DNA of 64,000 nucleotides from Dehalococcoidia bacterium (lineage in GTDB: Bacteria; Chloroflexota; Dehalococcoidia; Plut-88900), in assembly GCA_965197645.1 (NCBI GenBank), contig OZ240219.1, positions 1,344,001-1,408,000 of the forward strand, in the 5' to 3' direction. Position numbers and translations under genes: made by a program. Positions 1 to 64,000 of this stretch are shown in pieces. The notes under the pieces are model-generated. The model was given only the letters and a program-made list of their open reading frames with translations, was not told the DNA's origin and ran no database searches. The stretch's first letter is position 1. The number at the start of each line of letters is the position of its first letter.

Positions 1-128
1 AGTCCGTGCTCAAGTCCAAAGAGTGGTTCAGTAATGCCCCTTGCGCGCCGACTGTCACGGAGCGTGGCAAAGTGCAACGCAAGGCGCGCCTGCCATTCTT
101 CAAGCTCAATGTGCATAGCGACGCTCAC
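1..128 (-). CDS. 5' end of a gene truncated by the window edge (MSVAMHIELEEWQARLALHFATLRDSRRARGITEPLFGLEHG...); probable next gene of the defence operon
   Basis: GTG at 128 overlaps the upstream TGA (GTGA); open frame to base 1. Confidence 0.6.
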   Translation of the reverse strand, partial: MSVAMHIELEEWQARLALHFATLRDSRRARGITEPLFGLEHG

Positions 129-1360
129 CCTGGGCCTCCATGCAACAAGGATTCAATCATGCTGTCCTTGTCAAAGTTCTGATAGCTATTGTCACGAAGG
201 GATCGTGGAACGACCCAACGATTCAGACAAAACTTTGATATCGCGGCAGCTGATCTTGTGAGAGAGCGCGTTCTCTTACGTTTTCCCGCTAGGACCTCCC
301 TCCAGTTGTCTGCCAGCGGGACCGCATAGACCTCTCGCTCCACGCCGTGCTTTAGGATTGAATTCCCGTCAATGCCAATGTCTTCGAGGGCAGCTCTTGC
401 CACGCGCAGTTTCCAGTTTGGTCCCATACCAAAGCGATGGCCTGAAGCATACGGATGTCCCTTTGCCTCCAGATGCTCTCTAAGCGAATCGAAGATTCGG
501 CCATGTAGGTGAAAGTGGCCGAAACCCTTGGTTGTTCCGATTCTAAGAAAGTGAGGACCATTTGGAATAGCCAGGCGGTTGTAGATTGATGACCTACCAA
601 GTGCCGATGTCGTGGTCAACAACACGAGACGCGCTCGATGGTTCCTTTTGCGAATAACCGATTGACGCTCTAGATACTTCCGTTCGTACGCTCGTTTCAC
701 CTCCGTGCTGCCCATCAATGCCGCGACAAGTTTTCCACCAATCATCTGTGAGTAGGGAGGGACGGCACCAACGACATAAGCATCCATGACATGGACAAGG
801 CGGTCACGACGGTCCTCATGGGTCCAGCCAATCCAATTGTCCCGCGCTGAAAGATTAAAGACCGGGTCTCCAAGAGCGAAGAGTCCAATCAAACAACCAT
901 TCTGTCTATCTCTCACAAGGAATCGGAGTCGACGTCCAAAACCTTGCGACACTGGGACGGACCACAACAGGCAAGCAAACCTAAATAGTCGAGACTCAAG
1001 TGAGCCAGGCAAAACCTCAACAAGCTCTGGTTTGATCGATGCCGGGTCAATCTGGCTACCGTTCGCGAAGTGACCTGCGAGTTCAACACCATGCGTTTCT
1101 ACGAAGGCCCTTTGCCGCTCTAGGATATCCAGCCGCTGGGCGGCATGCAGATTCCGAATCTTCTGCTTCGTCAATTCTCCGTCCACAAAATAGCCACTGC
1201 CATTCTTGGAGAAACCTAGAGTCAACAGGTGGTCGTGGATTGCTTCCTCCAAAGGAACTCCGTCCGCGTCGTCACGAGACGGAAACAAGGTGTCGGCTCC
1301 CAAAGAAGATGCTGCTTCTGACGTCAGTGTCGAAGCTGAGTTGATTGACTCAATTGTCAT
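125..1360 (-). CDS. DUF4338 / Druantia DruA-like protein
   Basis: Motifs GRRLRFLVRD, LGDPVFNLSARD-WIGW, GAVPPY-GGKLVA, TTTSALGRSS-YNRL, G-TKGFGHFH; probable start MTIES at 1360; lower GC than flanks. Confidence 0.8.
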   Translation of the reverse strand: MTIESINSASTLTSEAASSLGADTLFPSRDDADGVPLEEAIHDHLLTLGFSKNGSGYFVDGELTKQKIRNLHAAQRLDILERQRAFVETHGVELAGHFANGSQIDPASIKPELVEVLPGSLESRLFRFACLLWSVPVSQGFGRRLRFLVRDRQNGCLIGLFALGDPVFNLSARDNWIGWTHEDRRDRLVHVMDAYVVGAVPPYSQMIGGKLVAALMGSTEVKRAYERKYLERQSVIRKRNHRARLVLLTTTSALGRSSIYNRLAIPNGPHFLRIGTTKGFGHFHLHGRIFDSLREHLEAKGHPYASGHRFGMGPNWKLRVARAALEDIGIDGNSILKHGVEREVYAVPLADNWREVLAGKRKRTRSLTRSAAAISKFCLNRWVVPRSLRDNSYQNFDKDSMIESLLHGGPG

Positions 1361-1571
1361 TGATGCTTCTGCCCTCACCTTCTGAGGAAGTATGCTCGTC
1401 ACTTCTAAACCGCACCCAGTCGTCTACTTCAGACAGCTTGAATCTAAGGAGTCGACCAACCCGGTGAGCTGGGAAGCCTTTTGAGTCGACCCAGCGGTAT
1501 ATCGAGTCCTTGGTGACTTGCAGGTGCGTAGCCACCTCCGCGATGTCCACCCAGTTTTCAGTGGAAGTCAT
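1350..1571 (-). CDS. Excisionase-family (HTH_17) DNA-binding protein
   Basis: EVATHLQVTKDSIYRWV...PAHRVGRLLRFKLSEVDDW. Confidence 0.85.
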   Translation of the reverse strand: MTSTENWVDIAEVATHLQVTKDSIYRWVDSKGFPAHRVGRLLRFKLSEVDDWVRFRSDEHTSSEGEGRSINDN

Positions 1572-1704
1572 GTCAATACCACCTGTGTATATAAAATGCT
1601 ATGAAAGTCTATGACAGTATAGAACTTCCCCCCTCCTTACAGTCAACAGAGTCTTGCCGAAGCCGGAGTCGCTCCGAGGTCCCGGTCCGCAGCGGCTTCC
1701 ACCT

Positions 1705-2552
1705 TCAACCTCCCGCCTCCCACAGATCCTGAAGCCCCTTGACGAAAGCCTGCGCCTTGGCTATGGTCCACTGCTCCCGCCCTCGCCCGAACAGGGGCAC
1801 CTGTCCGTTCTGGCACTTGCAGCCCTTGAGCTGCGCCTTCTTCAGCCAGTCGAGGATGCTCGTATAGGTCGGCGCTAATTCCGGTTTGAACAACCCGTTG
1901 GGTACGTTGTAGAGCAGGCACTCGATGAAATACGATGGGGCGGCGTCCTTGGTGAGCGCCTTCCTTTCGACGAGCCGGTTCCGGGCCGCCTTGAACATGC
2001 GGATGGTCCTCTTGAACCGGTTGTTAGCGGCTTTTTCCTTCCTCAACCCTCGGGAATGGTGCTGCTGTGGAAGGCTGACGACCCAGCGCCCCTCGTCGGA
2101 GAGATAGAATCCGATGCCCTCCCTGTGGCTCACCGTGACCACGAGGTCGGCGTCCGCCGGGATCCTGCCCTTCGGCACCTTCAGAGTCTTACGGCCGCTC
2201 TTTGCGGCCTTCCCGAACCTGGCCCGCAGAGCCTTCAGCGCCTCGTCCCGGAACGACTTCCATTGTTGGTGTACGAACCTGTGGGAACCATCTTCCTGCA
2301 GCAGTTCGCCGGTAAGGTCGGCCACCGCGGGCTTTAGCTTCGACGACAGCCGGACGACCACATCGACGTCGCTGTCCCCGCCGAGGTTCGTGTCGTTCTT
2401 GTACGAGCCCTGGAGAAAGACCTCGTACTTGAACTGCGATAGGGGCCCTTGTGGGCTTTGAGGGCCTCCCGGATGGGTACATGAGCCTGCTTGAAGGCCG
2501 TTCCGGCCTGATGATGGCTCCACCTGGATAGTGTTGATTCAGGTATAGGCAT
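1705..2552 (-). pseudogene. cGAS/DncV-like nucleotidyltransferase (CdnE-like CD-NTase) split by a 1-nt frameshift near 2442-2448
   Basis: N-terminus MPIPESTLSRWSH..PIREAL is in one frame; QGSYKNDTNL..DSDVD, RFKRTIRMFK and APSYFIECLLYNVP are in the -1 frame; joined length ~282 aa. Confidence 0.8.
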
Positions 2553-2608
2553 TTCTCACCTTAGAGCCCCCCATATGCCCGGACGTCCAGATGGACACAA
2601 CCACACGG

Positions 2609-3538
2609 TCACTGGGAGGTAGGCTGTTGTCGATGTGTTTCGACCAGATTGCTCCCTACGACACGGTAATGAACTTCAAATCTGTGCATTTCTGGAACCG
2701 GTCTCGAATCAGTGGCAACGTGGCCAATCTTCCCCCAGAGCACATAGCTGTCGTTGCCCGCACTGCGCGGCTTCAGCGTTTCGGCAGGGAACTGGATTCT
2801 CCTGTTCTCCTTTGGATCAATTGGGTGGTTGGCTGTCATAAGGCCCGACAGGATTTTCTTGTAGGGGTCAGGTTCCTGAATTCGGTAGTACACCTGAAAC
2901 GGGACGGACGTCTTGACATCAAACACAACCTGGAACCTCTCCAGATTGTCGGTCGCTAGATGAGGAGTGACGCTGAGAATGGAGCCTTCTCTCTCCGCCT
3001 GAACGGCGTCGAGCGTGTGGCCTAAGGCACCGCGAAGCCTACTCGACAGGTCCTCTCTGACGCTGGTTCGCACCGGGTCTTCCAGTCCTTTCGTTACACC
3101 GCGAGTTGCCGGGTCTTCAAGAGAGAACTGAAGCGGGCGGCTGCCGCGCACGTCGAAGGGAAGTTCCTTCAGGTCTCCAGCGGGAAGATACGCTGCATTG
3201 ACGGCACATATTATGCGCGTCCTGCCTAATCCTGTAGCCAAGGCGTAGCCTAGCTCGAAAAGGACGTTGGGGTTTGGCGTAAGCCTAGTGTCTGACCGCG
3301 GGCCGTTGATGGGGGTGATATCCGCTACAAACACTTCACATCGCTCGATCTTGTCGAGGATGGTAGAAGTGATCTCCGGCCACCCGGCTACTCCGGAAGT
3401 ATCCTCGTCCAACCGTAATGCTTCTTCAAGGGCAAGGTCTCGATTCAGGTTGTTGACTGCCTTGGCCAGGGCCGCCTGGATGACGCCCCTCGTCTCTCCG
3501 AGGTCAGATTGCCATGAGAAGAAGATCGTATTAGTCAT
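2609..3538 (-). CDS. TIR-like / nucleoside-deoxyribosyltransferase-like domain protein with unknown C-terminal domain; putative CBASS effector
   Basis: IFFSWQSD, ILDKIERCEVFVADIT, PNPNVLFELGYA, LPFDV; ATG 3538 overlaps the upstream stop (ATGA). Confidence 0.7.
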   Translation of the reverse strand: MTNTIFFSWQSDLGETRGVIQAALAKAVNNLNRDLALEEALRLDEDTSGVAGWPEITSTILDKIERCEVFVADITPINGPRSDTRLTPNPNVLFELGYALATGLGRTRIICAVNAAYLPAGDLKELPFDVRGSRPLQFSLEDPATRGVTKGLEDPVRTSVREDLSSRLRGALGHTLDAVQAEREGSILSVTPHLATDNLERFQVVFDVKTSVPFQVYYRIQEPDPYKKILSGLMTANHPIDPKENRRIQFPAETLKPRSAGNDSYVLWGKIGHVATDSRPVPEMHRFEVHYRVVGSNLVETHRQQPTSQ

Positions 3539-5919
3539 GTCCCCTCCGGCTCCTCCCCCTTCTCCATCCGGTAGCCGACGCGGGGCTCGTTGAGGATGTA
3601 GGTGGGGTTGTTGGCGTCGTCGCCCAGCTTGCGGCGGAGTTGCTTGGCGGCGGTGCGCACCCGCCGCGAGTCGCCCGACCTCCGCAGGCCCCAGACCCGT
3701 TGCAGCAGCCGGTCGTAGGTCAACACGCGACCGGCGTTGGCCGATAGCTCGAAGAGCAGTCCGTACTCGATGGCGGTCAGCTGCACGGGACGCCCGGCCA
3801 GCGTCACGCGACGCTCGGCGTAGTCGATGGTCAGTTCCCCCAGCACGTAGGGTTCCGACGGCTCGGCCCATTCGGGGGCTTCCCGCTTGCGCAGGGCCGC
3901 CTTGATCCTCGACACAAGCTCCATCGGCGAGAAGGGCTTGACCACGTAATCGTCGGCCCCATTCTCGAAGGCCCTGGCGATGATCTCTTCCTGGCCGTAG
4001 GCTGACAGGAAGATGACCGGCACGTCCGCCATGTCTAGGATGCCCCGCATCAGCTCGATGCCGTCGGTTCCCGGCAGCATCAGGTCCAGCAGCACCAGGT
4101 GGGGGTCGTTCGCCTCCACCAGGCTGAGCGCCTCCTCCGGGTCTCCGGTCACAACCGGGGCGTAGCCCGCCTTCGTGAGCGCGTCCCGGACGTGCCTGAG
4201 GGTCTGCGGGTCGTCGTCCACCGCGAGAATGCGCTCCCGCTCCCTCTCCGACCGGCTGGAGCGCACCGGGAGATTGGCGGCCCCGATCCCGGCGTCCTGG
4301 GCCACCGGAATAGTGAAGGTGAACCGCGCCCCAAGGCCCGGCCCGTCGCTCTCGGCCCAGATGCGGCCCCCGTGGGACTCCACTATCCCCTTGCAGATGG
4401 CGAGGCCCAGGCCCGACCCCGCGATGTCCCGTCCCCGGTCCTCGCCGTCGATGCGGGAGAACTTCCGGAACAGGTGCGGCAGACGCTCGGCGGCTATCCC
4501 CCGGCCCTCGTCCGTGACGGAGACCGCCACGTGGTAGCCCTCCCGCACGGCGGTCACCCCGATGGCCGACGCCTCGTGGGAGTGCCGGGCCGCGTTGGAG
4601 AGTAGGTTGCTCAGCACCTGGATGATCCGCCGCCCGTCCGCCATGACCAGGGGCAGATCCGGCGAGAGGTCGATGCGGAGGTTGTTCCTGCCCCCTCCGC
4701 TCTGGAACCTGCTCCTCGCCTCGTCCACCAGGGTCGCCACCTCCGCAGGCGCGGGGGCCACCGACAGCTCGCCCGTCTCGATGCGCGCAACGTCCAGCAG
4801 GTCGCCGATCAGGTCGCGCATGTAGTCGGCCTGCTCGCCGATGATGCGGAAGAACTGGAGCATCTCGGCGGGGTCCAGGTCGGACGCCGCCTCGGTCAGC
4901 GTGGCGGCTGAGCCCTTGATGGCGGTCAGCGGCGTCCTCAGCTCGTGGCTCACCATGCCCAGGAACTCGGCCCGCAGCCGCTCCATCTCCTCCAGCGGCG
5001 TCATGTCCTGTAGGGTGACGACCACTGAAACGACCTCGCCCTCCTCCGAGCGGATGGGCGTGGCGTTGACCAGGGTGGTCACGCTCTGCCCGCCGGGGAC
5101 CTCGATGACGATCTCCTCGGCCCGCACCGTCTCGCCCGTGCTCAGCGCCTGGGCCAGGGGGAACTCTTCCAGGGAGATCTCCCGCCCGTCGGCACGCCGG
5201 AAGGTCAGCATGTCGAGGAGCTCCTCCGCAGAGCCGTCAGGCATGTGCAGACCGCTGACGATCCTCCTGGCCTCCCGGTTGACCGACGTCACGCCGCCCG
5301 TCTTCGCGTCGAAGACCAGGACGCCCACGGGAGTCGTGTTCACCAGGGTCTCAAGGTCGGCCCTCGTCCGCTGCTCCTCCCGGTGCCTGCGAGCGTTGGC
5401 GATGACCAGCGCCGCCTGGGAGGCGAACATCACCAGGGTCTCCTCGTCCTCGGGGGTGAACTCCAGCTCCTTCTCGCCGACGTAGAAGGCACCGACGCTC
5501 TCCCCCAGGTGGCGGATGGGCGCGGCCAGGAAGGGCAGTGGCGAACTCACCGTCATCGGCGGGTGGAACTCGGGCAGGCCCAACTCCCTGACGTAGCTGT
5601 GGAAGTCCCGCAGCCGCAGCGGTTCACTGATGCTGCTCAGGTACTCGAAGAACAGCATCCCGTTGGGAAATTCGGCGAACCGCCGGCTCTCCTCGGGAGT
5701 CAGCCCGGAATAGAGGAAGTCCTGTATCCGTCCCGATTCGTTCAGGAGGGTGATGACGCCGTAGCGCGCCCCGGTCAGCGAGCAGGCTGAGTCGAGCACC
5801 CCCTGGAGCACTGTGTCGAAGTCGAGGCTCTCGTTGATGCGCAGGCTGGCCTGGCTCAGCCGGGACAGCCGGTCCCGCAGCTCCGCTATCTCCCGCGCCT
5901 GATCGTCTGCTTGTTCCAT
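3535..5919 (-). CDS. Hybrid sensor kinase-response regulator (GAF-PAS-HisKA-HATPase-REC-OmpR wHTH)
   Basis: SHELRTPL H-box, NLLSNA, DEGRGI, GSGLGL, VDDD..LLDLMLP..KPF, C-terminal LRRKLGDD..YILNEPRVGYR; GAGGAGG RBS. Confidence 0.92.
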   Translation of the reverse strand: MEQADDQAREIAELRDRLSRLSQASLRINESLDFDTVLQGVLDSACSLTGARYGVITLLNESGRIQDFLYSGLTPEESRRFAEFPNGMLFFEYLSSISEPLRLRDFHSYVRELGLPEFHPPMTVSSPLPFLAAPIRHLGESVGAFYVGEKELEFTPEDEETLVMFASQAALVIANARRHREEQRTRADLETLVNTTPVGVLVFDAKTGGVTSVNREARRIVSGLHMPDGSAEELLDMLTFRRADGREISLEEFPLAQALSTGETVRAEEIVIEVPGGQSVTTLVNATPIRSEEGEVVSVVVTLQDMTPLEEMERLRAEFLGMVSHELRTPLTAIKGSAATLTEAASDLDPAEMLQFFRIIGEQADYMRDLIGDLLDVARIETGELSVAPAPAEVATLVDEARSRFQSGGGRNNLRIDLSPDLPLVMADGRRIIQVLSNLLSNAARHSHEASAIGVTAVREGYHVAVSVTDEGRGIAAERLPHLFRKFSRIDGEDRGRDIAGSGLGLAICKGIVESHGGRIWAESDGPGLGARFTFTIPVAQDAGIGAANLPVRSSRSERERERILAVDDDPQTLRHVRDALTKAGYAPVVTGDPEEALSLVEANDPHLVLLDLMLPGTDGIELMRGILDMADVPVIFLSAYGQEEIIARAFENGADDYVVKPFSPMELVSRIKAALRKREAPEWAEPSEPYVLGELTIDYAERRVTLAGRPVQLTAIEYGLLFELSANAGRVLTYDRLLQRVWGLRRSGDSRRVRTAAKQLRRKLGDDANNPTYILNEPRVGYRMEKGEEPEGT

Positions 5920-6015
5920 TTCCCTCCTCGAATCGGGCTGCCGATGACTCTGAGGTTGCCCGCCGCCGCGCCGGATGCGGGATGCGAGAACGCGTTAGGC
6001 TCGGCCAGCCCCCGA

Positions 6016-6044
6016 ATTATAGCTGGCCCAGGAAAAACTCACAA
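6016..6044 (-). promoter_or_regulatory. Putative sigma70 promoter for the kinase operon (TTGTGA-17-TATAAT)
   Basis: Minus-strand TATAAT at 6021-6016; TTGTGA at 6044-6039. Confidence 0.55.
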
Positions 6045-6070
6045 CGGATTCGGTTGGAAAAGTCTTGACT

Positions 6071-6103
6071 CTCACAGATACCTCACAGGCGTTTTGGTAA
6101 AAT
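6071..6103 (+). promoter_or_regulatory. OmpR/PhoB-type tandem box (CTCACAG-N4-CTCACAG) in place of -35, then extended -10 TGgTAAAAT
   Basis: Heptamers at 6071 and 6082 (11-bp period); -10 at 6098-6103; faces the adhesin gene. Confidence 0.55.
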
Positions 6104-6258
6104 GCGGTTCGTGACTGCCCATTTTGTGGGAGAGATTCGCTTGGCATTCGACAGACCGATAGATGGAATAGAGACGGCAAACGCACCGGCGGCCCTTGCC
6201 GCCGACGCGAAGACCGCGCTTGAGGTCGCCTTCCGTCTCGGACTAGCACAGATGTTCA

Positions 6259-6278
6259 CCCCCCCCCCCCCCCCCCCC
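6259..6278 (+). repeat. Poly-C tract (C20) in the adhesin leader
   Basis: 20 consecutive C. Confidence 0.9.
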
Positions 6279-6545
6279 GATTTTCCCTCTGCTCTAGCAC
6301 CCTCGTCCCCTCCGGCTCATACCGGCAGGCCCGACCCTCTCCCATCGCCGCTCCCTCTGAGCGCGCGCCCGAAACCTTCAGAGTCCTCGAAGGACGCTCC
6401 CCCGGGCGCTTCCCGCGTCCTCGCGTCCACACGCCTTCAACCATGCAACGCCCTACCCGGTGTGCGCCACGCCTCCATCGGCTGACGCCTGCGGACCGGA
6501 CGGGCGGCGTCCCGCACACCCGCACCACCACATGGAGGAACCATC

Positions 6546-9500
6546 ATGACTGAAACCATCAAGAGACTACGTTTCCCCAGGCTACGTTTCCCGGTACCGG
6601 TGGTCACCACCCTGGCGCTGCTCGTTATCCTCGCCGCCGTGGCCCTCTCCGGCACGGCCCAGGCGCAGACCGCAATCACCCTGGTCAGCAACATCGGGCA
6701 GGCCGAAGCCACCCTTTCCCGCAACCCGGTGGGGCAGCCCATAGGCCTGCAATTCACCACCGGAGACAACGCGGCCGGCTACAACCTGGACAGCGTCGAA
6801 ATTGCTGTGGGCGACTACGAGAACGTCGTGGTGACGGTCAGCCTCTACTCGGATTCCTCCGGGGAGCCGGGGTCGAGCATCTTCAACTTCACGAACCCGA
6901 CCTCCGGTATCACCGCCGACGCGGTCAACACGTTCACGGCCCCCGCCAACACCACCCTGGCGGGTTCGAATACGCCGTACTTCATCGTCTTTGACGGCGC
7001 GAACGATCCGGATGAAAGCACCAACAGAATACGCATAAAGATGACCCATACGAATGACGAGGACTCGGGCGGCGCCACGAACGCGGAGGGCGATGCCGAT
7101 TGGGAGATCGCTGATATCTCGCATGCTCTGGATAGTGGTGTCTGGTATGGAGACGATACCGACGAATTGAAGATTCGGCTGAAGGGCAGCGCAAAGTCGG
7201 GCGGCGACACGCCGACGGTCTCGACGGACGCGACGCTGAGCGCGCTGTCGCTGGGCACGGGCGTGACGCTGAGCCCGGCCTTCGACGCGGACACGTACGC
7301 CTACACGGCGTCGGTGGCCAACAGCGTCGACGAGGTGACGGTGACGGCTTCGACGACCGACACGGACGCCACGTTCGAATACCTGGACGAGTCCGACGCC
7401 ACGCTCGACGACGAGGACACCAACGCGGCCGGCCACCAGGTGGAGCTGGACGTGGGCGACACCGTCTTCAAGGTTAAGGTGACGGCCGAGGACGGCACCA
7501 CCACGCAGAACTACACGGTGACCGTGACGCGGGCGGCCTGCACACTGAACGACGGCGACCTGTGGTGCGGCGTGGTGGACGTGGGGACCATCACCAATAG
7601 CGGCGGAATGACTCAAAGTCACGGATTCCAGGGAACGAAGGGCGACCTGTCGGACAAGACGTTCTCGCTCATGTTCGAGACCGGGACCACCAACAACTAC
7701 ACGATTACGGCGATTGTGGTCGGGGCGAGGACCGCCATCAGCGAACAACTGTTTTTCGTGACGTCCAACACTCTGACGAACACCGAAGAGGAGAGCCTGG
7801 CGCTGCATGTCGACGGCGAGAGCGACCCGTTCGTGTGGAGCGACAGCACGGAGGTGATCCCCGGCTCCTACCGATGGCCCGCGCGGACGGACCTGGACTG
7901 GTCGTCGGAAACCACGGTCACGCTGCGCCTGCGCGAGTTCCTGAGGCCGACGGTCACCAACGTGGCGGTTACCTCGATGCCGGTGCTGGAGACCGACACC
8001 TACGGGGCGGGCGAGACGATCGAGGTCTCGGTGACCTTCAGCGAGGCGGTCGACGCCACGTCCAACACGGACTTCGTGCTGAGCGTGGGCGGCGCCAGAC
8101 GCGCGCCGCTGCTGAGCGGCTCGGGCACGGCGACGCTGGTGTTCGGCTACACCGTGGTGTCGAGCGACGAGGACACCAACGGCATCTGGATCGGGGACGA
8201 GACCCGGACCCTGGTCGGCAACCGCAACGGGGAGCCCCAGAACGGCACGATCACGAGCGTGGCCACCGGCGCGGCGGCGGTCATCGCCCATACCCTGCTC
8301 GGCACGGACTCCGACCACAAGGTGGACGGCTCGCGGACAACGGACAACGTCGCCCCGGCGTTCACGTCTTCGGCGACCTTCGACGCGGCGGAGAACCAGA
8401 CGGCGGCGGGCACGGTGCTGGCGACCGACGACGATACGGACGACAGCGTCACGGGCTACGAGATCACCGGCGGGGCGGACCAGACGTCCTTCTCCATAGG
8501 GGCAACCTCCGGGGTGCTGACCTTCGACGCGGCCCCCAACTACGAGGACGCGGAGGACCAGGGCACGAACAACACCTACGTGGTGGACGTGACGGCGACC
8601 AGCGGCACGGGGACGCGGGAGATGACCGCGACGCAGACGATCACGGTGACGGTGACCGACGTGGCCGAGCAATCCGCCAAGCCGGACAAGCCGACGCTGG
8701 CGGCGGTTTCGGGCTCGACGACGAGCCTGACCGCGACGTGGACGAAGCCGGACCTGAACGGCGGCCCGGACATCACCGGCTACGACCTGCAATACCGCGC
8801 GGGCGCGACGGGCACGTGGTCGAGCTCCACCAGCTACGGCGCGACGGTGACGACGGCGACCATCACCGGGCTGACGGCGGACACGTCCTATCAGGCGCGG
8901 GTGCTGGCCAAGAACGGCGAGACGGACAGCGACTGGTCGGACGCCTCCGACGCGGTGAGCACCAACGCGGCGGTGGCCATGACGCCCACCGACGTGCTGG
9001 TCAGCAACTACCCCGACGGCTCGGGGTCCGACTTCAACCTGAACTTCGTGCAGTCCGGCAACAGCCAGCGCCGCTACTTCGCCCAGACGTTCACGGCCGG
9101 CGCCGGGTTCACCCTGACCGCGGTCGACATCCCCTTCAGGCGCGTGCCCGACAACTCGCGCGTGACGGTGTCGCTGCACGCGCGGAACGGCAGCAAACCG
9201 GGAACATATCTGGGGGAACTGGACCTGTCGGGGGCGCTGGCCGTCGGCGACAACACGTTCGCCGCGCCCGCGGGCACGGCGCTGGCGGCCGGAGAGTACT
9301 TCATCCGGGTGCGGTGGCGCATGGGCGACACGGACAACCTCCGAATGACGGACGGCCCGGATGACGAGACGAGCGCCGAGAGCGGGTGGAGCATCGAGGA
9401 CAGATCCCAGTACAGCGCCAGCGGCTCGAGCTGGAGCAATTGGAACCAGCAATTCGCCATGCGGGTCCGGGGCACGATCGACGGCGTGCCGCGGGTCGCC

Positions 9501-12500
9501 ACCGGCGGCGTGCGGATCGAGTCCGACCCGGATGCGCACGACAGCTACGGCGTCGGCGAGGAGATCGAGGTGGCCGTGGGCTTCACCGACGACGTGACGG
9601 TGGACACGACGAGCGGCACGACGAGCGTCGCGCTGACCGTCGGCTCCAACACCCGCTACGCCGACTACTCGGCGAGCGACAGCGACGACGACGAGCTGGC
9701 GTTCGTCTACACGGTGACGGCGGACGACCACGACCAGAACGGCGTCTCCATCGCCGCCGACGCGCTGGAGCTGAACGGCGGCGCGATCCACAAGGACGGC
9801 GACTCCAGCACGAACGCGGTCCTCGACCACGCCGCCCTGGACGCGGATTCCGATCACCGGGTGAACCGCGACCCCATCATCGTCTCGGACGGCGTGTCGG
9901 TGATCTCCGACCCGCAGGCGGCGACGGACACCTACGGCCTCGGCGAGGTCATCGAGATCGAGGTGGAGTTCAGCGCCGCAGTGGACGCCACGACCAACAC
10001 GGACTTCGTGCTGTCGGTGGCCGGGGCCAAGCGCGCGCCGCTGCTGCGCGGCTCGGGGACCAAGAAGCTCGTGTTCGGCTACACCGTGGTGGCGAGCGAC
10101 GACGACGACGACGGCATCTGGATCGGGGAACAGGACCGGACCCTGGTCGGCAACCGCAACGGCGAGCCCCAGAACGGGGAGATCACGAGCGCGGTCACGG
10201 ACCGGGCGGCGGACCTCGACCATGACAGCCCGGGCGTGCTGTCCGACCACAAGGTGGACGGCTCGCGGACAACGGACAACGTCGCCCCGTCGTTCACGTC
10301 TTTGGCGACTTTCGACGCGGCGGAGAACCAGACCGCGGCGGGCACGGTGGTGGCGGACGACAGCGATGCGGACGACAGCGTCACGGGCTACGCGATCACC
10401 GGCGGGGCGGACCAGGCCCTGTTCGAGATCGGCGCGACCTCAGGCGAGCTGACGTTCAAGTCGGCGCCGAACTTCGAGGACCCGCAGGATACGGACACCG
10501 GCAACGACTACGTGGTGGAGGTTACGGCGACCAGCGGGACGGGAACGCGGGAGATGACCGCGGATCAGACGATCACGGTGACGGTGACCGACGTGGACAC
10601 GGAGGCGCCGGGCAAGCCGGGGGCGCCGACGGTGTCGGCGGCGTCGGCGGCGTCGGCGACGAGCCTGAGCGTGAACTGGTCGGCGCCGACCAACGCGGGT
10701 CCGGCCATCACCGACTACGACGTGCAGTACCGGGCGGGCACCAGCGGGGCCTGGAGCGACGGGGGCCACGTCGGCACGGCGACGACGGCGACGCTGACGG
10801 GCCTGTCGGAGGACACCTCCTACCAGGTGCAGGTGCGGGCGACCAACGACGAGGGCACGGGCGACTGGTCGGACTCGGGCAGCGGCACGACGGACGCGGC
10901 GCCGTCCGACGACTGTCCCAACGACACCACCACCACTTGCGAGGTGGACGTGGGCGGCTCGGCCACGGGCACAAGCGGAACCCTGGACAGGGACTGGTTC
11001 CGGGTCGTGCTGGAGGCGGGCACGAGATACCAGATCGACGTGGAGGGGGCGGATACCGGCCGCGGCACTCTGCCGAACCCGGCCGCAGCTCTCTTCGATA
11101 CATCCAGCACTAACCTTGGTGCGAACAACGACGGGGGCGTGGGCGAGAACGCCCGGCTGATTTACACGCCCACAACGAGCGGCACCTACTACGTGCAGGC
11201 ATCCAATGTCTCCGCTGTGGACGAGGGCACCTACACGCTGTCGGTGATCGTGCTGGGCGCGAACGGGAACTCGGAGGCGGACACGGACTTTCCCAACAAC
11301 AACACGACCACCGGCCGGGTCGAGGTCGGGGCCTCGGTCACGGGGAACGTCGAATCCGCGAATGACGTGGACCGTTTCCGGGTCGATCTGGAGGCGGACA
11401 AGGAATACCAGTTCGACCTGGAGGGCGCGCCGACAGGCCGCGGCACCCTGCCAGACCCGGCCCTGTCGTTCGCAGATGCGACGGGCACCGTGCTTGAATA
11501 TGACGACAACGATGGCGACGGCGTCAACAGCCAGATTGTCTACACACCGACCGCGACTGGCGTCTACTACCTCAGGCCCCACAGCAGGGTTGACACCGAA
11601 ACGGGCACCTACACGCTGTCGGTGCGTGAGGTCCCGACGGCGGTCCTGCCGACGCTGAGCATCGTGAACAAGTCGGAGACCGAGGGCTCGCTCATGGTCT
11701 TTCTGCTGAGTCTGTCGGAAGCGACCTCAGAGAACGTGGCGGTGACCTGTACGGCAACGTTCGGGGGCGGCGACACGGCGGTCGCGGAGGATCTCACGTT
11801 TACGAGCGCGAACGGAGGTGTCCGGAGCGGCCAGGTGGTGGGGATATGCTCGTTCCGCTCGGTGCAGGACACCATCGTCGAGGAGGACGAGACCTTCACG
11901 GTGACGCTGTCGGGCGTGTCGTCGAACGCGCAGCTGGCGACGGACCCGACGGCCAAGGGCACGATCCTGGACGACGACGATCCTCCAGTTGACGACTCAG
12001 AGACCGAGGAAGACGACCTGGCCGCCGACACCACCACCACCGGAACGGTCGAGGTGGGCCGGGCCGCGGTCAGGGGAGACATCTTCGCCCCGGAATTCTC
12101 GGAAGGGGACGGCCCCAACGAGGTAGACGGTTGGGACTTCGACACCGACTGGTTCGAGGTGGAGCTGGAGGCGGACAAGACCTACCGGATCGACATGTGG
12201 GGCCACACTACCGCGAACGGTCTCACCCTGCGCCTCCCGCAGATCAACGCGATCTACGATTCGAAAGGGAGTTTCATTGTCAACACGTGGTACAGCGACG
12301 AATCAGACTCCCACTACCTGTTCCGGGTGACGTTTACCGCCTCTAGCAATCGCAGCTATTACATCGCGGCGAGCGGCGAGTCGTTCGAGTGGGGCACCTA
12401 CAAGCTGTGGGTCAAAGACATCACGGAGGATGACCACGGGGACCACGGGGACGAGGGGGACGAGGGGGACGGCACGAACGGCGGGAAGGGGCTCAAAAAC

Positions 12501-15047
12501 CTGCGTGCGGTCGAGGAGAAGGGCGGGGTCAGGCTGACCTGGCAGTCCCCGGACGGCGCCGCGGTCACCGGCTACCGCATAGAGCGTCGCCGCGCCGGCG
12601 GGCAGGGCAGCGGTCCCCAGCGTTCCCATGGGCAGCCCAGGGACCACCACACCCTGGTGGAGGACACCGGCAACACCGAAACGAGCTATGTCGATGAAAG
12701 CGCGGAACAGGGCGTCGAGTACGAGTACCAGGTCAGCGCCCACAACGAGTCCGGCCCGGGCGAGGAATCGGACTGGGTGAGGGCCGGGCCGGAGGAGGAG
12801 CCGGTGTTGGGCGACGCCCTGCCGGGAGCGCCCCGCAACCTCACCGCCACCCCGGGAAACCGGGAGGTCACCCTGTCCTGGGACCCGCCCGACGACAACG
12901 GCAACCCGCCCGCGACGAGATACCGCATCGAGTGGAGGGTCGACGGCAAGGACTACGACAGGAACGATTGGGGCACAGCGCAAGAGACGACCTATACGAC
13001 GAACGCCCAGGCCAACCTGGCCAATGGAGTCAAGTACTTCTTCCGGGTAAAGGCCGAGAACGATGACGGCAATAGCTACGGGCCATATGGACCGTCCTCC
13101 GGGGAGGTGAGCGCCACTCCCACCTCCGGCTCGGCGGTGGACCTGGGCACGCCGGTGCTGTCGGACACGGAGACCCTGCACCACGGCATAGTGCAGCTGG
13201 ACTGGCAGGACATAGAAGACGCCGGTTGGTACGTGGTCCAGTACTACCACGTCGAAGACGAGGAGTGGCTGGACCTGCCCGCCGAGGGAGTGGACATCGC
13301 GTTCCACGGATCGAGCGCGGTGGTGAGCAACCTGCATGGGCTCTCGTGGCTGAGGGTTGGTGCGATGAGCTGTGCGGGAGCATCGGAGTGGTCGCAAATC
13401 GAGGAGTTGTACGGGACCAACGCATCGGACTGGGAGGGAGTGCCCGTACCCGAGGTGGCGGAGGGCGACGAGATCGAGCCATGCCCCGTGGTCCTGGGCA
13501 CGCCGGTGCTGTCGGACACGGAAGACCTGCATCACGGCATGGTGCAGTTGGACTGGCAGGACATAGAGGACGCCGGGTGGTACGTGGTCCAGTACTACCA
13601 CCTCGAAGACGGAGAGTGGTTGGACCTGCCCGCCGAGGGAGTGGACATCGCGTTCCACGGTTCCAGCGCGGTGGTGAGCAACCTGCATGGGCTCTCGTGG
13701 CTGCGGGTTGGTGCGGCGAGCTGCGACGGGGCATCGGAGTGGTCGCAGATCGAGGAGTCGTACGGGACCAACGCATCGGACTGGAAGGGTGTGCCCGTAC
13801 CCGAGGTGGCGGAGGGCGACGAGATCGAGCCATGCTCAGAAGACGCGGACACGCCTGACAACAGCCCGGCGACGGGCGCGCCCACCATCAGTGGGACCGC
13901 CCAAGTGGGAGAGACGCTGACGGCGAACACGTCTGGGGTCGCCGACGGGGACGGGCTTGCAAATGCCACCTTCGGCTATCAGTGGCTTGCCGACGATACC
14001 GACATCGCAGGCGCTACCGGCTTGACCTACACCCTGACCGATAGCGAAGAAAGCAAGGCCATCACGGTGCGGGTGAGCTTCACCGACGACGCCGACAACG
14101 ACGAGACGCTGACCAGCGGAGCAACGGACACGGTGGAGGCGGCGCCCACTACCAACAGTCCGGCCACCGGCGCGCCCACCATCAGCGGGACCGCCCAGGT
14201 GGGCGAGACGCTGACGGCGGACACGTCGGGCATCGCCGACGCCGACGGGCTTAGCAACGTCCAATACGAGTACCAGTGGCTTGCAGACGATACCGACATC
14301 GCAGGAGCGACCAACGCGACCTACACCCTGACCGATAGCGAAGAAAGCAAGGCCATCACGGTGCGGGTCAGCTTCACCGACGACGCCGACAACGAGGAGA
14401 CGCTGACCAGCGCGGCTACGGACATGGTGGCCGGTGCGCAACCCACGGAGCCGCCCGCCAAGCCCACGGGCCTCGACGCCACGGCGACCCACGACTCGGT
14501 GACCCTCACCTGGGACGACCCCGACGACGACTCCATCACCGGCTACGTGATCCTGCGGCGCGTTCCTGGGTTCGACCCGGAGGGCCACTTCGATGTGCTG
14601 GTGGCGGACACGGCGACGGCGGCAACCAGCTACACCGACGACACCGTGTCGGCGGAGACTCGCTATACCTACCGCATCAAGGCAATCAACGGGGCCGGAA
14701 CGAGTGAACGCTCGCGCTGGGTCCACATCGACACTCCGGCAGCGCCCGTACCCGATAAGCCCACGGGCCTCGAAGCCACGGTAACCCACGGCCAGGTGGT
14801 CCTCACCTGGGACGACCCCGGCGACGACTCCATCACCGGCTACGTGATCCTGCGGCGCGTCCGCGAGAACAATACCGGGGGCGATTTCAGTGTATTGGTC
14901 GCGGACACGGCCAGCGCCGCGACCACCTACACCGACGACACCGTGTCTGGCGGCCTCACCTACACCTACCGCATCAAGGCGATCAACGAGCACGGAACAA
15001 GCGAGCGGTCCCGCTGGTACCACATCGACATCCCCGAGGCCCCGTAG
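6546..15047 (+). CDS. Giant secreted adhesin-like protein (cadherin-like, cadherin, multiple FN3, PPC-like, Calx-beta domains)
   Basis: GGAGG RBS; signal peptide ending AQA-Q; DATLSALSL..KVTAEDG cadherin-like domain; ENQT..PNYE cadherin; W..P..GY..Y FN3 repeats; DTIVEEDETFTVTL Calx-beta; acidic, Thr-rich. Confidence 0.9.
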   Translation: MTETIKRLRFPRLRFPVPVVTTLALLVILAAVALSGTAQAQTAITLVSNIGQAEATLSRNPVGQPIGLQFTTGDNAAGYNLDSVEIAVGDYENVVVTVSLYSDSSGEPGSSIFNFTNPTSGITADAVNTFTAPANTTLAGSNTPYFIVFDGANDPDESTNRIRIKMTHTNDEDSGGATNAEGDADWEIADISHALDSGVWYGDDTDELKIRLKGSAKSGGDTPTVSTDATLSALSLGTGVTLSPAFDADTYAYTASVANSVDEVTVTASTTDTDATFEYLDESDATLDDEDTNAAGHQVELDVGDTVFKVKVTAEDGTTTQNYTVTVTRAACTLNDGDLWCGVVDVGTITNSGGMTQSHGFQGTKGDLSDKTFSLMFETGTTNNYTITAIVVGARTAISEQLFFVTSNTLTNTEEESLALHVDGESDPFVWSDSTEVIPGSYRWPARTDLDWSSETTVTLRLREFLRPTVTNVAVTSMPVLETDTYGAGETIEVSVTFSEAVDATSNTDFVLSVGGARRAPLLSGSGTATLVFGYTVVSSDEDTNGIWIGDETRTLVGNRNGEPQNGTITSVATGAAAVIAHTLLGTDSDHKVDGSRTTDNVAPAFTSSATFDAAENQTAAGTVLATDDDTDDSVTGYEITGGADQTSFSIGATSGVLTFDAAPNYEDAEDQGTNNTYVVDVTATSGTGTREMTATQTITVTVTDVAEQSAKPDKPTLAAVSGSTTSLTATWTKPDLNGGPDITGYDLQYRAGATGTWSSSTSYGATVTTATITGLTADTSYQARVLAKNGETDSDWSDASDAVSTNAAVAMTPTDVLVSNYPDGSGSDFNLNFVQSGNSQRRYFAQTFTAGAGFTLTAVDIPFRRVPDNSRVTVSLHARNGSKPGTYLGELDLSGALAVGDNTFAAPAGTALAAGEYFIRVRWRMGDTDNLRMTDGPDDETSAESGWSIEDRSQYSASGSSWSNWNQQFAMRVRGTIDGVPRVATGGVRIESDPDAHDSYGVGEEIEVAVGFTDDVTVDTTSGTTSVALTVGSNTRYADYSASDSDDDELAFVYTVTADDHDQNGVSIAADALELNGGAIHKDGDSSTNAVLDHAALDADSDHRVNRDPIIVSDGVSVISDPQAATDTYGLGEVIEIEVEFSAAVDATTNTDFVLSVAGAKRAPLLRGSGTKKLVFGYTVVASDDDDDGIWIGEQDRTLVGNRNGEPQNGEITSAVTDRAADLDHDSPGVLSDHKVDGSRTTDNVAPSFTSLATFDAAENQTAAGTVVADDSDADDSVTGYAITGGADQALFEIGATSGELTFKSAPNFEDPQDTDTGNDYVVEVTATSGTGTREMTADQTITVTVTDVDTEAPGKPGAPTVSAASAASATSLSVNWSAPTNAGPAITDYDVQYRAGTSGAWSDGGHVGTATTATLTGLSEDTSYQVQVRATNDEGTGDWSDSGSGTTDAAPSDDCPNDTTTTCEVDVGGSATGTSGTLDRDWFRVVLEAGTRYQIDVEGADTGRGTLPNPAAALFDTSSTNLGANNDGGVGENARLIYTPTTSGTYYVQASNVSAVDEGTYTLSVIVLGANGNSEADTDFPNNNTTTGRVEVGASVTGNVESANDVDRFRVDLEADKEYQFDLEGAPTGRGTLPDPALSFADATGTVLEYDDNDGDGVNSQIVYTPTATGVYYLRPHSRVDTETGTYTLSVREVPTAVLPTLSIVNKSETEGSLMVFLLSLSEATSENVAVTCTATFGGGDTAVAEDLTFTSANGGVRSGQVVGICSFRSVQDTIVEEDETFTVTLSGVSSNAQLATDPTAKGTILDDDDPPVDDSETEEDDLAADTTTTGTVEVGRAAVRGDIFAPEFSEGDGPNEVDGWDFDTDWFEVELEADKTYRIDMWGHTTANGLTLRLPQINAIYDSKGSFIVNTWYSDESDSHYLFRVTFTASSNRSYYIAASGESFEWGTYKLWVKDITEDDHGDHGDEGDEGDGTNGGKGLKNLRAVEEKGGVRLTWQSPDGAAVTGYRIERRRAGGQGSGPQRSHGQPRDHHTLVEDTGNTETSYVDESAEQGVEYEYQVSAHNESGPGEESDWVRAGPEEEPVLGDALPGAPRNLTATPGNREVTLSWDPPDDNGNPPATRYRIEWRVDGKDYDRNDWGTAQETTYTTNAQANLANGVKYFFRVKAENDDGNSYGPYGPSSGEVSATPTSGSAVDLGTPVLSDTETLHHGIVQLDWQDIEDAGWYVVQYYHVEDEEWLDLPAEGVDIAFHGSSAVVSNLHGLSWLRVGAMSCAGASEWSQIEELYGTNASDWEGVPVPEVAEGDEIEPCPVVLGTPVLSDTEDLHHGMVQLDWQDIEDAGWYVVQYYHLEDGEWLDLPAEGVDIAFHGSSAVVSNLHGLSWLRVGAASCDGASEWSQIEESYGTNASDWKGVPVPEVAEGDEIEPCSEDADTPDNSPATGAPTISGTAQVGETLTANTSGVADGDGLANATFGYQWLADDTDIAGATGLTYTLTDSEESKAITVRVSFTDDADNDETLTSGATDTVEAAPTTNSPATGAPTISGTAQVGETLTADTSGIADADGLSNVQYEYQWLADDTDIAGATNATYTLTDSEESKAITVRVSFTDDADNEETLTSAATDMVAGAQPTEPPAKPTGLDATATHDSVTLTWDDPDDDSITGYVILRRVPGFDPEGHFDVLVADTATAATSYTDDTVSAETRYTYRIKAINGAGTSERSRWVHIDTPAAPVPDKPTGLEATVTHGQVVLTWDDPGDDSITGYVILRRVRENNTGGDFSVLVADTASAATTYTDDTVSGGLTYTYRIKAINEHGTSERSRWYHIDIPEAP
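7990..10890 (+). repeat. Intragenic duplication of a ~0.95-kb module, offset 1932 bp (~7990-8950 vs ~9922-10890)
   Basis: TDTYG..TDFVLSV..RTLVGNRNGEPQNG..DHKVDGSRTTDNVAP..TSGTGTREMTA occurs twice, with high DNA similarity. Confidence 0.85.
13142..15040 (+). repeat. Three successive tandem domain pairs (351-bp unit x2, then two ~295-bp units x2 each)
   Basis: LGTPVLSDTE at 13142/13493; NSPATGAPTISG x2; KPTGL..TWDDP..RSRW x2. Confidence 0.85.
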
Positions 15048-15317
15048 CGGGCAGCGAGGACTGCGCGGGCTAGGGGCCGTCCGCACGAGAGACGGCGGAA
15101 AGCTGCCCGACGGGTCGGCGCTGACCGTCAGCGGTCCGGGCCGGTAGAGGGCAACGGAGAAAGCCCGCACACATGGATAAAAGGGGGGAGGCCGCCACCA
15201 TTCGGCAAGCACGGCGTGGCCTCCCCCAGGGCTCCGGGTTGGACCGACTGCGGGAGGGAGCTTGCACTCCGCACACCGTACCGCCCGGGGTTTCCGTCCT
15301 GCGGAAGGACCGGCTCG

Positions 15318-15563
15318 ATGCCGAGACAGCGAGTTGACTACTACATACAAACCTACGAGTTCCCCGACGACTTCCCGGAGCGGCTCAAGCGGTTCCAGAA
15401 GGAGTCCGGCCTGTCCTGGTCGGAGATTGCGCGGCGCATCGGAACCTATCGCTACACCGTATGGCGCTGGAAGGAGGGCAGGGGCCGCCCCAACATGGAG
15501 CACATGATGGCCCTGCTCGACCTGGCCGAAAGCCTGGGCCTCCGCCATATCTTCACGGACTGA
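15318..15563 (+). CDS. XRE-family HTH regulator
   Basis: FPERLKRFQKESGLSWSEIARRIG..TVWRW..G..P; AAGGA RBS. Confidence 0.8.
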   Translation: MPRQRVDYYIQTYEFPDDFPERLKRFQKESGLSWSEIARRIGTYRYTVWRWKEGRGRPNMEHMMALLDLAESLGLRHIFTD

Positions 15564-15670
15564 GGCGGCGCGACCGCAGGGGCCGGAAACGCAAAAAAGG
15601 CCCCATACATCGACGGGCAGGGGGAGGCAATCGCCCGAAGTGCGACGACCTCCCCCTCGTGAACTGTGGT

Positions 15671-18052
15671 CTAGCGTCCCGCGCCGACCGTCTCCTTCCC
15701 CCGTTCCTGCTCCATCGCCCACTCGAACATCGAGAGGCTTGCGGGCTGGGGCTTCCCGTTGCGCTTCGGCTTCACCGGCTCGGCCATGAACTCGGCCCAG
15801 GAGAACAGCGACTGCTGCGGCTCCGGGTCCTCGTCCTCGTGGTGGCCGTTGGTCCCGTTCCCGTTGGCCGGGGCGGGCGCGTGGCCGTTCCCATTGCCGT
15901 TGGCGTGGCGGCCGTTGGCCGGCACAAGCTCGACCGTCGGCCCGAACAGGTCGTCGTGGTGACCGTTGCCATTCCCGTTCCCGTTGACCGCAATGGTCTC
16001 CGGCTCGATCTCGACCAGCTTCCAGCCGTCGTCCACCAACAGCTCCTCGGCGGTGGCCTCAGCGTTCCTGGCCTGGGCGAACACCTCCTCCATCGTCTCG
16101 GCCTCGTCCTCCTCCTCGCCGCTGACGATCTTGCGGGCCAGCGCCATAATCATGTCGTCGCCGTCGTCCCCGTAGGCCGCGAGGCCGTCCTCCGGCAGCT
16201 CCCCCTCGACGGCCAGGGAGCTCTGCATCTTCTTTGCCACCAGCTTCAGCGCGTCGGCCTGGAGCGTGTTCCGGTAGGACATGAACACGACCTTGACCGG
16301 GCGGGTCTGCCCGATGCGCCACGACCGCCGCGACGCCTGCCGGACGACGTACACCGAATAATCTGTCTCGTCCCAGACGATGGTCGGGAAGTCGATCAGG
16401 TCGAGGCCGGTCTGCACCAGCCTGGGATGGCAGATGAGGACATCGATGCCCTCCTTCACCTTGTCCGCGACCCACTTCTCCCTGCGGTTCGGGGCCACCG
16501 CGTCGGCCTTCATCACCGCCACCCGGAAGCCGTGCCGGGTGAGGAAGTCGTCCATCCGCCCGGTGATGTCACGCGTCCCCGTATGCGTGACGTAGACCAG
16601 CACCCGCCTTCCCTCCAGCCGCTCGGCGGCCACCAGGTCGACGAGCGCCTTCTCCTTCGGGTAGAGCTTCTCCTCGGAAAGCGGCGGGACCGCCACGATG
16701 ACGTCGCCCGTCCTGGGGTCGAAGACCGTCTCGCCCCTGGTGCAGCCGTCGGGGTAGGCCAGCAGCGTCTGGAGGTAGGTCGCCAGCAGCCGCTTGGAAC
16801 CGGCCTTCAGAGCCGCCGCCAGCTCCTTCTTCAGCTCCTCGAACACCTTGTTGTAGGCGCTGCGCTGGGAGTAGCCGGTGGAGTCCTCCTCCGAGTCCAT
16901 CGAGGACACGAGGATTTTCTCCTCGTAGTCCGGCAGCCCGGAGGCGACGTCGGCCAGTCTGAGGAACACCGTGTTCCCGATGATGTGAAACAACGCCGAG
17001 GGCACGAGTCCCGGCCTCTCCCTGGTGACCTTGCGGTAGCTGCGGCGGCGGCTGTTGCGCCCGTCCTCCACCGCGTCGTCGTCGGGCTTGCCGACGGTGA
17101 CCTCCTCGAAGCCGTAGCGCTGTATCCAGCGGTGCTCGTCGGAGCGCCCGAACTCCGTCCTGATCTCCGGCGAGAACCGGTAGAGCAGGTGGAAGATGGT
17201 CGAGGAGTAGCCGCCGAGGAGCGTGCCCGTAAGGGAGAGGGACTTGCCGCACACGTCGGCGAGGATGCCGGCGGCGATGCCCTGGGCCGAGCCGCGCCCC
17301 TTGAACTCGTGAACTTCGTCGCCGATAAGCAGGTCGAAGAAGCCCTTCATCCGGTGCTTGATGTAGTCGGCCAGCGGGTAGCGGGCCGGGCCGGACCTGT
17401 CGGCCTGCCAGAGGGGGGCGTCGCAGGCGGCGCAGGTGTGCTTGCGGCGGTTCAGGTCCGCGAAGGTCAGCGGCACCCCGTCCTTGTCGACGATCTGCGC
17501 CGTGCAGTCGGGGCAGCAGGGGATGCGGAAGGGCTCCCCCGTCTCCTCCTCCCGCAGGAGCCTTCCCTTGGATACCGCCCACCGCTCGATGACGGCGGGC
17601 ATCCAGCGGTAGGACAGCTTGGCCTTCTCCCGGCTCATCACCGCGAACAGCGGGCCGGAGCCTATGGAGAGGCGCAGCCGCTCCAGGTCGGTGATGGACT
17701 CGACGATGGCGGCGCGGACGCCGGGCACCGTCATCTCCACCTCCCGCTTCCACTTGGGGACCAGGTGCGGCGGGCAGATGATGAGCACCCGTTGGAATCC
17801 CGCCATGTACGCCGCCGCCGCGCCGATGAATGTCTTGCCGGTGCCCATTTCGCCCACTACCGTCGTGCCCCGGTGGGCCTTCAGCGATAGGGCCGCGCCC
17901 CTGATTGCGTCGGCCTGCGCTCCCAGGGGCCTGCGGAGCAGCCTGGGGAGCGTGCCGCCGTTCTCCGAGGGACGGTAGAGCGGCGGGTAGGACTCGACCA
18001 CCCTCCTGGCTATCGCGTCCTTGAACGTGTCTATGAAACCTCCGAGGTTCAT
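15671..18052 (-). CDS. SNF2-like superfamily-2 helicase
   Basis: EMGTGKT, DEVH, LTGT, TGLDL, QASRRSWRIGQ; CxxC pairs; AAGGAGG RBS. Confidence 0.9.
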   Translation of the reverse strand: MNLGGFIDTFKDAIARRVVESYPPLYRPSENGGTLPRLLRRPLGAQADAIRGAALSLKAHRGTTVVGEMGTGKTFIGAAAAYMAGFQRVLIICPPHLVPKWKREVEMTVPGVRAAIVESITDLERLRLSIGSGPLFAVMSREKAKLSYRWMPAVIERWAVSKGRLLREEETGEPFRIPCCPDCTAQIVDKDGVPLTFADLNRRKHTCAACDAPLWQADRSGPARYPLADYIKHRMKGFFDLLIGDEVHEFKGRGSAQGIAAGILADVCGKSLSLTGTLLGGYSSTIFHLLYRFSPEIRTEFGRSDEHRWIQRYGFEEVTVGKPDDDAVEDGRNSRRRSYRKVTRERPGLVPSALFHIIGNTVFLRLADVASGLPDYEEKILVSSMDSEEDSTGYSQRSAYNKVFEELKKELAAALKAGSKRLLATYLQTLLAYPDGCTRGETVFDPRTGDVIVAVPPLSEEKLYPKEKALVDLVAAERLEGRRVLVYVTHTGTRDITGRMDDFLTRHGFRVAVMKADAVAPNRREKWVADKVKEGIDVLICHPRLVQTGLDLIDFPTIVWDETDYSVYVVRQASRRSWRIGQTRPVKVVFMSYRNTLQADALKLVAKKMQSSLAVEGELPEDGLAAYGDDGDDMIMALARKIVSGEEEDEAETMEEVFAQARNAEATAEELLVDDGWKLVEIEPETIAVNGNGNGNGHHDDLFGPTVELVPANGRHANGNGNGHAPAPANGNGTNGHHEDEDPEPQQSLFSWAEFMAEPVKPKRNGKPQPASLSMFEWAMEQERGKETVGAGR

Positions 18053-18316
18053 GTGAGTCGTCCTCCTTTTCGTGGTGGTTAGAGGACGACGCCGGAACCC
18101 GGACGCACGTCTCCATCAGTCGCCGCCGCCAGGCGGAGAGCGACGGGAGACGGACTGCACCGCCCCATCGGGGGCGGTCGGGTTCCGGCAACGCCCCCAG
18201 GCGAATGCTTGAACGTGCGAAGGCCCGCCCACGGCGGGACTCGCGTATGCGGCCCGGTACGGGCCGTCCCAGGCTGCTTCGAGGCAGCCGCCCATCATGC
18301 GGTGCGTCACGGAGCC

Positions 18317-19654
18317 CTACGCAGCTGCCGTCTCCGGCTGCCTCAGCATGGCGGAGTAGCCCCTCTCGACGACGTGGGTGACCGAGACCCGGCCCATGCC
18401 GTCGTACCCGGCGCGGTAGGCGTACTCCGCCTTCGCGCCCCAGGGCACCCGGCCGCCGACCCGAATGGAGCCGCCGCCGGCCTTGGCGCCGCGCCCGGGG
18501 CCACCGGCGCCGCGCACCACCATCCCGCTCCGCTCGCCCTTGCGCCAGCCCAGCACCTTCACCTCGGCGGGCATGACGCGCTCCGCACTCGTCTGCTGGA
18601 ACAGGACGCCGTGGAGCCTCTTCAGAACGCCCGGCGACGGGTTGTTCCTGCCGTTCATGATCTGGGAGAGGTTGGCGGAGCTGATGCCCGCTCGCCTGGC
18701 AACCTCGTTCTGGCTGAAGCCGTGAGCGTCCATCCGGCCCCACATCGCCTCCCGGTCGATGCAGGCGGGCTGCTCGGGAGCGACCTTCACCGGAGCCTCC
18801 AACACCGACGCGATCCGCGCTTGGACTTTCACGCCCATGCTCCCGCGGCCCCGCGCCACCATTGACATGTAGCCGTAGGAGACGCCCACGCGGTCGGCCA
18901 ATTCCTGCATGGTCATGCCCAGCTCCCTGGCCCGCTCCCTGATGTAGCTGGACTCGCCGCTCACGACGGGTCCCTGTCGGTTGGCGCACTTGGCGGGCGC
19001 GATCTTCGCCGGGGCCTGCAACACCGACTCGACCCTGGCCTGCATCTTCACGCCCATGTGCTTGCGGCCACGGGCCACCTGCGTCATGTATCCGTAGGAC
19101 ACGCCAGCGCGGTCGGCCAGGTCCTGCATGGTCATGCCCAGCTCCCTGGCCCGCTCCCGGATGTAGCTGGACTCGCCGCTCACCACTTCCCCCTGGCGGT
19201 TGACGCACCGTGCGGGGGCAACCTTCGCCGGGGCCTGCAACACCGACTCGACCCGCGCCTGGACCTTGACGCCCATGTGCCTGCGGCCACGGGATACGTC
19301 CGTCATGTAGCCGTAGGACACGCCAGCGCGGTCGGCCAGGTCCTGCATGGTCATGCCCAGGGTGCGTGCACGCTCCCGGATGAAGCTGCTCTCGCCGGTC
19401 ACGACGCCGCCCTGGCGGTAGACGGTCCCCTGCCCGGGGACCTCTCCCAGCACCGCCGCAGCCTTCTCGCGCATCTTCGGCGTCCACGGCCTACCCCCGT
19501 TCGCAATCTGCGAAAGGTAGCCCGCACTCACGCCCATCATGGCCGCGAGCTCCTTCATGGTGACCCCGCGCCGCCTCGCCGCAGCCCTGAGCTCGCTCTC
19601 CGCTCCCGCCGTCTCGTTGGTCCGATTGGTCTGTGTCGTCGTTGCCGTCGTCAT
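18317..19654 (-). CDS. Protein with five tandem XRE-type HTH domains (three near-identical 73-aa repeats)
   Basis: GMTMQ(D/E)LADR(A/V)GVSYGYM x3 at a 219-bp period plus two divergent HTHs; AGGAGG RBS. Confidence 0.88.
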   Translation of the reverse strand: MTTATTTQTNRTNETAGAESELRAAARRRGVTMKELAAMMGVSAGYLSQIANGGRPWTPKMREKAAAVLGEVPGQGTVYRQGGVVTGESSFIRERARTLGMTMQDLADRAGVSYGYMTDVSRGRRHMGVKVQARVESVLQAPAKVAPARCVNRQGEVVSGESSYIRERARELGMTMQDLADRAGVSYGYMTQVARGRKHMGVKMQARVESVLQAPAKIAPAKCANRQGPVVSGESSYIRERARELGMTMQELADRVGVSYGYMSMVARGRGSMGVKVQARIASVLEAPVKVAPEQPACIDREAMWGRMDAHGFSQNEVARRAGISSANLSQIMNGRNNPSPGVLKRLHGVLFQQTSAERVMPAEVKVLGWRKGERSGMVVRGAGGPGRGAKAGGGSIRVGGRVPWGAKAEYAYRAGYDGMGRVSVTHVVERGYSAMLRQPETAAA

Positions 19655-19669
19655 GTCGCTTCCTCCTGT

Positions 19670-19745
19670 AATGAAGAAGCGGGACCGCCCCCCTGTGGGA
19701 GACAGTCCCGCTTGATGCCTTGTCCCGATGGCCGGGACTGTCTCC
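19670..19745 (-). terminator. Leader terminator with an overlapping alternative (antiterminator) stem
   Basis: AAGCGGGACUGUCUCC-CACA-GGGGGGCGGUCCCGCUU-CUUCAUU; upstream GGAGACAGUCCCG is complementary to the 5' arm; G-U pairs fix the minus orientation. Confidence 0.55.
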
Positions 19746-20142
19746 TTGGGTGGCGTAGTTGCCGTGGCGAATGGCCGGTGCGGCGTCCCGGACTCAAGTC
19801 CGGGGCGGCCTCTGCGGAAGGCCGTGTGCGGGGCAAGCCCCCGGAATCAATCCGGGGCAGGCTCCGTCGTGCATAGGGCACAGGTCCCACCCCAACCGGA
19901 GTCGGGGAGCAGACCTGTGCGACGCGTGTGGGGTTGGGGGAAGAGGGATCGAAGCCCGCAGAGGAGCGGGCGGAGGAGGCAGCGATCCCCATGCGGGACG
20001 CTGCCTGGTGAAACGGAGCGCCCATGCAAGCAGTCGCAAGAAGGCGACGACTCAGGGTCCAAGCAGGGCACTGAGGCGCCCCGTTTGCCTCACGAGTCGT
20101 CAACCGTTGCTTGGGCCACGTCAGCGCCGGGCCACTCTCCGG

Positions 20143-20646
20143 TCAGGGCCGAGGGTAGGCATTCGTCAGGGGCCGAAGCCCCCGCAGGCTGCGCCCCGAG
20201 ACCACCTTGCCGGGCCGCCAGCTCATACCCAACACCGCGGCGACCTCCATCGTCCCGTCGCCCTGGGGAACCAGCGCGGACGCCCTTCCCGTGCCCTGGC
20301 TGTAGAGCATGATCTTCCCGCCGCCGAACCGCCGCTTCACCAGCTGCGTCCACTCGGAGAAGGCCCACCGAGCCTCCCTCTGCGTAGTCTTCGCAGCGTC
20401 CACGCCGGCGAGGACCGCCAGCGCCCCGTCGACGTCCCCCGACTGCCTGAGCCGCCGGGCCTCGTGAATCGAGCGCACCGCGCTCGGCTCCGCCGTCTCC
20501 GCCGATGCCGTCTGCGTTGCGGCTCTCGGCTCCTCCACCTTGAACAGCGCCGCAATGAGCTGGTCGACCAGCTCCTCCAGGCTGCGCCGGGGCCTGTCCA
20601 CCGTGTCCATCGTCCGATTGCCTGCTACCAGTGTTGCCGTCGTCAT
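20143..20646 (-). CDS. Hypothetical protein
   Basis: AAGGAGGTG RBS; high-GC3 codon pattern; co-oriented with neighbours. Confidence 0.7.
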   Translation of the reverse strand: MTTATLVAGNRTMDTVDRPRRSLEELVDQLIAALFKVEEPRAATQTASAETAEPSAVRSIHEARRLRQSGDVDGALAVLAGVDAAKTTQREARWAFSEWTQLVKRRFGGGKIMLYSQGTGRASALVPQGDGTMEVAAVLGMSWRPGKVVSGRSLRGLRPLTNAYPRP

Positions 20647-20704
20647 CGTGCACCTCCTTAGTGCCTATGCTTTGTTGCCTTGCCGAATGCGCCCGCTTGC
20701 GGGC

Positions 20705-20741
20705 AAAGAAGAAGGGCCGCCCCCGGATGGAGACGACCCTT
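20705..20741 (-). terminator. Intrinsic terminator-like hairpin
   Basis: AAGGGUCGUCUCC-AUCC-GGGGGCGGCCCUU-CUUCUUU. Confidence 0.55.
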
Positions 20742-20781
20742 TGCGTGTTGGGATGGGTGAGGGAGCCCGAGGCCCCCGTTG

Positions 20782-21270
20782 TCAGCGTCGCCTTACAGGA
20801 CGCCGGGGCATGAACCGCCGTAGCAGCATCCAGCCGATGCCCAGCCCGACGAGGTTCAGGAAGAAGAGCTCCAGGTCGAGGGTCAGCAGCGGCGCCGCAA
20901 CGACCAGAGCGACGACCCCTGCCACGACCACCTTCTTCCGCTTCCACCAGGGACGCTTCTCAGGGGCCTTGGCCGCCGTGTCGGGAACCGGCTCGAAGGC
21001 CGTCCAGATGGGCAGGCCGACGAGCGCCTCGAGCTGCGTGATGACCAGACCGCGTGAGCAGCCCCGGGTGTGGCACCTGGTGTCGATGCCCTGTCCGTCC
21101 GGTCGCTGCCGAAACGCCAGCCCGTCCGACTTGCCGCCGTGACAGACCGCCGTGCTCGTCCAGAACCAGCCCTTGTCGAAGCTCACCCGGTGCGGCAGCA
21201 GATCGGCGATCCGTGCCGCGCTCGGTCCCACGTACTGCTCCGTCGTTGCCCGTGTCCGTGATTCGTCCAT
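20782..21270 (-). CDS. Small protein: primase-like Zn-ribbon motif plus two C-terminal TM helices
   Basis: AVCHGG..RCHTRGC; hydrophobic VVVAGVVALVVAAPLL and FFLNLVGLGIGWML; AAGGAGG RBS. Confidence 0.65.
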   Translation of the reverse strand: MDESRTRATTEQYVGPSAARIADLLPHRVSFDKGWFWTSTAVCHGGKSDGLAFRQRPDGQGIDTRCHTRGCSRGLVITQLEALVGLPIWTAFEPVPDTAAKAPEKRPWWKRKKVVVAGVVALVVAAPLLTLDLELFFLNLVGLGIGWMLLRRFMPRRPVRRR

Positions 21271-21601
21271 GTGCGATACCTCCTTGTGTGTTGTGTGCCG
21301 TTGACGCCATGACTCCGTTCCGAAGACGCACCCGGCCCGCCAGGGATGCGAACGCATGGGAGACCGGGGTGAAAGAAGACGCAGCTCGCCCCGGGATGAA
21401 TGGCGTCAAGGGGGAAGGGCTGCGAGACATGAAGCGACCAGCCTGCTTGAGACGGCAGACCGGCGCATGTCGAAGCTGCGGCCCGGCTGCGTGACAGCCA
21501 TGCCGCGGGCATGAGGAGTCGGTCGAAGCGACAGACGCACTTCGACCGACTAAGTGAGGACGAGGCGCAAGGGGCGCGCTTCGTCGCTGAGTCCAACGGC
21601 G

Positions 21602-21880
21602 AGAGCGATTGACTCCAAACCGCCAGACCGGTGTCCAGCGACCGAAGCGATCAACTCCGATTCGCCAGACCAATGCCCAGCGAGTGAAGCGATCAACCCC
21701 AACCGCCAGACAGGTGCCCGACGTATGAAGCGATCAACTCCACTCGCCGGACGGGTGTTCAGCGGGAGAAGGACGAACGTCAACTCCAACCCGCCGAACT
21801 GGACCGAGGACGAAGGCGCTGTGTCAACTCCGTCGAATCGGCCCGCGCTGGTTGCGAAGGACCAACGTCAAACTCCGCAG
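21602..21880. repeat. Degenerate tandem repeat array, ~7 units of 41-46 bp, core GAAG..TCAACTCC..CGCC
   Basis: Units start at 21602, 21644, 21686, 21727; further TCAACTCC-like cores at 21780, 21824, 21868. Confidence 0.8.
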
Positions 21881-22133
21881 TGGCCAGCATTCCCTCTTGG
21901 GTGACGCTAAGGTCAACCCGTGCAACAGGGATCACGCACCCAGGTTTCTATGGTCGGAAACCGTGGTAAAAGCCAAACAGTGCAACCATTATTACCAGAC
22001 CCTTTCGGCGTTGAAAAGGCTTTGGAAGCGTGACCGCCCAAATCCGTCTATCCAGTTCATGTAAACGTCATAAAAACATCCGAAAAAGTTCATATGGTTC
22101 CCGTGCGGCGCTCCCGTGCGTTGTTGCGGCCCT

Positions 22134-22937
22134 TCACTTCCGCCAAAGCCCGAAGGTAACTCTGCGCATGAACTCGGCCTTCTTCCGCCCTCTCCGCGTG
22201 TCGGAGAGAGCGGTCCTGCGCCAGGTGATCTGGCCGCTCCGGTCGAAGTCCCGCAGCGGCTGCTTCTCAGGCGGCAGGGTCATCCCGTGCTCTTCGAGGA
22301 GGGCCAGCTCGACCTTCAAGACCCGCTCCTGGGTGGTCAGCCACTCAACGCTCTCGCCCCGTTCGGGGTGGGCGTCCAGCAGCTTCCGCCACTCGACGAT
22401 GAGGGGCCAGGCCGCGCCGAATATCTCCTCGTCGTCCGGGGCAGGCTCCAGCGTCGCAAGGTCGGGGTACTCCCTGCGCATCGAGGGCTTCGACGGAGGC
22501 TTTCCGTCCCGGTCCGCAGCACTGGCCCCGGACTGCTCCTCTCCCTCCTGCGCAGCTTCGTAGCCGTCGTCCCGCCGCAGGGAGGCCAGCTTGCCCTCGA
22601 CGGAGGCCATCCGCCTGCGAAGCTCCTTGCCCAGCTCGTCGTGGCCCTTCTCAAGCGCATCGACACGGGCCTCCAGCTTCTCGTTGCGCTCTCGCTGGCG
22701 CTCCGCAGCCGAGCCGACGCCCTCCTGCAACGCCCGCTCCAGGGAGTCCCGCGTCCGCCGTGAGAGCCGACCCGTCCTGATGCTCTCGACCACGGTCTTC
22801 GGGTCTATCTCCAGCACCCGCGCCGCGCCCTTGGGACCCCGCTTTCGCACCAGCTCTTGCAGCAGCGCCATGAGCCGCATGTGGTACATGTTCTCCACGG
22901 CCCGGCTCTCCTCGATGCCGTGTTCGGTAGTCTTCAT
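22134..22937 (-). CDS. Hypothetical protein with N-terminal HTH-like motif and coiled coil
   Basis: GPKGAARVLEIDPKTV; AAGGAGG RBS before MKTTE. Confidence 0.7.
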   Translation of the reverse strand: MKTTEHGIEESRAVENMYHMRLMALLQELVRKRGPKGAARVLEIDPKTVVESIRTGRLSRRTRDSLERALQEGVGSAAERQRERNEKLEARVDALEKGHDELGKELRRRMASVEGKLASLRRDDGYEAAQEGEEQSGASAADRDGKPPSKPSMRREYPDLATLEPAPDDEEIFGAAWPLIVEWRKLLDAHPERGESVEWLTTQERVLKVELALLEEHGMTLPPEKQPLRDFDRSGQITWRRTALSDTRRGRKKAEFMRRVTFGLWRK

Positions 22938-23297
22938 GGCAATTTCCTCCTTCTCAGAACCTCGTTTCGACTTCGCCCCAGCTACGGCCCAGCTTTGGCC
23001 CGGCGTTGACTTCGGTTGCCGACCGGCGTCATGCACCCCCACGTCGCCGGGGTTTTGCGCCCCGTTTTCCGCTCCACCCGCCCCTTTCCCGTGATGCGTG
23101 CCCCCCACCGTCGAGCGGGTTTTGAGCCGGATGACCTGAACGCACTCTTTCAACAAAGTGTTCACTGTTCACGTCCTGTAGGGGGTGATTCATGCCCATT
23201 TCAGCTTTGCCACGACCCGATATTCGATTTCCTCCGAAACTCAATTTCCTGTACAGCCCCATTACTGCATAGATGGAGGCGTTTTCCAATGACCTCG

Positions 23298-23325
23298 TAA
23301 GGTGCATTACTGTTGATGCACCTTA
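23298..23325. promoter_or_regulatory. Perfect 10-bp inverted repeat TAAGGTGCAT-N8-ATGCACCTTA upstream of the transfer operon (operator or oriT part)
   Basis: Seen directly, in a low-GC divergent intergenic region. Confidence 0.5.
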
Positions 23326-23417
23326 TGGGTAGTTTCTAACCCTTTTTCGGTTGTTCACACTCTCCTGCGACGGCCTCCAACCGGTGGGCCGCACGAAAGC
23401 GAAGAGAGGTGGACAAC

Positions 23418-24023
23418 GTGGCGCTGAAATCGAAGCTCCGGTCGTCAAGGCGGTTTATTCCCCTTGTTTCCGCGCTGCTATTGGCGGCGCTTCTGGCAAT
23501 CCCCGCAAGCAACATCGCCCTGGCCCAGGCCCCGCCCGGTAACGAGCTGACCCTCGTCAACGCCGACCGGGAGTTCGTGGAGCGCAAGGGCGGCGGCGAG
23601 TTCGTCGCCCGCCCCGTCTTCGACCGGAGGATCGAGGTCCTCCACTACGCCGTCCGCGACGCCGACACCGGCGACTGGATAAGCGCCATGTACCGGGTCA
23701 AGGGGGGCGAGAAGAAGCGCTCGGATGGCTGGGAGTACTCGTGGGAGTACCCAGACCTGGACGACCACCCCGACCTCGACCGCGACAAGGCGTACCTCTT
23801 GGTCATGCTGGCCGTCGCCGAGGACGGCAAGCGGGGAGACTTCTACGCCGTCGTCCCCATCCACGAGCCGGGGCGCATCTGGGACAAGATTCTGAGCGCC
23901 CTCAACCCGGCGCGCTGGGCGAGGGCCTTCGCCGGCTGGATGATCGAGGGAGTCCACGGGACCCTCTGCGGAGTGGTTGAGCGGGCGTCCGGCGAGGACG
24001 CCGACAACTGCGGGGGCGGGTAG
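23418..24023 (+). CDS. Exported hypothetical protein, first gene of the transfer operon
   Basis: Signal peptide ending ALA-Q; 3 bp from the next gene. Confidence 0.7.
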   Translation: MALKSKLRSSRRFIPLVSALLLAALLAIPASNIALAQAPPGNELTLVNADREFVERKGGGEFVARPVFDRRIEVLHYAVRDADTGDWISAMYRVKGGEKKRSDGWEYSWEYPDLDDHPDLDRDKAYLLVMLAVAEDGKRGDFYAVVPIHEPGRIWDKILSALNPARWARAFAGWMIEGVHGTLCGVVERASGEDADNCGGG

Positions 24024-24026
24024 CCG

Positions 24027-25004
24027 ATGAGCGACATCCTCACCGGAACACCCGCCGACCTCACCTACGCCCATGAGCTGGTGCGCCAGGCGTGGATGGT
24101 CGTCTGGGCCATAACAACCGGCGCCCTGGTCGTCATCCTCGGCTGGATGGGCCTCTCGCTCATCGTGTCCGAGCACCTTGGCCGCCAGCAGACGGGATGG
24201 CGGGAGATGGTGCCCCGGCTCGTGCTGGGACTTGTCGCCGCCGCGTCTTCCCTGTGGTGGTGCGCCCTGGTCCTGGACGTGGCCGACGCCGTGTCAGGAT
24301 TCATCGCCGTCTCCCTCAACGTCACCCCCGGAGACCTGCTCCGGGCTCCCCTCGACACCTTCCTCACAGCCGTCCAGGCCGGGAGCGTGGGCATGGCGCA
24401 GCTCCTGGCCCTGCTCTATCTGGTCTACGGCTTCTTCGTGCTCTACGTCATCGTCCAGATGGTGCTGCGCCTGGCCCTCATCGACATCCTTCTCGCACTG
24501 GCCCCCATCGCGTTGGGGCTGTGGATTCTGCCCCACACGGCGGGCTGGGGCCGCCACTGGCTGCGCCTGTTCATGACGACGGTGTTCCAGCAGGCGGTGC
24601 AGCTCATCGCCCTGGCCCTGGGGATCGGCTTCCTCAACGAGTTCGCGTCGGTCGCCGCCTTCGAGCCGGTGCAGGACCTGATCTGGAAGCTCTTGATGTC
24701 CCTGGCCTTCGTCTACATGGCGACCAGGGTTCCGAGCATGTTGGGCAACTCCGGGACCTTCGACTCCTGGCTCTCGATGCTCTATTTCGGCATGAACCTG
24801 CCCGCTTCGATGGTGCGCTCGGCGAAGACCATCGGGCTGATGAGCGGCGCGGTGGGAGGGCCGGGAGGCATGGCCGTGGGAGCGATTGCGGCCAGCGCGG
24901 GGGTGTCGGCGGCAGCCTCCGGCCTCAGCTCGGCGGCGTCGATGGCGACCCCATCGGGCGGAGGCGCGGACGGCGGCGGAGCGCCCAGAAGCAGCGGCGA
25001 GTAG
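24027..25004 (+). CDS. TrbL/VirB6-like polytopic membrane protein
   Basis: Multiple TMs; R..LI.ILLALAPIALGLWILP.T.GW; Gly/Ala-rich tail; context. Confidence 0.78.
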   Translation: MSDILTGTPADLTYAHELVRQAWMVVWAITTGALVVILGWMGLSLIVSEHLGRQQTGWREMVPRLVLGLVAAASSLWWCALVLDVADAVSGFIAVSLNVTPGDLLRAPLDTFLTAVQAGSVGMAQLLALLYLVYGFFVLYVIVQMVLRLALIDILLALAPIALGLWILPHTAGWGRHWLRLFMTTVFQQAVQLIALALGIGFLNEFASVAAFEPVQDLIWKLLMSLAFVYMATRVPSMLGNSGTFDSWLSMLYFGMNLPASMVRSAKTIGLMSGAVGGPGGMAVGAIAASAGVSAAASGLSSAASMATPSGGGADGGGAPRSSGE

Positions 25005-25171
25005 CCCCCAAACACGACAACAACGCAACGGCGCGGACGAGACCCGCGCCGAGCGAATGACACGACGGAGGATCAGCGATGTGCAGCTAACGGGGAGTCA
25101 CCGAGGAGAAAAGACGGAGCGATGAACGCCGGGTGGGGAGACCCGCCCGGCGCAAGAGAGGAGCAACAGGA

Positions 25172-25474
25172 ATGGAACAACTGACGCAGACCATATCGAA
25201 CCTGGTGGGCATCCTGCTGGGCGTCGTGGGAGCGATAGGCGTGGGCTTCTTCATCTACGGCGCATACCTGTACCTGACGGCCAGCGGAGCGCCCCACCAG
25301 ATGGAGCGCGGCAAGAGCGCAATGATGACCGCCCTCGCGGGCATCGTCCTGGCCCTGGTCGCCTACGGCGTCGTGGAGCTGGTGATGAACGCGGTCGTGG
25401 ACCCCGGAATCGACATTGACAACGTACTGCCCGAGCCGGAAGCGCCGGAAGCCGAAAGCGGCGATGGCGGATAG
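25172..25474 (+). CDS. TrbC/VirB2-like pilin
   Basis: FIYGAYLYLTASG.P.QMERGKSAM..AL.G two-TM pilin pattern. Confidence 0.75.
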   Translation: MEQLTQTISNLVGILLGVVGAIGVGFFIYGAYLYLTASGAPHQMERGKSAMMTALAGIVLALVAYGVVELVMNAVVDPGIDIDNVLPEPEAPEAESGDGG

Positions 25475-25499
25475 GCCGCGTGAGGAAGGAGAACGAGAG

Positions 25500-27215
25500 A
25501 TGAGAGAACACGAGGTACCGACTCACGTCCAGGCCGAGGACCGGGTGCTGCTGGGGTTCACCTTCCCGCAGGTCGTTGCGGTGGTGGCCGTGTGCGCCCT
25601 GTCCTACGGGGCCTACCGCTACGCCCCGGTCGGCCCGTCCGAGGTGCGCATGGGGATTGCCGTCGTCTTCGGACTGGTCGGCGTGGCCATGGTCGTGGGG
25701 AAGATAGGCGGTCGGCGGCTGCCGTTGGTGGCCGCCGACCTGCTGAAGTACCGGCTGGGGGCGCGGCTCTACGCCGGGCCGGTCTCCCAGCTGGTGAGAG
25801 CCGAGCCGCCCGCGCCGGCGCAGCCGGTCAGGAGCGGCCCCGGCCCGCTGAGCCTGATGGCGAAACGCGCCGGACGCGGGCTGGGAAGGCTGCGCAAGAA
25901 CAGGAAGACCCGCAAGAACAGGGAGCGCCGCAACGGGCGAATGCGCTGGTTCGGCAAGCGCAGGGGGAAGGACGGAGGGAGGGGCCAGCGTCACGACCAC
26001 CGGGCCGAGACCCTTCAGAGCAGACGAAGGAAGCCCCGCATGGGCTGGATTCCGGTGGTGGCCCTGGCCGTCCTGATGGCGGCTGTCGTGGCCGTCCCGG
26101 AGTCGGCCCTGGCCGACGACCACGAGCCCTGGCGGGACGAAATCGACTTCGAGATCGAGGAGCCGGTGGAGGGACGGCGGTTATTCGTCGAGGGGCTGAC
26201 CGTCTCCGGCGAACGGGCCGCCGTGACCCTGCGGGCCGCCACCGCCCTGGACATCCGGGTGCGGGCCTTCGGCGGGCCGACCGGCGCGTGGCTGCGCTTC
26301 TGGGGATCGGCGACGCTGGAGGAGGGGGAGCGCATCGACTACTCGCTCCCGCTCCACGGACCCGCGCCGTCCTTCACCGTCTCGTGGGAGGACACCCTCG
26401 GCCAGGCCGGGGCGCTCACGGTCGAGGAAGCACAGCTTCCCTTCCCCCTGCCGGTCGTGGAGGGGGAGCTTTGCGACCTTCGCGTGACCTCCCTGGGCTG
26501 GACGCCCGGCGCGGTCCGCGGAGTTGTCGAGTCCGAGTGCGTGACGCGCATCGAGCACCCGGTGGAGCTTCAGACGGTGGCCGGGCACGAGAGCGTCACC
26601 GAGACGGCGGTCATGGACGCCCAGGTGACGGCCATCGAAGGGACGGTCTCGGCAGCGACGGGAGCATCGCAGACCAGCGTCGCCTTCGTCCCCAACGGAG
26701 AGACGCGGTTCACGCTGCCGGTGGGAGATGGGGCAGACATTCACGCAGTGACCGTGGACGCGAGCCTTGAGGCGAGCCTCCGCATCCCCATCCCCCCGCT
26801 GACGGTGCTCACCCACCACCCGGAGCGTGTGGAGCAGGTCACCAGGACCGTGCACCTCCATCGCCCGGGGGACAGCGACTCCGACAGCCAGACGGCGACG
26901 GCCGCCTGCGAGGACGGCGCAACGGCGTCCGCCACCGCGACGGCCTACGCCTACGTCCCCAGCGCCACCATCGCCAAACAGGTGACGGTGGACGTGCTGC
27001 ACAAGGAGCACGTCAAGGCCGAGACGGTGGAGCGATCCCCCATCAACCGGAGTCGTGACGAGACCCTGTCTCTGGCGTCCGGTGTCGGCAGCGACGACCC
27101 CTTCGCCGTCCTGGTGCTGCCGGAACCCGAGCCGGAAGACCCGCCCGCCGAGCAGGAGCCCGCCGACGGACTGCGCGGCTGGTTCGAGGCGCTGGGATGG
27201 GAGTGGCCCTGGTGA
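25500..27215 (+). CDS. PrgI-family protein fused to a large putative extracellular domain
   Basis: HEVPTHVQAEDRVLLGFTFPQ PrgI signature; two TMs; internal signal-like segment. Confidence 0.72.
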   Translation: MREHEVPTHVQAEDRVLLGFTFPQVVAVVAVCALSYGAYRYAPVGPSEVRMGIAVVFGLVGVAMVVGKIGGRRLPLVAADLLKYRLGARLYAGPVSQLVRAEPPAPAQPVRSGPGPLSLMAKRAGRGLGRLRKNRKTRKNRERRNGRMRWFGKRRGKDGGRGQRHDHRAETLQSRRRKPRMGWIPVVALAVLMAAVVAVPESALADDHEPWRDEIDFEIEEPVEGRRLFVEGLTVSGERAAVTLRAATALDIRVRAFGGPTGAWLRFWGSATLEEGERIDYSLPLHGPAPSFTVSWEDTLGQAGALTVEEAQLPFPLPVVEGELCDLRVTSLGWTPGAVRGVVESECVTRIEHPVELQTVAGHESVTETAVMDAQVTAIEGTVSAATGASQTSVAFVPNGETRFTLPVGDGADIHAVTVDASLEASLRIPIPPLTVLTHHPERVEQVTRTVHLHRPGDSDSDSQTATAACEDGATASATATAYAYVPSATIAKQVTVDVLHKEHVKAETVERSPINRSRDETLSLASGVGSDDPFAVLVLPEPEPEDPPAEQEPADGLRGWFEALGWEWPW

Positions 27216-27526
27216 GGCGGGCCGTGACGCTGCTGATGCTCACCGGCGCGGCCCTCGTGTTCACGGGGGCTGCGCCGGAGGAGCGCGACACGATGCTGGA
27301 GCAGTTCGACCGCGTGCTCACGGCGATGGCCTACGCGGGCTCCGGCCTCGCCGTCTTCGCCATCGTCTGGGCCGGTTTCATCCTGATGGCCGAGGGAGGC
27401 GAGGAGCGGGGTGGCGGAAGGGCAAAGACCGCCGTCGTCATGGCGGTGGTCGGCCTGGTCCTGGTGCTCTCGGCCAAGGGCGTCGCCGCCCTCCTGAGCC
27501 ACGGCGTCATCCCACCAACCCCCTAG
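27212..27526 (+). CDS. Second TrbC/VirB2-like pilin
   Basis: AIVWAGFILM..G....RAKTAV..AVVGLVL; GTGA overlap with the upstream stop. Confidence 0.7.
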   Translation: MRRAVTLLMLTGAALVFTGAAPEERDTMLEQFDRVLTAMAYAGSGLAVFAIVWAGFILMAEGGEERGGGRAKTAVVMAVVGLVLVLSAKGVAALLSHGVIPPTP

Positions 27527-27545
27527 AGAAAAGGAAGCGAGCGAA

Positions 27546-29825
27546 TTGAAGAAGCTGCTTGAACGAATCACGAGACGCGGAGCGGGGAGTACCCCTGACG
27601 GGGACGTCGCTCCGCCGGCAATACCGGAGGGCGGACTCACCACGGAGCCGGAATCCAACGCAACGACGGAGACCCCGGTCCCCAAGCTCCCGCCCGAGCT
27701 GCCCCTGTTCTTCATGCTGTCCCACCTGGACGACGACTGTCCCGTCCGCCTGGACGGGGTGAAGCTCGGCGTCTGCGAGGTGATGGGCCTTGAGATAGAC
27801 GAGCCGAAGCTGGGGGCATTCGCCGGGGCGCTCAACGCCCTGGACTTCCCCGCCCAACTGCTCATCAGGCAGCACCCGCCACGTCTGGCAGGGATGCGGG
27901 AGAAGCTGAAGGAGGCCCATCCGGAGGACCTTCCCCCGCAGACGAGGGCGGCCGCCGAGTCCCTTGGGCGACTGCTCACCGACCTTGAGGCAAGGGACGG
28001 CATCCTCGACCGGCGCTTCTACGCCGTGTGCGAGGCGGCCCGCATCGACGACCTGCGGGGCCTGCTTGCAAGAGCCGGGCTTTCCGTCCACCTGCTGAAG
28101 GGCAGGCAGCTCCGCATGTTCCTGGTGGCCGCAACTCTCGGCGGCTCACCCTCCGAGTTCGACGAGGAGACGCCCGTCGAGGTGGAGATAGGACGCCGCG
28201 ACATGCGCGTCGGAGACCGGCTGGTCCGCTCCCTTCACCTGGGCAAGTGGCCCCGGTCGCTGGCCCCCGGCTTCCTGCAAGGACTCATGGCGGCGGGAGC
28301 TCCGATGGACCTGGCCGTCCACGTCGGCCCGATACCGGCGGAGCAGGCGGCCAGGACGCTTGAGTGGCAGAAGGTGCGCTTCGAGTCGGCGCAGTCCCTC
28401 TCCTTCAAGCGCGGGCGCACCATGTCCCCCGAGGCGGAGATCGCCCTGGAGGACATCACCCGGCTGCGCGACGAGGTGCAGCGGGGACGGGAGAGGCTCT
28501 TTCATGCGTCGCTGTCAGTGACGCTCCATGCGAAAGACGAGGCGTCGCTCAGGGAGATGACCCAGCGGGCGAAGGCCCACTTCGGAGCGACCCTGGGCAA
28601 GCTGGACGCCCTGGCCTTCCGGCAGAGGGAAGGTCTCTTATCTACCCTGCCCCTGGCCCTGAACGCCGTGGCCGAGTGGCGCAGCCTGGACACCTCCAGC
28701 ATCGCCCGTCTCTTCCCCTTCTCACCCCCGGACCTGGACACCCGCTCCGGGACCCTCTACGGCATCGACATGCGGGCCTGCTCCCCGGTGGTCTACGACC
28801 CCTGGGACGGAACGCACCTCAACGCGAATACGGCTGTGTTGGCCCGCTCCGGCTCAGGAAAATCCTTCGCCACCAAGCTGGGCGTGCTCAGGGGATTGAC
28901 GAGAGGCATCACCGCCTACGTCATCGACCCCGAGGGCGAGTACGCGGACATGGCCCGCGCAGCGGGCGGGCGCGTTCTCAGCCCCGGCGTGCCGGGCGAG
29001 GGCATGAACCCCTTCGTCATCGACAGGGGCGACTCCGAGGAGCTGCTCCAGCGCATCGGCAGCCTGAGACGCCTCATTGAGGTGATGGTGGGGGAAAGCC
29101 TCGGCGCGGAGCGACGGGCCTCCCTCGACCACGCCCTGGCGGGCTACTACGCCCAGACCCGCGAGCGCACCGGCTTCCGAGACTTCTACGCATATTTGCA
29201 AGAAGACGAGGCGGGAGACCCCGCTCTCGCAAGGCTGCTCCGGCCCTTCGCCACCGGCAGCCTCAGACACCTGCTATCCGACGAAGGCGATGACCTGCTG
29301 GGCAACGAGGCCCTGGTCACCGTCTTCGACCTCCGCCTCCTCGAACCGGAGCTTCGCCCCGCCGCCGCGATGGTCTGCACCGAGACGGTGTGGGCCGCCG
29401 CGGCCCAGGACCCCAAGCCGAGGCTGCTGGTGGTGGACGAGGTGTGGTCGATCATGCAGCACCCCGAAGGCGCGGCCTTCATGGTCAGCATGGCGAAGCG
29501 GGCGAGGAAGCACCGGCTGGGGTTGCAGTTCATCACCCAGGACGTCCAGGACCTCCTCTCCGAGGACACGTCGAGAACCATCACCGGCCACTCCGGTCGC
29601 GCCCTGCTCCAGAACGCCGCCTTCAAGCTCCTCCTCCAGCAGGACGCGGCGGCGATAAGCACGGTGGGAGACGCCTTCGACCTTCCCCAGGACCTCCAAC
29701 GCTGGCTCCTATCGTGTCCGCGTGGAGACGGGCTGTTGCTGGCACGAGGCAACCGATTCCCCGTGCGCATCGAGGCCACGCCGGAGGAGACGGCGGTAAT
29801 CGAGTGGACGCCCGGACGCCATTAG
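27546..29825 (+). CDS. virB4: VirB4-like conjugation ATPase
   Basis: ARSGSGKS Walker A, VIDPEGEY, LLVVDEVW, KRARK..ITQ. Confidence 0.88.
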   Translation: MKKLLERITRRGAGSTPDGDVAPPAIPEGGLTTEPESNATTETPVPKLPPELPLFFMLSHLDDDCPVRLDGVKLGVCEVMGLEIDEPKLGAFAGALNALDFPAQLLIRQHPPRLAGMREKLKEAHPEDLPPQTRAAAESLGRLLTDLEARDGILDRRFYAVCEAARIDDLRGLLARAGLSVHLLKGRQLRMFLVAATLGGSPSEFDEETPVEVEIGRRDMRVGDRLVRSLHLGKWPRSLAPGFLQGLMAAGAPMDLAVHVGPIPAEQAARTLEWQKVRFESAQSLSFKRGRTMSPEAEIALEDITRLRDEVQRGRERLFHASLSVTLHAKDEASLREMTQRAKAHFGATLGKLDALAFRQREGLLSTLPLALNAVAEWRSLDTSSIARLFPFSPPDLDTRSGTLYGIDMRACSPVVYDPWDGTHLNANTAVLARSGSGKSFATKLGVLRGLTRGITAYVIDPEGEYADMARAAGGRVLSPGVPGEGMNPFVIDRGDSEELLQRIGSLRRLIEVMVGESLGAERRASLDHALAGYYAQTRERTGFRDFYAYLQEDEAGDPALARLLRPFATGSLRHLLSDEGDDLLGNEALVTVFDLRLLEPELRPAAAMVCTETVWAAAAQDPKPRLLVVDEVWSIMQHPEGAAFMVSMAKRARKHRLGLQFITQDVQDLLSEDTSRTITGHSGRALLQNAAFKLLLQQDAAAISTVGDAFDLPQDLQRWLLSCPRGDGLLLARGNRFPVRIEATPEETAVIEWTPGRH

Positions 29826-29842
29826 AGAAAGGAATAGCACCC

Positions 29843-32458
29843 ATGAAGCTGAACACGAAGAACCTGCTGTTCGGGGACGACCGGGACAAGAAAAGTCCCG
29901 TGCTGCTGGCGGTGACGCCGCCGCGGGCGGGCGAGCGCACGCTCCTGGGAGTGGAGAACCTCCTCCAGTCCATCGCCGTGCCGGAGCCCTTCTCCCTGGA
30001 GCTTGCCGGGGACATGGACGGCGTGACGCTGATGGCCCGCTGCCTGGACGACCGGGTGGTGCGGGGCCAGCTCTCCGCCCACTACCCCCAAGCCCGCATC
30101 CAGACGGTTGACCCGGAGGACGACCCCCTGCGTGTGGGCGAGAAGGAACAGGCGTGGAGCATGACCCTGCGGGCGGACGGCCCCGAGTACGTCCCCCTCA
30201 GGACCTTCAGGGACGACGACCTGCTCGACCCCGGCTCCGACCCCCTCATAGCCCTCATGGGCGCTCTGTCCGCCCTCTACGAGGGGGAGCGGGTGGTGGC
30301 CCGTCTGTTGCTGCGCTCCCTCGGCCCCGACTGGTCCCAGGCCCACATGGACAAGGCCCACAAGCGGCCCGGCATGGAGCCGAGGGAGCCCGCCTACACC
30401 TTCCAGACCAAGCCTCTACAGATGGACGGCATCACGATGGCCGTGCTGGGCATCGGGGCTCTGGCCGCCCTGAAGGGCTATCTGTGGGTGCAGGACGGGG
30501 AGATATGGAAGGCCGCGCTCCTTGGGACGGGAACGGCGCTGGGACTGGCGGCAGGCGGCTGGGCGTGGTGGCGGTGGAAGCGAGCGCGGAGTCGAGTCGA
30601 AGACCCGATCCTGATACAGGAGAAGGTGTCACGCATCGCCTTCGACGCCGAGCTCCAGGTCACGGCGATAGTGCCCTCACGCACGGGGCCGCAGCGGGCC
30701 GGGGAGCTTCTCGGCCCCGTGGCCGCCGCCTACCGCCACTACGACAACCCCGCAGGGGCGCGCTTCAAGGTGGACAAGGTCCGGCCCGTCGCGCCCGACC
30801 GGGAGAACCTGCACCCCCCAGGCCCCGGCCTGTTCGGGGGGCGCAGCGTCCTGGGAGTCCGGGAGATCGCCTCGCTGTGGCACCCGCCCGGAGCGGGGGA
30901 CGAGACGCCGTTGGTGGAGCGGTCCGGCGCGAGGGCGCTCAGCCCGTCGGCGAAGGGAACCAGGGGCGGCGCGCTGGTGGGCGACACCACCGCGGGCGCC
31001 AGGAGGGAGATCCGCTTTCCCGCAGACCTGCTGCGTCGTCACCACCTCTACGTCGCCCGCACCCGCATGGGCAAGTCAACCCTCATGCACCACCTCGTCA
31101 CGCACAAGATGCAGGAGAAGGCGGCGGGCAGGGACGGAGACGCCATCGTGGTCGTCGATCCCCACACCGACCTGGTGGCCGGCATCCTCGAACACGTCCC
31201 CGACTCCCTCGCGGGCCGCGTGCGCCTCATCGACCTGTCCGACGAGACCCGCTCCCCCGGCATCAACCTGCTGGACACCCGCATCTTCTCCGACCGGGAC
31301 CGCACCGCCGACTCGGTGGTGCGCGTGGCGAAGGGCCTGTGGGAGCAGTGGGGGCCGAGGATGCAGTCGATCCTGGAGCAGACGGTCAAGACGCTGCATG
31401 AAGCCAACGAGCAGATGGAGGCGGAGCGGCAGTTCACCATCCTCGACGGGCTCAAGCTCCTGTCCAACGACCCGTTCCGCAAGGACGTGCTCAAGAAGGT
31501 CTCCGACCCCTACCTCCTGGAGTGGTGGGGCAGCACCTTCACCGGCTGGAGCCGCGACTACAAGGCCGACTCCCTGGCCCCCGTCCAGACCCGCCTCTCC
31601 TACTACGCTTCGTCGAAGCGGGCGCGGGCCATCCTGGGCCAGCGCCGCTCCACCATCGACCTGCGCCGCACCGTCCACGACGGCGGCGTGCTTCTCGTGT
31701 CCACGTCCCAGGGGACCGTCGGCAGGGACGTGGCCGCCCTGGTGGGCGCGTCGCTCCTGAACCTCGTTGACGCCGTGATCCGGGAGCAGGGACGGCTGCC
31801 ACTCCACAGGCGCCGGGGCGCGCTGGTCGTGGTGGACGAGATGCAGTCGATGCCCGGCGTGGACTACGAGAGCATGTTGTCCGAGCTGGGCAAGTTCGGG
31901 GCGAGCTTCATCCTGGCCACACAGAGCCTCGCCAAGCTGGACGACCTCTCCCGCACCATGCGGGACACCGTTCTCGCCAACGTGGGCTGCCTCGCCGTCT
32001 TCCAGGTGGCGGGCAACGACGCCCGGACCCTGGTGTGGGAGCTGGGCAAGGAACGGGTGACCGAGGACGACATCACCTCGCTCCCCGTCCACCACTGCTA
32101 CGTCCGCGCCACCGTGGGAACGGAGCGGATGCCCGCCTTCTCGATGATGGTCAGAAAGCCGGAGGACGGAGACCCCGACGCCGCCGACCGCATCCGCGAG
32201 GCCACGTCCGCCTACACCGTCTCCGACCGCGAGGGCGAGTACGCCGACGCAGACGGCCACAAGAAGGTGGGCGACTACCGCAAGGGCGTCGAGGACCTCG
32301 AACAGGGAGGGACGGGAGAGCCGCAGGCCGAGGAGGACGCGGACCGCAGAACGCAGAAGAGCAAGCGAGACCGGGAAGCGTCGGACGCCGCGAGCGAGGC
32401 GGGGTACGCCGACGAGGACCGCGCCGCCGAAGACGAGGGAGAGGAGGCTGAGCTATGA
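29843..32458 (+). CDS. virD4: Type IV coupling protein (VirD4/TraD-like)
   Basis: RHHLYVARTRMGKST, VVDPH.DL, VVDEMQ, LATQSLA, NVG; two TMs; acidic tail. Confidence 0.85.
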   Translation: MKLNTKNLLFGDDRDKKSPVLLAVTPPRAGERTLLGVENLLQSIAVPEPFSLELAGDMDGVTLMARCLDDRVVRGQLSAHYPQARIQTVDPEDDPLRVGEKEQAWSMTLRADGPEYVPLRTFRDDDLLDPGSDPLIALMGALSALYEGERVVARLLLRSLGPDWSQAHMDKAHKRPGMEPREPAYTFQTKPLQMDGITMAVLGIGALAALKGYLWVQDGEIWKAALLGTGTALGLAAGGWAWWRWKRARSRVEDPILIQEKVSRIAFDAELQVTAIVPSRTGPQRAGELLGPVAAAYRHYDNPAGARFKVDKVRPVAPDRENLHPPGPGLFGGRSVLGVREIASLWHPPGAGDETPLVERSGARALSPSAKGTRGGALVGDTTAGARREIRFPADLLRRHHLYVARTRMGKSTLMHHLVTHKMQEKAAGRDGDAIVVVDPHTDLVAGILEHVPDSLAGRVRLIDLSDETRSPGINLLDTRIFSDRDRTADSVVRVAKGLWEQWGPRMQSILEQTVKTLHEANEQMEAERQFTILDGLKLLSNDPFRKDVLKKVSDPYLLEWWGSTFTGWSRDYKADSLAPVQTRLSYYASSKRARAILGQRRSTIDLRRTVHDGGVLLVSTSQGTVGRDVAALVGASLLNLVDAVIREQGRLPLHRRRGALVVVDEMQSMPGVDYESMLSELGKFGASFILATQSLAKLDDLSRTMRDTVLANVGCLAVFQVAGNDARTLVWELGKERVTEDDITSLPVHHCYVRATVGTERMPAFSMMVRKPEDGDPDAADRIREATSAYTVSDREGEYADADGHKKVGDYRKGVEDLEQGGTGEPQAEEDADRRTQKSKRDREASDAASEAGYADEDRAAEDEGEEAEL

Positions 32459-34107
32459 GACCCGAAGGATGCGAGGCGGAGCTGCTCCGCGCCCTGGCCG
32501 CGATGCCCTTCCTCGACCGCCTGGAGATGGTCGCCGTCACCGGCTGGTCGAGGGGACCGGTCTACGAGGCCGCCGCAAAGCTGGAGTCGGAAGGCTTCTG
32601 CGCATCGGCGCTCCACGCCACCGACATCCTCCCCCCGGCGCGGAGGTTCCACCTCACCGCAGCGGGGCTGCGCAGGCTCGCCGACGAGGAGGACATCTCC
32701 CCCGACGAGCTGGTGCGCTCCCGCCCCGTCTCCGCCCAGTGGCGGCGCAACCTCATGGAGCGCATGGACGCCCTGGCCGCCGTCTATCACGTCGCGTCCA
32801 TCGTCTCCAACGTCGGCTATCCCATCGACTTCCGCTGGTACAGGGCCATGCCGATGGACGCCGCCATGACCCTCCCGGACGGCAGGACCATCGGCGTCGT
32901 CAGGCAGGGACTCACCGCCGACAGGTCGGGCTTCGCCAAGCGCATCTGGCGGATGCGCGACGAGCCGATGCCCGGGGCCGTGCTCATGCTCATGGCCGAC
33001 CACGTGCGGCTCAGGCACGCCCGAAGGATGCTGGCCACCACCCGCATACCCGCCCTGTTCGCCGTCGAGCGCGAGGCGGTCCTGGCCAAGCCCGGAGACC
33101 GGATATGGAGTCCCTCCGCCGTCAGCGCGTCCCTAGACCTGCGCTACGTCCTCGACCGGCTGGGTCCGGGCGGGCAGCTTCCGGTAGAGCCGGAGCCGCA
33201 GCGGGCCGACTTCCCCGCCGACGTCGCCGTCGAGGGGCCGGAGTGGGACATCTCCGACCCCATGCTGCCCTTCATGCTCAAGTCCGCAGAGAAGCGCGCC
33301 CTCGACGCCATCTCCGACTGGCCCTGGATCGCCCTGGGAGACCTGGCCGGGCTGCTGGGCGTCTCGCCCCAGAGGGCTTCGCAACTGGTCAACCCCCTGG
33401 AGGGATTCGACCTGGCGGCGCGGCCCCGCGACGCGGGCGGACGCCTCGTGGTCGCCGACCGGGGGCTGGCCCTGCTCGCCCGCAGGGACCGCACCTCCGT
33501 CGGCCTGGCGAGGAAGCGGTGGAGCGTCGCCCCGCGGGACGCCGACGCCCCGCTGGAGTGGCGCAACGTCTCCGGCAGCAGAACGCGGCAGCTTCTCAGG
33601 AACATGGAGCACACCGACGCCGTCCACGGCTTCCTGGCCGCCCTGACCGCGCAGGCCCCCCTGCTGGAGTGGGAGGTCGTCCAGCTCGACCCGCCCAGGA
33701 GGGCGTCGAGGCACTTCAGGCACGAGGGCGGGATGCGCTCCGTCAACCCCGACGCCTTCGGCGTACTGAAGAAGGGCGATGCGACCTGGGCCTTCTTCCT
33801 TGAGTGGGAGCGAAGGGCCGTGCGGCCCTCAACCATGTCCCAGCGACTCGCCCCCTATCTGCGCTACTACTCATCCCACAGACCCACCGACGACCACGGC
33901 ACGAGACCCTCGGTCCTGGTCGTCTTCGACGACGAGATCGCACAGACCCACTTCCTGCGCGTGGCGCGGGAGGAGATGCGGGCGGAGGGCGCGACGGTGC
34001 CCCTGTGGGTGTCCCACAGGGAGGCCGTCCACGCCCTGGGGCCGCTGGGACGCGCATGGCGCGTCCCCGGCGATTGGGAGTCGCCCCAGGCCCCGACGCC
34101 CCCATGA
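32455..34107 (+). CDS. Replication-relaxation (Replic_Relax / MOB-L-like) relaxase with two-domain architecture
   Basis: EHTDAVHGF, NPDAFG..FFLEWER..RLAPYLRYY..P.VLVV; ATGA-coupled to the coupling protein. Confidence 0.75.
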   Translation: MRPEGCEAELLRALAAMPFLDRLEMVAVTGWSRGPVYEAAAKLESEGFCASALHATDILPPARRFHLTAAGLRRLADEEDISPDELVRSRPVSAQWRRNLMERMDALAAVYHVASIVSNVGYPIDFRWYRAMPMDAAMTLPDGRTIGVVRQGLTADRSGFAKRIWRMRDEPMPGAVLMLMADHVRLRHARRMLATTRIPALFAVEREAVLAKPGDRIWSPSAVSASLDLRYVLDRLGPGGQLPVEPEPQRADFPADVAVEGPEWDISDPMLPFMLKSAEKRALDAISDWPWIALGDLAGLLGVSPQRASQLVNPLEGFDLAARPRDAGGRLVVADRGLALLARRDRTSVGLARKRWSVAPRDADAPLEWRNVSGSRTRQLLRNMEHTDAVHGFLAALTAQAPLLEWEVVQLDPPRRASRHFRHEGGMRSVNPDAFGVLKKGDATWAFFLEWERRAVRPSTMSQRLAPYLRYYSSHRPTDDHGTRPSVLVVFDDEIAQTHFLRVAREEMRAEGATVPLWVSHREAVHALGPLGRAWRVPGDWESPQAPTPP

Positions 34108-34182
34108 ACGAAGAACACGACTGCGGGAGCGTGAGCCGCACGGCCGCTCCCGCCTCTATTGCTCACAGGAGACCGAATAGCC

Positions 34183-34464
34183 ATGAGATCGCAGGACGCC
34201 AACGAAGCGAAGGGACACCGGAGGCGTGGAGGACGGGCCGTTGTCCGGCTCAACGCGGCGGCGCTCTGGCAGCGGTTGGCACTGCTCAACCGCTCCCAGA
34301 GCTGGCTCGCCGGAGAGGTCGGCATCAGCCACGGATACCTCTCCATGCTGGTCAACACGGGGCGAGCGCCCTCCGGACGCATCCGCACGCGGATGCAGAA
34401 GGCCCTTGAAGTGGAGAACTTTGAAGACCTTTTCGAACTGGAGGATAGCGATGACACAACCTAA
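34183..34464 (+). CDS. XRE-family HTH protein
   Basis: SQSWLAGEVGISHGYLSMLVNTGRAPS..FEDLF. Confidence 0.8.
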   Translation: MRSQDANEAKGHRRRGGRAVVRLNAAALWQRLALLNRSQSWLAGEVGISHGYLSMLVNTGRAPSGRIRTRMQKALEVENFEDLFELEDSDDTT

Positions 34465-34774
34465 CGGTAAGCCCCGCATCGACGGGAGCATCGAAGACTA
34501 CGTGAACGACGAGGAGCGCCTGCTCTACGGAAACCGGCTGTCGGACGACTTCCCTGTACGCCTGGTGCGCCTGAAGGAGCTCGCCGACCTCACCTGGAGC
34601 GGATTCGCCAGGGCCATCGGCGTCGATTACAGGCAGATGTACAAGTGGCGCAAGCATGGCGTCGAGCCCAGCGGCGCGGCGATGGACCGGCTCTACAAGT
34701 TCGCCAGCCGGCTGCCCGGAGGTCTGGAGATCCTCCTGGGGGGGAGCTACCAGATGAGCTTCCTCAGGGACTGA
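34451..34774 (+). CDS. XRE-family HTH protein, paralogous to 15318-15563
   Basis: DDFPVRLVRLKELADLTWSGFARAIG; GGAGG RBS. Confidence 0.75.
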   Translation: MTQPNGKPRIDGSIEDYVNDEERLLYGNRLSDDFPVRLVRLKELADLTWSGFARAIGVDYRQMYKWRKHGVEPSGAAMDRLYKFASRLPGGLEILLGGSYQMSFLRD

Positions 34775-34884
34775 TCCCATAGCGCCGCCGGTGCTCGCCC
34801 CGTCCGTCCGCACCGGCGGCCAAACCCCACACCTGAAACGAGAGGCCAGCGGCCCCGAGAGAGAAGCCGCTGCGACTGTGACCC

Positions 34885-35097
34885 ATGAGAGACAACGAAG
34901 GCAAGAGGAGACGAAAGAGGCCCGGCGAGGACGGCCCCGAAGACTCGCTGGACGCGCTGCTGTCATCCTACACCCCCAAACAGCGGGAGAAGGTCCTCAA
35001 AGGGCTGCGCGTCCTGGCGCGGGTGGCCGTCCGCTCCTTCATGGAGGAAGAGGCGGCCCGGTCCCAGGCCGAGGACGACACGGATGGGGAGGGGTGA
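34885..35097 (+). CDS. Small hypothetical protein
   Basis: Co-oriented ORF with an amphipathic helix GLRVLARVAVRSF. Confidence 0.55.
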   Translation: MRDNEGKRRRKRPGEDGPEDSLDALLSSYTPKQREKVLKGLRVLARVAVRSFMEEEAARSQAEDDTDGEG

Positions 35098-35140
35098 CGT
35101 GGGCTGTAGCTGGAAGGTGCGCGGCGGAGGCCGCAGCCTG

Positions 35141-35497
35141 CTAGTAGAGGATCATGTGCGTGGGAACCAGACGCTGAGCTTCGGGGTCCACCGCCAGGGC
35201 CAGACCCTCCAGGGTGTAGGCCCCCAAAAGCGGAGGGGCCTCGTCCTTTCCGAAGACGACGATGGTGACTACGCTCTCGCCGTCGATGGTGGCCCACGCC
35301 TGTCCGTACTCCATCTCGACGCGCCGCCCGTCGGCCACCAGGAACCCCCGCTTGCCCGTGGCCTCGATGCCCAGCTCCCGCAGAAGGCTTGAGGGCAGCG
35401 TGGTGAATGACGCGCCGGTGTCCACCGTCGCCTCTATGTACCGTCCCTGTTGGCCGTCCATGCTGGCAATCCGCAGCGGCCACTTGAATGTCCCCAT
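35141..35497 (-). CDS. Clan AA (retropepsin-like) aspartyl protease
   Basis: VDTGA; ADGR; LLGAYTLEGL. Confidence 0.88.
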   Translation of the reverse strand: MGTFKWPLRIASMDGQQGRYIEATVDTGASFTTLPSSLLRELGIEATGKRGFLVADGRRVEMEYGQAWATIDGESVVTIVVFGKDEAPPLLGAYTLEGLALAVDPEAQRLVPTHMILY

Positions 35498-35574
35498 AGA
35501 GGGAGCCTCTCCATCGCAGTTTTCTACCACCCCATTTTACCCCATTCGGACCGCTCTATACAGGGGAGCGGCCA

Positions 35575-35625
35575 TTGACAGGGCGGCCCGTTTCGTTCAT
35601 GATAAGAGTAAGACTTAGTATTACT
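35575..35625 (+). promoter_or_regulatory. Promoter TTGACA-17-CATGAT with downstream AGTAA..TTACT operator-like site
   Basis: 35575-80, 35598-603 and 35607-25, directly upstream of RHH-integrase. Confidence 0.55.
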
Positions 35626-35644
35626 ATGGAAGGCAAAAAAACAC

Positions 35645-35869
35645 ATGCCCAGGACGACGGAGATCATCACCTTCTCGTTGCCCCCGGAGATGGCCGGGCA
35701 GGTCAGGCAACTGATGGAGGAGGAAGACCGCACCATGAGCGCCCTCATCCGCGAGGCGCTCCGCCTGTATATGCAGGAGAGGGAGTGGCTGCGGCAGGAG
35801 CGCCGCCAACGGGCCGAGACCCGCAGGAACCAACAGCGGACAGACACAAGAAGGAGGACGAGCAGATGA
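35645..35869 (+). CDS. CopG-type ribbon-helix-helix regulator
   Basis: IITFSLPPEM..EEDRTMSALIREALRLY; ATGA overlap with the integrase. Confidence 0.85.
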   Translation: MPRTTEIITFSLPPEMAGQVRQLMEEEDRTMSALIREALRLYMQEREWLRQERRQRAETRRNQQRTDTRRRTSR

Positions 35870-37500
35870 ACGAACGACACGACTACACGCCAGCGGCCCT
35901 CTACGCCAGGGTGTCCAGCGACCGCCAGGACGTGGACCTGTCCGTGGCCGCACAGCTCAGGGCGCTCAGGGACTACGCCGACAAGAACGGCTACCTCGTC
36001 GCCCGCGAGTTCGTGGACGAGGCCGAGAGCGGACGCATCGCCGACCGCCCGGAGTTCAGCAAGATGATCGACGAGGCGAGCAGGCCCCAGGCTCCGTTCC
36101 AGGAGATTTTGGTCTGGAAGTTCTCCCGCTTCACCCGCAAGCGCGAGCACGCCGTCGCCTTCAAGTCCATGCTCCGGCGCAAGGGCGTCAGGGTGGTCTC
36201 CATCACCGAGCAGGCCGACGACAGCCCGACCGGCAAGCTGCTTGAGGGAATCATCGAGAGCGTGGACGAATTCTACAGCGAGAATTTGGCCCAGGAGGTC
36301 TTGCGAGGCATGAGAGAGGCCGCCTCTCGCGGCTTCTGGGTCGGCAGCAAGGCGCCCTACGGCTACAACCGCATCATGGTGCAGGACGGGCCGAAGAAGC
36401 GCCCCACGCTGGAGCTGGACCCGGATACGTCCCCCGTCGTCAAGCGCATCTTCGGCATGTCCGAGGCGGGAAGCGGGATGGTGGACATCACCCGCGCCCT
36501 GAACGACGACGGCATCGCCAGCCCAGGGGGAAAGCTCTGGGGCAAGACCGGCGTCCACAAGGTCCTTACCAACGAGGCTTACACGGGGACTCTCCTGTGG
36601 GGCGTGAACGCCAAGGACGGGGCCGACCCGGTGCGGGTGGAGAAGGCATTCCCGGCCATCGTCTCAAAGGCTCAGTTTCAGCGAGTCGGCAGGCAGCTGC
36701 GCCGCCGCGCCCCCAAGGTCGTGCATCCCCGAAGGGCGGGAAGCTCCTACCTGCTTAGCGGGCTGATCAAGTGCAAGACCTGCAAGAGGGCGCTCAGCGG
36801 CCAGTATTCCAAGAGCGGCCAGTTCCCATACTACGTCTGCCAGTCCCTTATGAAGCGGGGCAAGGAAGCCTGCAAGACCCCCAGGCTCGCCGCCCGGCGC
36901 TTCGAGGAGATGGTCGTCAACAAGATTCGCTCGAACGTCCTCACCGACTCCAACATCCGCGCCCTGGTGAAGGTCGTGGACGAGCAGATGGACGGTGTGG
37001 CGGGTGAGCAGCGCAAGAGGCTGGAGACCATCCAGTCCGAGCTTGCCGACGTGCGCCGCAGGCTCGACCGGCTCTACGACCTCGTGGAGACCACTGATAT
37101 GGAAATCAACGACTTCAGGCCCCGTATCCGCGACCACAGGGAGCGGCAGGAGCGTCTTGAGGCGGCGGAGGCGGAGGCGAGAGCGAGCCTCGGCCAGCGC
37201 AGGAAGGTGCTGGAACAGGTGGAGACCATCACCGCCTACGCCCAGGATATGAGCAGGTTCCTGAAGAAGAGCGGGCTGACCGAGCGCAGGACCTTCATCG
37301 AGTCCTTCGTCAAGGAGATCGTCGTCACGCCCGACAATGCCCTGATGCGCTACACGGTGCCCATGCCGGAGGATAGCCTCGCACCCGGCATGAGCGCCGA
37401 GGACATGGCGCTGAACGGCTCGGTGCTATCTACCGTGCCGGTTGGTGGGCCATCCTGGACTCGAACCAGGGACCTCGGTCTTATCAGGACCGCGCTCTAA
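35866..37500 (+). CDS. Large serine recombinase (integrase)
   Basis: YARVSS, SRFTR, PYGY, Zn ribbon CKTC..C..C, coiled coil; AAGGAGG RBS; stop lies within the antisense of the tRNA. Confidence 0.93.
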   Translation: MNERHDYTPAALYARVSSDRQDVDLSVAAQLRALRDYADKNGYLVAREFVDEAESGRIADRPEFSKMIDEASRPQAPFQEILVWKFSRFTRKREHAVAFKSMLRRKGVRVVSITEQADDSPTGKLLEGIIESVDEFYSENLAQEVLRGMREAASRGFWVGSKAPYGYNRIMVQDGPKKRPTLELDPDTSPVVKRIFGMSEAGSGMVDITRALNDDGIASPGGKLWGKTGVHKVLTNEAYTGTLLWGVNAKDGADPVRVEKAFPAIVSKAQFQRVGRQLRRRAPKVVHPRRAGSSYLLSGLIKCKTCKRALSGQYSKSGQFPYYVCQSLMKRGKEACKTPRLAARRFEEMVVNKIRSNVLTDSNIRALVKVVDEQMDGVAGEQRKRLETIQSELADVRRRLDRLYDLVETTDMEINDFRPRIRDHRERQERLEAAEAEARASLGQRRKVLEQVETITAYAQDMSRFLKKSGLTERRTFIESFVKEIVVTPDNALMRYTVPMPEDSLAPGMSAEDMALNGSVLSTVPVGGPSWTRTRDLGLIRTAL

Positions 37501-37519
37501 CCACCTGAGCTAATGGCCC
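37443..37519 (-). tRNA. tRNA-Ile (GAT)
   Basis: GGGCCAT acceptor stem, D-arm AGCTCAGGTGGTTAGAGC, anticodon loop CTGATAA, GGTTCGAGTCC, CCA end; 77 nt. Confidence 0.97.
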
Positions 37520-37561
37520 ACGCTCACCGATATCATCATATCACTGGTCGCTGGGGAGTGA

Positions 37562-38452
37562 CTAGCTTGGGACGCCGGCAGGGGATTTCATCTTCGCGTT
37601 GATAGTGCCGGTGGAGATGATGTGCTTCTGCATCTGCATCTCCTTCGGATCGAATCCCAGGGCCAGGCCAACCATCTGGGGAAGGTGCAGTATGGGGAGG
37701 TCTATCCGCTTGCCTTTTTGGGCCGCCGCCCGGGGCTGGTTTCCGTCCAGTTCCAGGTGGCACAGGGGGCACGGGGTCACGATGGCGTCCGCTCCCTTTT
37801 CCTTGGCCTCCAGTGTGTGGTTTCCGCACATCTCCAGCGAGTTCTCCTCGTTGGGGATCAGTATGGGAAACCCGCAGCATTTGCCCTTGCCTTTGGTGGC
37901 TATTAGCTCTCCGCCCAGCGCCTCGATGGTGTTCTCCAGGGCCTTCTTGCGGCCCTCTTTGCCCTTGGGGACCACTACCTCTGGGGGACGGCGCAGGTAG
38001 CAACCGTAGAACGCGGCCAGCTTAAGATCGGATAGGGGAGTGACAACCTGTTCCTTCAGCTTATCCAGGCCATAGTCCTCGTCCAGGACCCAGAGGAAGT
38101 GCTTGACCTCGGTGGTGCCCTTGTACTCCAATCCCTCTTCGGCCAGGAATTCCCGATTGATCCGCTCTCGATACCCGGGGTCGTTTACCAGCCTGTGGTT
38201 GGCCTGCATGATAGTGCCTTGGCAGGTGCTGCAGATGGTCATGATGGGGAGGCCCATTACCTCGGCCTTGGCCAGGGTACGAGCGTTGATCGGATCCGAG
38301 ACCTCTCGGCTGAGGACTCCGGCCCCTGTGCAGCCCACGTCTTTCAGTTCCACCAGCTCGATGCCGAGCTTCTTGGTCACCTTCACCGCTGCCGGGTAGA
38401 GCTCGGGGCAGCCGCCGCGAGAGACGCAGCCTGGGTAGAATGCATACTTCAT
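37562..38452 (-). CDS. HdrB/SdhE-like CCG-domain subunit
   Basis: YAFYPGC, CSTC, YGC, CCG, CPLC; ATGA-coupled to sdhB. Confidence 0.88.
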
Positions 38453-39405
38453 TTCTTGGTAGCCTCCCACTTCTTGAAAATACGTTTGATGTGGCCTGAT
38501 CCGGGCCGCTTGTGATGGAGGAAGGGCATCGGAGCCTTGCGCTTGAGCATCGCCCTCATGGCCGTCGGCAGCAGCTTGACCAGACCGCCCGGGTTGAAGA
38601 ACCCTTCGGTCTCGACGGCGAGGCGGGCCTCGTCCAGCCAGCCACTGGACTTCACCGAGGCGGCGAAGCTATCGTTGTGCCTCCTGACCCTCGGCGTTCC
38701 TATGTCGTACTTGATGGCGTCGTCCCGCAGGGCCATTATCCGCTCCGTGGGATCGATCCCCTTGGGGCAGTGCTCGGTGGCCTCGTAACAGTGGACGCAG
38801 CCCCACATGCCCCGGACCTCGCTCCACTCCGTTAGCCTGCTCTTGACTTTGGTATGGCGAGGGTCCTTGGCGACACGGTACGCCTTGGTCATGGCGGCCG
38901 GTCCCAGGAAGCTCTTGTCCACGACCAGCGTGGTGCAGCCCTCGTCACACAGGCTGCACATGGTGCAGCTCATGGCCTCCTGCAGGTCTTCGATGACCTC
39001 GCTGGAGACCCTGTACTCTTCGGCCGGCTCCGGGCTGGCGGTATCTATCCAGGGCTTGACGTCCCGGTACTTATCGAACAGGAAGGTCTCCTGGTCGAAT
39101 ATCAGGTCCTTCTGCACGTTGACCAGGCGAATCGGCTCCACCGAGATCTCACCCTCTTTGGCCACCTTCCCGACGAGGGTCCGGCACGTCACCTTACCCT
39201 TTCCGCCGACCCTCATGGTGCAGTCTCCGCAGAATCCGGAGCGGCAGGAGCCTCGAAAGGCCAGGGTGCCGTCCTGCTCCTCACGTAGCCGGATCAGGGC
39301 GTCCAGAACGGTGGTGTCCTCTTCCAGGTCCAGGGTATAGCTCTGGTGCTCCCCCTTTCCGTTGGTGACCGCATCGTACCGGCGTATCTTGAACGTAAGC
39401 TCCAT
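38449..39405 (-). CDS. sdhB: Succinate dehydrogenase/fumarate reductase Fe-S subunit
   Basis: [32 protein letters not shown]. Confidence 0.9.
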
Positions 39406-41052
39406 CTAGTTCTTCCCTTCCAGAGGCCAGCGGGTAACTGTGACCGGTTCATACTCCAGCTTGGGCCCTTCATCGAAACTTGTGGCGATGGTGTGTTTCA
39501 GCCAGTTTTGATCGTCTCGACCTGAGTGGTCCGTTCGGCTATGGGTCCCACGGCTCTCCTGCCTGCCGAGCGCGCCGGCGATGGTAACCGAGGCCGCGTC
39601 CAGCATGTTTGCCAGCTCCAGGACGGAGGTGAGGTCGGAGTTGAAAGTTTCGGAGCTGTTCTGCACGCCCAGGCTCTCGCAGCGCTCTCGTAGACCGACG
39701 ATAGCGTCAGAGGCCTGTTTGAGGCCGCTTTCGTCTCGAGAAATGCCCACGTTGTCGTTCATGCTGGCCGAAAGCTCTCGAAGCAGTCCACCCGGGTTGT
39801 CGGCACCCCTCTCTTTGGATAGCAGGCCTTTGATACGGGCTTCTTCGTCGGATAGAGCGGAGCCGGAGGGGCCTGACTTGGATGCGCCCGTACCATGACC
39901 GGCGGCTGCAGCCCCCGCTCTGGTGCCCATCACAACGCACTCCAGCAGCGAGTTGCCTCCCAGCCGGTTGGCGCCGTGAAAGCCCGTGTTGGCGCATTCG
40001 CCGGCCGCGTACAGGCCGGTGACCGAAGTTGCTCCCTCGGCATCGGTCTTGATGCCGCCGATGGGACGGTGCATGGCGGGCCGCACCGGCACTGGCTCTT
40101 TCGTCAGATCGATTCCGGCCAGGTCCTTTACGAGGGCCCTGGTCTCTTTTAGTCCCTTGGCGAGCCGGCCTGGATCTACCTCGGTGAAGTCGAGGAAGAC
40201 GTCGCCGTTACCCAGAGCGGAGTCGACCGCTCGGGCGCAGGCATCGCTGGTAGACAGCTTGGACACGTCGCCGTCCAGGAGGCCTTTCCCTTCGCTGTCG
40301 ACCAATCGGGCGCCGGCGGCTCGAGCTGCTTCCGATATCAATATCCCCCGGTTCTTCAAGGTAGTGGGGGCGTACTGCACCATCTCCATGTCCCGGAGCT
40401 GGGCACCGGCTCGGTAGGCCAGGGCTAAGCCGTCGGCGGTGGCGCCCAGGGACGATGTACTGGGCGCGTACATCCTGCCGGTCCCTCCGGTGGCCAGCAC
40501 TACGGCGCCCGCGGAGAACGCCTCCATGCCGCCCTTGCGAAGGTCCTTCGCCAGCACGCCTTTGCAGGTGCCGTCATCCACAACGAGAGACGAGGCGAAC
40601 CACTCGTGGTAGACGGGGATTTCCAGTCTCAGTATCTGCTCGTACAGGACCTGGAGGATGTTGTGGCCGGTGGCATCCGAGCAGTAGCAGGTGCGGGGAT
40701 GGGTCGACCCTGCGAAGGAGATCTGGTCGATCCTGCCTTCGCCGTCTCGGTTGAAGGCCACCCCCATGTGCTCCAGCCTGATGACTTCCTGGGCTGCATC
40801 CTGGCAGATAGCCTCGATTACGTCCTGCTCGTTCAGATAGTCGCCCGCGGCGACGGTATCGGCGGCGTGGGCTTCCCAGGAGTCGTCGCCCCGCAGGCTG
40901 GCGTTGATGCCGCTATGGGTGCCGGAGGAGTGGCTGCGCAGGGGATGAAGCTTCGAAAGGACCGCCACGCGGGCGCCCTGCTCTTGGGCCGAGATGGCGG
41001 CGCGCATTCCGCTGAATCCGCCGCCTACAACAAGTACATCGTGTTCGGGCAA
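39406..41052 (-). CDS. sdhA: SdhA/FrdA-family flavoprotein (divergent active site)
   Basis: GGGFSG, RSHS, LATGG, HGANRLGGNSL, RQESRG.H.R.D. Confidence 0.85.
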   Translation of the reverse strand: MPEHDVLVVGGGFSGMRAAISAQEQGARVAVLSKLHPLRSHSSGTHSGINASLRGDDSWEAHAADTVAAGDYLNEQDVIEAICQDAAQEVIRLEHMGVAFNRDGEGRIDQISFAGSTHPRTCYCSDATGHNILQVLYEQILRLEIPVYHEWFASSLVVDDGTCKGVLAKDLRKGGMEAFSAGAVVLATGGTGRMYAPSTSSLGATADGLALAYRAGAQLRDMEMVQYAPTTLKNRGILISEAARAAGARLVDSEGKGLLDGDVSKLSTSDACARAVDSALGNGDVFLDFTEVDPGRLAKGLKETRALVKDLAGIDLTKEPVPVRPAMHRPIGGIKTDAEGATSVTGLYAAGECANTGFHGANRLGGNSLLECVVMGTRAGAAAAGHGTGASKSGPSGSALSDEEARIKGLLSKERGADNPGGLLRELSASMNDNVGISRDESGLKQASDAIVGLRERCESLGVQNSSETFNSDLTSVLELANMLDAASVTIAGALGRQESRGTHSRTDHSGRDDQNWLKHTIATSFDEGPKLEYEPVTVTRWPLEGKN

Positions 41053-41108
41053 GTGTCTCCCTCAGGTTTGAGATGGGGGCTTTGTATGCCGGGATGAATG
41101 TCAGCCGA

Positions 41109-41519
41109 TTATAAGTAAAGTAGGGGAATTAGGTCAACTGATTGCACTCGTTCGGTAGATGGGTGACACATGAGGCCTTTGTTTGACTTGTATTGATGAT
41201 GGAGGAACCGAAGGGGAGTGAGGTAGCCGAGGGGCTGGCTGGGGCGTACGGTATTGTAGACCTCCTCCCAGTTGCGAAGGGCCTGGTTGAGAGGGCCCAT
41301 ATCCGGGTCGCCGTAGATCTCATAGAACTCCTCCGTGTGGGTGCGCTGGGCCATTTCCACATGGCCATTAAGCTTGGGAGAGCGGGGAGGAAGTACGAAG
41401 AGACGTAGCCCCAGCTCCTTGCAGGCATCTTCGCCCTGCTTACTGTACCGCTTGCTATCCTCATCATGACACCATTCCAGGTGCCACCTATCTTTCTGAA
41501 CGAGGTCAGACTCTTCCAA
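41109..41519 (-). pseudogene. IS481-like integrase-core transposase remnant
   Basis: LPPRSPKLNGHVE..QRTH.EEFY, YNTVRP..LGYLTP; N-terminus missing. Confidence 0.75.
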
Positions 41520-41974
41520 GAATGGCCGCCGAGGAGATGTCCATCTCAGTACCCCATCGAGGAGTCCGGACAGTTTTCCTTCCTTCGATAGCAGCGCTCA
41601 GTCCAGTACCCGTCTATCACCGAAAGGGTGGGCCGCGCGTCTCGGTCGCGAGGGGAATACCGTCCGGCGCTAGTGCCGGTGGAGTGGCTGGCTCCCGCCG
41701 GGAGCCCCTAAGGTCTCTTTTCAACATCCAGCCTGTGCAGGGTGCCCGCAGCAGAGGCGCCGGTGCCTAAATCTCATCAGTATGTTCCGGGGCACCAGCC
41801 AAACCCGAGCGTACCACGGCCCTGGGTCGGCCCATAGTAGTCTGAGGAATCCGGGTATCGCGCGCAGCAGGGCGAGCATGTCAACAGTATATCAGAGGCT
41901 TAGGTGAGAGTATCGTGACAACGTTGTCGAAGTGTTAGAATTGGGGCTCGCAGAGTACCGAGAAGGGAGACCAC

Positions 41975-42826
41975 ATGGCGATCAAGATAGTTACCGATAG
42001 CGTGTCCGACCTACCCCCCTCAGTGGTGCAGGCCAACGACATCACCGTGGTGCCCCTGTACGTCGCCATCGGAAGCGAGACCTACAAAGACGGTGTTGAT
42101 ATGGACGCCGATCGCTTCTATTCCCTCCTGCAGGAGCTTCCCCAGCTGCCCACGACGTCCCAACCCTCCGCTGCCGATTTCGAGGAGGTCTACCGGCCGC
42201 TGGTGGACGAGGGACACCAGATAGTGTCGGTTCACATAAGCTCCAAGCTCAGCGGCACGGTCAACTCCGCCCTCCAGGCCAAGGAGTCGATGGGGGAGGA
42301 AGCCCAGATTGAGATCGTGGACTCCGAGCTTGCCGGGGGCGCCCTGGGGTTGCTTGCGCTCAACGCTGCCCGATGGGCCAAGGAGATGTCCGACCATGGT
42401 GAACTGGCGCAGCGGGTACGCCAGTCGATCCCGAAAAACCTCGCGTTCGTGGTGATCGACACCCTGAAGTACCTGGAAAAAGGCGGGCGCATCGGCAAGG
42501 CCCAGGCTTTCCTCGGCGGGGTGCTCCAGTTCAAGCCCATACTGAGCGTCAGAGATGGCGAGGTCCACCCGGTGGAGCGTCCCCGAACCCGCAGGCGGGC
42601 ATTGGCCAGGATCGTCGAGCTGGTGCGCGGGATGGCCCCAATTAGCCAGATGCACATAAGCCACAGCACAGGCCCGGACGACGCCCAAGCCGTCCGCGAT
42701 CAGCTGGCAGACCTGGTGGAGCCTGAGCACATCATCGAGTCCCGGTTCGGCCCGGTCCTGGGCACACATCTCGGCCCCAACACCATCGGGGTGGGGCTCA
42801 CCCGCGGGGACGCTGAGGACAAGTAG
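41975..42826 (+). CDS. DegV family fatty-acid-binding protein
   Basis: IVTDS, PTTSQPS, ISSKLSGT, L.KGGRIG, GTHLGP. Confidence 0.95.
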   Translation: MAIKIVTDSVSDLPPSVVQANDITVVPLYVAIGSETYKDGVDMDADRFYSLLQELPQLPTTSQPSAADFEEVYRPLVDEGHQIVSVHISSKLSGTVNSALQAKESMGEEAQIEIVDSELAGGALGLLALNAARWAKEMSDHGELAQRVRQSIPKNLAFVVIDTLKYLEKGGRIGKAQAFLGGVLQFKPILSVRDGEVHPVERPRTRRRALARIVELVRGMAPISQMHISHSTGPDDAQAVRDQLADLVEPEHIIESRFGPVLGTHLGPNTIGVGLTRGDAEDK

Positions 42827-43165
42827 CCGCGGCTTGACTTGCGCGGTTGATGTACTTCAATAAGTCGTCGGCTATCCGGACACGCGAATTGCCGTGAGTT
42901 CCTCTGCGTTCGACTGCGCCGTGGGCCTATCCACGTGAATATCTGGGTCACGGGATGACACCCACCTCTCGGAGAAACCGTGTCACCGGGACCGCCCGTC
43001 AACTTCGACCAGTGAGATCCCCCCGACTAGAAGCCGCCTGGTAGGACTGGGTCTACCGTCGGCTTCAGGTCCAGAACGAACCCCGGAATATAATATGGCC
43101 GTAGCAGCCCTCATAATAGGAGTACGGTGAAGGACGTACAGCTCGGTACGAGGTGAAAGATAGCG

Positions 43166-43900
43166 GTGAAGCTTTTCCGGAGCCGGCTGGCAAAAGGCAT
43201 AGTCGCCCTGGCAATGGTGACAGCGCTGGGCATCGCGGGGTACATGCTGATCGAAGGATGGTCGCTCCTTGATTCCGCCTACATGACCATTCTCACGTTC
43301 ACAACGGTAGGCTACGAGGAGGTGCACCCCCTCTCATCGGGCGGCCGTATCTTCACCATCTTCTTAATGATAGCCGGTGTAGGGGTGATGCTCTATGTCC
43401 TGACCACCATTGTCAATCTGGCGGTAGCGCATGAAGTTGTGGAGTACTTCATCCGGAGGCGTAGAAGGAGGGCGCACATGGCAAAGCTCAACGGTCACTT
43501 CATAGTATGCGGCGCTGGACGCGTCGGGATGTCGGTTGCTTACACACTCCGAAAGGAGTCGGTGCCGTTGATCGTGCTGGACAAGCATGCCGAATCGTTG
43601 GCGGAGGCTGAGGAGCAGGGCATGCTGTGCCTGCAGGGTGACGCTACCAGGGATGCCGACCTGCTATCCGCTCAGATAGACAAGGCGGCCGGGCTTGTGG
43701 CAGCCACGGGCGATGACAGTGAAAACGTCTACATATCCCTGACGGCTAGGGGACTGAACCCCGGCCTGCACGTGGTGGCGCGGGCTTCCCGCGTCGAAGC
43801 TGAGGAAAAGCTGCGGAGGGCTGGAGCGGACAGGGTGGTATCCCCGTATGCGATAGGGGGTAGAGAGATGGCGCTCTCCGCGATGCAGAGGACCCGGTAG
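43166..43900 (+). CDS. Potassium channel family protein (2TM + TrkA-N/RCK)
   Basis: TTVGY pore motif; CGAGRVG; GDAT; RAGADRVVSP. Confidence 0.9.
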   Translation: MKLFRSRLAKGIVALAMVTALGIAGYMLIEGWSLLDSAYMTILTFTTVGYEEVHPLSSGGRIFTIFLMIAGVGVMLYVLTTIVNLAVAHEVVEYFIRRRRRRAHMAKLNGHFIVCGAGRVGMSVAYTLRKESVPLIVLDKHAESLAEAEEQGMLCLQGDATRDADLLSAQIDKAAGLVAATGDDSENVYISLTARGLNPGLHVVARASRVEAEEKLRRAGADRVVSPYAIGGREMALSAMQRTR

Positions 43901-43984
43901 GCGTTCCCGTTGCCGGACGACGGGTCCACGCCCCCTCTTCGATAACCGTCTCGGCGTTGCCGCCCAAGAACTTCTCGTCTATGG

Positions 43985-46900
43985 CTACTCCTCTTCAGGG
44001 AACAGCACCACCCGGATGTAGTTGTCGTCAACCAGGTAGCGCTGAGCGGCGGCGGCTACATGCTCCAGGGTCAACTCCTCCAGCCGATCATCGAAGCCAA
44101 CTATCTCCATGAACGGTTCACCCTGCTGTGCGGCGGTCTGGATCTGATTGAGCCAGAAGCCGTTTTCCCGCAGCCGTTCCTCCCGGTTGGTGCGCAGAAG
44201 CTCCTTGACTTTATCCAGGTATTCCTGCTCGCCTCCCGCCCGCAGCCAGTCCACTTCTTCCAACACCTCTTCGAAGAGCTCTTCGGTGCGGGTAGGGTCG
44301 CTGCCGAAGATGATGGCGACCAGGTACTCGGGATCCGGCAGTCTAGACCCGCCGGCATCGACGAAGATGCTATAGGTGCCGCCAAGCGCCTCCCGGATTC
44401 GCTCGCGGAGACGGATGCCGAGCATCTCCCCCGCCACATTGAGGGTCAGGGCTTCCTGCCGGCTCCACTTCATATCTCCGGCAAAGACCACCACGGTGTT
44501 GCTTCGCGGCTCGATGCCGCTGCGGACAGTCTGGTCGATTATGCCCGTCGGCGGGTCGATCCCCACGTCTTCCCACTCCTCGGCGCGCCCGGTTGCCGGC
44601 AAGCTGGCCAGGTAGGTAGCGGTCAACGAACGCAGGTTTTCCCAGTCGAAGGCGCCCACGAAAACGAAGGTAGCGTCGCCCATGTCCGCAAATCGGTCGG
44701 TGTACACAGCTTCCGCTCGTTCCAGGCTCAGCTCCTCCAACAGTTCGACGGTGAGTGGCCGACCACGGAAGTGGTTCTGGCTGCGTAAAGTATTGACGGT
44801 GTCGAAGAGGACGCCGTCCGGCTGGGCCGCTCGAGTCTCGGCGATGCTGCGCAGTCTCGCTTCGTACTGTGCGAAGACGGTCGGATCCAGCCGTGGTGCG
44901 GTCGCATACAGAGTAATCAGCTGGAATAGGGTCTCCAGGTCTTCCGGGGAGGCGCTGCCGCCAAAGCCTTCAAACAACTCTCCAATGTAAGGGGACACCG
45001 AGACCACTTTGCCGGCCAACAGCTTCTCCAGGGCCACGTTGTCGTGCGGCCCCACGCCGCTGCCGGCGGCCAAAGCGGCGGCGTAAAGAGCGGACACGTG
45101 GTCCTCGTCTGTGACCAACGAGTGCCCGCCAGGACTGAAGGCCGCAAATTCCACCTCATCGTCCCGGAAGTCGGTCTGCTTGGCGATCACGGTTATCCCG
45201 TTGGACAACGTCCATCTTTCGGCGTCGATAGACTCAATTTGCTCTTCACTGGTGATGCTCCCGGGAGTCGGAAGCGTTGCCAGCAGCGGGACATCGCCAA
45301 GGACGTCTACATAGGCATCCAACTCGAGGGTGTCGGCCGCCTCGATTCGCGCCAGGGCAACCGCGGTCAGCCCGCCATCCGAACCGGCCTCGGTCTCTTC
45401 GGGTCGGACGACCAGAAGCGCCGTGTCCTCTGACTTCGTCCAAGACTCCACCACTGCATCGAACTCCGCCAAAGAGATCTGCGGCAGGACCTCCTGGTAC
45501 AAGGCCCACTCAGCCTCGATGCCGGGGACCGGTATGCCTTTGAAAAAGTGGTTGACGTACCTGTTGGCCAGGTTCGCCGACAACGTTTGGTCACGTTGCT
45601 TGTACAAGCTCTCCACCGAGCTCAGCAGGTTGGCCTTCTCTCGAGTCAGCTCTCCACCGGTAAATCCGTGCTGGCTAACCCGCTGAATTTCCTCAAGCAT
45701 CGCCTCCAGCCCACGCTCTATCCCGTCCGGTTCCACCCACCCACCGAACGTCAGAATGTCCAACGGTTCCACATACCCGGAACGGCCTGCGCTAGCTGAC
45801 AGGTAAGGGGGATCTTCTGACTGGCCCCGCTCGAACAACCGGGAGTTCAGCATCATGAATGCGAGCGTTTCCGCAACGTAGCTCCGAAAAGCCGTCAGGT
45901 CTCGACCCGTGTCGGGGGCAAGCTTTCGGATAAGTACGAACTGGGAACCGGGCGACTCCGAATCGGTGAACACTTCGATGCGCGGCGTCTCGTGGCGTTC
46001 GAAGTCGAAGCCCGGCCTATCACTGGCAGACGCCGCGACAGCGGCGCTCGGTTGGTTGGCCTCGCCCTCCGGCGGCGGAGCAAAGTGCTGCTTCACCTTG
46101 GCCTCTATCAGCTCTACGTCGAAGTCGCCGACGACGATTACGGCCATCAGGTCAGGCCTGTACCAACGCTCGTAGAAAGCCCGAAGCTGTTCTACGGGCG
46201 CGGTCTCGATGACCTCCGGCAGGCCTATGGGAGTCCTCTGGCCATAGAGCGAGGAGCCGAAGAGCAGTTGGAACAAACTGTCCTCCAGGCGCGAACCGAA
46301 ACCCTGGTACAGGCGCCACTCCTCCATCACGACATCCCGCTCCAGCTCAACCTCCTCCGGGTCGAAGGAGATTGCGTAGGCCCAATCGCTGAGAATCTGG
46401 AAGGCGGTCTCGGTGATCACGGGATCATCGGTCGGAATCTCCAGATAGTACAGGGTGTCATCGAAGCTGGTCCTTGCGTTCAGGTCGGGACCAAAGCCGC
46501 TGCCAATGGACTCGAGGTAGTCGACGATCTCCTGCTTGGCGAAGCGCTCCGTACCATTGAACGCCATGTGCTCTACGAAGTGAGCCAGCCCCCGCTGCTC
46601 CTCCTCTTCATGGACCGAGCCGGCCCTAACAGCCAGCATCAACTGTGCCCTATCGCGGGGTTCCTCGTTGTGCCTGATGTAGTAGCTGAGGCCGTTGGAA
46701 AGGGTGCCGCGAACCACAGAGGGATCAAAGTCCAGAGGCTCATCGACCTCCGGTTCCGGAGCGGCTGTTGCCATGAGTTCCGGCGCCGGAGTGGATACTG
46801 GTGTAGGAGTGGCCGTAGGCTCCGGGCTCGCAGTGGGCGCGGCCTCCGGACTGGAAAGGGGAGTAGGCACCGCCGGAGTGGCTGTGGGTTCTGGGTCTGC

Positions 46901-47002
46901 CGTAGGCGTCGGCTGTGAGTCGCACGCTATCAGCGTCGCCAACATCAGCACGATACAGGCAACGATTAATACCGATTTCCGATTAACAGTAATGTGTTTC
47001 AT
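43985..47002 (-). CDS. M16 family zinc peptidase (PqqL-like) lipoprotein
   Basis: HFVEH, NARTSFD, LRERIRE..TY; lipobox LIAC; PT linker. Confidence 0.92.
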   Translation of the reverse strand: MKHITVNRKSVLIVACIVLMLATLIACDSQPTPTADPEPTATPAVPTPLSSPEAAPTASPEPTATPTPVSTPAPELMATAAPEPEVDEPLDFDPSVVRGTLSNGLSYYIRHNEEPRDRAQLMLAVRAGSVHEEEEQRGLAHFVEHMAFNGTERFAKQEIVDYLESIGSGFGPDLNARTSFDDTLYYLEIPTDDPVITETAFQILSDWAYAISFDPEEVELERDVVMEEWRLYQGFGSRLEDSLFQLLFGSSLYGQRTPIGLPEVIETAPVEQLRAFYERWYRPDLMAVIVVGDFDVELIEAKVKQHFAPPPEGEANQPSAAVAASASDRPGFDFERHETPRIEVFTDSESPGSQFVLIRKLAPDTGRDLTAFRSYVAETLAFMMLNSRLFERGQSEDPPYLSASAGRSGYVEPLDILTFGGWVEPDGIERGLEAMLEEIQRVSQHGFTGGELTREKANLLSSVESLYKQRDQTLSANLANRYVNHFFKGIPVPGIEAEWALYQEVLPQISLAEFDAVVESWTKSEDTALLVVRPEETEAGSDGGLTAVALARIEAADTLELDAYVDVLGDVPLLATLPTPGSITSEEQIESIDAERWTLSNGITVIAKQTDFRDDEVEFAAFSPGGHSLVTDEDHVSALYAAALAAGSGVGPHDNVALEKLLAGKVVSVSPYIGELFEGFGGSASPEDLETLFQLITLYATAPRLDPTVFAQYEARLRSIAETRAAQPDGVLFDTVNTLRSQNHFRGRPLTVELLEELSLERAEAVYTDRFADMGDATFVFVGAFDWENLRSLTATYLASLPATGRAEEWEDVGIDPPTGIIDQTVRSGIEPRSNTVVVFAGDMKWSRQEALTLNVAGEMLGIRLRERIREALGGTYSIFVDAGGSRLPDPEYLVAIIFGSDPTRTEELFEEVLEEVDWLRAGGEQEYLDKVKELLRTNREERLRENGFWLNQIQTAAQQGEPFMEIVGFDDRLEELTLEHVAAAAQRYLVDDNYIRVVLFPEEE

Positions 47003-47300
47003 CTCTCGTCTTTCATCCTGGTCTGTTCGAAAAGGTTGCATCAGTAGGCGGGCAAACACGGTCGGACCGCGACCTTCAGACGTGCTCATAGAATCTGATA
47101 CGTCCAACCGCGCATCTCGAATATGTTACTGTCCACTGTCAAGGCACCCGCCCAACGGACCCGGCTTCTACCACAAAAACTCGCAAAGTGTTTATACTCT
47201 TCCCTCGAGAATCAATGGACTGAAAAGAGAGGGAATTGAGCTTGTCTCAAAAGTACGGACGCCTTAGTCCCAACCACCCGCCCTCGGAAGGTTTTGTAGC

Positions 47301-47354
47301 TGGGGGAACATCCCCCAAGTCCCCTGCCAGAGGGAAGTTTCCCTCTGGACTCTC
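47301..47354. repeat. REP/MITE-like double hairpin
   Basis: TGGGGGA-ACA-TCCCCCA and CCAGAGGGAA-GT-TTCCCTCTGG; related element at 63864-63963. Confidence 0.5.
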
Positions 47355-47382
47355 TCAAAGCAGGGTTCTGAGACAGGCTCAA

Positions 47383-49668
47383 TTGAGTACCCACATAAAA
47401 CTACTGGCGGTAGCTGGGCTGATGGTCGTAGTCATCCTGGCAGCCGCGTGTCAAGGGGATGAAGCAGCCACACCCACCTCGACCGAGGCTCCGACGCCCA
47501 CCCCGACCCCAACACCCACCGCGGCCCCGACGGCCACGGCAGTTCCCACTCCTACACCTGCCGTCCAAGAACCTGGCCCCACCGACCGCTACTTTTCCAT
47601 GGACCGTGTTCTGGACATCGCCATCGAGATTGCGCCGGAGGACTGGGACACTCTGCGGCACCAGACCCGCACATTCGAGGACCTGATAGCTGAGATCGAG
47701 AAATACGGTCTCTCTCAACCGTTCGCCAGCATCTACACATGGTTCCCGGGCACGGTGACGGTGGACGGAGAGGTCTACACCGAAGTCGGCGTCCGCAAGA
47801 AGGGGTTCCTCGGCTCCCAGAGTGAGACCAAGCCCTCTCTCAAGCTCCGCTTCGACAAGTACGTAGAAGGGCAGGCCCTGGGCGGCGCCGTCGAGCGCAT
47901 GGCCTTGAACAACAGCATCCAGGACTCCTCGATGATCAACACCTGCCTGGCCTACCAGGTCTTCGCCGCCGCCGGGTCGCCGACCCCTCGCTGCAACTTC
48001 GCCACCGTTTCGGTAAATGGGAAGAACCTCGGCTTGTACGTTCACGTCGAGGAATACAAGTCCCCCTTCCTGGCGCGCCACTTCGCCAACGCCGAGGGCA
48101 ACCTGTACGAGGGAACGGTCAGCGATTTCACTCCTGAGTATCGCGGCACCTTCGAAAAGAAGACCAACGAAGACGCCGACGACTGGTCGGACATAGATGC
48201 CGTGGTCGCCGCGTTGCAAGACCCCTCCGCCGCAGGCCTGGAATCGCTGGCGGAGGCCGTCGACCTGGACCGCTTCCTGACCTTCTGGGCCACGGAGGTG
48301 CTGGTGGGCCATTGGGACGGATACTCCGGCGACCGCAATAACTACTACTTCTACCGGGAACCCGACGATCCCTTTGTGTTCATACCCGCGGGCGCAGATG
48401 ACGTCTTTCACCTGAAGGACGATCCCAACCCCTTCGACAACATCAGCGATCCTCCGCCGTCGGTGCTGGCCCTCGCCGCCATTCCCAACCGACTGTACCG
48501 GAATGATGATTGGCGGGCTAAATACGTCGCTCGCCTGAAAGAGCTGCTGGATACCGCCTGGAACGAAGAGTATCTGTTGGACAGCGTCGACGAAATGGCC
48601 ACCATCGTCCAGGAGCATGCACTGCCCGAAAGTCGGGCGGCAGCAGCCGCGGACGCTGAACGGGTGCGCCAGTTCATAATGAAACGGCGCGCCGAGATCC
48701 TGGACGACCTCACGCCCGAACCACCGGAATGGCCGGCGCCGGACCAATCCAACGTACCTTTGGGCGGGTTTGAGCCCGGCAACGTGGAACTGCACTTCGA
48801 GACCGATTGGGGGACCAACAGAAGCATCAATCCTTTCGGAGAGGGACAAATCACCTATCTGGCGCTGAACGGTATGGAACAGCACGTCACCGGCTGGGGC
48901 ATGATCGCCGGCGTTGCCAGCGCGGAAGAAAGGGATCTGCTGCCGGCCACTGCCGAGATAGCGTCTCTCGCGGCCCTCGTTATTAGACCCGACGGTTCCT
49001 TCGAGGGTTTCACCATCGCGGTGTCCATGGACCGGCTGTTCGGTGGCGCCATCCTGGTCATAGGTGAGGATGAGGTCGCCGGAGGCCGTTGGTCCATACC
49101 CGCCGGGTCTGCCGACCTGGACCGATTCTCACTGTTCACCGAAGGCCTGCTAGAGCTGGACGCTGCCGGCTCCGAACGCGGTGCGGCCATCACGGGACGT
49201 TTCTACGGGGCATGGGGTGGCGCGCAACTCCCCGGTGAAGGGGAAGGCACTGTCGCCATGGAAGTGGGCCTGGTCATCAATGAAATCGCCGCCAGTGGTG
49301 AGCCTCTGGACTGGGTCGAGCTCTACAACGCCTCGGAGTCCCACCTAGCCCTAGCCAACTTTGTGTTGTCCGACGACCTGCTGGATGCGGGAAAGCGGAC
49401 CGCATTCCCGGCTGACCTGGTAGTCCCGCCAGGCGGGTATCTACAGGTCGAGTTGGACAAGGAAAACTGGCCCGGCTTTGCCCTCGGTCAGGACGAGGAG
49501 CTGGGAATCTGGACGGCGGAAGGCAGCCTCGTCGATTCGGTTGATTGGGCCGATGGACAGGCCGGCGAGGGCTTGAGCTACGCCCGCGTTCCCGACGTTA
49601 CGGGAGACTTCCGTACCGTTAGCAACCCCACGCCGGGCCTACCGAATCAAGAACCGGCGTCGCAGTGA
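47383..49668 (+). CDS. CotH kinase-family lipoprotein with C-terminal lamin-tail domain
   Basis: VGVRKKG, KPSLKL.FDKY, GLY.HVEE, HWDGY..NNYY; INEI..DWVELYN..PTPG; lipobox AAAC; start inferred. Confidence 0.85.
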   Translation: MSTHIKLLAVAGLMVVVILAAACQGDEAATPTSTEAPTPTPTPTPTAAPTATAVPTPTPAVQEPGPTDRYFSMDRVLDIAIEIAPEDWDTLRHQTRTFEDLIAEIEKYGLSQPFASIYTWFPGTVTVDGEVYTEVGVRKKGFLGSQSETKPSLKLRFDKYVEGQALGGAVERMALNNSIQDSSMINTCLAYQVFAAAGSPTPRCNFATVSVNGKNLGLYVHVEEYKSPFLARHFANAEGNLYEGTVSDFTPEYRGTFEKKTNEDADDWSDIDAVVAALQDPSAAGLESLAEAVDLDRFLTFWATEVLVGHWDGYSGDRNNYYFYREPDDPFVFIPAGADDVFHLKDDPNPFDNISDPPPSVLALAAIPNRLYRNDDWRAKYVARLKELLDTAWNEEYLLDSVDEMATIVQEHALPESRAAAAADAERVRQFIMKRRAEILDDLTPEPPEWPAPDQSNVPLGGFEPGNVELHFETDWGTNRSINPFGEGQITYLALNGMEQHVTGWGMIAGVASAEERDLLPATAEIASLAALVIRPDGSFEGFTIAVSMDRLFGGAILVIGEDEVAGGRWSIPAGSADLDRFSLFTEGLLELDAAGSERGAAITGRFYGAWGGAQLPGEGEGTVAMEVGLVINEIAASGEPLDWVELYNASESHLALANFVLSDDLLDAGKRTAFPADLVVPPGGYLQVELDKENWPGFALGQDEELGIWTAEGSLVDSVDWADGQAGEGLSYARVPDVTGDFRTVSNPTPGLPNQEPASQ

Positions 49669-49761
49669 GCCGGCGTTCACTTTGACGGAGGAAGGACAGA
49701 CGTCCCTGATAATCCAAAGTTTTGCCTGACAAGAGAGCCAGGTAAGCAAAGAAAGGACATC

Positions 49762-51378
49762 ATGGCATCCCTATACTTAAGTCGCCTATCCAACGAGGAA
49801 CGAACCGTCTTAGTAAAAAGCCTGCACGATTCCCAGAAGGAGAACTGTTTTATCTGCGGACTGGCCATCAATTTAGACTTACACGCTGACAGTCTCGACA
49901 TCGACCATATCGAGCCAACCAGTGCCGGTGGCAAAGATGGTCCAGAGAACTTCGCACTAACTCACGATTCCTGCAACCGGTCAAAACAAGCTAGTGACTT
50001 ACGGGTGGCCCGAGTGCTAGCTTCTTTTGATACCCTCGCACAGAAAATAGCAGATGAAAACCGATCCCCGAACCTCGGCGATGTCTTGGCACAACACGAA
50101 GGCAGTCTGTACAAACTGCCAATAACCATTAACGGGGATTCGATAGAAACAACTTTCTCAGACATCGGCCAGAATGAGGTGAAAGTCCTCCCAGTATATG
50201 AGGACGACATATCGGGTTTTCGTTCCTGTTTCATCAACCTTCCAATCGAGTACTTGCACCACGACGACCACATAAATCCAAGGGCGATTGGTAGCAATTT
50301 GAGGAAACTGGTGGTGGAGTTTCACAAGAAGCTCCCACAACTCCACATCTCCTTGGGGTGGGTCGACACCTCTCAAGGAAGCCGCGTCAAGGTCAAAATC
50401 TTCGACGGCCAGCACAAAGCCGCTGCACAAGTCCTGTTGGGTACCCGTAGCTTGCCGGTAAGGGTCTTTATCGATCCGGACACGGATGCACTCCTTACCG
50501 CTAACACCAATGCTGGCACCGTCTTACGCCAGGTCGCTTTTGACAAATCAGCGCAACGTAGCTTGGGAAGCTCCATACTGAGTAACAGGATTGACAGATA
50601 TCGCGTGGAGTTGGGCCTTGACTCTGACGACGAAAGTTTCTCAGAACGGGATCTGGTCAACCACTTCAAGGGCGAGGGACGGGAGATGCGGAGATACGTC
50701 CTCGACCGGGTGCGCGACGGCATAACCACTCACCCCGACAACAAGCTTCGCGACTACATCGAGTACGGAGGTCGAAACACGGGAAAACCTCTCAGCTATA
50801 GTACTGTCGAGAAAACCTTCTACCAGTTCTTCATCTACGGCAACGTGCTCACGACATCGTTCAACCACAGATTCCAGGAAGGTGCGAACCCGCGCCAACT
50901 GGAGATCGAACAAACTGTTAGACTGATGAACATCGTCGCCGATGAAATCTACATAGGACAATTTGACCCCACTCGGGGCACAGGCCGTATAGAGAGCGAT
51001 GTCCAGAGGGGGAAAGACATTGCAGAACCCCACCTCCGCGCTTTCAGGATGTCAAAGGAGGAGATAACCCACAACTGGTTACGGCTCGTACGACAAATCG
51101 TCTACCACTACTTCGTTACGACGGGAAAGCCGATTGACGAGAACAAGCTCTTCCAACAGCAAATCCCCGAAGCCTGTTGGAAGAACGTCGAGAATTTCAT
51201 TGATGCCTTGAAACGCCTCCCGTTGTGGGTCAACAAGGACCTCTCCCTCTCCGCCTTCGGTACCAAACGAACCAACGATTACTGGCACTCGATTTTTGAA
51301 AGTGGGAGCACGCCGGACGGTGGAGTGGTTATACTCTCGGGCCTGAACCTGTTGGAAATGATCAAAGGCCAAAACTAG
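49762..51378 (+). CDS. HNH endonuclease fused to a DGQH(R)/ParB-like domain
   Basis: CFIC..IDHIEP..GG..N..H..CN.SK; IFDGQHKAAA; lower GC. Confidence 0.75.
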   Translation: MASLYLSRLSNEERTVLVKSLHDSQKENCFICGLAINLDLHADSLDIDHIEPTSAGGKDGPENFALTHDSCNRSKQASDLRVARVLASFDTLAQKIADENRSPNLGDVLAQHEGSLYKLPITINGDSIETTFSDIGQNEVKVLPVYEDDISGFRSCFINLPIEYLHHDDHINPRAIGSNLRKLVVEFHKKLPQLHISLGWVDTSQGSRVKVKIFDGQHKAAAQVLLGTRSLPVRVFIDPDTDALLTANTNAGTVLRQVAFDKSAQRSLGSSILSNRIDRYRVELGLDSDDESFSERDLVNHFKGEGREMRRYVLDRVRDGITTHPDNKLRDYIEYGGRNTGKPLSYSTVEKTFYQFFIYGNVLTTSFNHRFQEGANPRQLEIEQTVRLMNIVADEIYIGQFDPTRGTGRIESDVQRGKDIAEPHLRAFRMSKEEITHNWLRLVRQIVYHYFVTTGKPIDENKLFQQQIPEACWKNVENFIDALKRLPLWVNKDLSLSAFGTKRTNDYWHSIFESGSTPDGGVVILSGLNLLEMIKGQN

Positions 51379-51574
51379 GCCTGTGCAAGTGGGGCAAGAC
51401 CTGCAAATTGTTCAAGCGATCCACTGCCAGGAGCTGAAGACTGACCTAGCTGAAAAAGAAGGAGCAAGGGGACAACGATGAATATCCACAGCTCCCCACA
51501 CCAGCACCCTCCACGCAACGGCGTCCGGGCTGCTAGGAACAACAAGGGTTGCTATCTGCCCTCGTTCGGGTCAG

Positions 51575-54067
51575 TCATAGGGACTTGACAGCGTTCTCTA
51601 TCGCTGATGTAGCGTCCTGATAGTCTACGTCGGGTGAGAAGCTCAACGGCTTGCCCACTCGGACTTCGACTCTGCCTCGCCGGAGAACGGGGAATCGTTT
51701 AGGGAAACCCAACCTATCGATGTGCAGGCGCATGGGCACTACCGGAATTCGCCCCTCGACGGCGACCAGGCCGGTGCCGTTCAGGAAGGGCTTGATGGGC
51801 CCTCCGACGGTGAGCTCGCCCTCCGGGTATATCAGCACCGACCAGCCCTTGTCCATGATCTTCCCCATGTTCTCCAGGCTGGGCCTCACCGAGCCTTCCT
51901 TCGCCAGAGGGAAGGCATTGCCCAACAGGGGGTTCATGACCCACCAGACCGGATTCCGCCACAGATCGGCTGCCCCGGCCACTGCCATCCGGCGGCGCCA
52001 CTTGAGGGGGACCGCCTTGATAATCAACGGGTTGTCCAGGCCCAGGTGGTGGTTGGATGCGAAGAGCACGGGGCCTGCGATGCCTTCCAGGTTCTCGCGT
52101 CCCACCACCTTCAGCTTGTAGGGGAGGCTGACGATGGGGAAGACCAACGCCCGCTGGAGGAATCCGCGAAGCATCCGGCACCACCACTTCATGCCCCAGG
52201 CTGGAAAGCTCATCATCGGCGGATTCCTCGATCCCTCTTCGACCAAGACCCGGAGGGCCTGGACCGTCATCTCCGGGCCCACCTGGCTCTCATCCATGTA
52301 GACGCCGAGCTCGGCCTCGATTGCCGAAAGCAACTCGACGCGGCCGAGGGAGTCGAGCTCAAGGTCATCGCCGAGGGTCGAGTCGTCCCGCACGTCTCCG
52401 ACTTCCCGCTTGCTCACCTCGCCGATGATCTGCCGTAGGTCCCTTGCTTCGCCGCTCCCGGAGGGCGCCGCGGTCGCAGCCGGGCTCTCAGGCTGCAGCT
52501 TGCCCAGGATCGTATCGATCACTAGCTGCTTCTTTACCTTGAGGGTGTGGGTGCGGGGAAAGTCCTCGTCGGTCCAAACGGTGAAGCCTCGTATCCGTTG
52601 CTGCTCGGCCAGCTGCTCATTGGTCCAGGAGACAGCATCCTGGGCCGTATCGGCGTTATCCAGGATCAGGGCTGCGTGCACCTCAACCGAGGAGCCCTTG
52701 GTGAGTCCCACCACGGCCGCATCGGTGACGTTTGGATGCTTTGTCAGCACCGTCTGGATGTCCTCCGGGAAGATGTTCTGGCCGCTGGAGAGCACGATCA
52801 TATCCTTTTTCCTGCCCTGGATGTGCAGGAACCCCTCGTCGTCGAAGAAGCCCAGGTCGCCGGTCTTGTACCACTCTCCGTCGAAGGCGGCTGCGGTCTC
52901 TTCGGGCGCACGCCAGTAACCCGGAGTGACGTTGTCGCCGCGCACCTGAATCTCGCCTTCATCGCTGATCTTCACCTCCACGTTGGGCAGTGGCCGGCCG
53001 GTGGAGTCGAGACGGCGTTCTTCCAGGTTGTGGTTGCTGATGACGGGGGACGCCTCGGTGGTGCCATAGCCCTGAATGATCTTGACGCCGAGCATCTCCC
53101 ACTTGCGTCCCACGTCCGGGTCCAGCGCCGCACCTCCCGACGCGATGAAATCGAGCTTGCCTCCAAATTGCTTGTGGACGCGGCGGAACAGAAGGCGTCT
53201 CAGCGGGAACGGGGTCCGCCCGGCCACCTTGAGAAGCCGGTTCCAGAGGGCTTCCCTTCCCTGGCGTTTCACCTCACGCTCGATCCCGTTCATCAGCAGA
53301 TCCAGCGCCTGAGGGACGAGGAGCATGATGGTTATCTTGCGCTCGCGCATGGTCCGGGCCAGGACGGTCGGTTGGCGGCTGGTCAGATACGTGACGCTGG
53401 CGCCGCTGTTCAACACGATGAATAATCCTGCCATCTGCTCGTACATGTGGCTTAGGGGAAGGACCGACAGGAGCCGGCTGGACGTCTTGCAAGTGATGTA
53501 CTGGGATATGCCTTCTATATTGGACGTCAGGTTCCGATGCGTGAGCATTACGCCCTTTGGGTCGCCCGTCGTGCCGGAAGTAAACATGATCTCGAGAAGA
53601 TCGTCCGACTCGATGTCCACGTGCTCCGGCTCAGGCAGGCCCTGGATGGCGGTCTCCAGCTCCTCGAAGGTAACCTCGGGGACACGCAGTTCCACCTCCC
53701 CTTTGGGAGTGAACCGAGACGTGAACGCCAGCTTGGGCTCCGTCCTGGATATGACCCTGGCGACGTAGTCGGGCGCGCTGCGCAGGTCCAGGGGAATCAG
53801 TACGACTCCCGCGCGGATACACCCGAAGAAGACGACCACCCAGTGGGGAGAGTTGGGGGCCCACAGGATGGCCTGGTCTCCCTTGGTCAAACCCCGGCGC
53901 TGCAGGAGGGTTGCAACCCGACCCGATTCGTCCCACAGTCGTGAGTAGCTCCACCGCTGGTACCGGAACGCCGGCTTGAACAACAGAGCATCTCGAGGGC
54001 CGTGTTTCTCGACCGCTTCCCGGAGAAAGTTGACGACGGTGTTACCACCCTTACGAGCTTGACCCAT
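51575..54067 (-). CDS. AMP-binding acyl-CoA/ACP synthetase + carrier domain + acyltransferase (Aas-like)
   Basis: FTSGTTGDPKG, GYGTTE, TGD, LDSL, NH..LD, YPEG. Confidence 0.9.
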   Translation of the reverse strand: MGQARKGGNTVVNFLREAVEKHGPRDALLFKPAFRYQRWSYSRLWDESGRVATLLQRRGLTKGDQAILWAPNSPHWVVVFFGCIRAGVVLIPLDLRSAPDYVARVISRTEPKLAFTSRFTPKGEVELRVPEVTFEELETAIQGLPEPEHVDIESDDLLEIMFTSGTTGDPKGVMLTHRNLTSNIEGISQYITCKTSSRLLSVLPLSHMYEQMAGLFIVLNSGASVTYLTSRQPTVLARTMRERKITIMLLVPQALDLLMNGIEREVKRQGREALWNRLLKVAGRTPFPLRRLLFRRVHKQFGGKLDFIASGGAALDPDVGRKWEMLGVKIIQGYGTTEASPVISNHNLEERRLDSTGRPLPNVEVKISDEGEIQVRGDNVTPGYWRAPEETAAAFDGEWYKTGDLGFFDDEGFLHIQGRKKDMIVLSSGQNIFPEDIQTVLTKHPNVTDAAVVGLTKGSSVEVHAALILDNADTAQDAVSWTNEQLAEQQRIRGFTVWTDEDFPRTHTLKVKKQLVIDTILGKLQPESPAATAAPSGSGEARDLRQIIGEVSKREVGDVRDDSTLGDDLELDSLGRVELLSAIEAELGVYMDESQVGPEMTVQALRVLVEEGSRNPPMMSFPAWGMKWWCRMLRGFLQRALVFPIVSLPYKLKVVGRENLEGIAGPVLFASNHHLGLDNPLIIKAVPLKWRRRMAVAGAADLWRNPVWWVMNPLLGNAFPLAKEGSVRPSLENMGKIMDKGWSVLIYPEGELTVGGPIKPFLNGTGLVAVEGRIPVVPMRLHIDRLGFPKRFPVLRRGRVEVRVGKPLSFSPDVDYQDATSAIENAVKSL

Positions 54068-54167
54068 GGCTACCTCCTTGTTGCTGTGGGTAGCTTAACA
54101 GGTTGAGGCCCTCCCTTCAGGCACGATGCGGCGTTCCAGCGAGTTTCTCCCGGAGCGACCGCCCCGG

Positions 54168-54881
54168 TCAGACGGCGTACCGTTGAACAAGCCCTCGGAG
54201 GGCTCTGTGAGGCTCCTTCCGCATGGGAGGGAAGTGACTGAAGCATATGGTATCGAAATCGAGATCGAGGAGCTTTTCCAGGGACCGCAACGCCTCTACA
54301 GGGTGTTGGGTGACCCCAACAGCAGGTGGACTCAGCCTCCAGGCGAGCTTGTACTGCAGTGCGTCTCCTACAATGATGGCCCGCTTCTCCGGCAGGTGGA
54401 GGGCGATGCTGCCGGGCGTATGCCCGGGAAGGTGGACGGCTCGGACTTCGGTCCCAAATGGAAGGATGTCGCCGTCCTCCAGCCGATCGTCCACGGGAAC
54501 GGGCTTTCCCACGAGCCTGGCGAGCATCGGCTTTGCCACCATGGCGAGCAGTTTGTTTTGCAGTGGACTCGGGGCCGGCACCTTGCCCTCGACGACGTCC
54601 GCCTCCAGCCGATGCGCAGCAACTGAGATATCTCTTCCCTCGACCAGTTCGCTGAGGCCGCCCGAGTGGTCGGGGTGGGCGTGGGTAACAACGACCCGTG
54701 CTATCTGGTCGATAGACAGGTCAAGGGTCTCCAGCCCCTGGGTTATGGGGCCCAGGCTTCCGCGGAGCCCCGCATCGACCAACAGCACCTCGCCATCCTC
54801 GACCAGGACGGTTACCCGGGCGCCGATAGCCCGGACCTGGAATACTCCGTGGGTAATGCGTATCGGCTTTCCGAAGATCAT
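54168..54881 (-). CDS. MBL-fold metallo-hydrolase
   Basis: THAHPDH, PGHTPGS, GD. Confidence 0.92.
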   Translation of the reverse strand: MIFGKPIRITHGVFQVRAIGARVTVLVEDGEVLLVDAGLRGSLGPITQGLETLDLSIDQIARVVVTHAHPDHSGGLSELVEGRDISVAAHRLEADVVEGKVPAPSPLQNKLLAMVAKPMLARLVGKPVPVDDRLEDGDILPFGTEVRAVHLPGHTPGSIALHLPEKRAIIVGDALQYKLAWRLSPPAVGVTQHPVEALRSLEKLLDLDFDTICFSHFPPMRKEPHRALRGLVQRYAV

Positions 54882-54989
54882 GAGTCTGCTTTGTTGCGGC
54901 TGTCCGCCTCCGGCCCTATCATCGCTCGCCGCTACTACACTAGCGTGTCACAGACGTACGTCTTTTGCAACCAAGTTATCAGACCGGCC

Positions 54990-57890
54990 CTAGATCACCA
55001 GCGTGGCGTCCTTCGGCCTGGCTTTGCCGCCGTGTACAGACGGCTCGGCGCACCACTTGGCGGACAGGCGGCGCACAGCTTGATAAACCTCCGTATCGAA
55101 GCCCAGGAGATCGCAGATCACGCGCCGGTCTAGCAGGGCGCGGTTGGGGTCAGCATCCGCCAGATAGGCGGGCTTCAGCTCTTTGTCTCGAAACTCCTCG
55201 AAGATCATCTCCGCCATCACCAGCTGATCATCGGTGAGGGCGCGGAGGTCCAGCACAGATAGCGACTCGGCTTGGCGGATAGTCATACCAGCCTTGCTTG
55301 ACTGCTGGCGACTGGAGTGCCACCAGTAGGATAGCAGGCCCAAGGTGGAGTTGCTCCACACCAAGAAAGCGTAGTCGAACCGCTGGTCTGGGAAAATCAC
55401 ATTTGGCCATACTCGCCCGCCGATGGATTCTCTCTCTGTGAACGCAACAGCCAGAGCCTGGGAGCCAAAGGTGAAATCTCTGTTAAGGTGAGCACGGCTG
55501 GCAGTCTCCCAAACATCTGCGGCTTTGTCTTCCATTTGAGACCTGACAGTCAACTGGGAGTCTGGCTGGCAAGCCATCCGTGTCTCGTTCTTCGCATCGT
55601 GGTTCCACAGGGACGGATAAGTAGCTGTCGCACTTGGGGAGATCTTGTCGAAAGGACCACGAGGTCGCGGTCCCGTGATGTCTCGATCAACCAAGCCAAG
55701 TTTGCCGATGTCGCTGAGCAAGGTCATCTTCAACTCGGCCGGGGATTGGATTCCAGGTAGCCATAACTGGGACTGAGACAGGGCGTAGGCGGCCTGCGCC
55801 AGGGAATAGTCGGCTAGACGCACCGCGCTCCAACTCTGTCCCTCCTCACTTACTGGAGCAGTTACAGACTCCCCGGCCAACTCTTCACCCACCATCAAGA
55901 GCGTCCCTCCATACGGCCCACGCTCCAGGCGCCTAAACATTCGTACATCCGATAGGCTGCTCGACAGCGTGCTTGAGTAGGCAAACCCTTGTGGCCTGCG
56001 ATTGAAGGACGTGAAGCGCGCCCTGTTGTCGGTTGCTCCGCCTGGTCTGAGCTTGCGAGCAATCACCAGACACTCCGCCATCCCCGTATCGGAGGAGAAG
56101 GACATGTCATGACCGTTGGCCGCGATGCTCAGTACCGTCAAGTCCGTATAGTCGTGGGCGAGCGTCTGGCGGAAACCTTTCCAAGAAAGGCCGTTGGCCA
56201 CCGACAAAGGGAGCACAAGAGCCAAAACGCCGCCTGGCTTCAGCTTCTTGTGAGCTAGGGCCGCGAAGGCAGAGGCTATACCCGCATTGCCGTGATAACA
56301 CGTTCCTGCCGCACGCTTACCAAGCCTCTTTCCCATGCTTCTTTGATCTGTCTTGCTGGCATTGAATGCGGCGAAGGCTGGGTTGGTAATGTCCGCATGG
56401 GCACCTTCATGGTTGGTTGCCCTGGTAAAAGGCGGGTTCATTATCACCAGGTCGTAGCCCTCGTCGGGTATCTCGGCCCAGACCTGGGTTGCGGTCTCCT
56501 CGCCGGCGCTGCCGGTGCGCATGGCGGGGTCGCTGGTGTTGAACAGGGTCAGCACGTCGGATGACTGGAGAAGCTCCAGGGAGCCGATCATCACGCTGCC
56601 GTCCCTCATGCGGCCATAGGGCATGGTGTACAGGTGAGAGCTGTTGAAGAGTACGGACGGCTCCACGCCGGATAGGGTCGAGCCGGTGATGTGGACGGCG
56701 GATGGCATTACGTCGCAGCCGTAGAGCACCTCCTCCATCATCACCTTGTGAAGGGCGGCCCCATCGCCCCCAGCCCGCTCGTGGCGAGCGGCTATCTGCT
56801 CGTACACCGCCGAGAGCAACGCTCCGGTGCCGCAGGCAAAGTCCCCGATTCTCAGCTTGCCGATTGCGCCGGCATCCGACCAGTCCACGCCCTCCATCTT
56901 GGCCACGGCCAGCCGGGCCAGCAGCGCCGCCGATGCGGGCAGGGTGTAGAAGGTGGCGAGGTACTTGCGGTCGGCGATGAGCCGCTGGAAGATGCGGCCG
57001 GTGAGATCGTGGGCATTGTCCACGCCCGTCGCATTTACCACCTGGGCGGTGTCTCTCAGCCGTCGCAGGATGTCCGCCGCATCGGCAGAGGGCAGCTGCT
57101 CCAGGATGTCCTTGGCGATGGCGAAGATGGCCCAGTAGTTGATGTTCAGTATGTCGCTCCAAGCCGACAGTACCTTGGCCTGGGGGTTGTCCACGGTGTC
57201 GCCGCACACCAGCGCCAGGGGCTTGACGCCCTCATGCATGCCTGCGATGCGCTCATGGAACACCAGGGCGTTGGCGATGATGGCACAGGCCATGCGGCGG
57301 GTCTGGGGCACGTTGGTCATCCCCAGCAGGCGGGCTATGGACATGGTGATGCCGGAGCGAGTCTTGTTCAATTCGTCAAGGACCCGTGCCGCGCCGTCGA
57401 TTCCATCCTGAAGTGTTTTCGCGGCGTCATCTACAGCACGCTGAGGCACGGATACGAGCCGCACCATGTCCGCTACATCTTCGACCGATCCCTCCAGCCA
57501 GCCGGACTCCGGGAACCGGTCTTCTTCTCCGTCCTCGGTGAAGATGCAGTAGGAGAGGCGGGCCTCCGACAGGGAAGTGTGCAGATCGTCGGCTTCGCTG
57601 ATGCCCTCCGGGTATCGCAGAGCGATCACTGCCTCGATGACACGCCCGCTGGCCGCCACTTCCAACCCCAGGCGGTCCTTCGCCTCCGGTTCGACGGTAC
57701 GGGCGGGCATGTACTCCGCCTCAACCACCACTGGAGCACGGCCGGGGGCGACGATCAGGATGTCAGGTTGTAAGCCAGGGTGACCGGAGATGGCCTGAGT
57801 GTTCTCGGAGCGCACCTGGCTCCTGGGCAGCATATCCTGAAGCAGGCTGCCCAAGGCGTTGTTGGCGTTCGGCTCCGTCTGGCGCGGCAT
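54990..57890 (-). CDS. Single-chain restriction-modification-like enzyme (amino-MTase with N-terminal PD-ExE and C-terminal TRD)
   Basis: FYT, DFACGTG (motif I), NPPF (motif IV), QPDIL..VEAE. Confidence 0.8.
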   Translation of the reverse strand: MPRQTEPNANNALGSLLQDMLPRSQVRSENTQAISGHPGLQPDILIVAPGRAPVVVEAEYMPARTVEPEAKDRLGLEVAASGRVIEAVIALRYPEGISEADDLHTSLSEARLSYCIFTEDGEEDRFPESGWLEGSVEDVADMVRLVSVPQRAVDDAAKTLQDGIDGAARVLDELNKTRSGITMSIARLLGMTNVPQTRRMACAIIANALVFHERIAGMHEGVKPLALVCGDTVDNPQAKVLSAWSDILNINYWAIFAIAKDILEQLPSADAADILRRLRDTAQVVNATGVDNAHDLTGRIFQRLIADRKYLATFYTLPASAALLARLAVAKMEGVDWSDAGAIGKLRIGDFACGTGALLSAVYEQIAARHERAGGDGAALHKVMMEEVLYGCDVMPSAVHITGSTLSGVEPSVLFNSSHLYTMPYGRMRDGSVMIGSLELLQSSDVLTLFNTSDPAMRTGSAGEETATQVWAEIPDEGYDLVIMNPPFTRATNHEGAHADITNPAFAAFNASKTDQRSMGKRLGKRAAGTCYHGNAGIASAFAALAHKKLKPGGVLALVLPLSVANGLSWKGFRQTLAHDYTDLTVLSIAANGHDMSFSSDTGMAECLVIARKLRPGGATDNRARFTSFNRRPQGFAYSSTLSSSLSDVRMFRRLERGPYGGTLLMVGEELAGESVTAPVSEEGQSWSAVRLADYSLAQAAYALSQSQLWLPGIQSPAELKMTLLSDIGKLGLVDRDITGPRPRGPFDKISPSATATYPSLWNHDAKNETRMACQPDSQLTVRSQMEDKAADVWETASRAHLNRDFTFGSQALAVAFTERESIGGRVWPNVIFPDQRFDYAFLVWSNSTLGLLSYWWHSSRQQSSKAGMTIRQAESLSVLDLRALTDDQLVMAEMIFEEFRDKELKPAYLADADPNRALLDRRVICDLLGFDTEVYQAVRRLSAKWCAEPSVHGGKARPKDATLVI

Positions 57891-58080
57891 ACCGCTCTAT
57901 GAACCTATCGATCCGTAGTCGAATGGCATGGCAAACCCGTAGACAGTATCCCACCGGCTGAGCGGTCAAGTCCACCTGCTGGGCAGGAGTCTGTCAAGGA
58001 CAAGGCCGCTATCGGCCTCGTCCAGGTACCGCCGGCCAAGTCGGCTCACGTGGGCCTATTGAGAACGGGAGTTGGCGCCG

Positions 58081-59316
58081 CTACTCGTAGGTCCAGAGAT
58101 CGAAGTTCAGGTTTATCGTAGTGCCTTCGGAGTCCACTAGATTCGAGTCCGGTGTCGGGAAGGAAAACCCGGCGAGCTGGCTCTCGCCGACGATCAACGC
58201 CGGCCTGTCCTCCGCCTCCGCGCCAAAGGTGAAGGTGTCCGTGCCGTCGCCACTGAGAAGGGGGAGTCCCCAGCCTCCGGTCTCCGGGTCGAGGACATAC
58301 AACTCGACCTCTCCCTCGACAAAGACCGGCTCGCTGAACGTCACCTCGATGTTTCCATCTTCGTTGCTGGCAAGCTCCACGACTGCCGCCGCTTCCATCA
58401 TTCCGGGATCCATCGTTTCGGGATCCAACATCATCTCGTCCGGGATCTCCATGTACTGCGCGGGCGGTTCTATCTCATCCGTCTCATTGTAGCCGACGTA
58501 CCGGATGGTGATGATGTTCCGCTCCACTTCGTCCAAGCCTGCAATGGCGACCCTGGTCTCCCTGGTAAGGAAGTCATCGGCTCCGACAACCCTGATGAGG
58601 GTGCCGCCGGGGAACCCGAGTCCCTCCATCCCTGTCCCCTGACCTGCCTGATCGGAGACAAGCACATAGCCTCGGGTGCCGTCGTCAAGGTCAATAGTCT
58701 CGCTCAGCGTAGCGTCGGCGTCGGTCGGCACGTGGAGCAGTCCGACCTGGGATACTAGCCCCAGGAACTCGGCGTCCGGAGGAGTCCCCTTGAACCACAT
58801 GGCCGACTCCGGGTCCTGGAAGTAGGTGTCCTCCCCAATGAGCAGTGCTCTCATCTCGACCATCTGTCCCTGGTCGCTCAGGGTGATCGTGAAGCTGAAC
58901 TTGTCCGGCAGGACGATGGTGCCGTTCAAGCGTATCAAGCCTTCCTCGCCGCCTTCTACAACACCAAAGACGGCCAGCAGATTGATCTCCCCCTCGAAGG
59001 AGAAGCCGGTAACCTGTTGCATGGCCTGTACGTTGCACGAAAAGACGGTCGCGGAATCCTCGATCATGCCGCCGGGCGAACAGCCCATGGGATGGTCCAT
59101 ACCGTCTTCCATCTCGGCGGCGGCCGTTGCCGTGGGCGTTGCCATCGCCGTTGCGGTAGGAGTCGCCATTGCCGTGGCTGTAGGCGTGGCGACAGGCGTC
59201 GATACTGCAGTGGGTGTGGACACCGGCGTGGCCGTTGATTCGTCGTCGCCACCACAGGCGGCGAAAGCTGTCGCCGCTAGAACGATGGCCATTAACAGGT
59301 AGAGTCCCTTTTTCAC
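58081..59316 (-). CDS. Lipoprotein (LppX/LprA-like fold suspected) with PT linker
   Basis: Lipobox FAAC; TPTATAMA repeats; I..P motif. Confidence 0.7.
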   Translation of the reverse strand: MKKGLYLLMAIVLAATAFAACGGDDESTATPVSTPTAVSTPVATPTATAMATPTATAMATPTATAAAEMEDGMDHPMGCSPGGMIEDSATVFSCNVQAMQQVTGFSFEGEINLLAVFGVVEGGEEGLIRLNGTIVLPDKFSFTITLSDQGQMVEMRALLIGEDTYFQDPESAMWFKGTPPDAEFLGLVSQVGLLHVPTDADATLSETIDLDDGTRGYVLVSDQAGQGTGMEGLGFPGGTLIRVVGADDFLTRETRVAIAGLDEVERNIITIRYVGYNETDEIEPPAQYMEIPDEMMLDPETMDPGMMEAAAVVELASNEDGNIEVTFSEPVFVEGEVELYVLDPETGGWGLPLLSGDGTDTFTFGAEAEDRPALIVGESQLAGFSFPTPDSNLVDSEGTTINLNFDLWTYE

Positions 59317-59514
59317 AGAAGATTCCTTTCGATCAGAAGATCCGTATTCTGGCTAAGCTGGTGTGCTTTCTCTTTGACAATAGTATCACAGTGCCATTTC
59401 GGATGGGTTCCAGCTCGATTCCGGTCATGTTAGCTTGAACCGGGCCTGGGCGATAGGGGTAGTGGGGACCGTCTGGGAGCCAGACGGCCTCAGTTTCTGC
59501 TATCCTAATCCCCT

Positions 59515-60450
59515 ATGAGCAACATCCAGTTTGGGCCGCTTTACTTCCCCACGGACGAGGACTACGACCCCCTGGACCTGGCTGAGAAGGCCGAGGAGTG
59601 GGGCTATGACTACTACTGGATCCCGGACTACGTCACGCTCCCTTACTTGGACGCCTTCGTTCTGGCGACGGCTGTAGCTTCGAGGACGACCAAGCTGAGG
59701 ATCGGCACCGCCGTAACCCTAGCCCCTTTCCGTACCCCGCTTCAGTTCGCCAAATCGGCGGCATCGGTGGACGTGATGTCGGATGGCCGGTTTACCCTGG
59801 GCATCGGAGTCGGAGCCATTGACCGGGACTTCGAGGTTGCCGGGGTGGACTTCCACCAGCGAGGCCGAATAACCGATGAGACCATCGACGTCACCCGGCG
59901 ACTGCTCCACGAGGAGAAGGTCAGCTACGAGGGGCGATACTTTCGGTTCAAGGACCTGACCATCGGTCCCAGGCCGGTCCAGCCGAACCTGCCCATCTGG
60001 ATCGGGGCCTACGGCGGAGACGGCCTGGCCGAAGGAGTCCTCCGTCGCACCGCCAAGTACGGCGACGGGCTGTTCCCCACCGAGATCTCCCAGGCCGAGT
60101 TCAAACGGGTGCAACCCAGGATCAGGGAGATGGCGGCGTCCCACGGCCGCGATCCCGATTCCATCGGCTGGGGGCTTCTGACATGGCTCTGCTTCGGCGA
60201 TAGCGTGGAGCAGGCCCTCCGGACCACCAACCGGGAGATCGGGGGCCGGCTCGGTACGGAATGGGACACCAGGCGCGAGAACGGATACGCCCTGGGCACG
60301 GCCAAGGACATGATAGATACCATCGAGGGATACGTGGAGCTGGGGCTGACCAACTTCGTCATCGACCCCGGCTGTGCTCCAGCCGAGATACTCCCCCAGC
60401 TGGAGGCCTTCGCCAAGGAGGTCATCCCCCATTTCCGTGGATCGGGTTAG
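59515..60450 (+). CDS. LLM-class flavin-dependent oxidoreductase
   Basis: AEEWGYD..W, TTKLRIGT, GRFTLGIGVG, PRPVQP. Confidence 0.92.
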   Translation: MSNIQFGPLYFPTDEDYDPLDLAEKAEEWGYDYYWIPDYVTLPYLDAFVLATAVASRTTKLRIGTAVTLAPFRTPLQFAKSAASVDVMSDGRFTLGIGVGAIDRDFEVAGVDFHQRGRITDETIDVTRRLLHEEKVSYEGRYFRFKDLTIGPRPVQPNLPIWIGAYGGDGLAEGVLRRTAKYGDGLFPTEISQAEFKRVQPRIREMAASHGRDPDSIGWGLLTWLCFGDSVEQALRTTNREIGGRLGTEWDTRRENGYALGTAKDMIDTIEGYVELGLTNFVIDPGCAPAEILPQLEAFAKEVIPHFRGSG

Positions 60451-60454
60451 CGGC

Positions 60455-61387
60455 ATGGCGCCTGTCAAGTTCGGCGCCGTCTACCCGATGGGCACGCCCC
60501 TCGATGTGGTGGGCCCCCTGGAGCTGGCCGAGAAAGCGGAGGCCTGGGGCTACGATTCTTTCTGGGTGCCCGATCTGCTGACCGGCCCCGACCTCGACCC
60601 CTTCGTAATCCTCTCGGGCGCGGCGGCTCGAACAGAGAGGATCAAGCTGGGCACGGGAGTCCTGATAATGCCGGTAAGACCCCCTGTGCAGCTGGCCAAA
60701 ACGGCCCTTTCCCTGGACGCTCTGTCCGGCGGAAGGTTGATCCTCGGGGCCGGGCTCGGCGAGTATTCCAAGGACGTCAGAGCCGCTCAGATCGCTCCCG
60801 GACCCCGGGCCGAGCTATCGGACGAGGGACTGGAGGTACTTCGAAGCCTGGTTAACCGGACCAACGTTAGCCATCAGGGCCGTTACCACCAGATCGAAGA
60901 CCTCACTATGCTGCCCAGGCCTACCCGAAAGGGTGGTCTGCCTATCTGGACCAGCGCCGCCTGGAAGGGGCAGCTGGTGGACGGCCCGCTGAAGCGAGCG
61001 GCCCGGTACGGCGACGGGTTCATCTTCGATGCACCTCCGCCTTTCTACAGGCAAGCCAAGGAAAGGATATCCGAATACGCTGTCTCCTTCGGTCGGGACC
61101 CCGATGCCATGGAGTGGGGATGCTGGATGTTCACCTGTCTTGGGTCGTCCAAGGAGGAGGCGTGGAAGACCCTGGGCCGCCGCCTGGGCGAGATTCTGGA
61201 CCGTCCCACCGACGATCCCTCCAACGTAGGCTACGCTTTCGGTACCCCGGAGGACTGCCTGGAGACCATCCAGCAGTACATCGATATCGGCCTGACCCAC
61301 ATTTGCATCTCGGCCAAGTGCCCTCCCGAGCAGGTGGTAGAGCTGTACGAGACCCTTGCCAGTGAGGTCATACCGCGCCTGAAGTAG
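60455..61387 (+). CDS. LLM-class flavin-dependent oxidoreductase (tandem paralog)
   Basis: AEAWGYDSFW, TERIKLGTG, SGGRLILGAG. Confidence 0.92.
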   Translation: MAPVKFGAVYPMGTPLDVVGPLELAEKAEAWGYDSFWVPDLLTGPDLDPFVILSGAAARTERIKLGTGVLIMPVRPPVQLAKTALSLDALSGGRLILGAGLGEYSKDVRAAQIAPGPRAELSDEGLEVLRSLVNRTNVSHQGRYHQIEDLTMLPRPTRKGGLPIWTSAAWKGQLVDGPLKRAARYGDGFIFDAPPPFYRQAKERISEYAVSFGRDPDAMEWGCWMFTCLGSSKEEAWKTLGRRLGEILDRPTDDPSNVGYAFGTPEDCLETIQQYIDIGLTHICISAKCPPEQVVELYETLASEVIPRLK

Positions 61388-61424
61388 AGTCTCGGAGAGA
61401 ACCTCTCAACCCCCGGCGTGGCCG

Positions 61425-62774
61425 TCAACCCCTAGCCCTCGCCACCACCCTGTCCACGAAGGTGGGCGCCAGACCCAGGTAGCCAGCGGGGTCCAGCAGC
61501 TCGTCTATCTCGGTGGGGGACAGGTGGGGGCTAACCTCCTCCGACTCCAACAGCGTCTCCTTCAGTGATCTTCCCTCTTCGAACGCCTTCATTGCACAAT
61601 CGTAGACCACGTCGTGGGCCGTCTGCCGGCCCAGATTCCCGGCCAGCCTGATCATCACCCGCTCGGACATTATCAGCCCGTTGGTCACATCCAGGTTACG
61701 GCGCATGCTCTCCCGGTTCACGTTCAGATGGGATATCACCTCGATGGCCCGATGAATGGCGCCGGCGGTCAGGATGCAGGTCTCGGGGACGTAGTACCAC
61801 TCGGCGTGATAGGTCCGGCCGTCCCGCTCGTGTTCGTTGAGCAGTCCCTCCATGGCTGAGGTCACGAACCCCCTGACGATCTTCGAAACTGCCACTATCT
61901 CCTCGGAGCCGGTGGGGTTTCGTTTCTGGGGCATGGTGCTGCTTCCTACCTGGCCGCGGCCAAAGTGCTCCTCCACCTCGGAGAACTCGTTCTTCTGGAG
62001 CAGTACTATCTCGTTGCCCATCTTCGCCAGCGAGCCGACGATCATGCCCTGAACGGCGACGAACTCGGCCATGTTGTCTCTAGCCGTGTGCCAGGTTATG
62101 TCGGGCACTCCCAGGCCCAGCTCCTCCATCAGCTTGCTATGGACGTCCCACGCCTGCTCTCCCAGCGATGCCAGGGTGCCGGCGCCGCCGCTGAACTCAC
62201 CCACCAGAAGCCTGGGCTTGCACTGGTCCAGCCTCTCGATGTGCCGCCGTACTTCCGCCACCCAGACGGCCACCTTGTATCCGAATGTGATGGGAAGGGC
62301 CTGCTGACCGTGGGTCCGGCCGGCCATCACCGTGTCGCGGTGCCGTTCCGCCTGGCCCAACAGCGCCTCCTCTAGCCTTCTCATGTCCCGGTGCAGGATG
62401 TCGAACGCCTCCCGGAGCTGGAGCACCAGACCTGTATCCATGATGTCCTGGGTGGTAGTGCCCCAGTGGATATACTCGCCCGTATCACCCGGACAGTGCC
62501 TCTGAAGCTCGCGGATCAGCGGGACTATTGGATGGCGGGTAACGTCTATGTCCCGTTTCATCGCCTCGATGCTCATCTCCTCGGCGCGGGCGTGTTGAGT
62601 GATGACCTCGGCGGCGGTCTCCGGGATGATCCCCAATCGAGCCTCCACTCGAGCCAGGGCGGCCTCCACGTCCAGCCACTTCTGCAGCTGGTTCACCTCG
62701 GTGAAGATCGCTCGCATCTCGTCGGTACCGAACAGGTCCTTGAAAAATGGAGAGTCTACGACGCTGGAAGGCAT
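61425..62774 (-). CDS. Adenylosuccinate lyase / 3-carboxymuconate cycloisomerase family lyase
   Basis: HWGTTTQD, GRTHGQQA, GSSTMPQKRNP. Confidence 0.9.
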   Translation of the reverse strand: MPSSVVDSPFFKDLFGTDEMRAIFTEVNQLQKWLDVEAALARVEARLGIIPETAAEVITQHARAEEMSIEAMKRDIDVTRHPIVPLIRELQRHCPGDTGEYIHWGTTTQDIMDTGLVLQLREAFDILHRDMRRLEEALLGQAERHRDTVMAGRTHGQQALPITFGYKVAVWVAEVRRHIERLDQCKPRLLVGEFSGGAGTLASLGEQAWDVHSKLMEELGLGVPDITWHTARDNMAEFVAVQGMIVGSLAKMGNEIVLLQKNEFSEVEEHFGRGQVGSSTMPQKRNPTGSEEIVAVSKIVRGFVTSAMEGLLNEHERDGRTYHAEWYYVPETCILTAGAIHRAIEVISHLNVNRESMRRNLDVTNGLIMSERVMIRLAGNLGRQTAHDVVYDCAMKAFEEGRSLKETLLESEEVSPHLSPTEIDELLDPAGYLGLAPTFVDRVVARARG

Positions 62775-62929
62775 GGACGTCCTCCTGGTGGATGTGTGGT
62801 TGGGCCAATCGTATCACGGTTTCCCTTCGATGGCGGTACCCCTATGCTATACTGGCCCAGCCTTGGCCGGGCCGGTTAATCCGGCGGCCCACAGGCAGGA
62901 GATCCAGCTTGCAAGGGAGGTCTCGACAC

Positions 62930-63337
62930 ATGGAAAAAGAGGTCATCATCTCGCCGAAGATAGGCCCCAGCTTCTCCAAGACCACGGCTCACGGCATCAA
63001 GGCCGGCAACTTCCTTTTCATCACCGGCCAGGTAGCCAACAAGCCGGGCATCGATCCCAAGGAGGGCCGGGAGAAGGTGGGCGAGATGGGAGGCATCGAT
63101 GAGCAGGCGGAGCAGGTGATGGAAAATCTGAAGGCCATCCTGGATGAGGCGGGCACCAACTTCGACAACGTGGTCAAACGCAACGTCTACCTCACCCACC
63201 TCGCCGACTTCGATCCGGTCTACAAGGTGATGGAGCGCTACTTCTCTTCCGCGGTGGCCAGCACCGGCGTAGTGACCGGCCTTATTCCCGCCAGCGCCAG
63301 ACTGGAAGTCGAGCTCATCGCCATCGTCCCCGATTGA
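62930..63337 (+). CDS. RidA family protein
   Basis: FITGQV, ENLKAIL..AG..VVK, LEVELIA; GGAGG RBS. Confidence 0.88.
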   Translation: MEKEVIISPKIGPSFSKTTAHGIKAGNFLFITGQVANKPGIDPKEGREKVGEMGGIDEQAEQVMENLKAILDEAGTNFDNVVKRNVYLTHLADFDPVYKVMERYFSSAVASTGVVTGLIPASARLEVELIAIVPD

Positions 63338-63359
63338 CAATCTGAATCAGGAGGTACCG

Positions 63360-63785
63360 ATGTTTATCAGGCTGCATCACGTGGGTCTACTGGTCAAAGA
63401 CCTGAACACCACCAAGGAACTGTACTGCGATCAGTTTGGGCTGAAAGCGGGCAGGGAGTTCGACCTGGTCAGCGAGGACGTTCGAATCGTTAACATCCCC
63501 ATCGGCGACAGCATGATCGAGGTGAACCAGGTTATCAACGACGATAGCGGCGTCGGGCGATACCTGGCGAAACAGGGGGATGGGCTGCATCACCTCTGCC
63601 TGGAAACCGACGACATGGACGCCGACCTGGAGATGCTGACCAATCTCGGCTTTACCCTGATCAAGCCGCTATCCGTCGGCGATAACGGGCTGAAGGTGGG
63701 CTGGATTCACCCGAAACAGGCCCAGGGCGTGCTCATAGAGCTGTGGCAGAATCCGCCGGGCCAACCGGACACCTCCCGCACCTAG
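63360..63785 (+). CDS. VOC family protein (methylmalonyl-CoA epimerase-like)
   Basis: HHVG, GLHHLC, HPK..GVLIEL. Confidence 0.85.
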   Translation: MFIRLHHVGLLVKDLNTTKELYCDQFGLKAGREFDLVSEDVRIVNIPIGDSMIEVNQVINDDSGVGRYLAKQGDGLHHLCLETDDMDADLEMLTNLGFTLIKPLSVGDNGLKVGWIHPKQAQGVLIELWQNPPGQPDTSRT

Positions 63786-63863
63786 CAGGTGGTTGGAAAG
63801 CCCGTTTCGACCATACCCTTGGCCCCGTTCCTGGCCTGGAAGGGGGTAGAAAAAGAGAAAGTT

Positions 63864-63963
63864 TCTGAGGGACACCCCTTCGGCGAGCTCAGGGCAGGCT
63901 CTCAGACTCCCGGCCCCCAACGGCCAGTTCCAGACTACAAGGCTTCGCCCCTCTGTACACCCC
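63864..63963. repeat. Composite REP/MITE-like palindromic element
   Basis: TCTGAGGGACACC..CTCAGA arms interrupted by CCTTCGGCGAGCTCAGGGCAGGCT; ends GGCTTCGCCCCTCTG. Confidence 0.5.
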
Positions 63964-64000
63964 ATATTTCGACGTCTTGCTACGGCTGGGGAGCTATACG

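What the first reader, a model, noticed from the sequence alone, without database searches (positions are those of the whole stretch)
18317..19654. Five-HTH repeat protein with variation at recognition-helix positions
Seen: three 73-aa repeats are nearly identical, but all three differ at SYGYM-[TD/TQ/SM]-V and RGR-[RH/KH/GS]; other differences lie mostly in the linkers. Known: in XRE/434-type HTHs these helix positions and the following loop contact DNA. Inference: a modular, expandable DNA reader recognising a long composite site, possibly the repeat array 2 kb away.
Basis: partly seen in the sequence, partly recalled or inferred. Interest (0 to 1): 0.7.

Follow-up and report, generated by a model that had tools for sequence, protein, structure and literature searches.

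The report
Expandable five-headed XRE regulator of ICE
The gene encodes one protein chain carrying five small DNA-binding heads whose number grows and shrinks by recombination and whose DNA-touching residues change fastest; it is the hallmark regulator-like gene of a family of self-transmissible elements in uncultured Dehalococcoidia, but the nearby repeat array is probably a folded leader RNA and not its landing site.

Summary
ORF 18317-19654 (-) encodes a basic 445-aa protein. It has five XRE-type HTH heads, three of them 73-aa tandem units (71-81% identical), and a conserved unknown C-terminal tail.

It lies in an integrative conjugative element found only in Dehalococcoidia among what was searched, often in several copies per genome.

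Homologues carry 1 to 5 internal units; 2 is usual. The window's middle unit is a hybrid of its neighbours, as unequal crossing-over would produce.

In 68 distinct two-unit genes, the three fastest-changing head positions, summed over all four heads, are residue 6 of the recognition helix and two residues of the following loop. Their rate is near or above the neutral rate, against 0.31 for the whole gene.

So "modular, expandable, variable at DNA-contact positions" is supported. The link to the 41-bp array is not:
- Array type follows the neighbouring gene o343, not this protein.
- Array copy number does not follow unit number.
- The array folds strongly on the gene strand only, as a leader RNA would.

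The DNA target is unknown. Most likely this is an element-specific multivalent regulator. This scan noted the same family before on other DNA (e1-1538319).

The parts
18317..19654 (-). Multi-HTH gene (445 aa, P0001), pI 10.5
   Evidence: whole-gene dN/dS 0.31 across 68 distinct two-unit homologues
19445..19597 (-). Head 1 (residues about 20-70), N-terminal XRE HTH
   Evidence: helices 21-28, 33-40, 44-51, 59-69 in the model; aligns without gaps to the unit core
19217..19435 (-). Unit 1 = head 2 (residues 74-146), signature TD..RH
18998..19216 (-). Unit 2 = head 3 (residues 147-219), signature TQ..KH; hybrid unit
   Evidence: codons 1-25 are 85% identical to unit 3 and 67% to unit 1; codons 26-73 are 90% identical to unit 1 and 80% to unit 3
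18779..18997 (-). Unit 3 = head 4 (residues 220-292), signature SM..GS
18599..18757 (-). Head 5 (residues about 300-352), C-terminal XRE HTH
   Evidence: Pfam best stretch 309-350; pLDDT 79-91; Foldseek matches to SinR, P22 c2, HipB, DdrO
18320..18598 (-). Conserved C-terminal tail (residues 353-445), no known family, predicted beta strands at low confidence
   Evidence: invariant W, PWG, AGYDG columns in 72 sequences; pLDDT 30-56; no Pfam and no Atlas lead
19677..19745 (-). Structured leader just upstream of the RBS: a perfect 13-nt inverted repeat (19733-19745 / 19698-19710) that overlaps a second hairpin (19677-19713)
   Evidence: RNA fold of 19655-19760 (-) gives -54.4 kcal/mol, z -6.55
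20143..20646 (-). ORF o167, optional cassette gene; its 5' end copies the 5' end of the multi-HTH gene
   Evidence: direct repeats 19606-19659 / 20598-20651; present in 30 of 80 loci
20712..20741 (-). Terminator-like hairpin, conserved just before the multi-HTH gene in the two-unit paralogues
20782..21357 (-). ORF o191, optional, no family
   Evidence: 21 of 80 loci
21591..21930 (-). 41-46-nt repeat array; each unit is two small hairpins on the gene strand (core GGAGUUGAUCGCUUC)
21988..22017 (-). Sigma-70-like promoter match (TTTTCA-18-AATAAT) reading into the array
   Evidence: 1 found; 0.4 expected in shuffles
22134..23165 (-). ORF o343, no family; the syntenic neighbour whose clade follows the array type
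   Evidence: found in 76 of 80 loci
15671..18052 (-). SNF2/ResIII-like helicase downstream, optional
   Evidence: 24 of 80 loci
15216..15563 (+). Small HTH protein, convergent, near the left end of the element
   Evidence: 48 of 80 loci

Best explanation
This is a real gene for a single-chain, multivalent DNA-binding protein. It has five XRE/Cro-C1-type helix-turn-helix heads joined by flexible linkers of roughly 20 residues, followed by a conserved tail of unknown fold.

It is a core gene of a multi-copy family of integrative conjugative elements (ICEs) of Dehalococcoidia. It sits behind a long structured non-coding leader, and the type IV secretion operon lies a few kb away.

The internal heads are encoded by a 219-bp tandem DNA repeat. 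Unequal crossing-over and gene conversion within that repeat add, remove and shuffle heads, giving 1 to 5 internal units. The extra head of the window's three-unit form is kept under purifying selection.

The residues that change fastest in every head are residue 6 of the recognition helix and the loop just after it. By analogy with 434/lambda-type repressors these face the DNA.

Inferred, not shown: the protein acts as an element-specific regulator, most likely a repressor, of the ICE's own genes. It would work like an oligomeric XRE repressor (ImmR, Rco, TrbA) but with the multivalency built into one chain. Its specificity would diversify among the many related elements that share a genome.

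The 41-bp array upstream is most likely part of the leader RNA that precedes the gene, not the protein's binding site.
For: Shown:
- Head fold and family.
- Basic charge: 66 K+R against 37 D+E.
- ICE context: VirB6, VirB4, coupling protein, Replic_Relax and a serine recombinase.
- Synteny in the 80 loci: o343 in 76 of 80, VirB6 in 50 of 80.
- Restriction to Dehalococcoidia MAGs, with up to 7 loci in one genome, and 19 of 401 sampled genomes of the class.
- Three copies in the window's own genome.
- Unit counts in the 80 loci: 2 units in 68, 1 in 7, 3 in 3, 0 in 2.
- Unit counts in the 121 database proteins: 2 in 98, 3 in 21, 4 in 1, 5 in 1. This comes by subtracting the counts.
- P0002 reads u1-u2-u1'-u2'-u3, with u2 identical to u4. 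P0003 has units 2 and 3 identical.
- The window's unit 2 is a hybrid.
- The extra unit has dN/dS 0.23-0.61 among the 4 three-unit genes with DNA.
- Site-wise counts on 68 distinct two-unit genes, summed over 4 heads: position 46 has N 65.8 and S 3.2 (binomial p 0.014); position 52 has 54.8 / 12.2; position 53 has 59 / 18. These are the top 3 of 56 head positions. Their nonsynonymous rate is 1.05-1.14 times the gene-wide synonymous rate, against 0.31 overall.
- 7 of the 25 columns with most nonsynonymous changes are 46/51/52/53-type sites, where about 1 is expected (hypergeometric 2.8e-5).
- Positions 41-48 are helix 3 in the model.
- Co-resident copies differ in at least one head signature in 66 of 69 within-genome pairs.
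Against: - No binding site was found. A 9-mer search for words tied to head alleles in the 2.9 kb upstream gave nothing convincing.
- Rates near 1 at positions 52 and 53 fit relaxed constraint as well as diversifying selection. Only position 46 exceeds its own neutral expectation, and only at p 0.014.
- The method was parsimony on a FastTree tree of recombining sequences.
- Several of the most variable columns lie outside the heads: the tail (PARB residues 329 and 351), the linkers, and unit position 67.
- Within-genome pairs are no more different in signature than between-genome pairs: 64% against 74% share no head signature. So there is no direct sign of selection for heteroimmunity.
- The tail is unmodelled.
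- The role of residue 6 as a base contact is recalled from 434 repressor, not tested here.
Confidence: 0.6

Rival explanations
1. First reader's reading. The heads line up on the 41-bp repeat array at 21602-21880, so protein and array form a matched reader and site whose unit numbers go together.
For: - An array with the same core lies upstream of the gene in all 3 copies in the window's genome and in 51-54 of 80 loci.
- The 41-42-bp period equals four helical turns, and the commonest form of the protein has four heads. This is arithmetic, not a test.
- One weak hint: the core variant with TCGAC in place of TCAAC occurs in 5 of 6 loci carrying the unit-1 allele E/K/H, and in 3 other loci.
Against: - The period is 41-42 bp both for the five-head window copy and for the four-head paralogues.
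- Strong array units: 3, 4 and 0 in the three-unit loci L007, L008 and L009; 2-4 in two-unit loci.
- The same four-head signature set occurs with the GCGATCAAC-type array (L016, L035, L050, L056) and without it (L015, L048).
- Array type follows o343: 47-96% identity to the window's o343 in 46 array-bearing loci, against 33-49% in 22 others. The multi-HTH protein runs the other way, median 68% against 75%.
- The 15-nt core is close to invariant (1.8-2.0 bits at 9 of its 15 positions, lowest 0.93) while the recognition residues vary.
- The array folds on the gene strand only: -98.4 kcal/mol with z -6.1, against -48.7 with z +1.3. The gene strand is the more stable in 48 of 48 arrays.
- G-U pairs are abundant, 26.6% of cells in hairpin A and 40.2% in hairpin B (my sums of the pair types).
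Confidence: 0.1
2. Establishment or anti-defence factor. The operon behind the leader is expressed early in a new host, and the heads bind host or rival-element DNA, for example to silence defence genes. This would drive an arms race at the DNA-contact residues.
For: - Fast change at contact positions in all heads.
- Mosaic shuffling of head alleles among elements.
- Neighbours are variable cassette genes and an SNF2-like helicase.
- No matching site was found inside the element.
- pLS20-family plasmids place variable establishment genes behind dedicated regulatory sequences (PMC8708921, abstract read).
- Phage CasPR proteins silence cas genes by binding DNA, and one of them carries four HTH domains (bioRxiv 10.64898/2026.02.23.707548, passages read).
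Against: - Nothing shows early expression or a host target.
- In that CasPR the four HTH domains were dispensable for the anti-CRISPR activity.
- The position of oriT, and so whether this is the leading region, is unknown.
Confidence: 0.15
3. Neutral repeat dynamics. Head number changes are tolerated slippage or recombination noise in a tandem DNA repeat. The variable positions are simply unconstrained surface residues of heads that bind DNA without base specificity, or redundantly.
For: - Rates at positions 51-53 are about 1, not clearly above it.
- The four- and five-unit forms are each a single cluster with identical duplicated units, so they are very young.
- Equally variable columns exist in the linkers and the tail.
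Against: - The three-unit form persists in 21 database clusters, plus 3 of the 80 loci, that have diverged to 90-97% identity. Its extra unit is under purifying selection.
- The same three positions are the hot spots in all four heads, while their neighbours sit at 0-0.4.
- Position 46 has 65.8 nonsynonymous against 3.2 synonymous changes.
Confidence: 0.15

Closest known systems
Dimeric or tetrameric XRE/Cro-C1 repressors of mobile elements (434 and P22 c2 repressors, SinR, ICEBs1 ImmR, pLS20 Rco)
   Same: Same head fold. Encoded on a mobile element. The recognition helix and following loop are the variable parts. Multivalent binding is the expected mode of action. The roles of ImmR and Rco are recalled, not checked here.
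   Different: These proteins gain valency by oligomerising one head per chain. Here 3 to 7 heads lie in one chain, their number changes by recombination, and there is no recognisable oligomerisation or sensor domain, only an unknown tail of about 95 aa.
TrbA, transfer-gene repressor of IncP plasmids (NCBIfam NF010465)
   Same: Best-scoring named family: 100.7 bits against a cut-off of 96. Also a regulator encoded by a conjugative element.
   Different: The score is the sum of four heads, each matching only profile positions 15-67 of 121. The rest of TrbA is absent, so this protein is not an equivalog.
TAL effectors and other tandem-repeat nucleic-acid readers (recalled, not searched)
   Same: Near-identical tandem protein repeats, a few hypervariable residues at fixed repeat positions, and repeat number changed by recombination.
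   Different: Only 1 to 5 units, each 73 aa. Each unit is a whole HTH domain that would read several base pairs. No one-repeat-one-base code is known or implied, and there is no homology.
Four-headed XRE regulator noted earlier in this scan (e1-1538319) and the leader or hairpin-array notes (e1-1538318, e1-4756230)
   Same: Same protein family, same element family and same non-coding region, on other genomes.
   Different: Added here: the site-wise rates, the hybrid-unit evidence for unequal crossing-over, and the uncoupling of protein from array.

Membership tests
XRE / Cro-C1 helix-turn-helix (Pfam HTH_3 PF01381, HTH_31 PF13560) | Profile match above the curated cut-off | tested here: met
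   HTH_3 114.9 bits against 23; HTH_31 98.6 against 27
XRE / Cro-C1 helix-turn-helix (Pfam HTH_3 PF01381, HTH_31 PF13560) | Compact four- to five-helix bundle with helix 2, a turn and helix 3 | tested here: met
   Five bundles of four helices at pLDDT 70-86. Head 5 superposes on SinR, P22 c2 and DdrO at rmsd 1.1-1.4 A over 49-54 residues
XRE / Cro-C1 helix-turn-helix (Pfam HTH_3 PF01381, HTH_31 PF13560) | Sequence-specific binding to double-stranded DNA | not testable with these tools
   Needs EMSA or DAP-seq. The complex predictor was unavailable and takes no DNA
TrbA (NF010465, equivalog) | Full-length match to the 121-position profile by a single-head protein | tested here: not met
   Four stretches, the best covering profile positions 15-67 only; the total score is inflated by the repeats
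Iteron-binding or centromere-binding protein paired with the adjacent array | Protein specificity and unit number co-vary with the array | tested here: not met
Iteron-binding or centromere-binding protein paired with the adjacent array | The array is a double-stranded protein-binding site with no strand preference | tested here: not met
   Strand-specific fold and G-U-rich hairpins
TALE-like modular repeat reader (works-like comparison only) | Tandem repeats with hypervariable residues at fixed positions and a variable repeat number | tested here: met
TALE-like modular repeat reader (works-like comparison only) | Each repeat reads its own sub-site, so that the order of repeats spells the target | not testable with these tools
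   No target is known

The most novel reading that the evidence does not exclude
A natural HTH-based counterpart of TAL-type logic. It would be a single chain of XRE heads that mobile elements lengthen, shorten and re-assort by recombination. A small pool of specificity alleles at recognition-helix residue 6 and the following loop would be shuffled among elements. Each element would thereby spell its own long composite DNA address, used for element-specific immunity or to silence host or rival DNA.
Probability: 0.15. Interest if true: 0.8.

Novelty: new variant of a known kind. Interest (0 to 1): 0.55.

Why it matters
XRE repressors are the textbook one-head-per-chain, dimer-on-palindrome regulators. 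A family in which 3 to 7 heads are strung in one chain would be new in three ways: head number evolves by unequal crossing-over, the contact residues are the fastest-changing sites, and alleles are re-assorted among co-resident elements. It would show a new way for mobile elements to evolve regulatory specificity. It could also serve as a scaffold for designed multi-site DNA binders.

It also gives a first handle on the control region of an undescribed ICE family in Dehalococcoidia. I found no paper on such a protein or element in four full-text searches.

The negative result matters too. The conspicuous array next to the gene should be studied as a structured RNA or single strand, not as an operator array.

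Tried and rejected
- **Words tied to head alleles.** A 9-mer association between head alleles (positions 46/52/53) and the 2.9 kb upstream of 65 loci gave no repeated, allele-specific word.
- **Repeated motif.** GGGCNNAGCTGCGTCTT, repeated upstream of the gene in paralogue C and in L033, occurs only once in the window, fewer than in shuffles.
- **C-terminal tail.** No Pfam match and no Atlas hit. The model has low confidence. Foldseek matched only the head. Other architectures carrying the tail (P0183, fn3) look like gene-call artefacts or fragments.
- **Complex prediction.** Complex prediction for a tail homodimer was unavailable and nothing was folded.
- **Rfam.** No family reaches its threshold in 19500-23500. 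The only match up to E = 1 is ftsZ-DE, 25.4 bits against a gathering score of 72.2.
- **Hairpin A.** 94% of cells are paired, but covariation is no better than column shuffles. Only hairpin B beats the shuffles: 1 of 500 shuffles reaches the observed percentage paired, and 1 of 500 the covariation score.
- **Heteroimmunity test.** Within-genome and between-genome pairs do not differ usefully.
- **Four- and five-unit loci.** A search of 401 genomes of the class for DNA of these forms found none, so array against unit count could not be checked for them.
- **Sequencing runs.** DNA-run contigs show joints that remove or add 219 or 438 bp. At 85% likeness in metagenomes these may come from paralogous elements. 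RNA-library contigs prove presence in an RNA library of one study, not transcription.
- **Closest solved sequences.** Only a designed binder, ClgR and LacI heads at E 4e-4 to 5e-3.
- **Not looked at.** Supplementary files of the two papers read.
Full report
**What is there**

The ORF at 18317-19654 on the minus strand is open and 445 codons long. A GGAGG lies 8 nt before the ATG. The protein is basic, with pI 10.5 and 66 K+R against 37 D+E.

Pfam finds HTH_3 at 114.9 bits against a cut-off of 23, and HTH_31 at 98.6 bits. The AlphaFold2 model built on 51 homologues shows five four-helix bundles. These have pLDDT 70-86 and are separated by linkers below 50. The pTM is 0.26, so the chain is beads on a string. 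The last 90 residues are unmodelled.

A second model of residues 293-445, built on 72 sequences, gives head 5 at pLDDT 79-91 and the tail at 30-56. Foldseek places head 5 on SinR, the SinR-DNA complex, P22 c2-operator, HipB, DdrO and ClgR. The closest matches superpose at rmsd 1.1-1.4 A over about 50 residues, and nothing matches the tail.

**The repeats**

Residues 74-146, 147-219 and 220-292 are 73-aa units. They are encoded by a 219-bp x 3.0 tandem repeat. Pairwise identity is 71-81% for protein and 75-82% for DNA, with dN/dS 0.27-0.45.

The stated dipeptides are correct: TD/TQ/SM and RH/KH/GS. The positions at which all three units differ are 3 and 10 (linker), 46 and 52. In the window alone the excess in helix 3 and its loop is not significant, with 5 of 13 positions varying against 18 of 60 elsewhere.

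**Context**

The gene lies in an integrative conjugative element. Its parts are:
- VirB6/TrbL at 24027
- a PrgI-like gene at 25416
- VirB4/TraC at 27546
- the coupling protein at 29390
- Replic_Relax at 32455
- a large serine recombinase at 35575
- an SNF2/ResIII-like helicase directly downstream of the gene

All 80 related loci kept from one-genome-per-species contigs are from Dehalococcoidia MAGs, with up to 7 loci in one assembly. In a sample of 401 genomes of the class, 19 have a match, spread over 9 of 222 genera. The window's own 3.2-Mb genome has three copies. The other two carry two units each.

The conserved order of genes is:
- T4SS operon, read away from the region
- o343
- an AT-rich patch and the repeat array
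- o191 and o167, both optional
- the multi-HTH gene
- the helicase, optional
- a small convergent HTH gene

Counts in the 80 loci are o343 in 76, VirB6 in 50, o167 in 30, helicase in 24 and o191 in 21.

**Is it expandable?**

Yes. Counting full units with an HMM of the unit gives these numbers:

| Set | 0 units | 1 | 2 | 3 | 4 | 5 |
|---|---|---|---|---|---|---|
| 80 loci | 2 | 7 | 68 | 3 | 0 | 0 |
| 121 proteins of the database search, query included (minus) | 0 | 0 | 98 | 21 | 1 | 1 |

By my reading of the open frames, the two 0-unit loci and two of the 1-unit loci (L077, L081) are fragments or broken frames. That leaves five intact one-unit genes.

Protein lengths fall at 372, 445, 518 and 591 aa, in steps of 73. 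The five-unit protein P0002 reads u1-u2-u1'-u2'-u3, with u2 identical to u4. This is a two-unit block duplication. In the four-unit protein P0003, units 2 and 3 are identical.

The window's unit 2 is a hybrid. Codons 1-25 are 85% identical to unit 3 and 67% to unit 1. Codons 26-73 are 90% identical to unit 1 and 80% to unit 3. The informative sites switch from unit-3-like to unit-1-like near codon 25-30. An unequal crossover in a two-unit gene would produce exactly this pattern.

The three-unit form is not a transient. It is found in 21 database clusters and 3 loci at 90-97% identity. Among the four three-unit genes with DNA, the extra unit has dN/dS 0.23-0.61. Unit 1 of these genes is almost invariant (dS up to 0.056), while units 2 and 3 reach dS about 0.4. 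The genes are therefore mosaics. The signatures of units 2 and 3 are re-assorted even within this close clade.

**Where does the family vary?**

I built a codon alignment of the 68 distinct two-unit genes. I made a FastTree tree, placed codon changes by parsimony, and counted synonymous and nonsynonymous changes per column. The overall dN/dS is 0.31.

The four heads align to each other without gaps, so I summed the counts over heads for each head position. Here N and S are the numbers of nonsynonymous and synonymous changes. The rate is the nonsynonymous rate relative to the gene-wide synonymous rate.

| Head position | N | S | Rate |
|---|---|---|---|
| 46 | 65.8 | 3.2 | 1.14 |
| 53 | 59 | 18 | 1.11 |
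| 52 | 54.8 | 12.2 | 1.05 |
| 51 | 40.8 | 14.2 | 0.82 |

Positions 46, 53 and 52 are the three highest of 56 head positions, and 51 comes next. Their neighbours sit at 0 to 0.4. Position 45 is ordinary, at 0.38.

Position 46 exceeds its own neutral expectation (binomial p 0.014). Positions 52 and 53 do not. Seven of the 25 most changeable columns of the whole protein are 46/51/52/53-type sites, where about one is expected (2.8e-5).

In the model, positions 41-48 are helix 3. Position 46 is therefore its sixth residue, and 51-53 lie in the loop before helix 4. From memory of the 434 repressor, this corresponds to Gln33 and the backbone-contacting loop.

Against a pure contact-residue story, several top columns lie elsewhere. 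These are the tail (PARB residues 329 and 351), the glycine-rich loop, the linkers, and unit position 67.

**Is the array the target?**

The array is real. Its units have a period of 41-46 bp and a nearly invariant 15-nt core. It lies upstream of the gene in all three copies in the window's genome. A profile search finds it in 51 of 80 loci at a score above 12, and in 54 at any score.

Four results speak against the protein reading it.

1. **Period.** It is the same, 41-42 bp, for the five-head and the four-head copies.
2. **Copy number.** Strong units number 3, 4 and 0 in the three-unit loci, 2-4 in two-unit loci, and 2 in the one-unit locus L078. None was found with this profile in the other one-unit loci.
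3. **Array type.** Loci without this array carry a different repeat in the same place, with core GGATTGAGC. The same four-head recognition signature occurs with both types: L015 and L048 against L016, L035, L050 and L056. Array type separates almost perfectly by the clade of the adjacent gene o343. Identity to the window's o343 is 47-96% in 46 array-bearing loci and 33-49% in 22 others. The multi-HTH protein runs the other way, with medians of 68% and 75%. Related loci are not independent, and the array is physically closest to o343. This shows uncoupling from the multi-HTH protein more than it shows coupling to o343.
4. **Strand-specific folding.** Each array unit forms two small hairpins on the gene strand.
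   - Hairpin A has 8 pairs, and 94.2% of cells are paired, against 24-44% when the partner is slid. It shows no covariation beyond column shuffles.
   - Hairpin B is GGAGU-UGAUC-GCUUC, with 98.2% of cells paired. A-U, G-U and G-C exchange at one pair. Only 1 of 500 shuffles reaches the observed percentage paired, and only 1 of 500 the covariation score.
   - G-U pairs make up 26.6% of cells in hairpin A and 40.2% in hairpin B (my sums of the pair types). The opposite strand could therefore not form these hairpins.
   - Window 21590-21780 folds at -98.4 kcal/mol (z -6.1; 0 of 200 shuffles fold as well) on the minus strand. On the plus strand it folds at -48.7 kcal/mol (z +1.3; 186 of 200 shuffles fold as well).
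   - The gene strand is the more stable in 48 of 48 distinct arrays.

A sigma-70-like match at 22017-21988 (-) points into the array. Contigs from two RNA libraries of one study cover 21528-21992 with 4 differences in 280 nt and 11 in 375 nt. Their pieces on the coding region are much more diverged. This is presence in an RNA library, not proof of transcription.

Two earlier notes of this scan, on other genomes, reached the same reading of a hairpin array inside a roughly 720-770-nt leader. I took the lead from them and tested it here. A function as single-stranded DNA, for example on the transferred strand, is not excluded.

**What the protein most likely does**

It is a multivalent XRE-type DNA binder encoded by the element. 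NCBIfam's best name is TrbA, the IncP transfer-gene repressor. That score is the sum of four heads that match only the HTH part of the profile, so it is a resemblance and not membership.

I infer an element-specific regulator whose valency is built into one chain and whose specificity diversifies among related, often co-resident elements. In 66 of 69 within-genome pairs, at least one head signature differs. Between-genome pairs differ just as much, so this is compatible with heteroimmunity but is not evidence for it.

I could not find its site. A role in establishment or anti-defence, acting on host or rival DNA, remains possible. So does largely neutral repeat turnover.

**Novelty**

The family, and its 3 to 7 heads, were already noted by this scan on another genome (e1-1538319). 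I found no paper on such a protein or on T4SS-type ICEs of Dehalococcoidia in four full-text searches.

New here are four results: the site-wise pattern, the hybrid-unit evidence for unequal crossing-over, purifying selection on the extra head, and the uncoupling from the array. I class this as a new variant of a known kind, the XRE regulators of mobile elements.

**Limits**

- The rate analysis uses parsimony on a single tree of recombining sequences, from only 68 genes.
- The binding roles of residues are by analogy.
- The tail is unmodelled.
- No DNA was available for the four- and five-unit genes.

Noticed in passing
window 21590-21930 (-), and the same region in L007-L086: The 41-nt 'iteron' units are pairs of G-U-rich hairpins that fold only on the gene strand. 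They sit between a promoter-like site and the first downstream ORF. This points to a long structured leader RNA, or a single-stranded DNA structure, with no Rfam family.
   Followed up: partly
window 19677-19745 (-): A perfect 13-nt inverted repeat (19733-19745 / 19698-19710) shares its downstream arm with a second hairpin (19677-19713) just before the RBS of the multi-HTH gene. The two structures exclude each other and look like an attenuator. The fold of 19655-19760 gives -54.4 kcal/mol, z -6.55.
   Followed up: partly
window 19606-19659 and 20598-20651: The first codons and upstream bases of the multi-HTH gene are repeated at the start of ORF o167 (MTTAT...). In the two-unit paralogues the multi-HTH gene sits where o167 sits here. 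This suggests a cassette of about 990 bp was inserted and copied the gene's 5' end.
   Followed up: partly
L012 3800-3960, L033 3640-3800: Elements with the other o343 clade carry a different repeat at the same place: GGATTGAGCCTyGCTCTCC, 2-3 copies about 47-51 bp apart. The AT-rich patch before it is conserved in both types.
   Followed up: partly
G000:C1:2542864-2543072 and several loci near 5377-5650: A second set of repeats of about 97-103 bp (2-2.7 copies) lies between the hairpin array and the multi-HTH gene in many elements. Their role is unknown.
   Followed up: no
window 125-5919: A cluster that looks like a defence island lies just outside the element. It holds DruA (Druantia, 286 bits), a nucleotidyltransferase-domain protein, a protein with a weak TIR-like match, and an overlapping 794-aa hybrid GAF-PAS histidine kinase/response regulator with an OmpR-type output.
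   Followed up: no
window 6546-15047 (+): A 2,833-aa ORF that by eye is a repetitive secreted surface protein ends about 170 bp before the small HTH gene at the element's left end. It was not scanned against any family library.
   Followed up: no
window 15671-18052 (-): The SNF2/ResIII-like helicase downstream has a C-terminal low-complexity stretch of NGNGNG repeats. It is present in only 24 of 80 related loci, so it is cargo-like.
   Followed up: no
window 49762-51378 and 54990-57890: An HNH endonuclease gene and an Eco57I-type restriction-modification methylase gene lie further right, outside the element.
   Followed up: no
runs X1 and X3 laid on window 18317-22100: Thousands of contig pieces at 85-99% likeness were laid (3,038 and 1,907). 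Some have joints that remove 219 or 438 bp, or add 219 bp, inside the repeat. The samples therefore hold many variants of this element with different head numbers.
   Followed up: no
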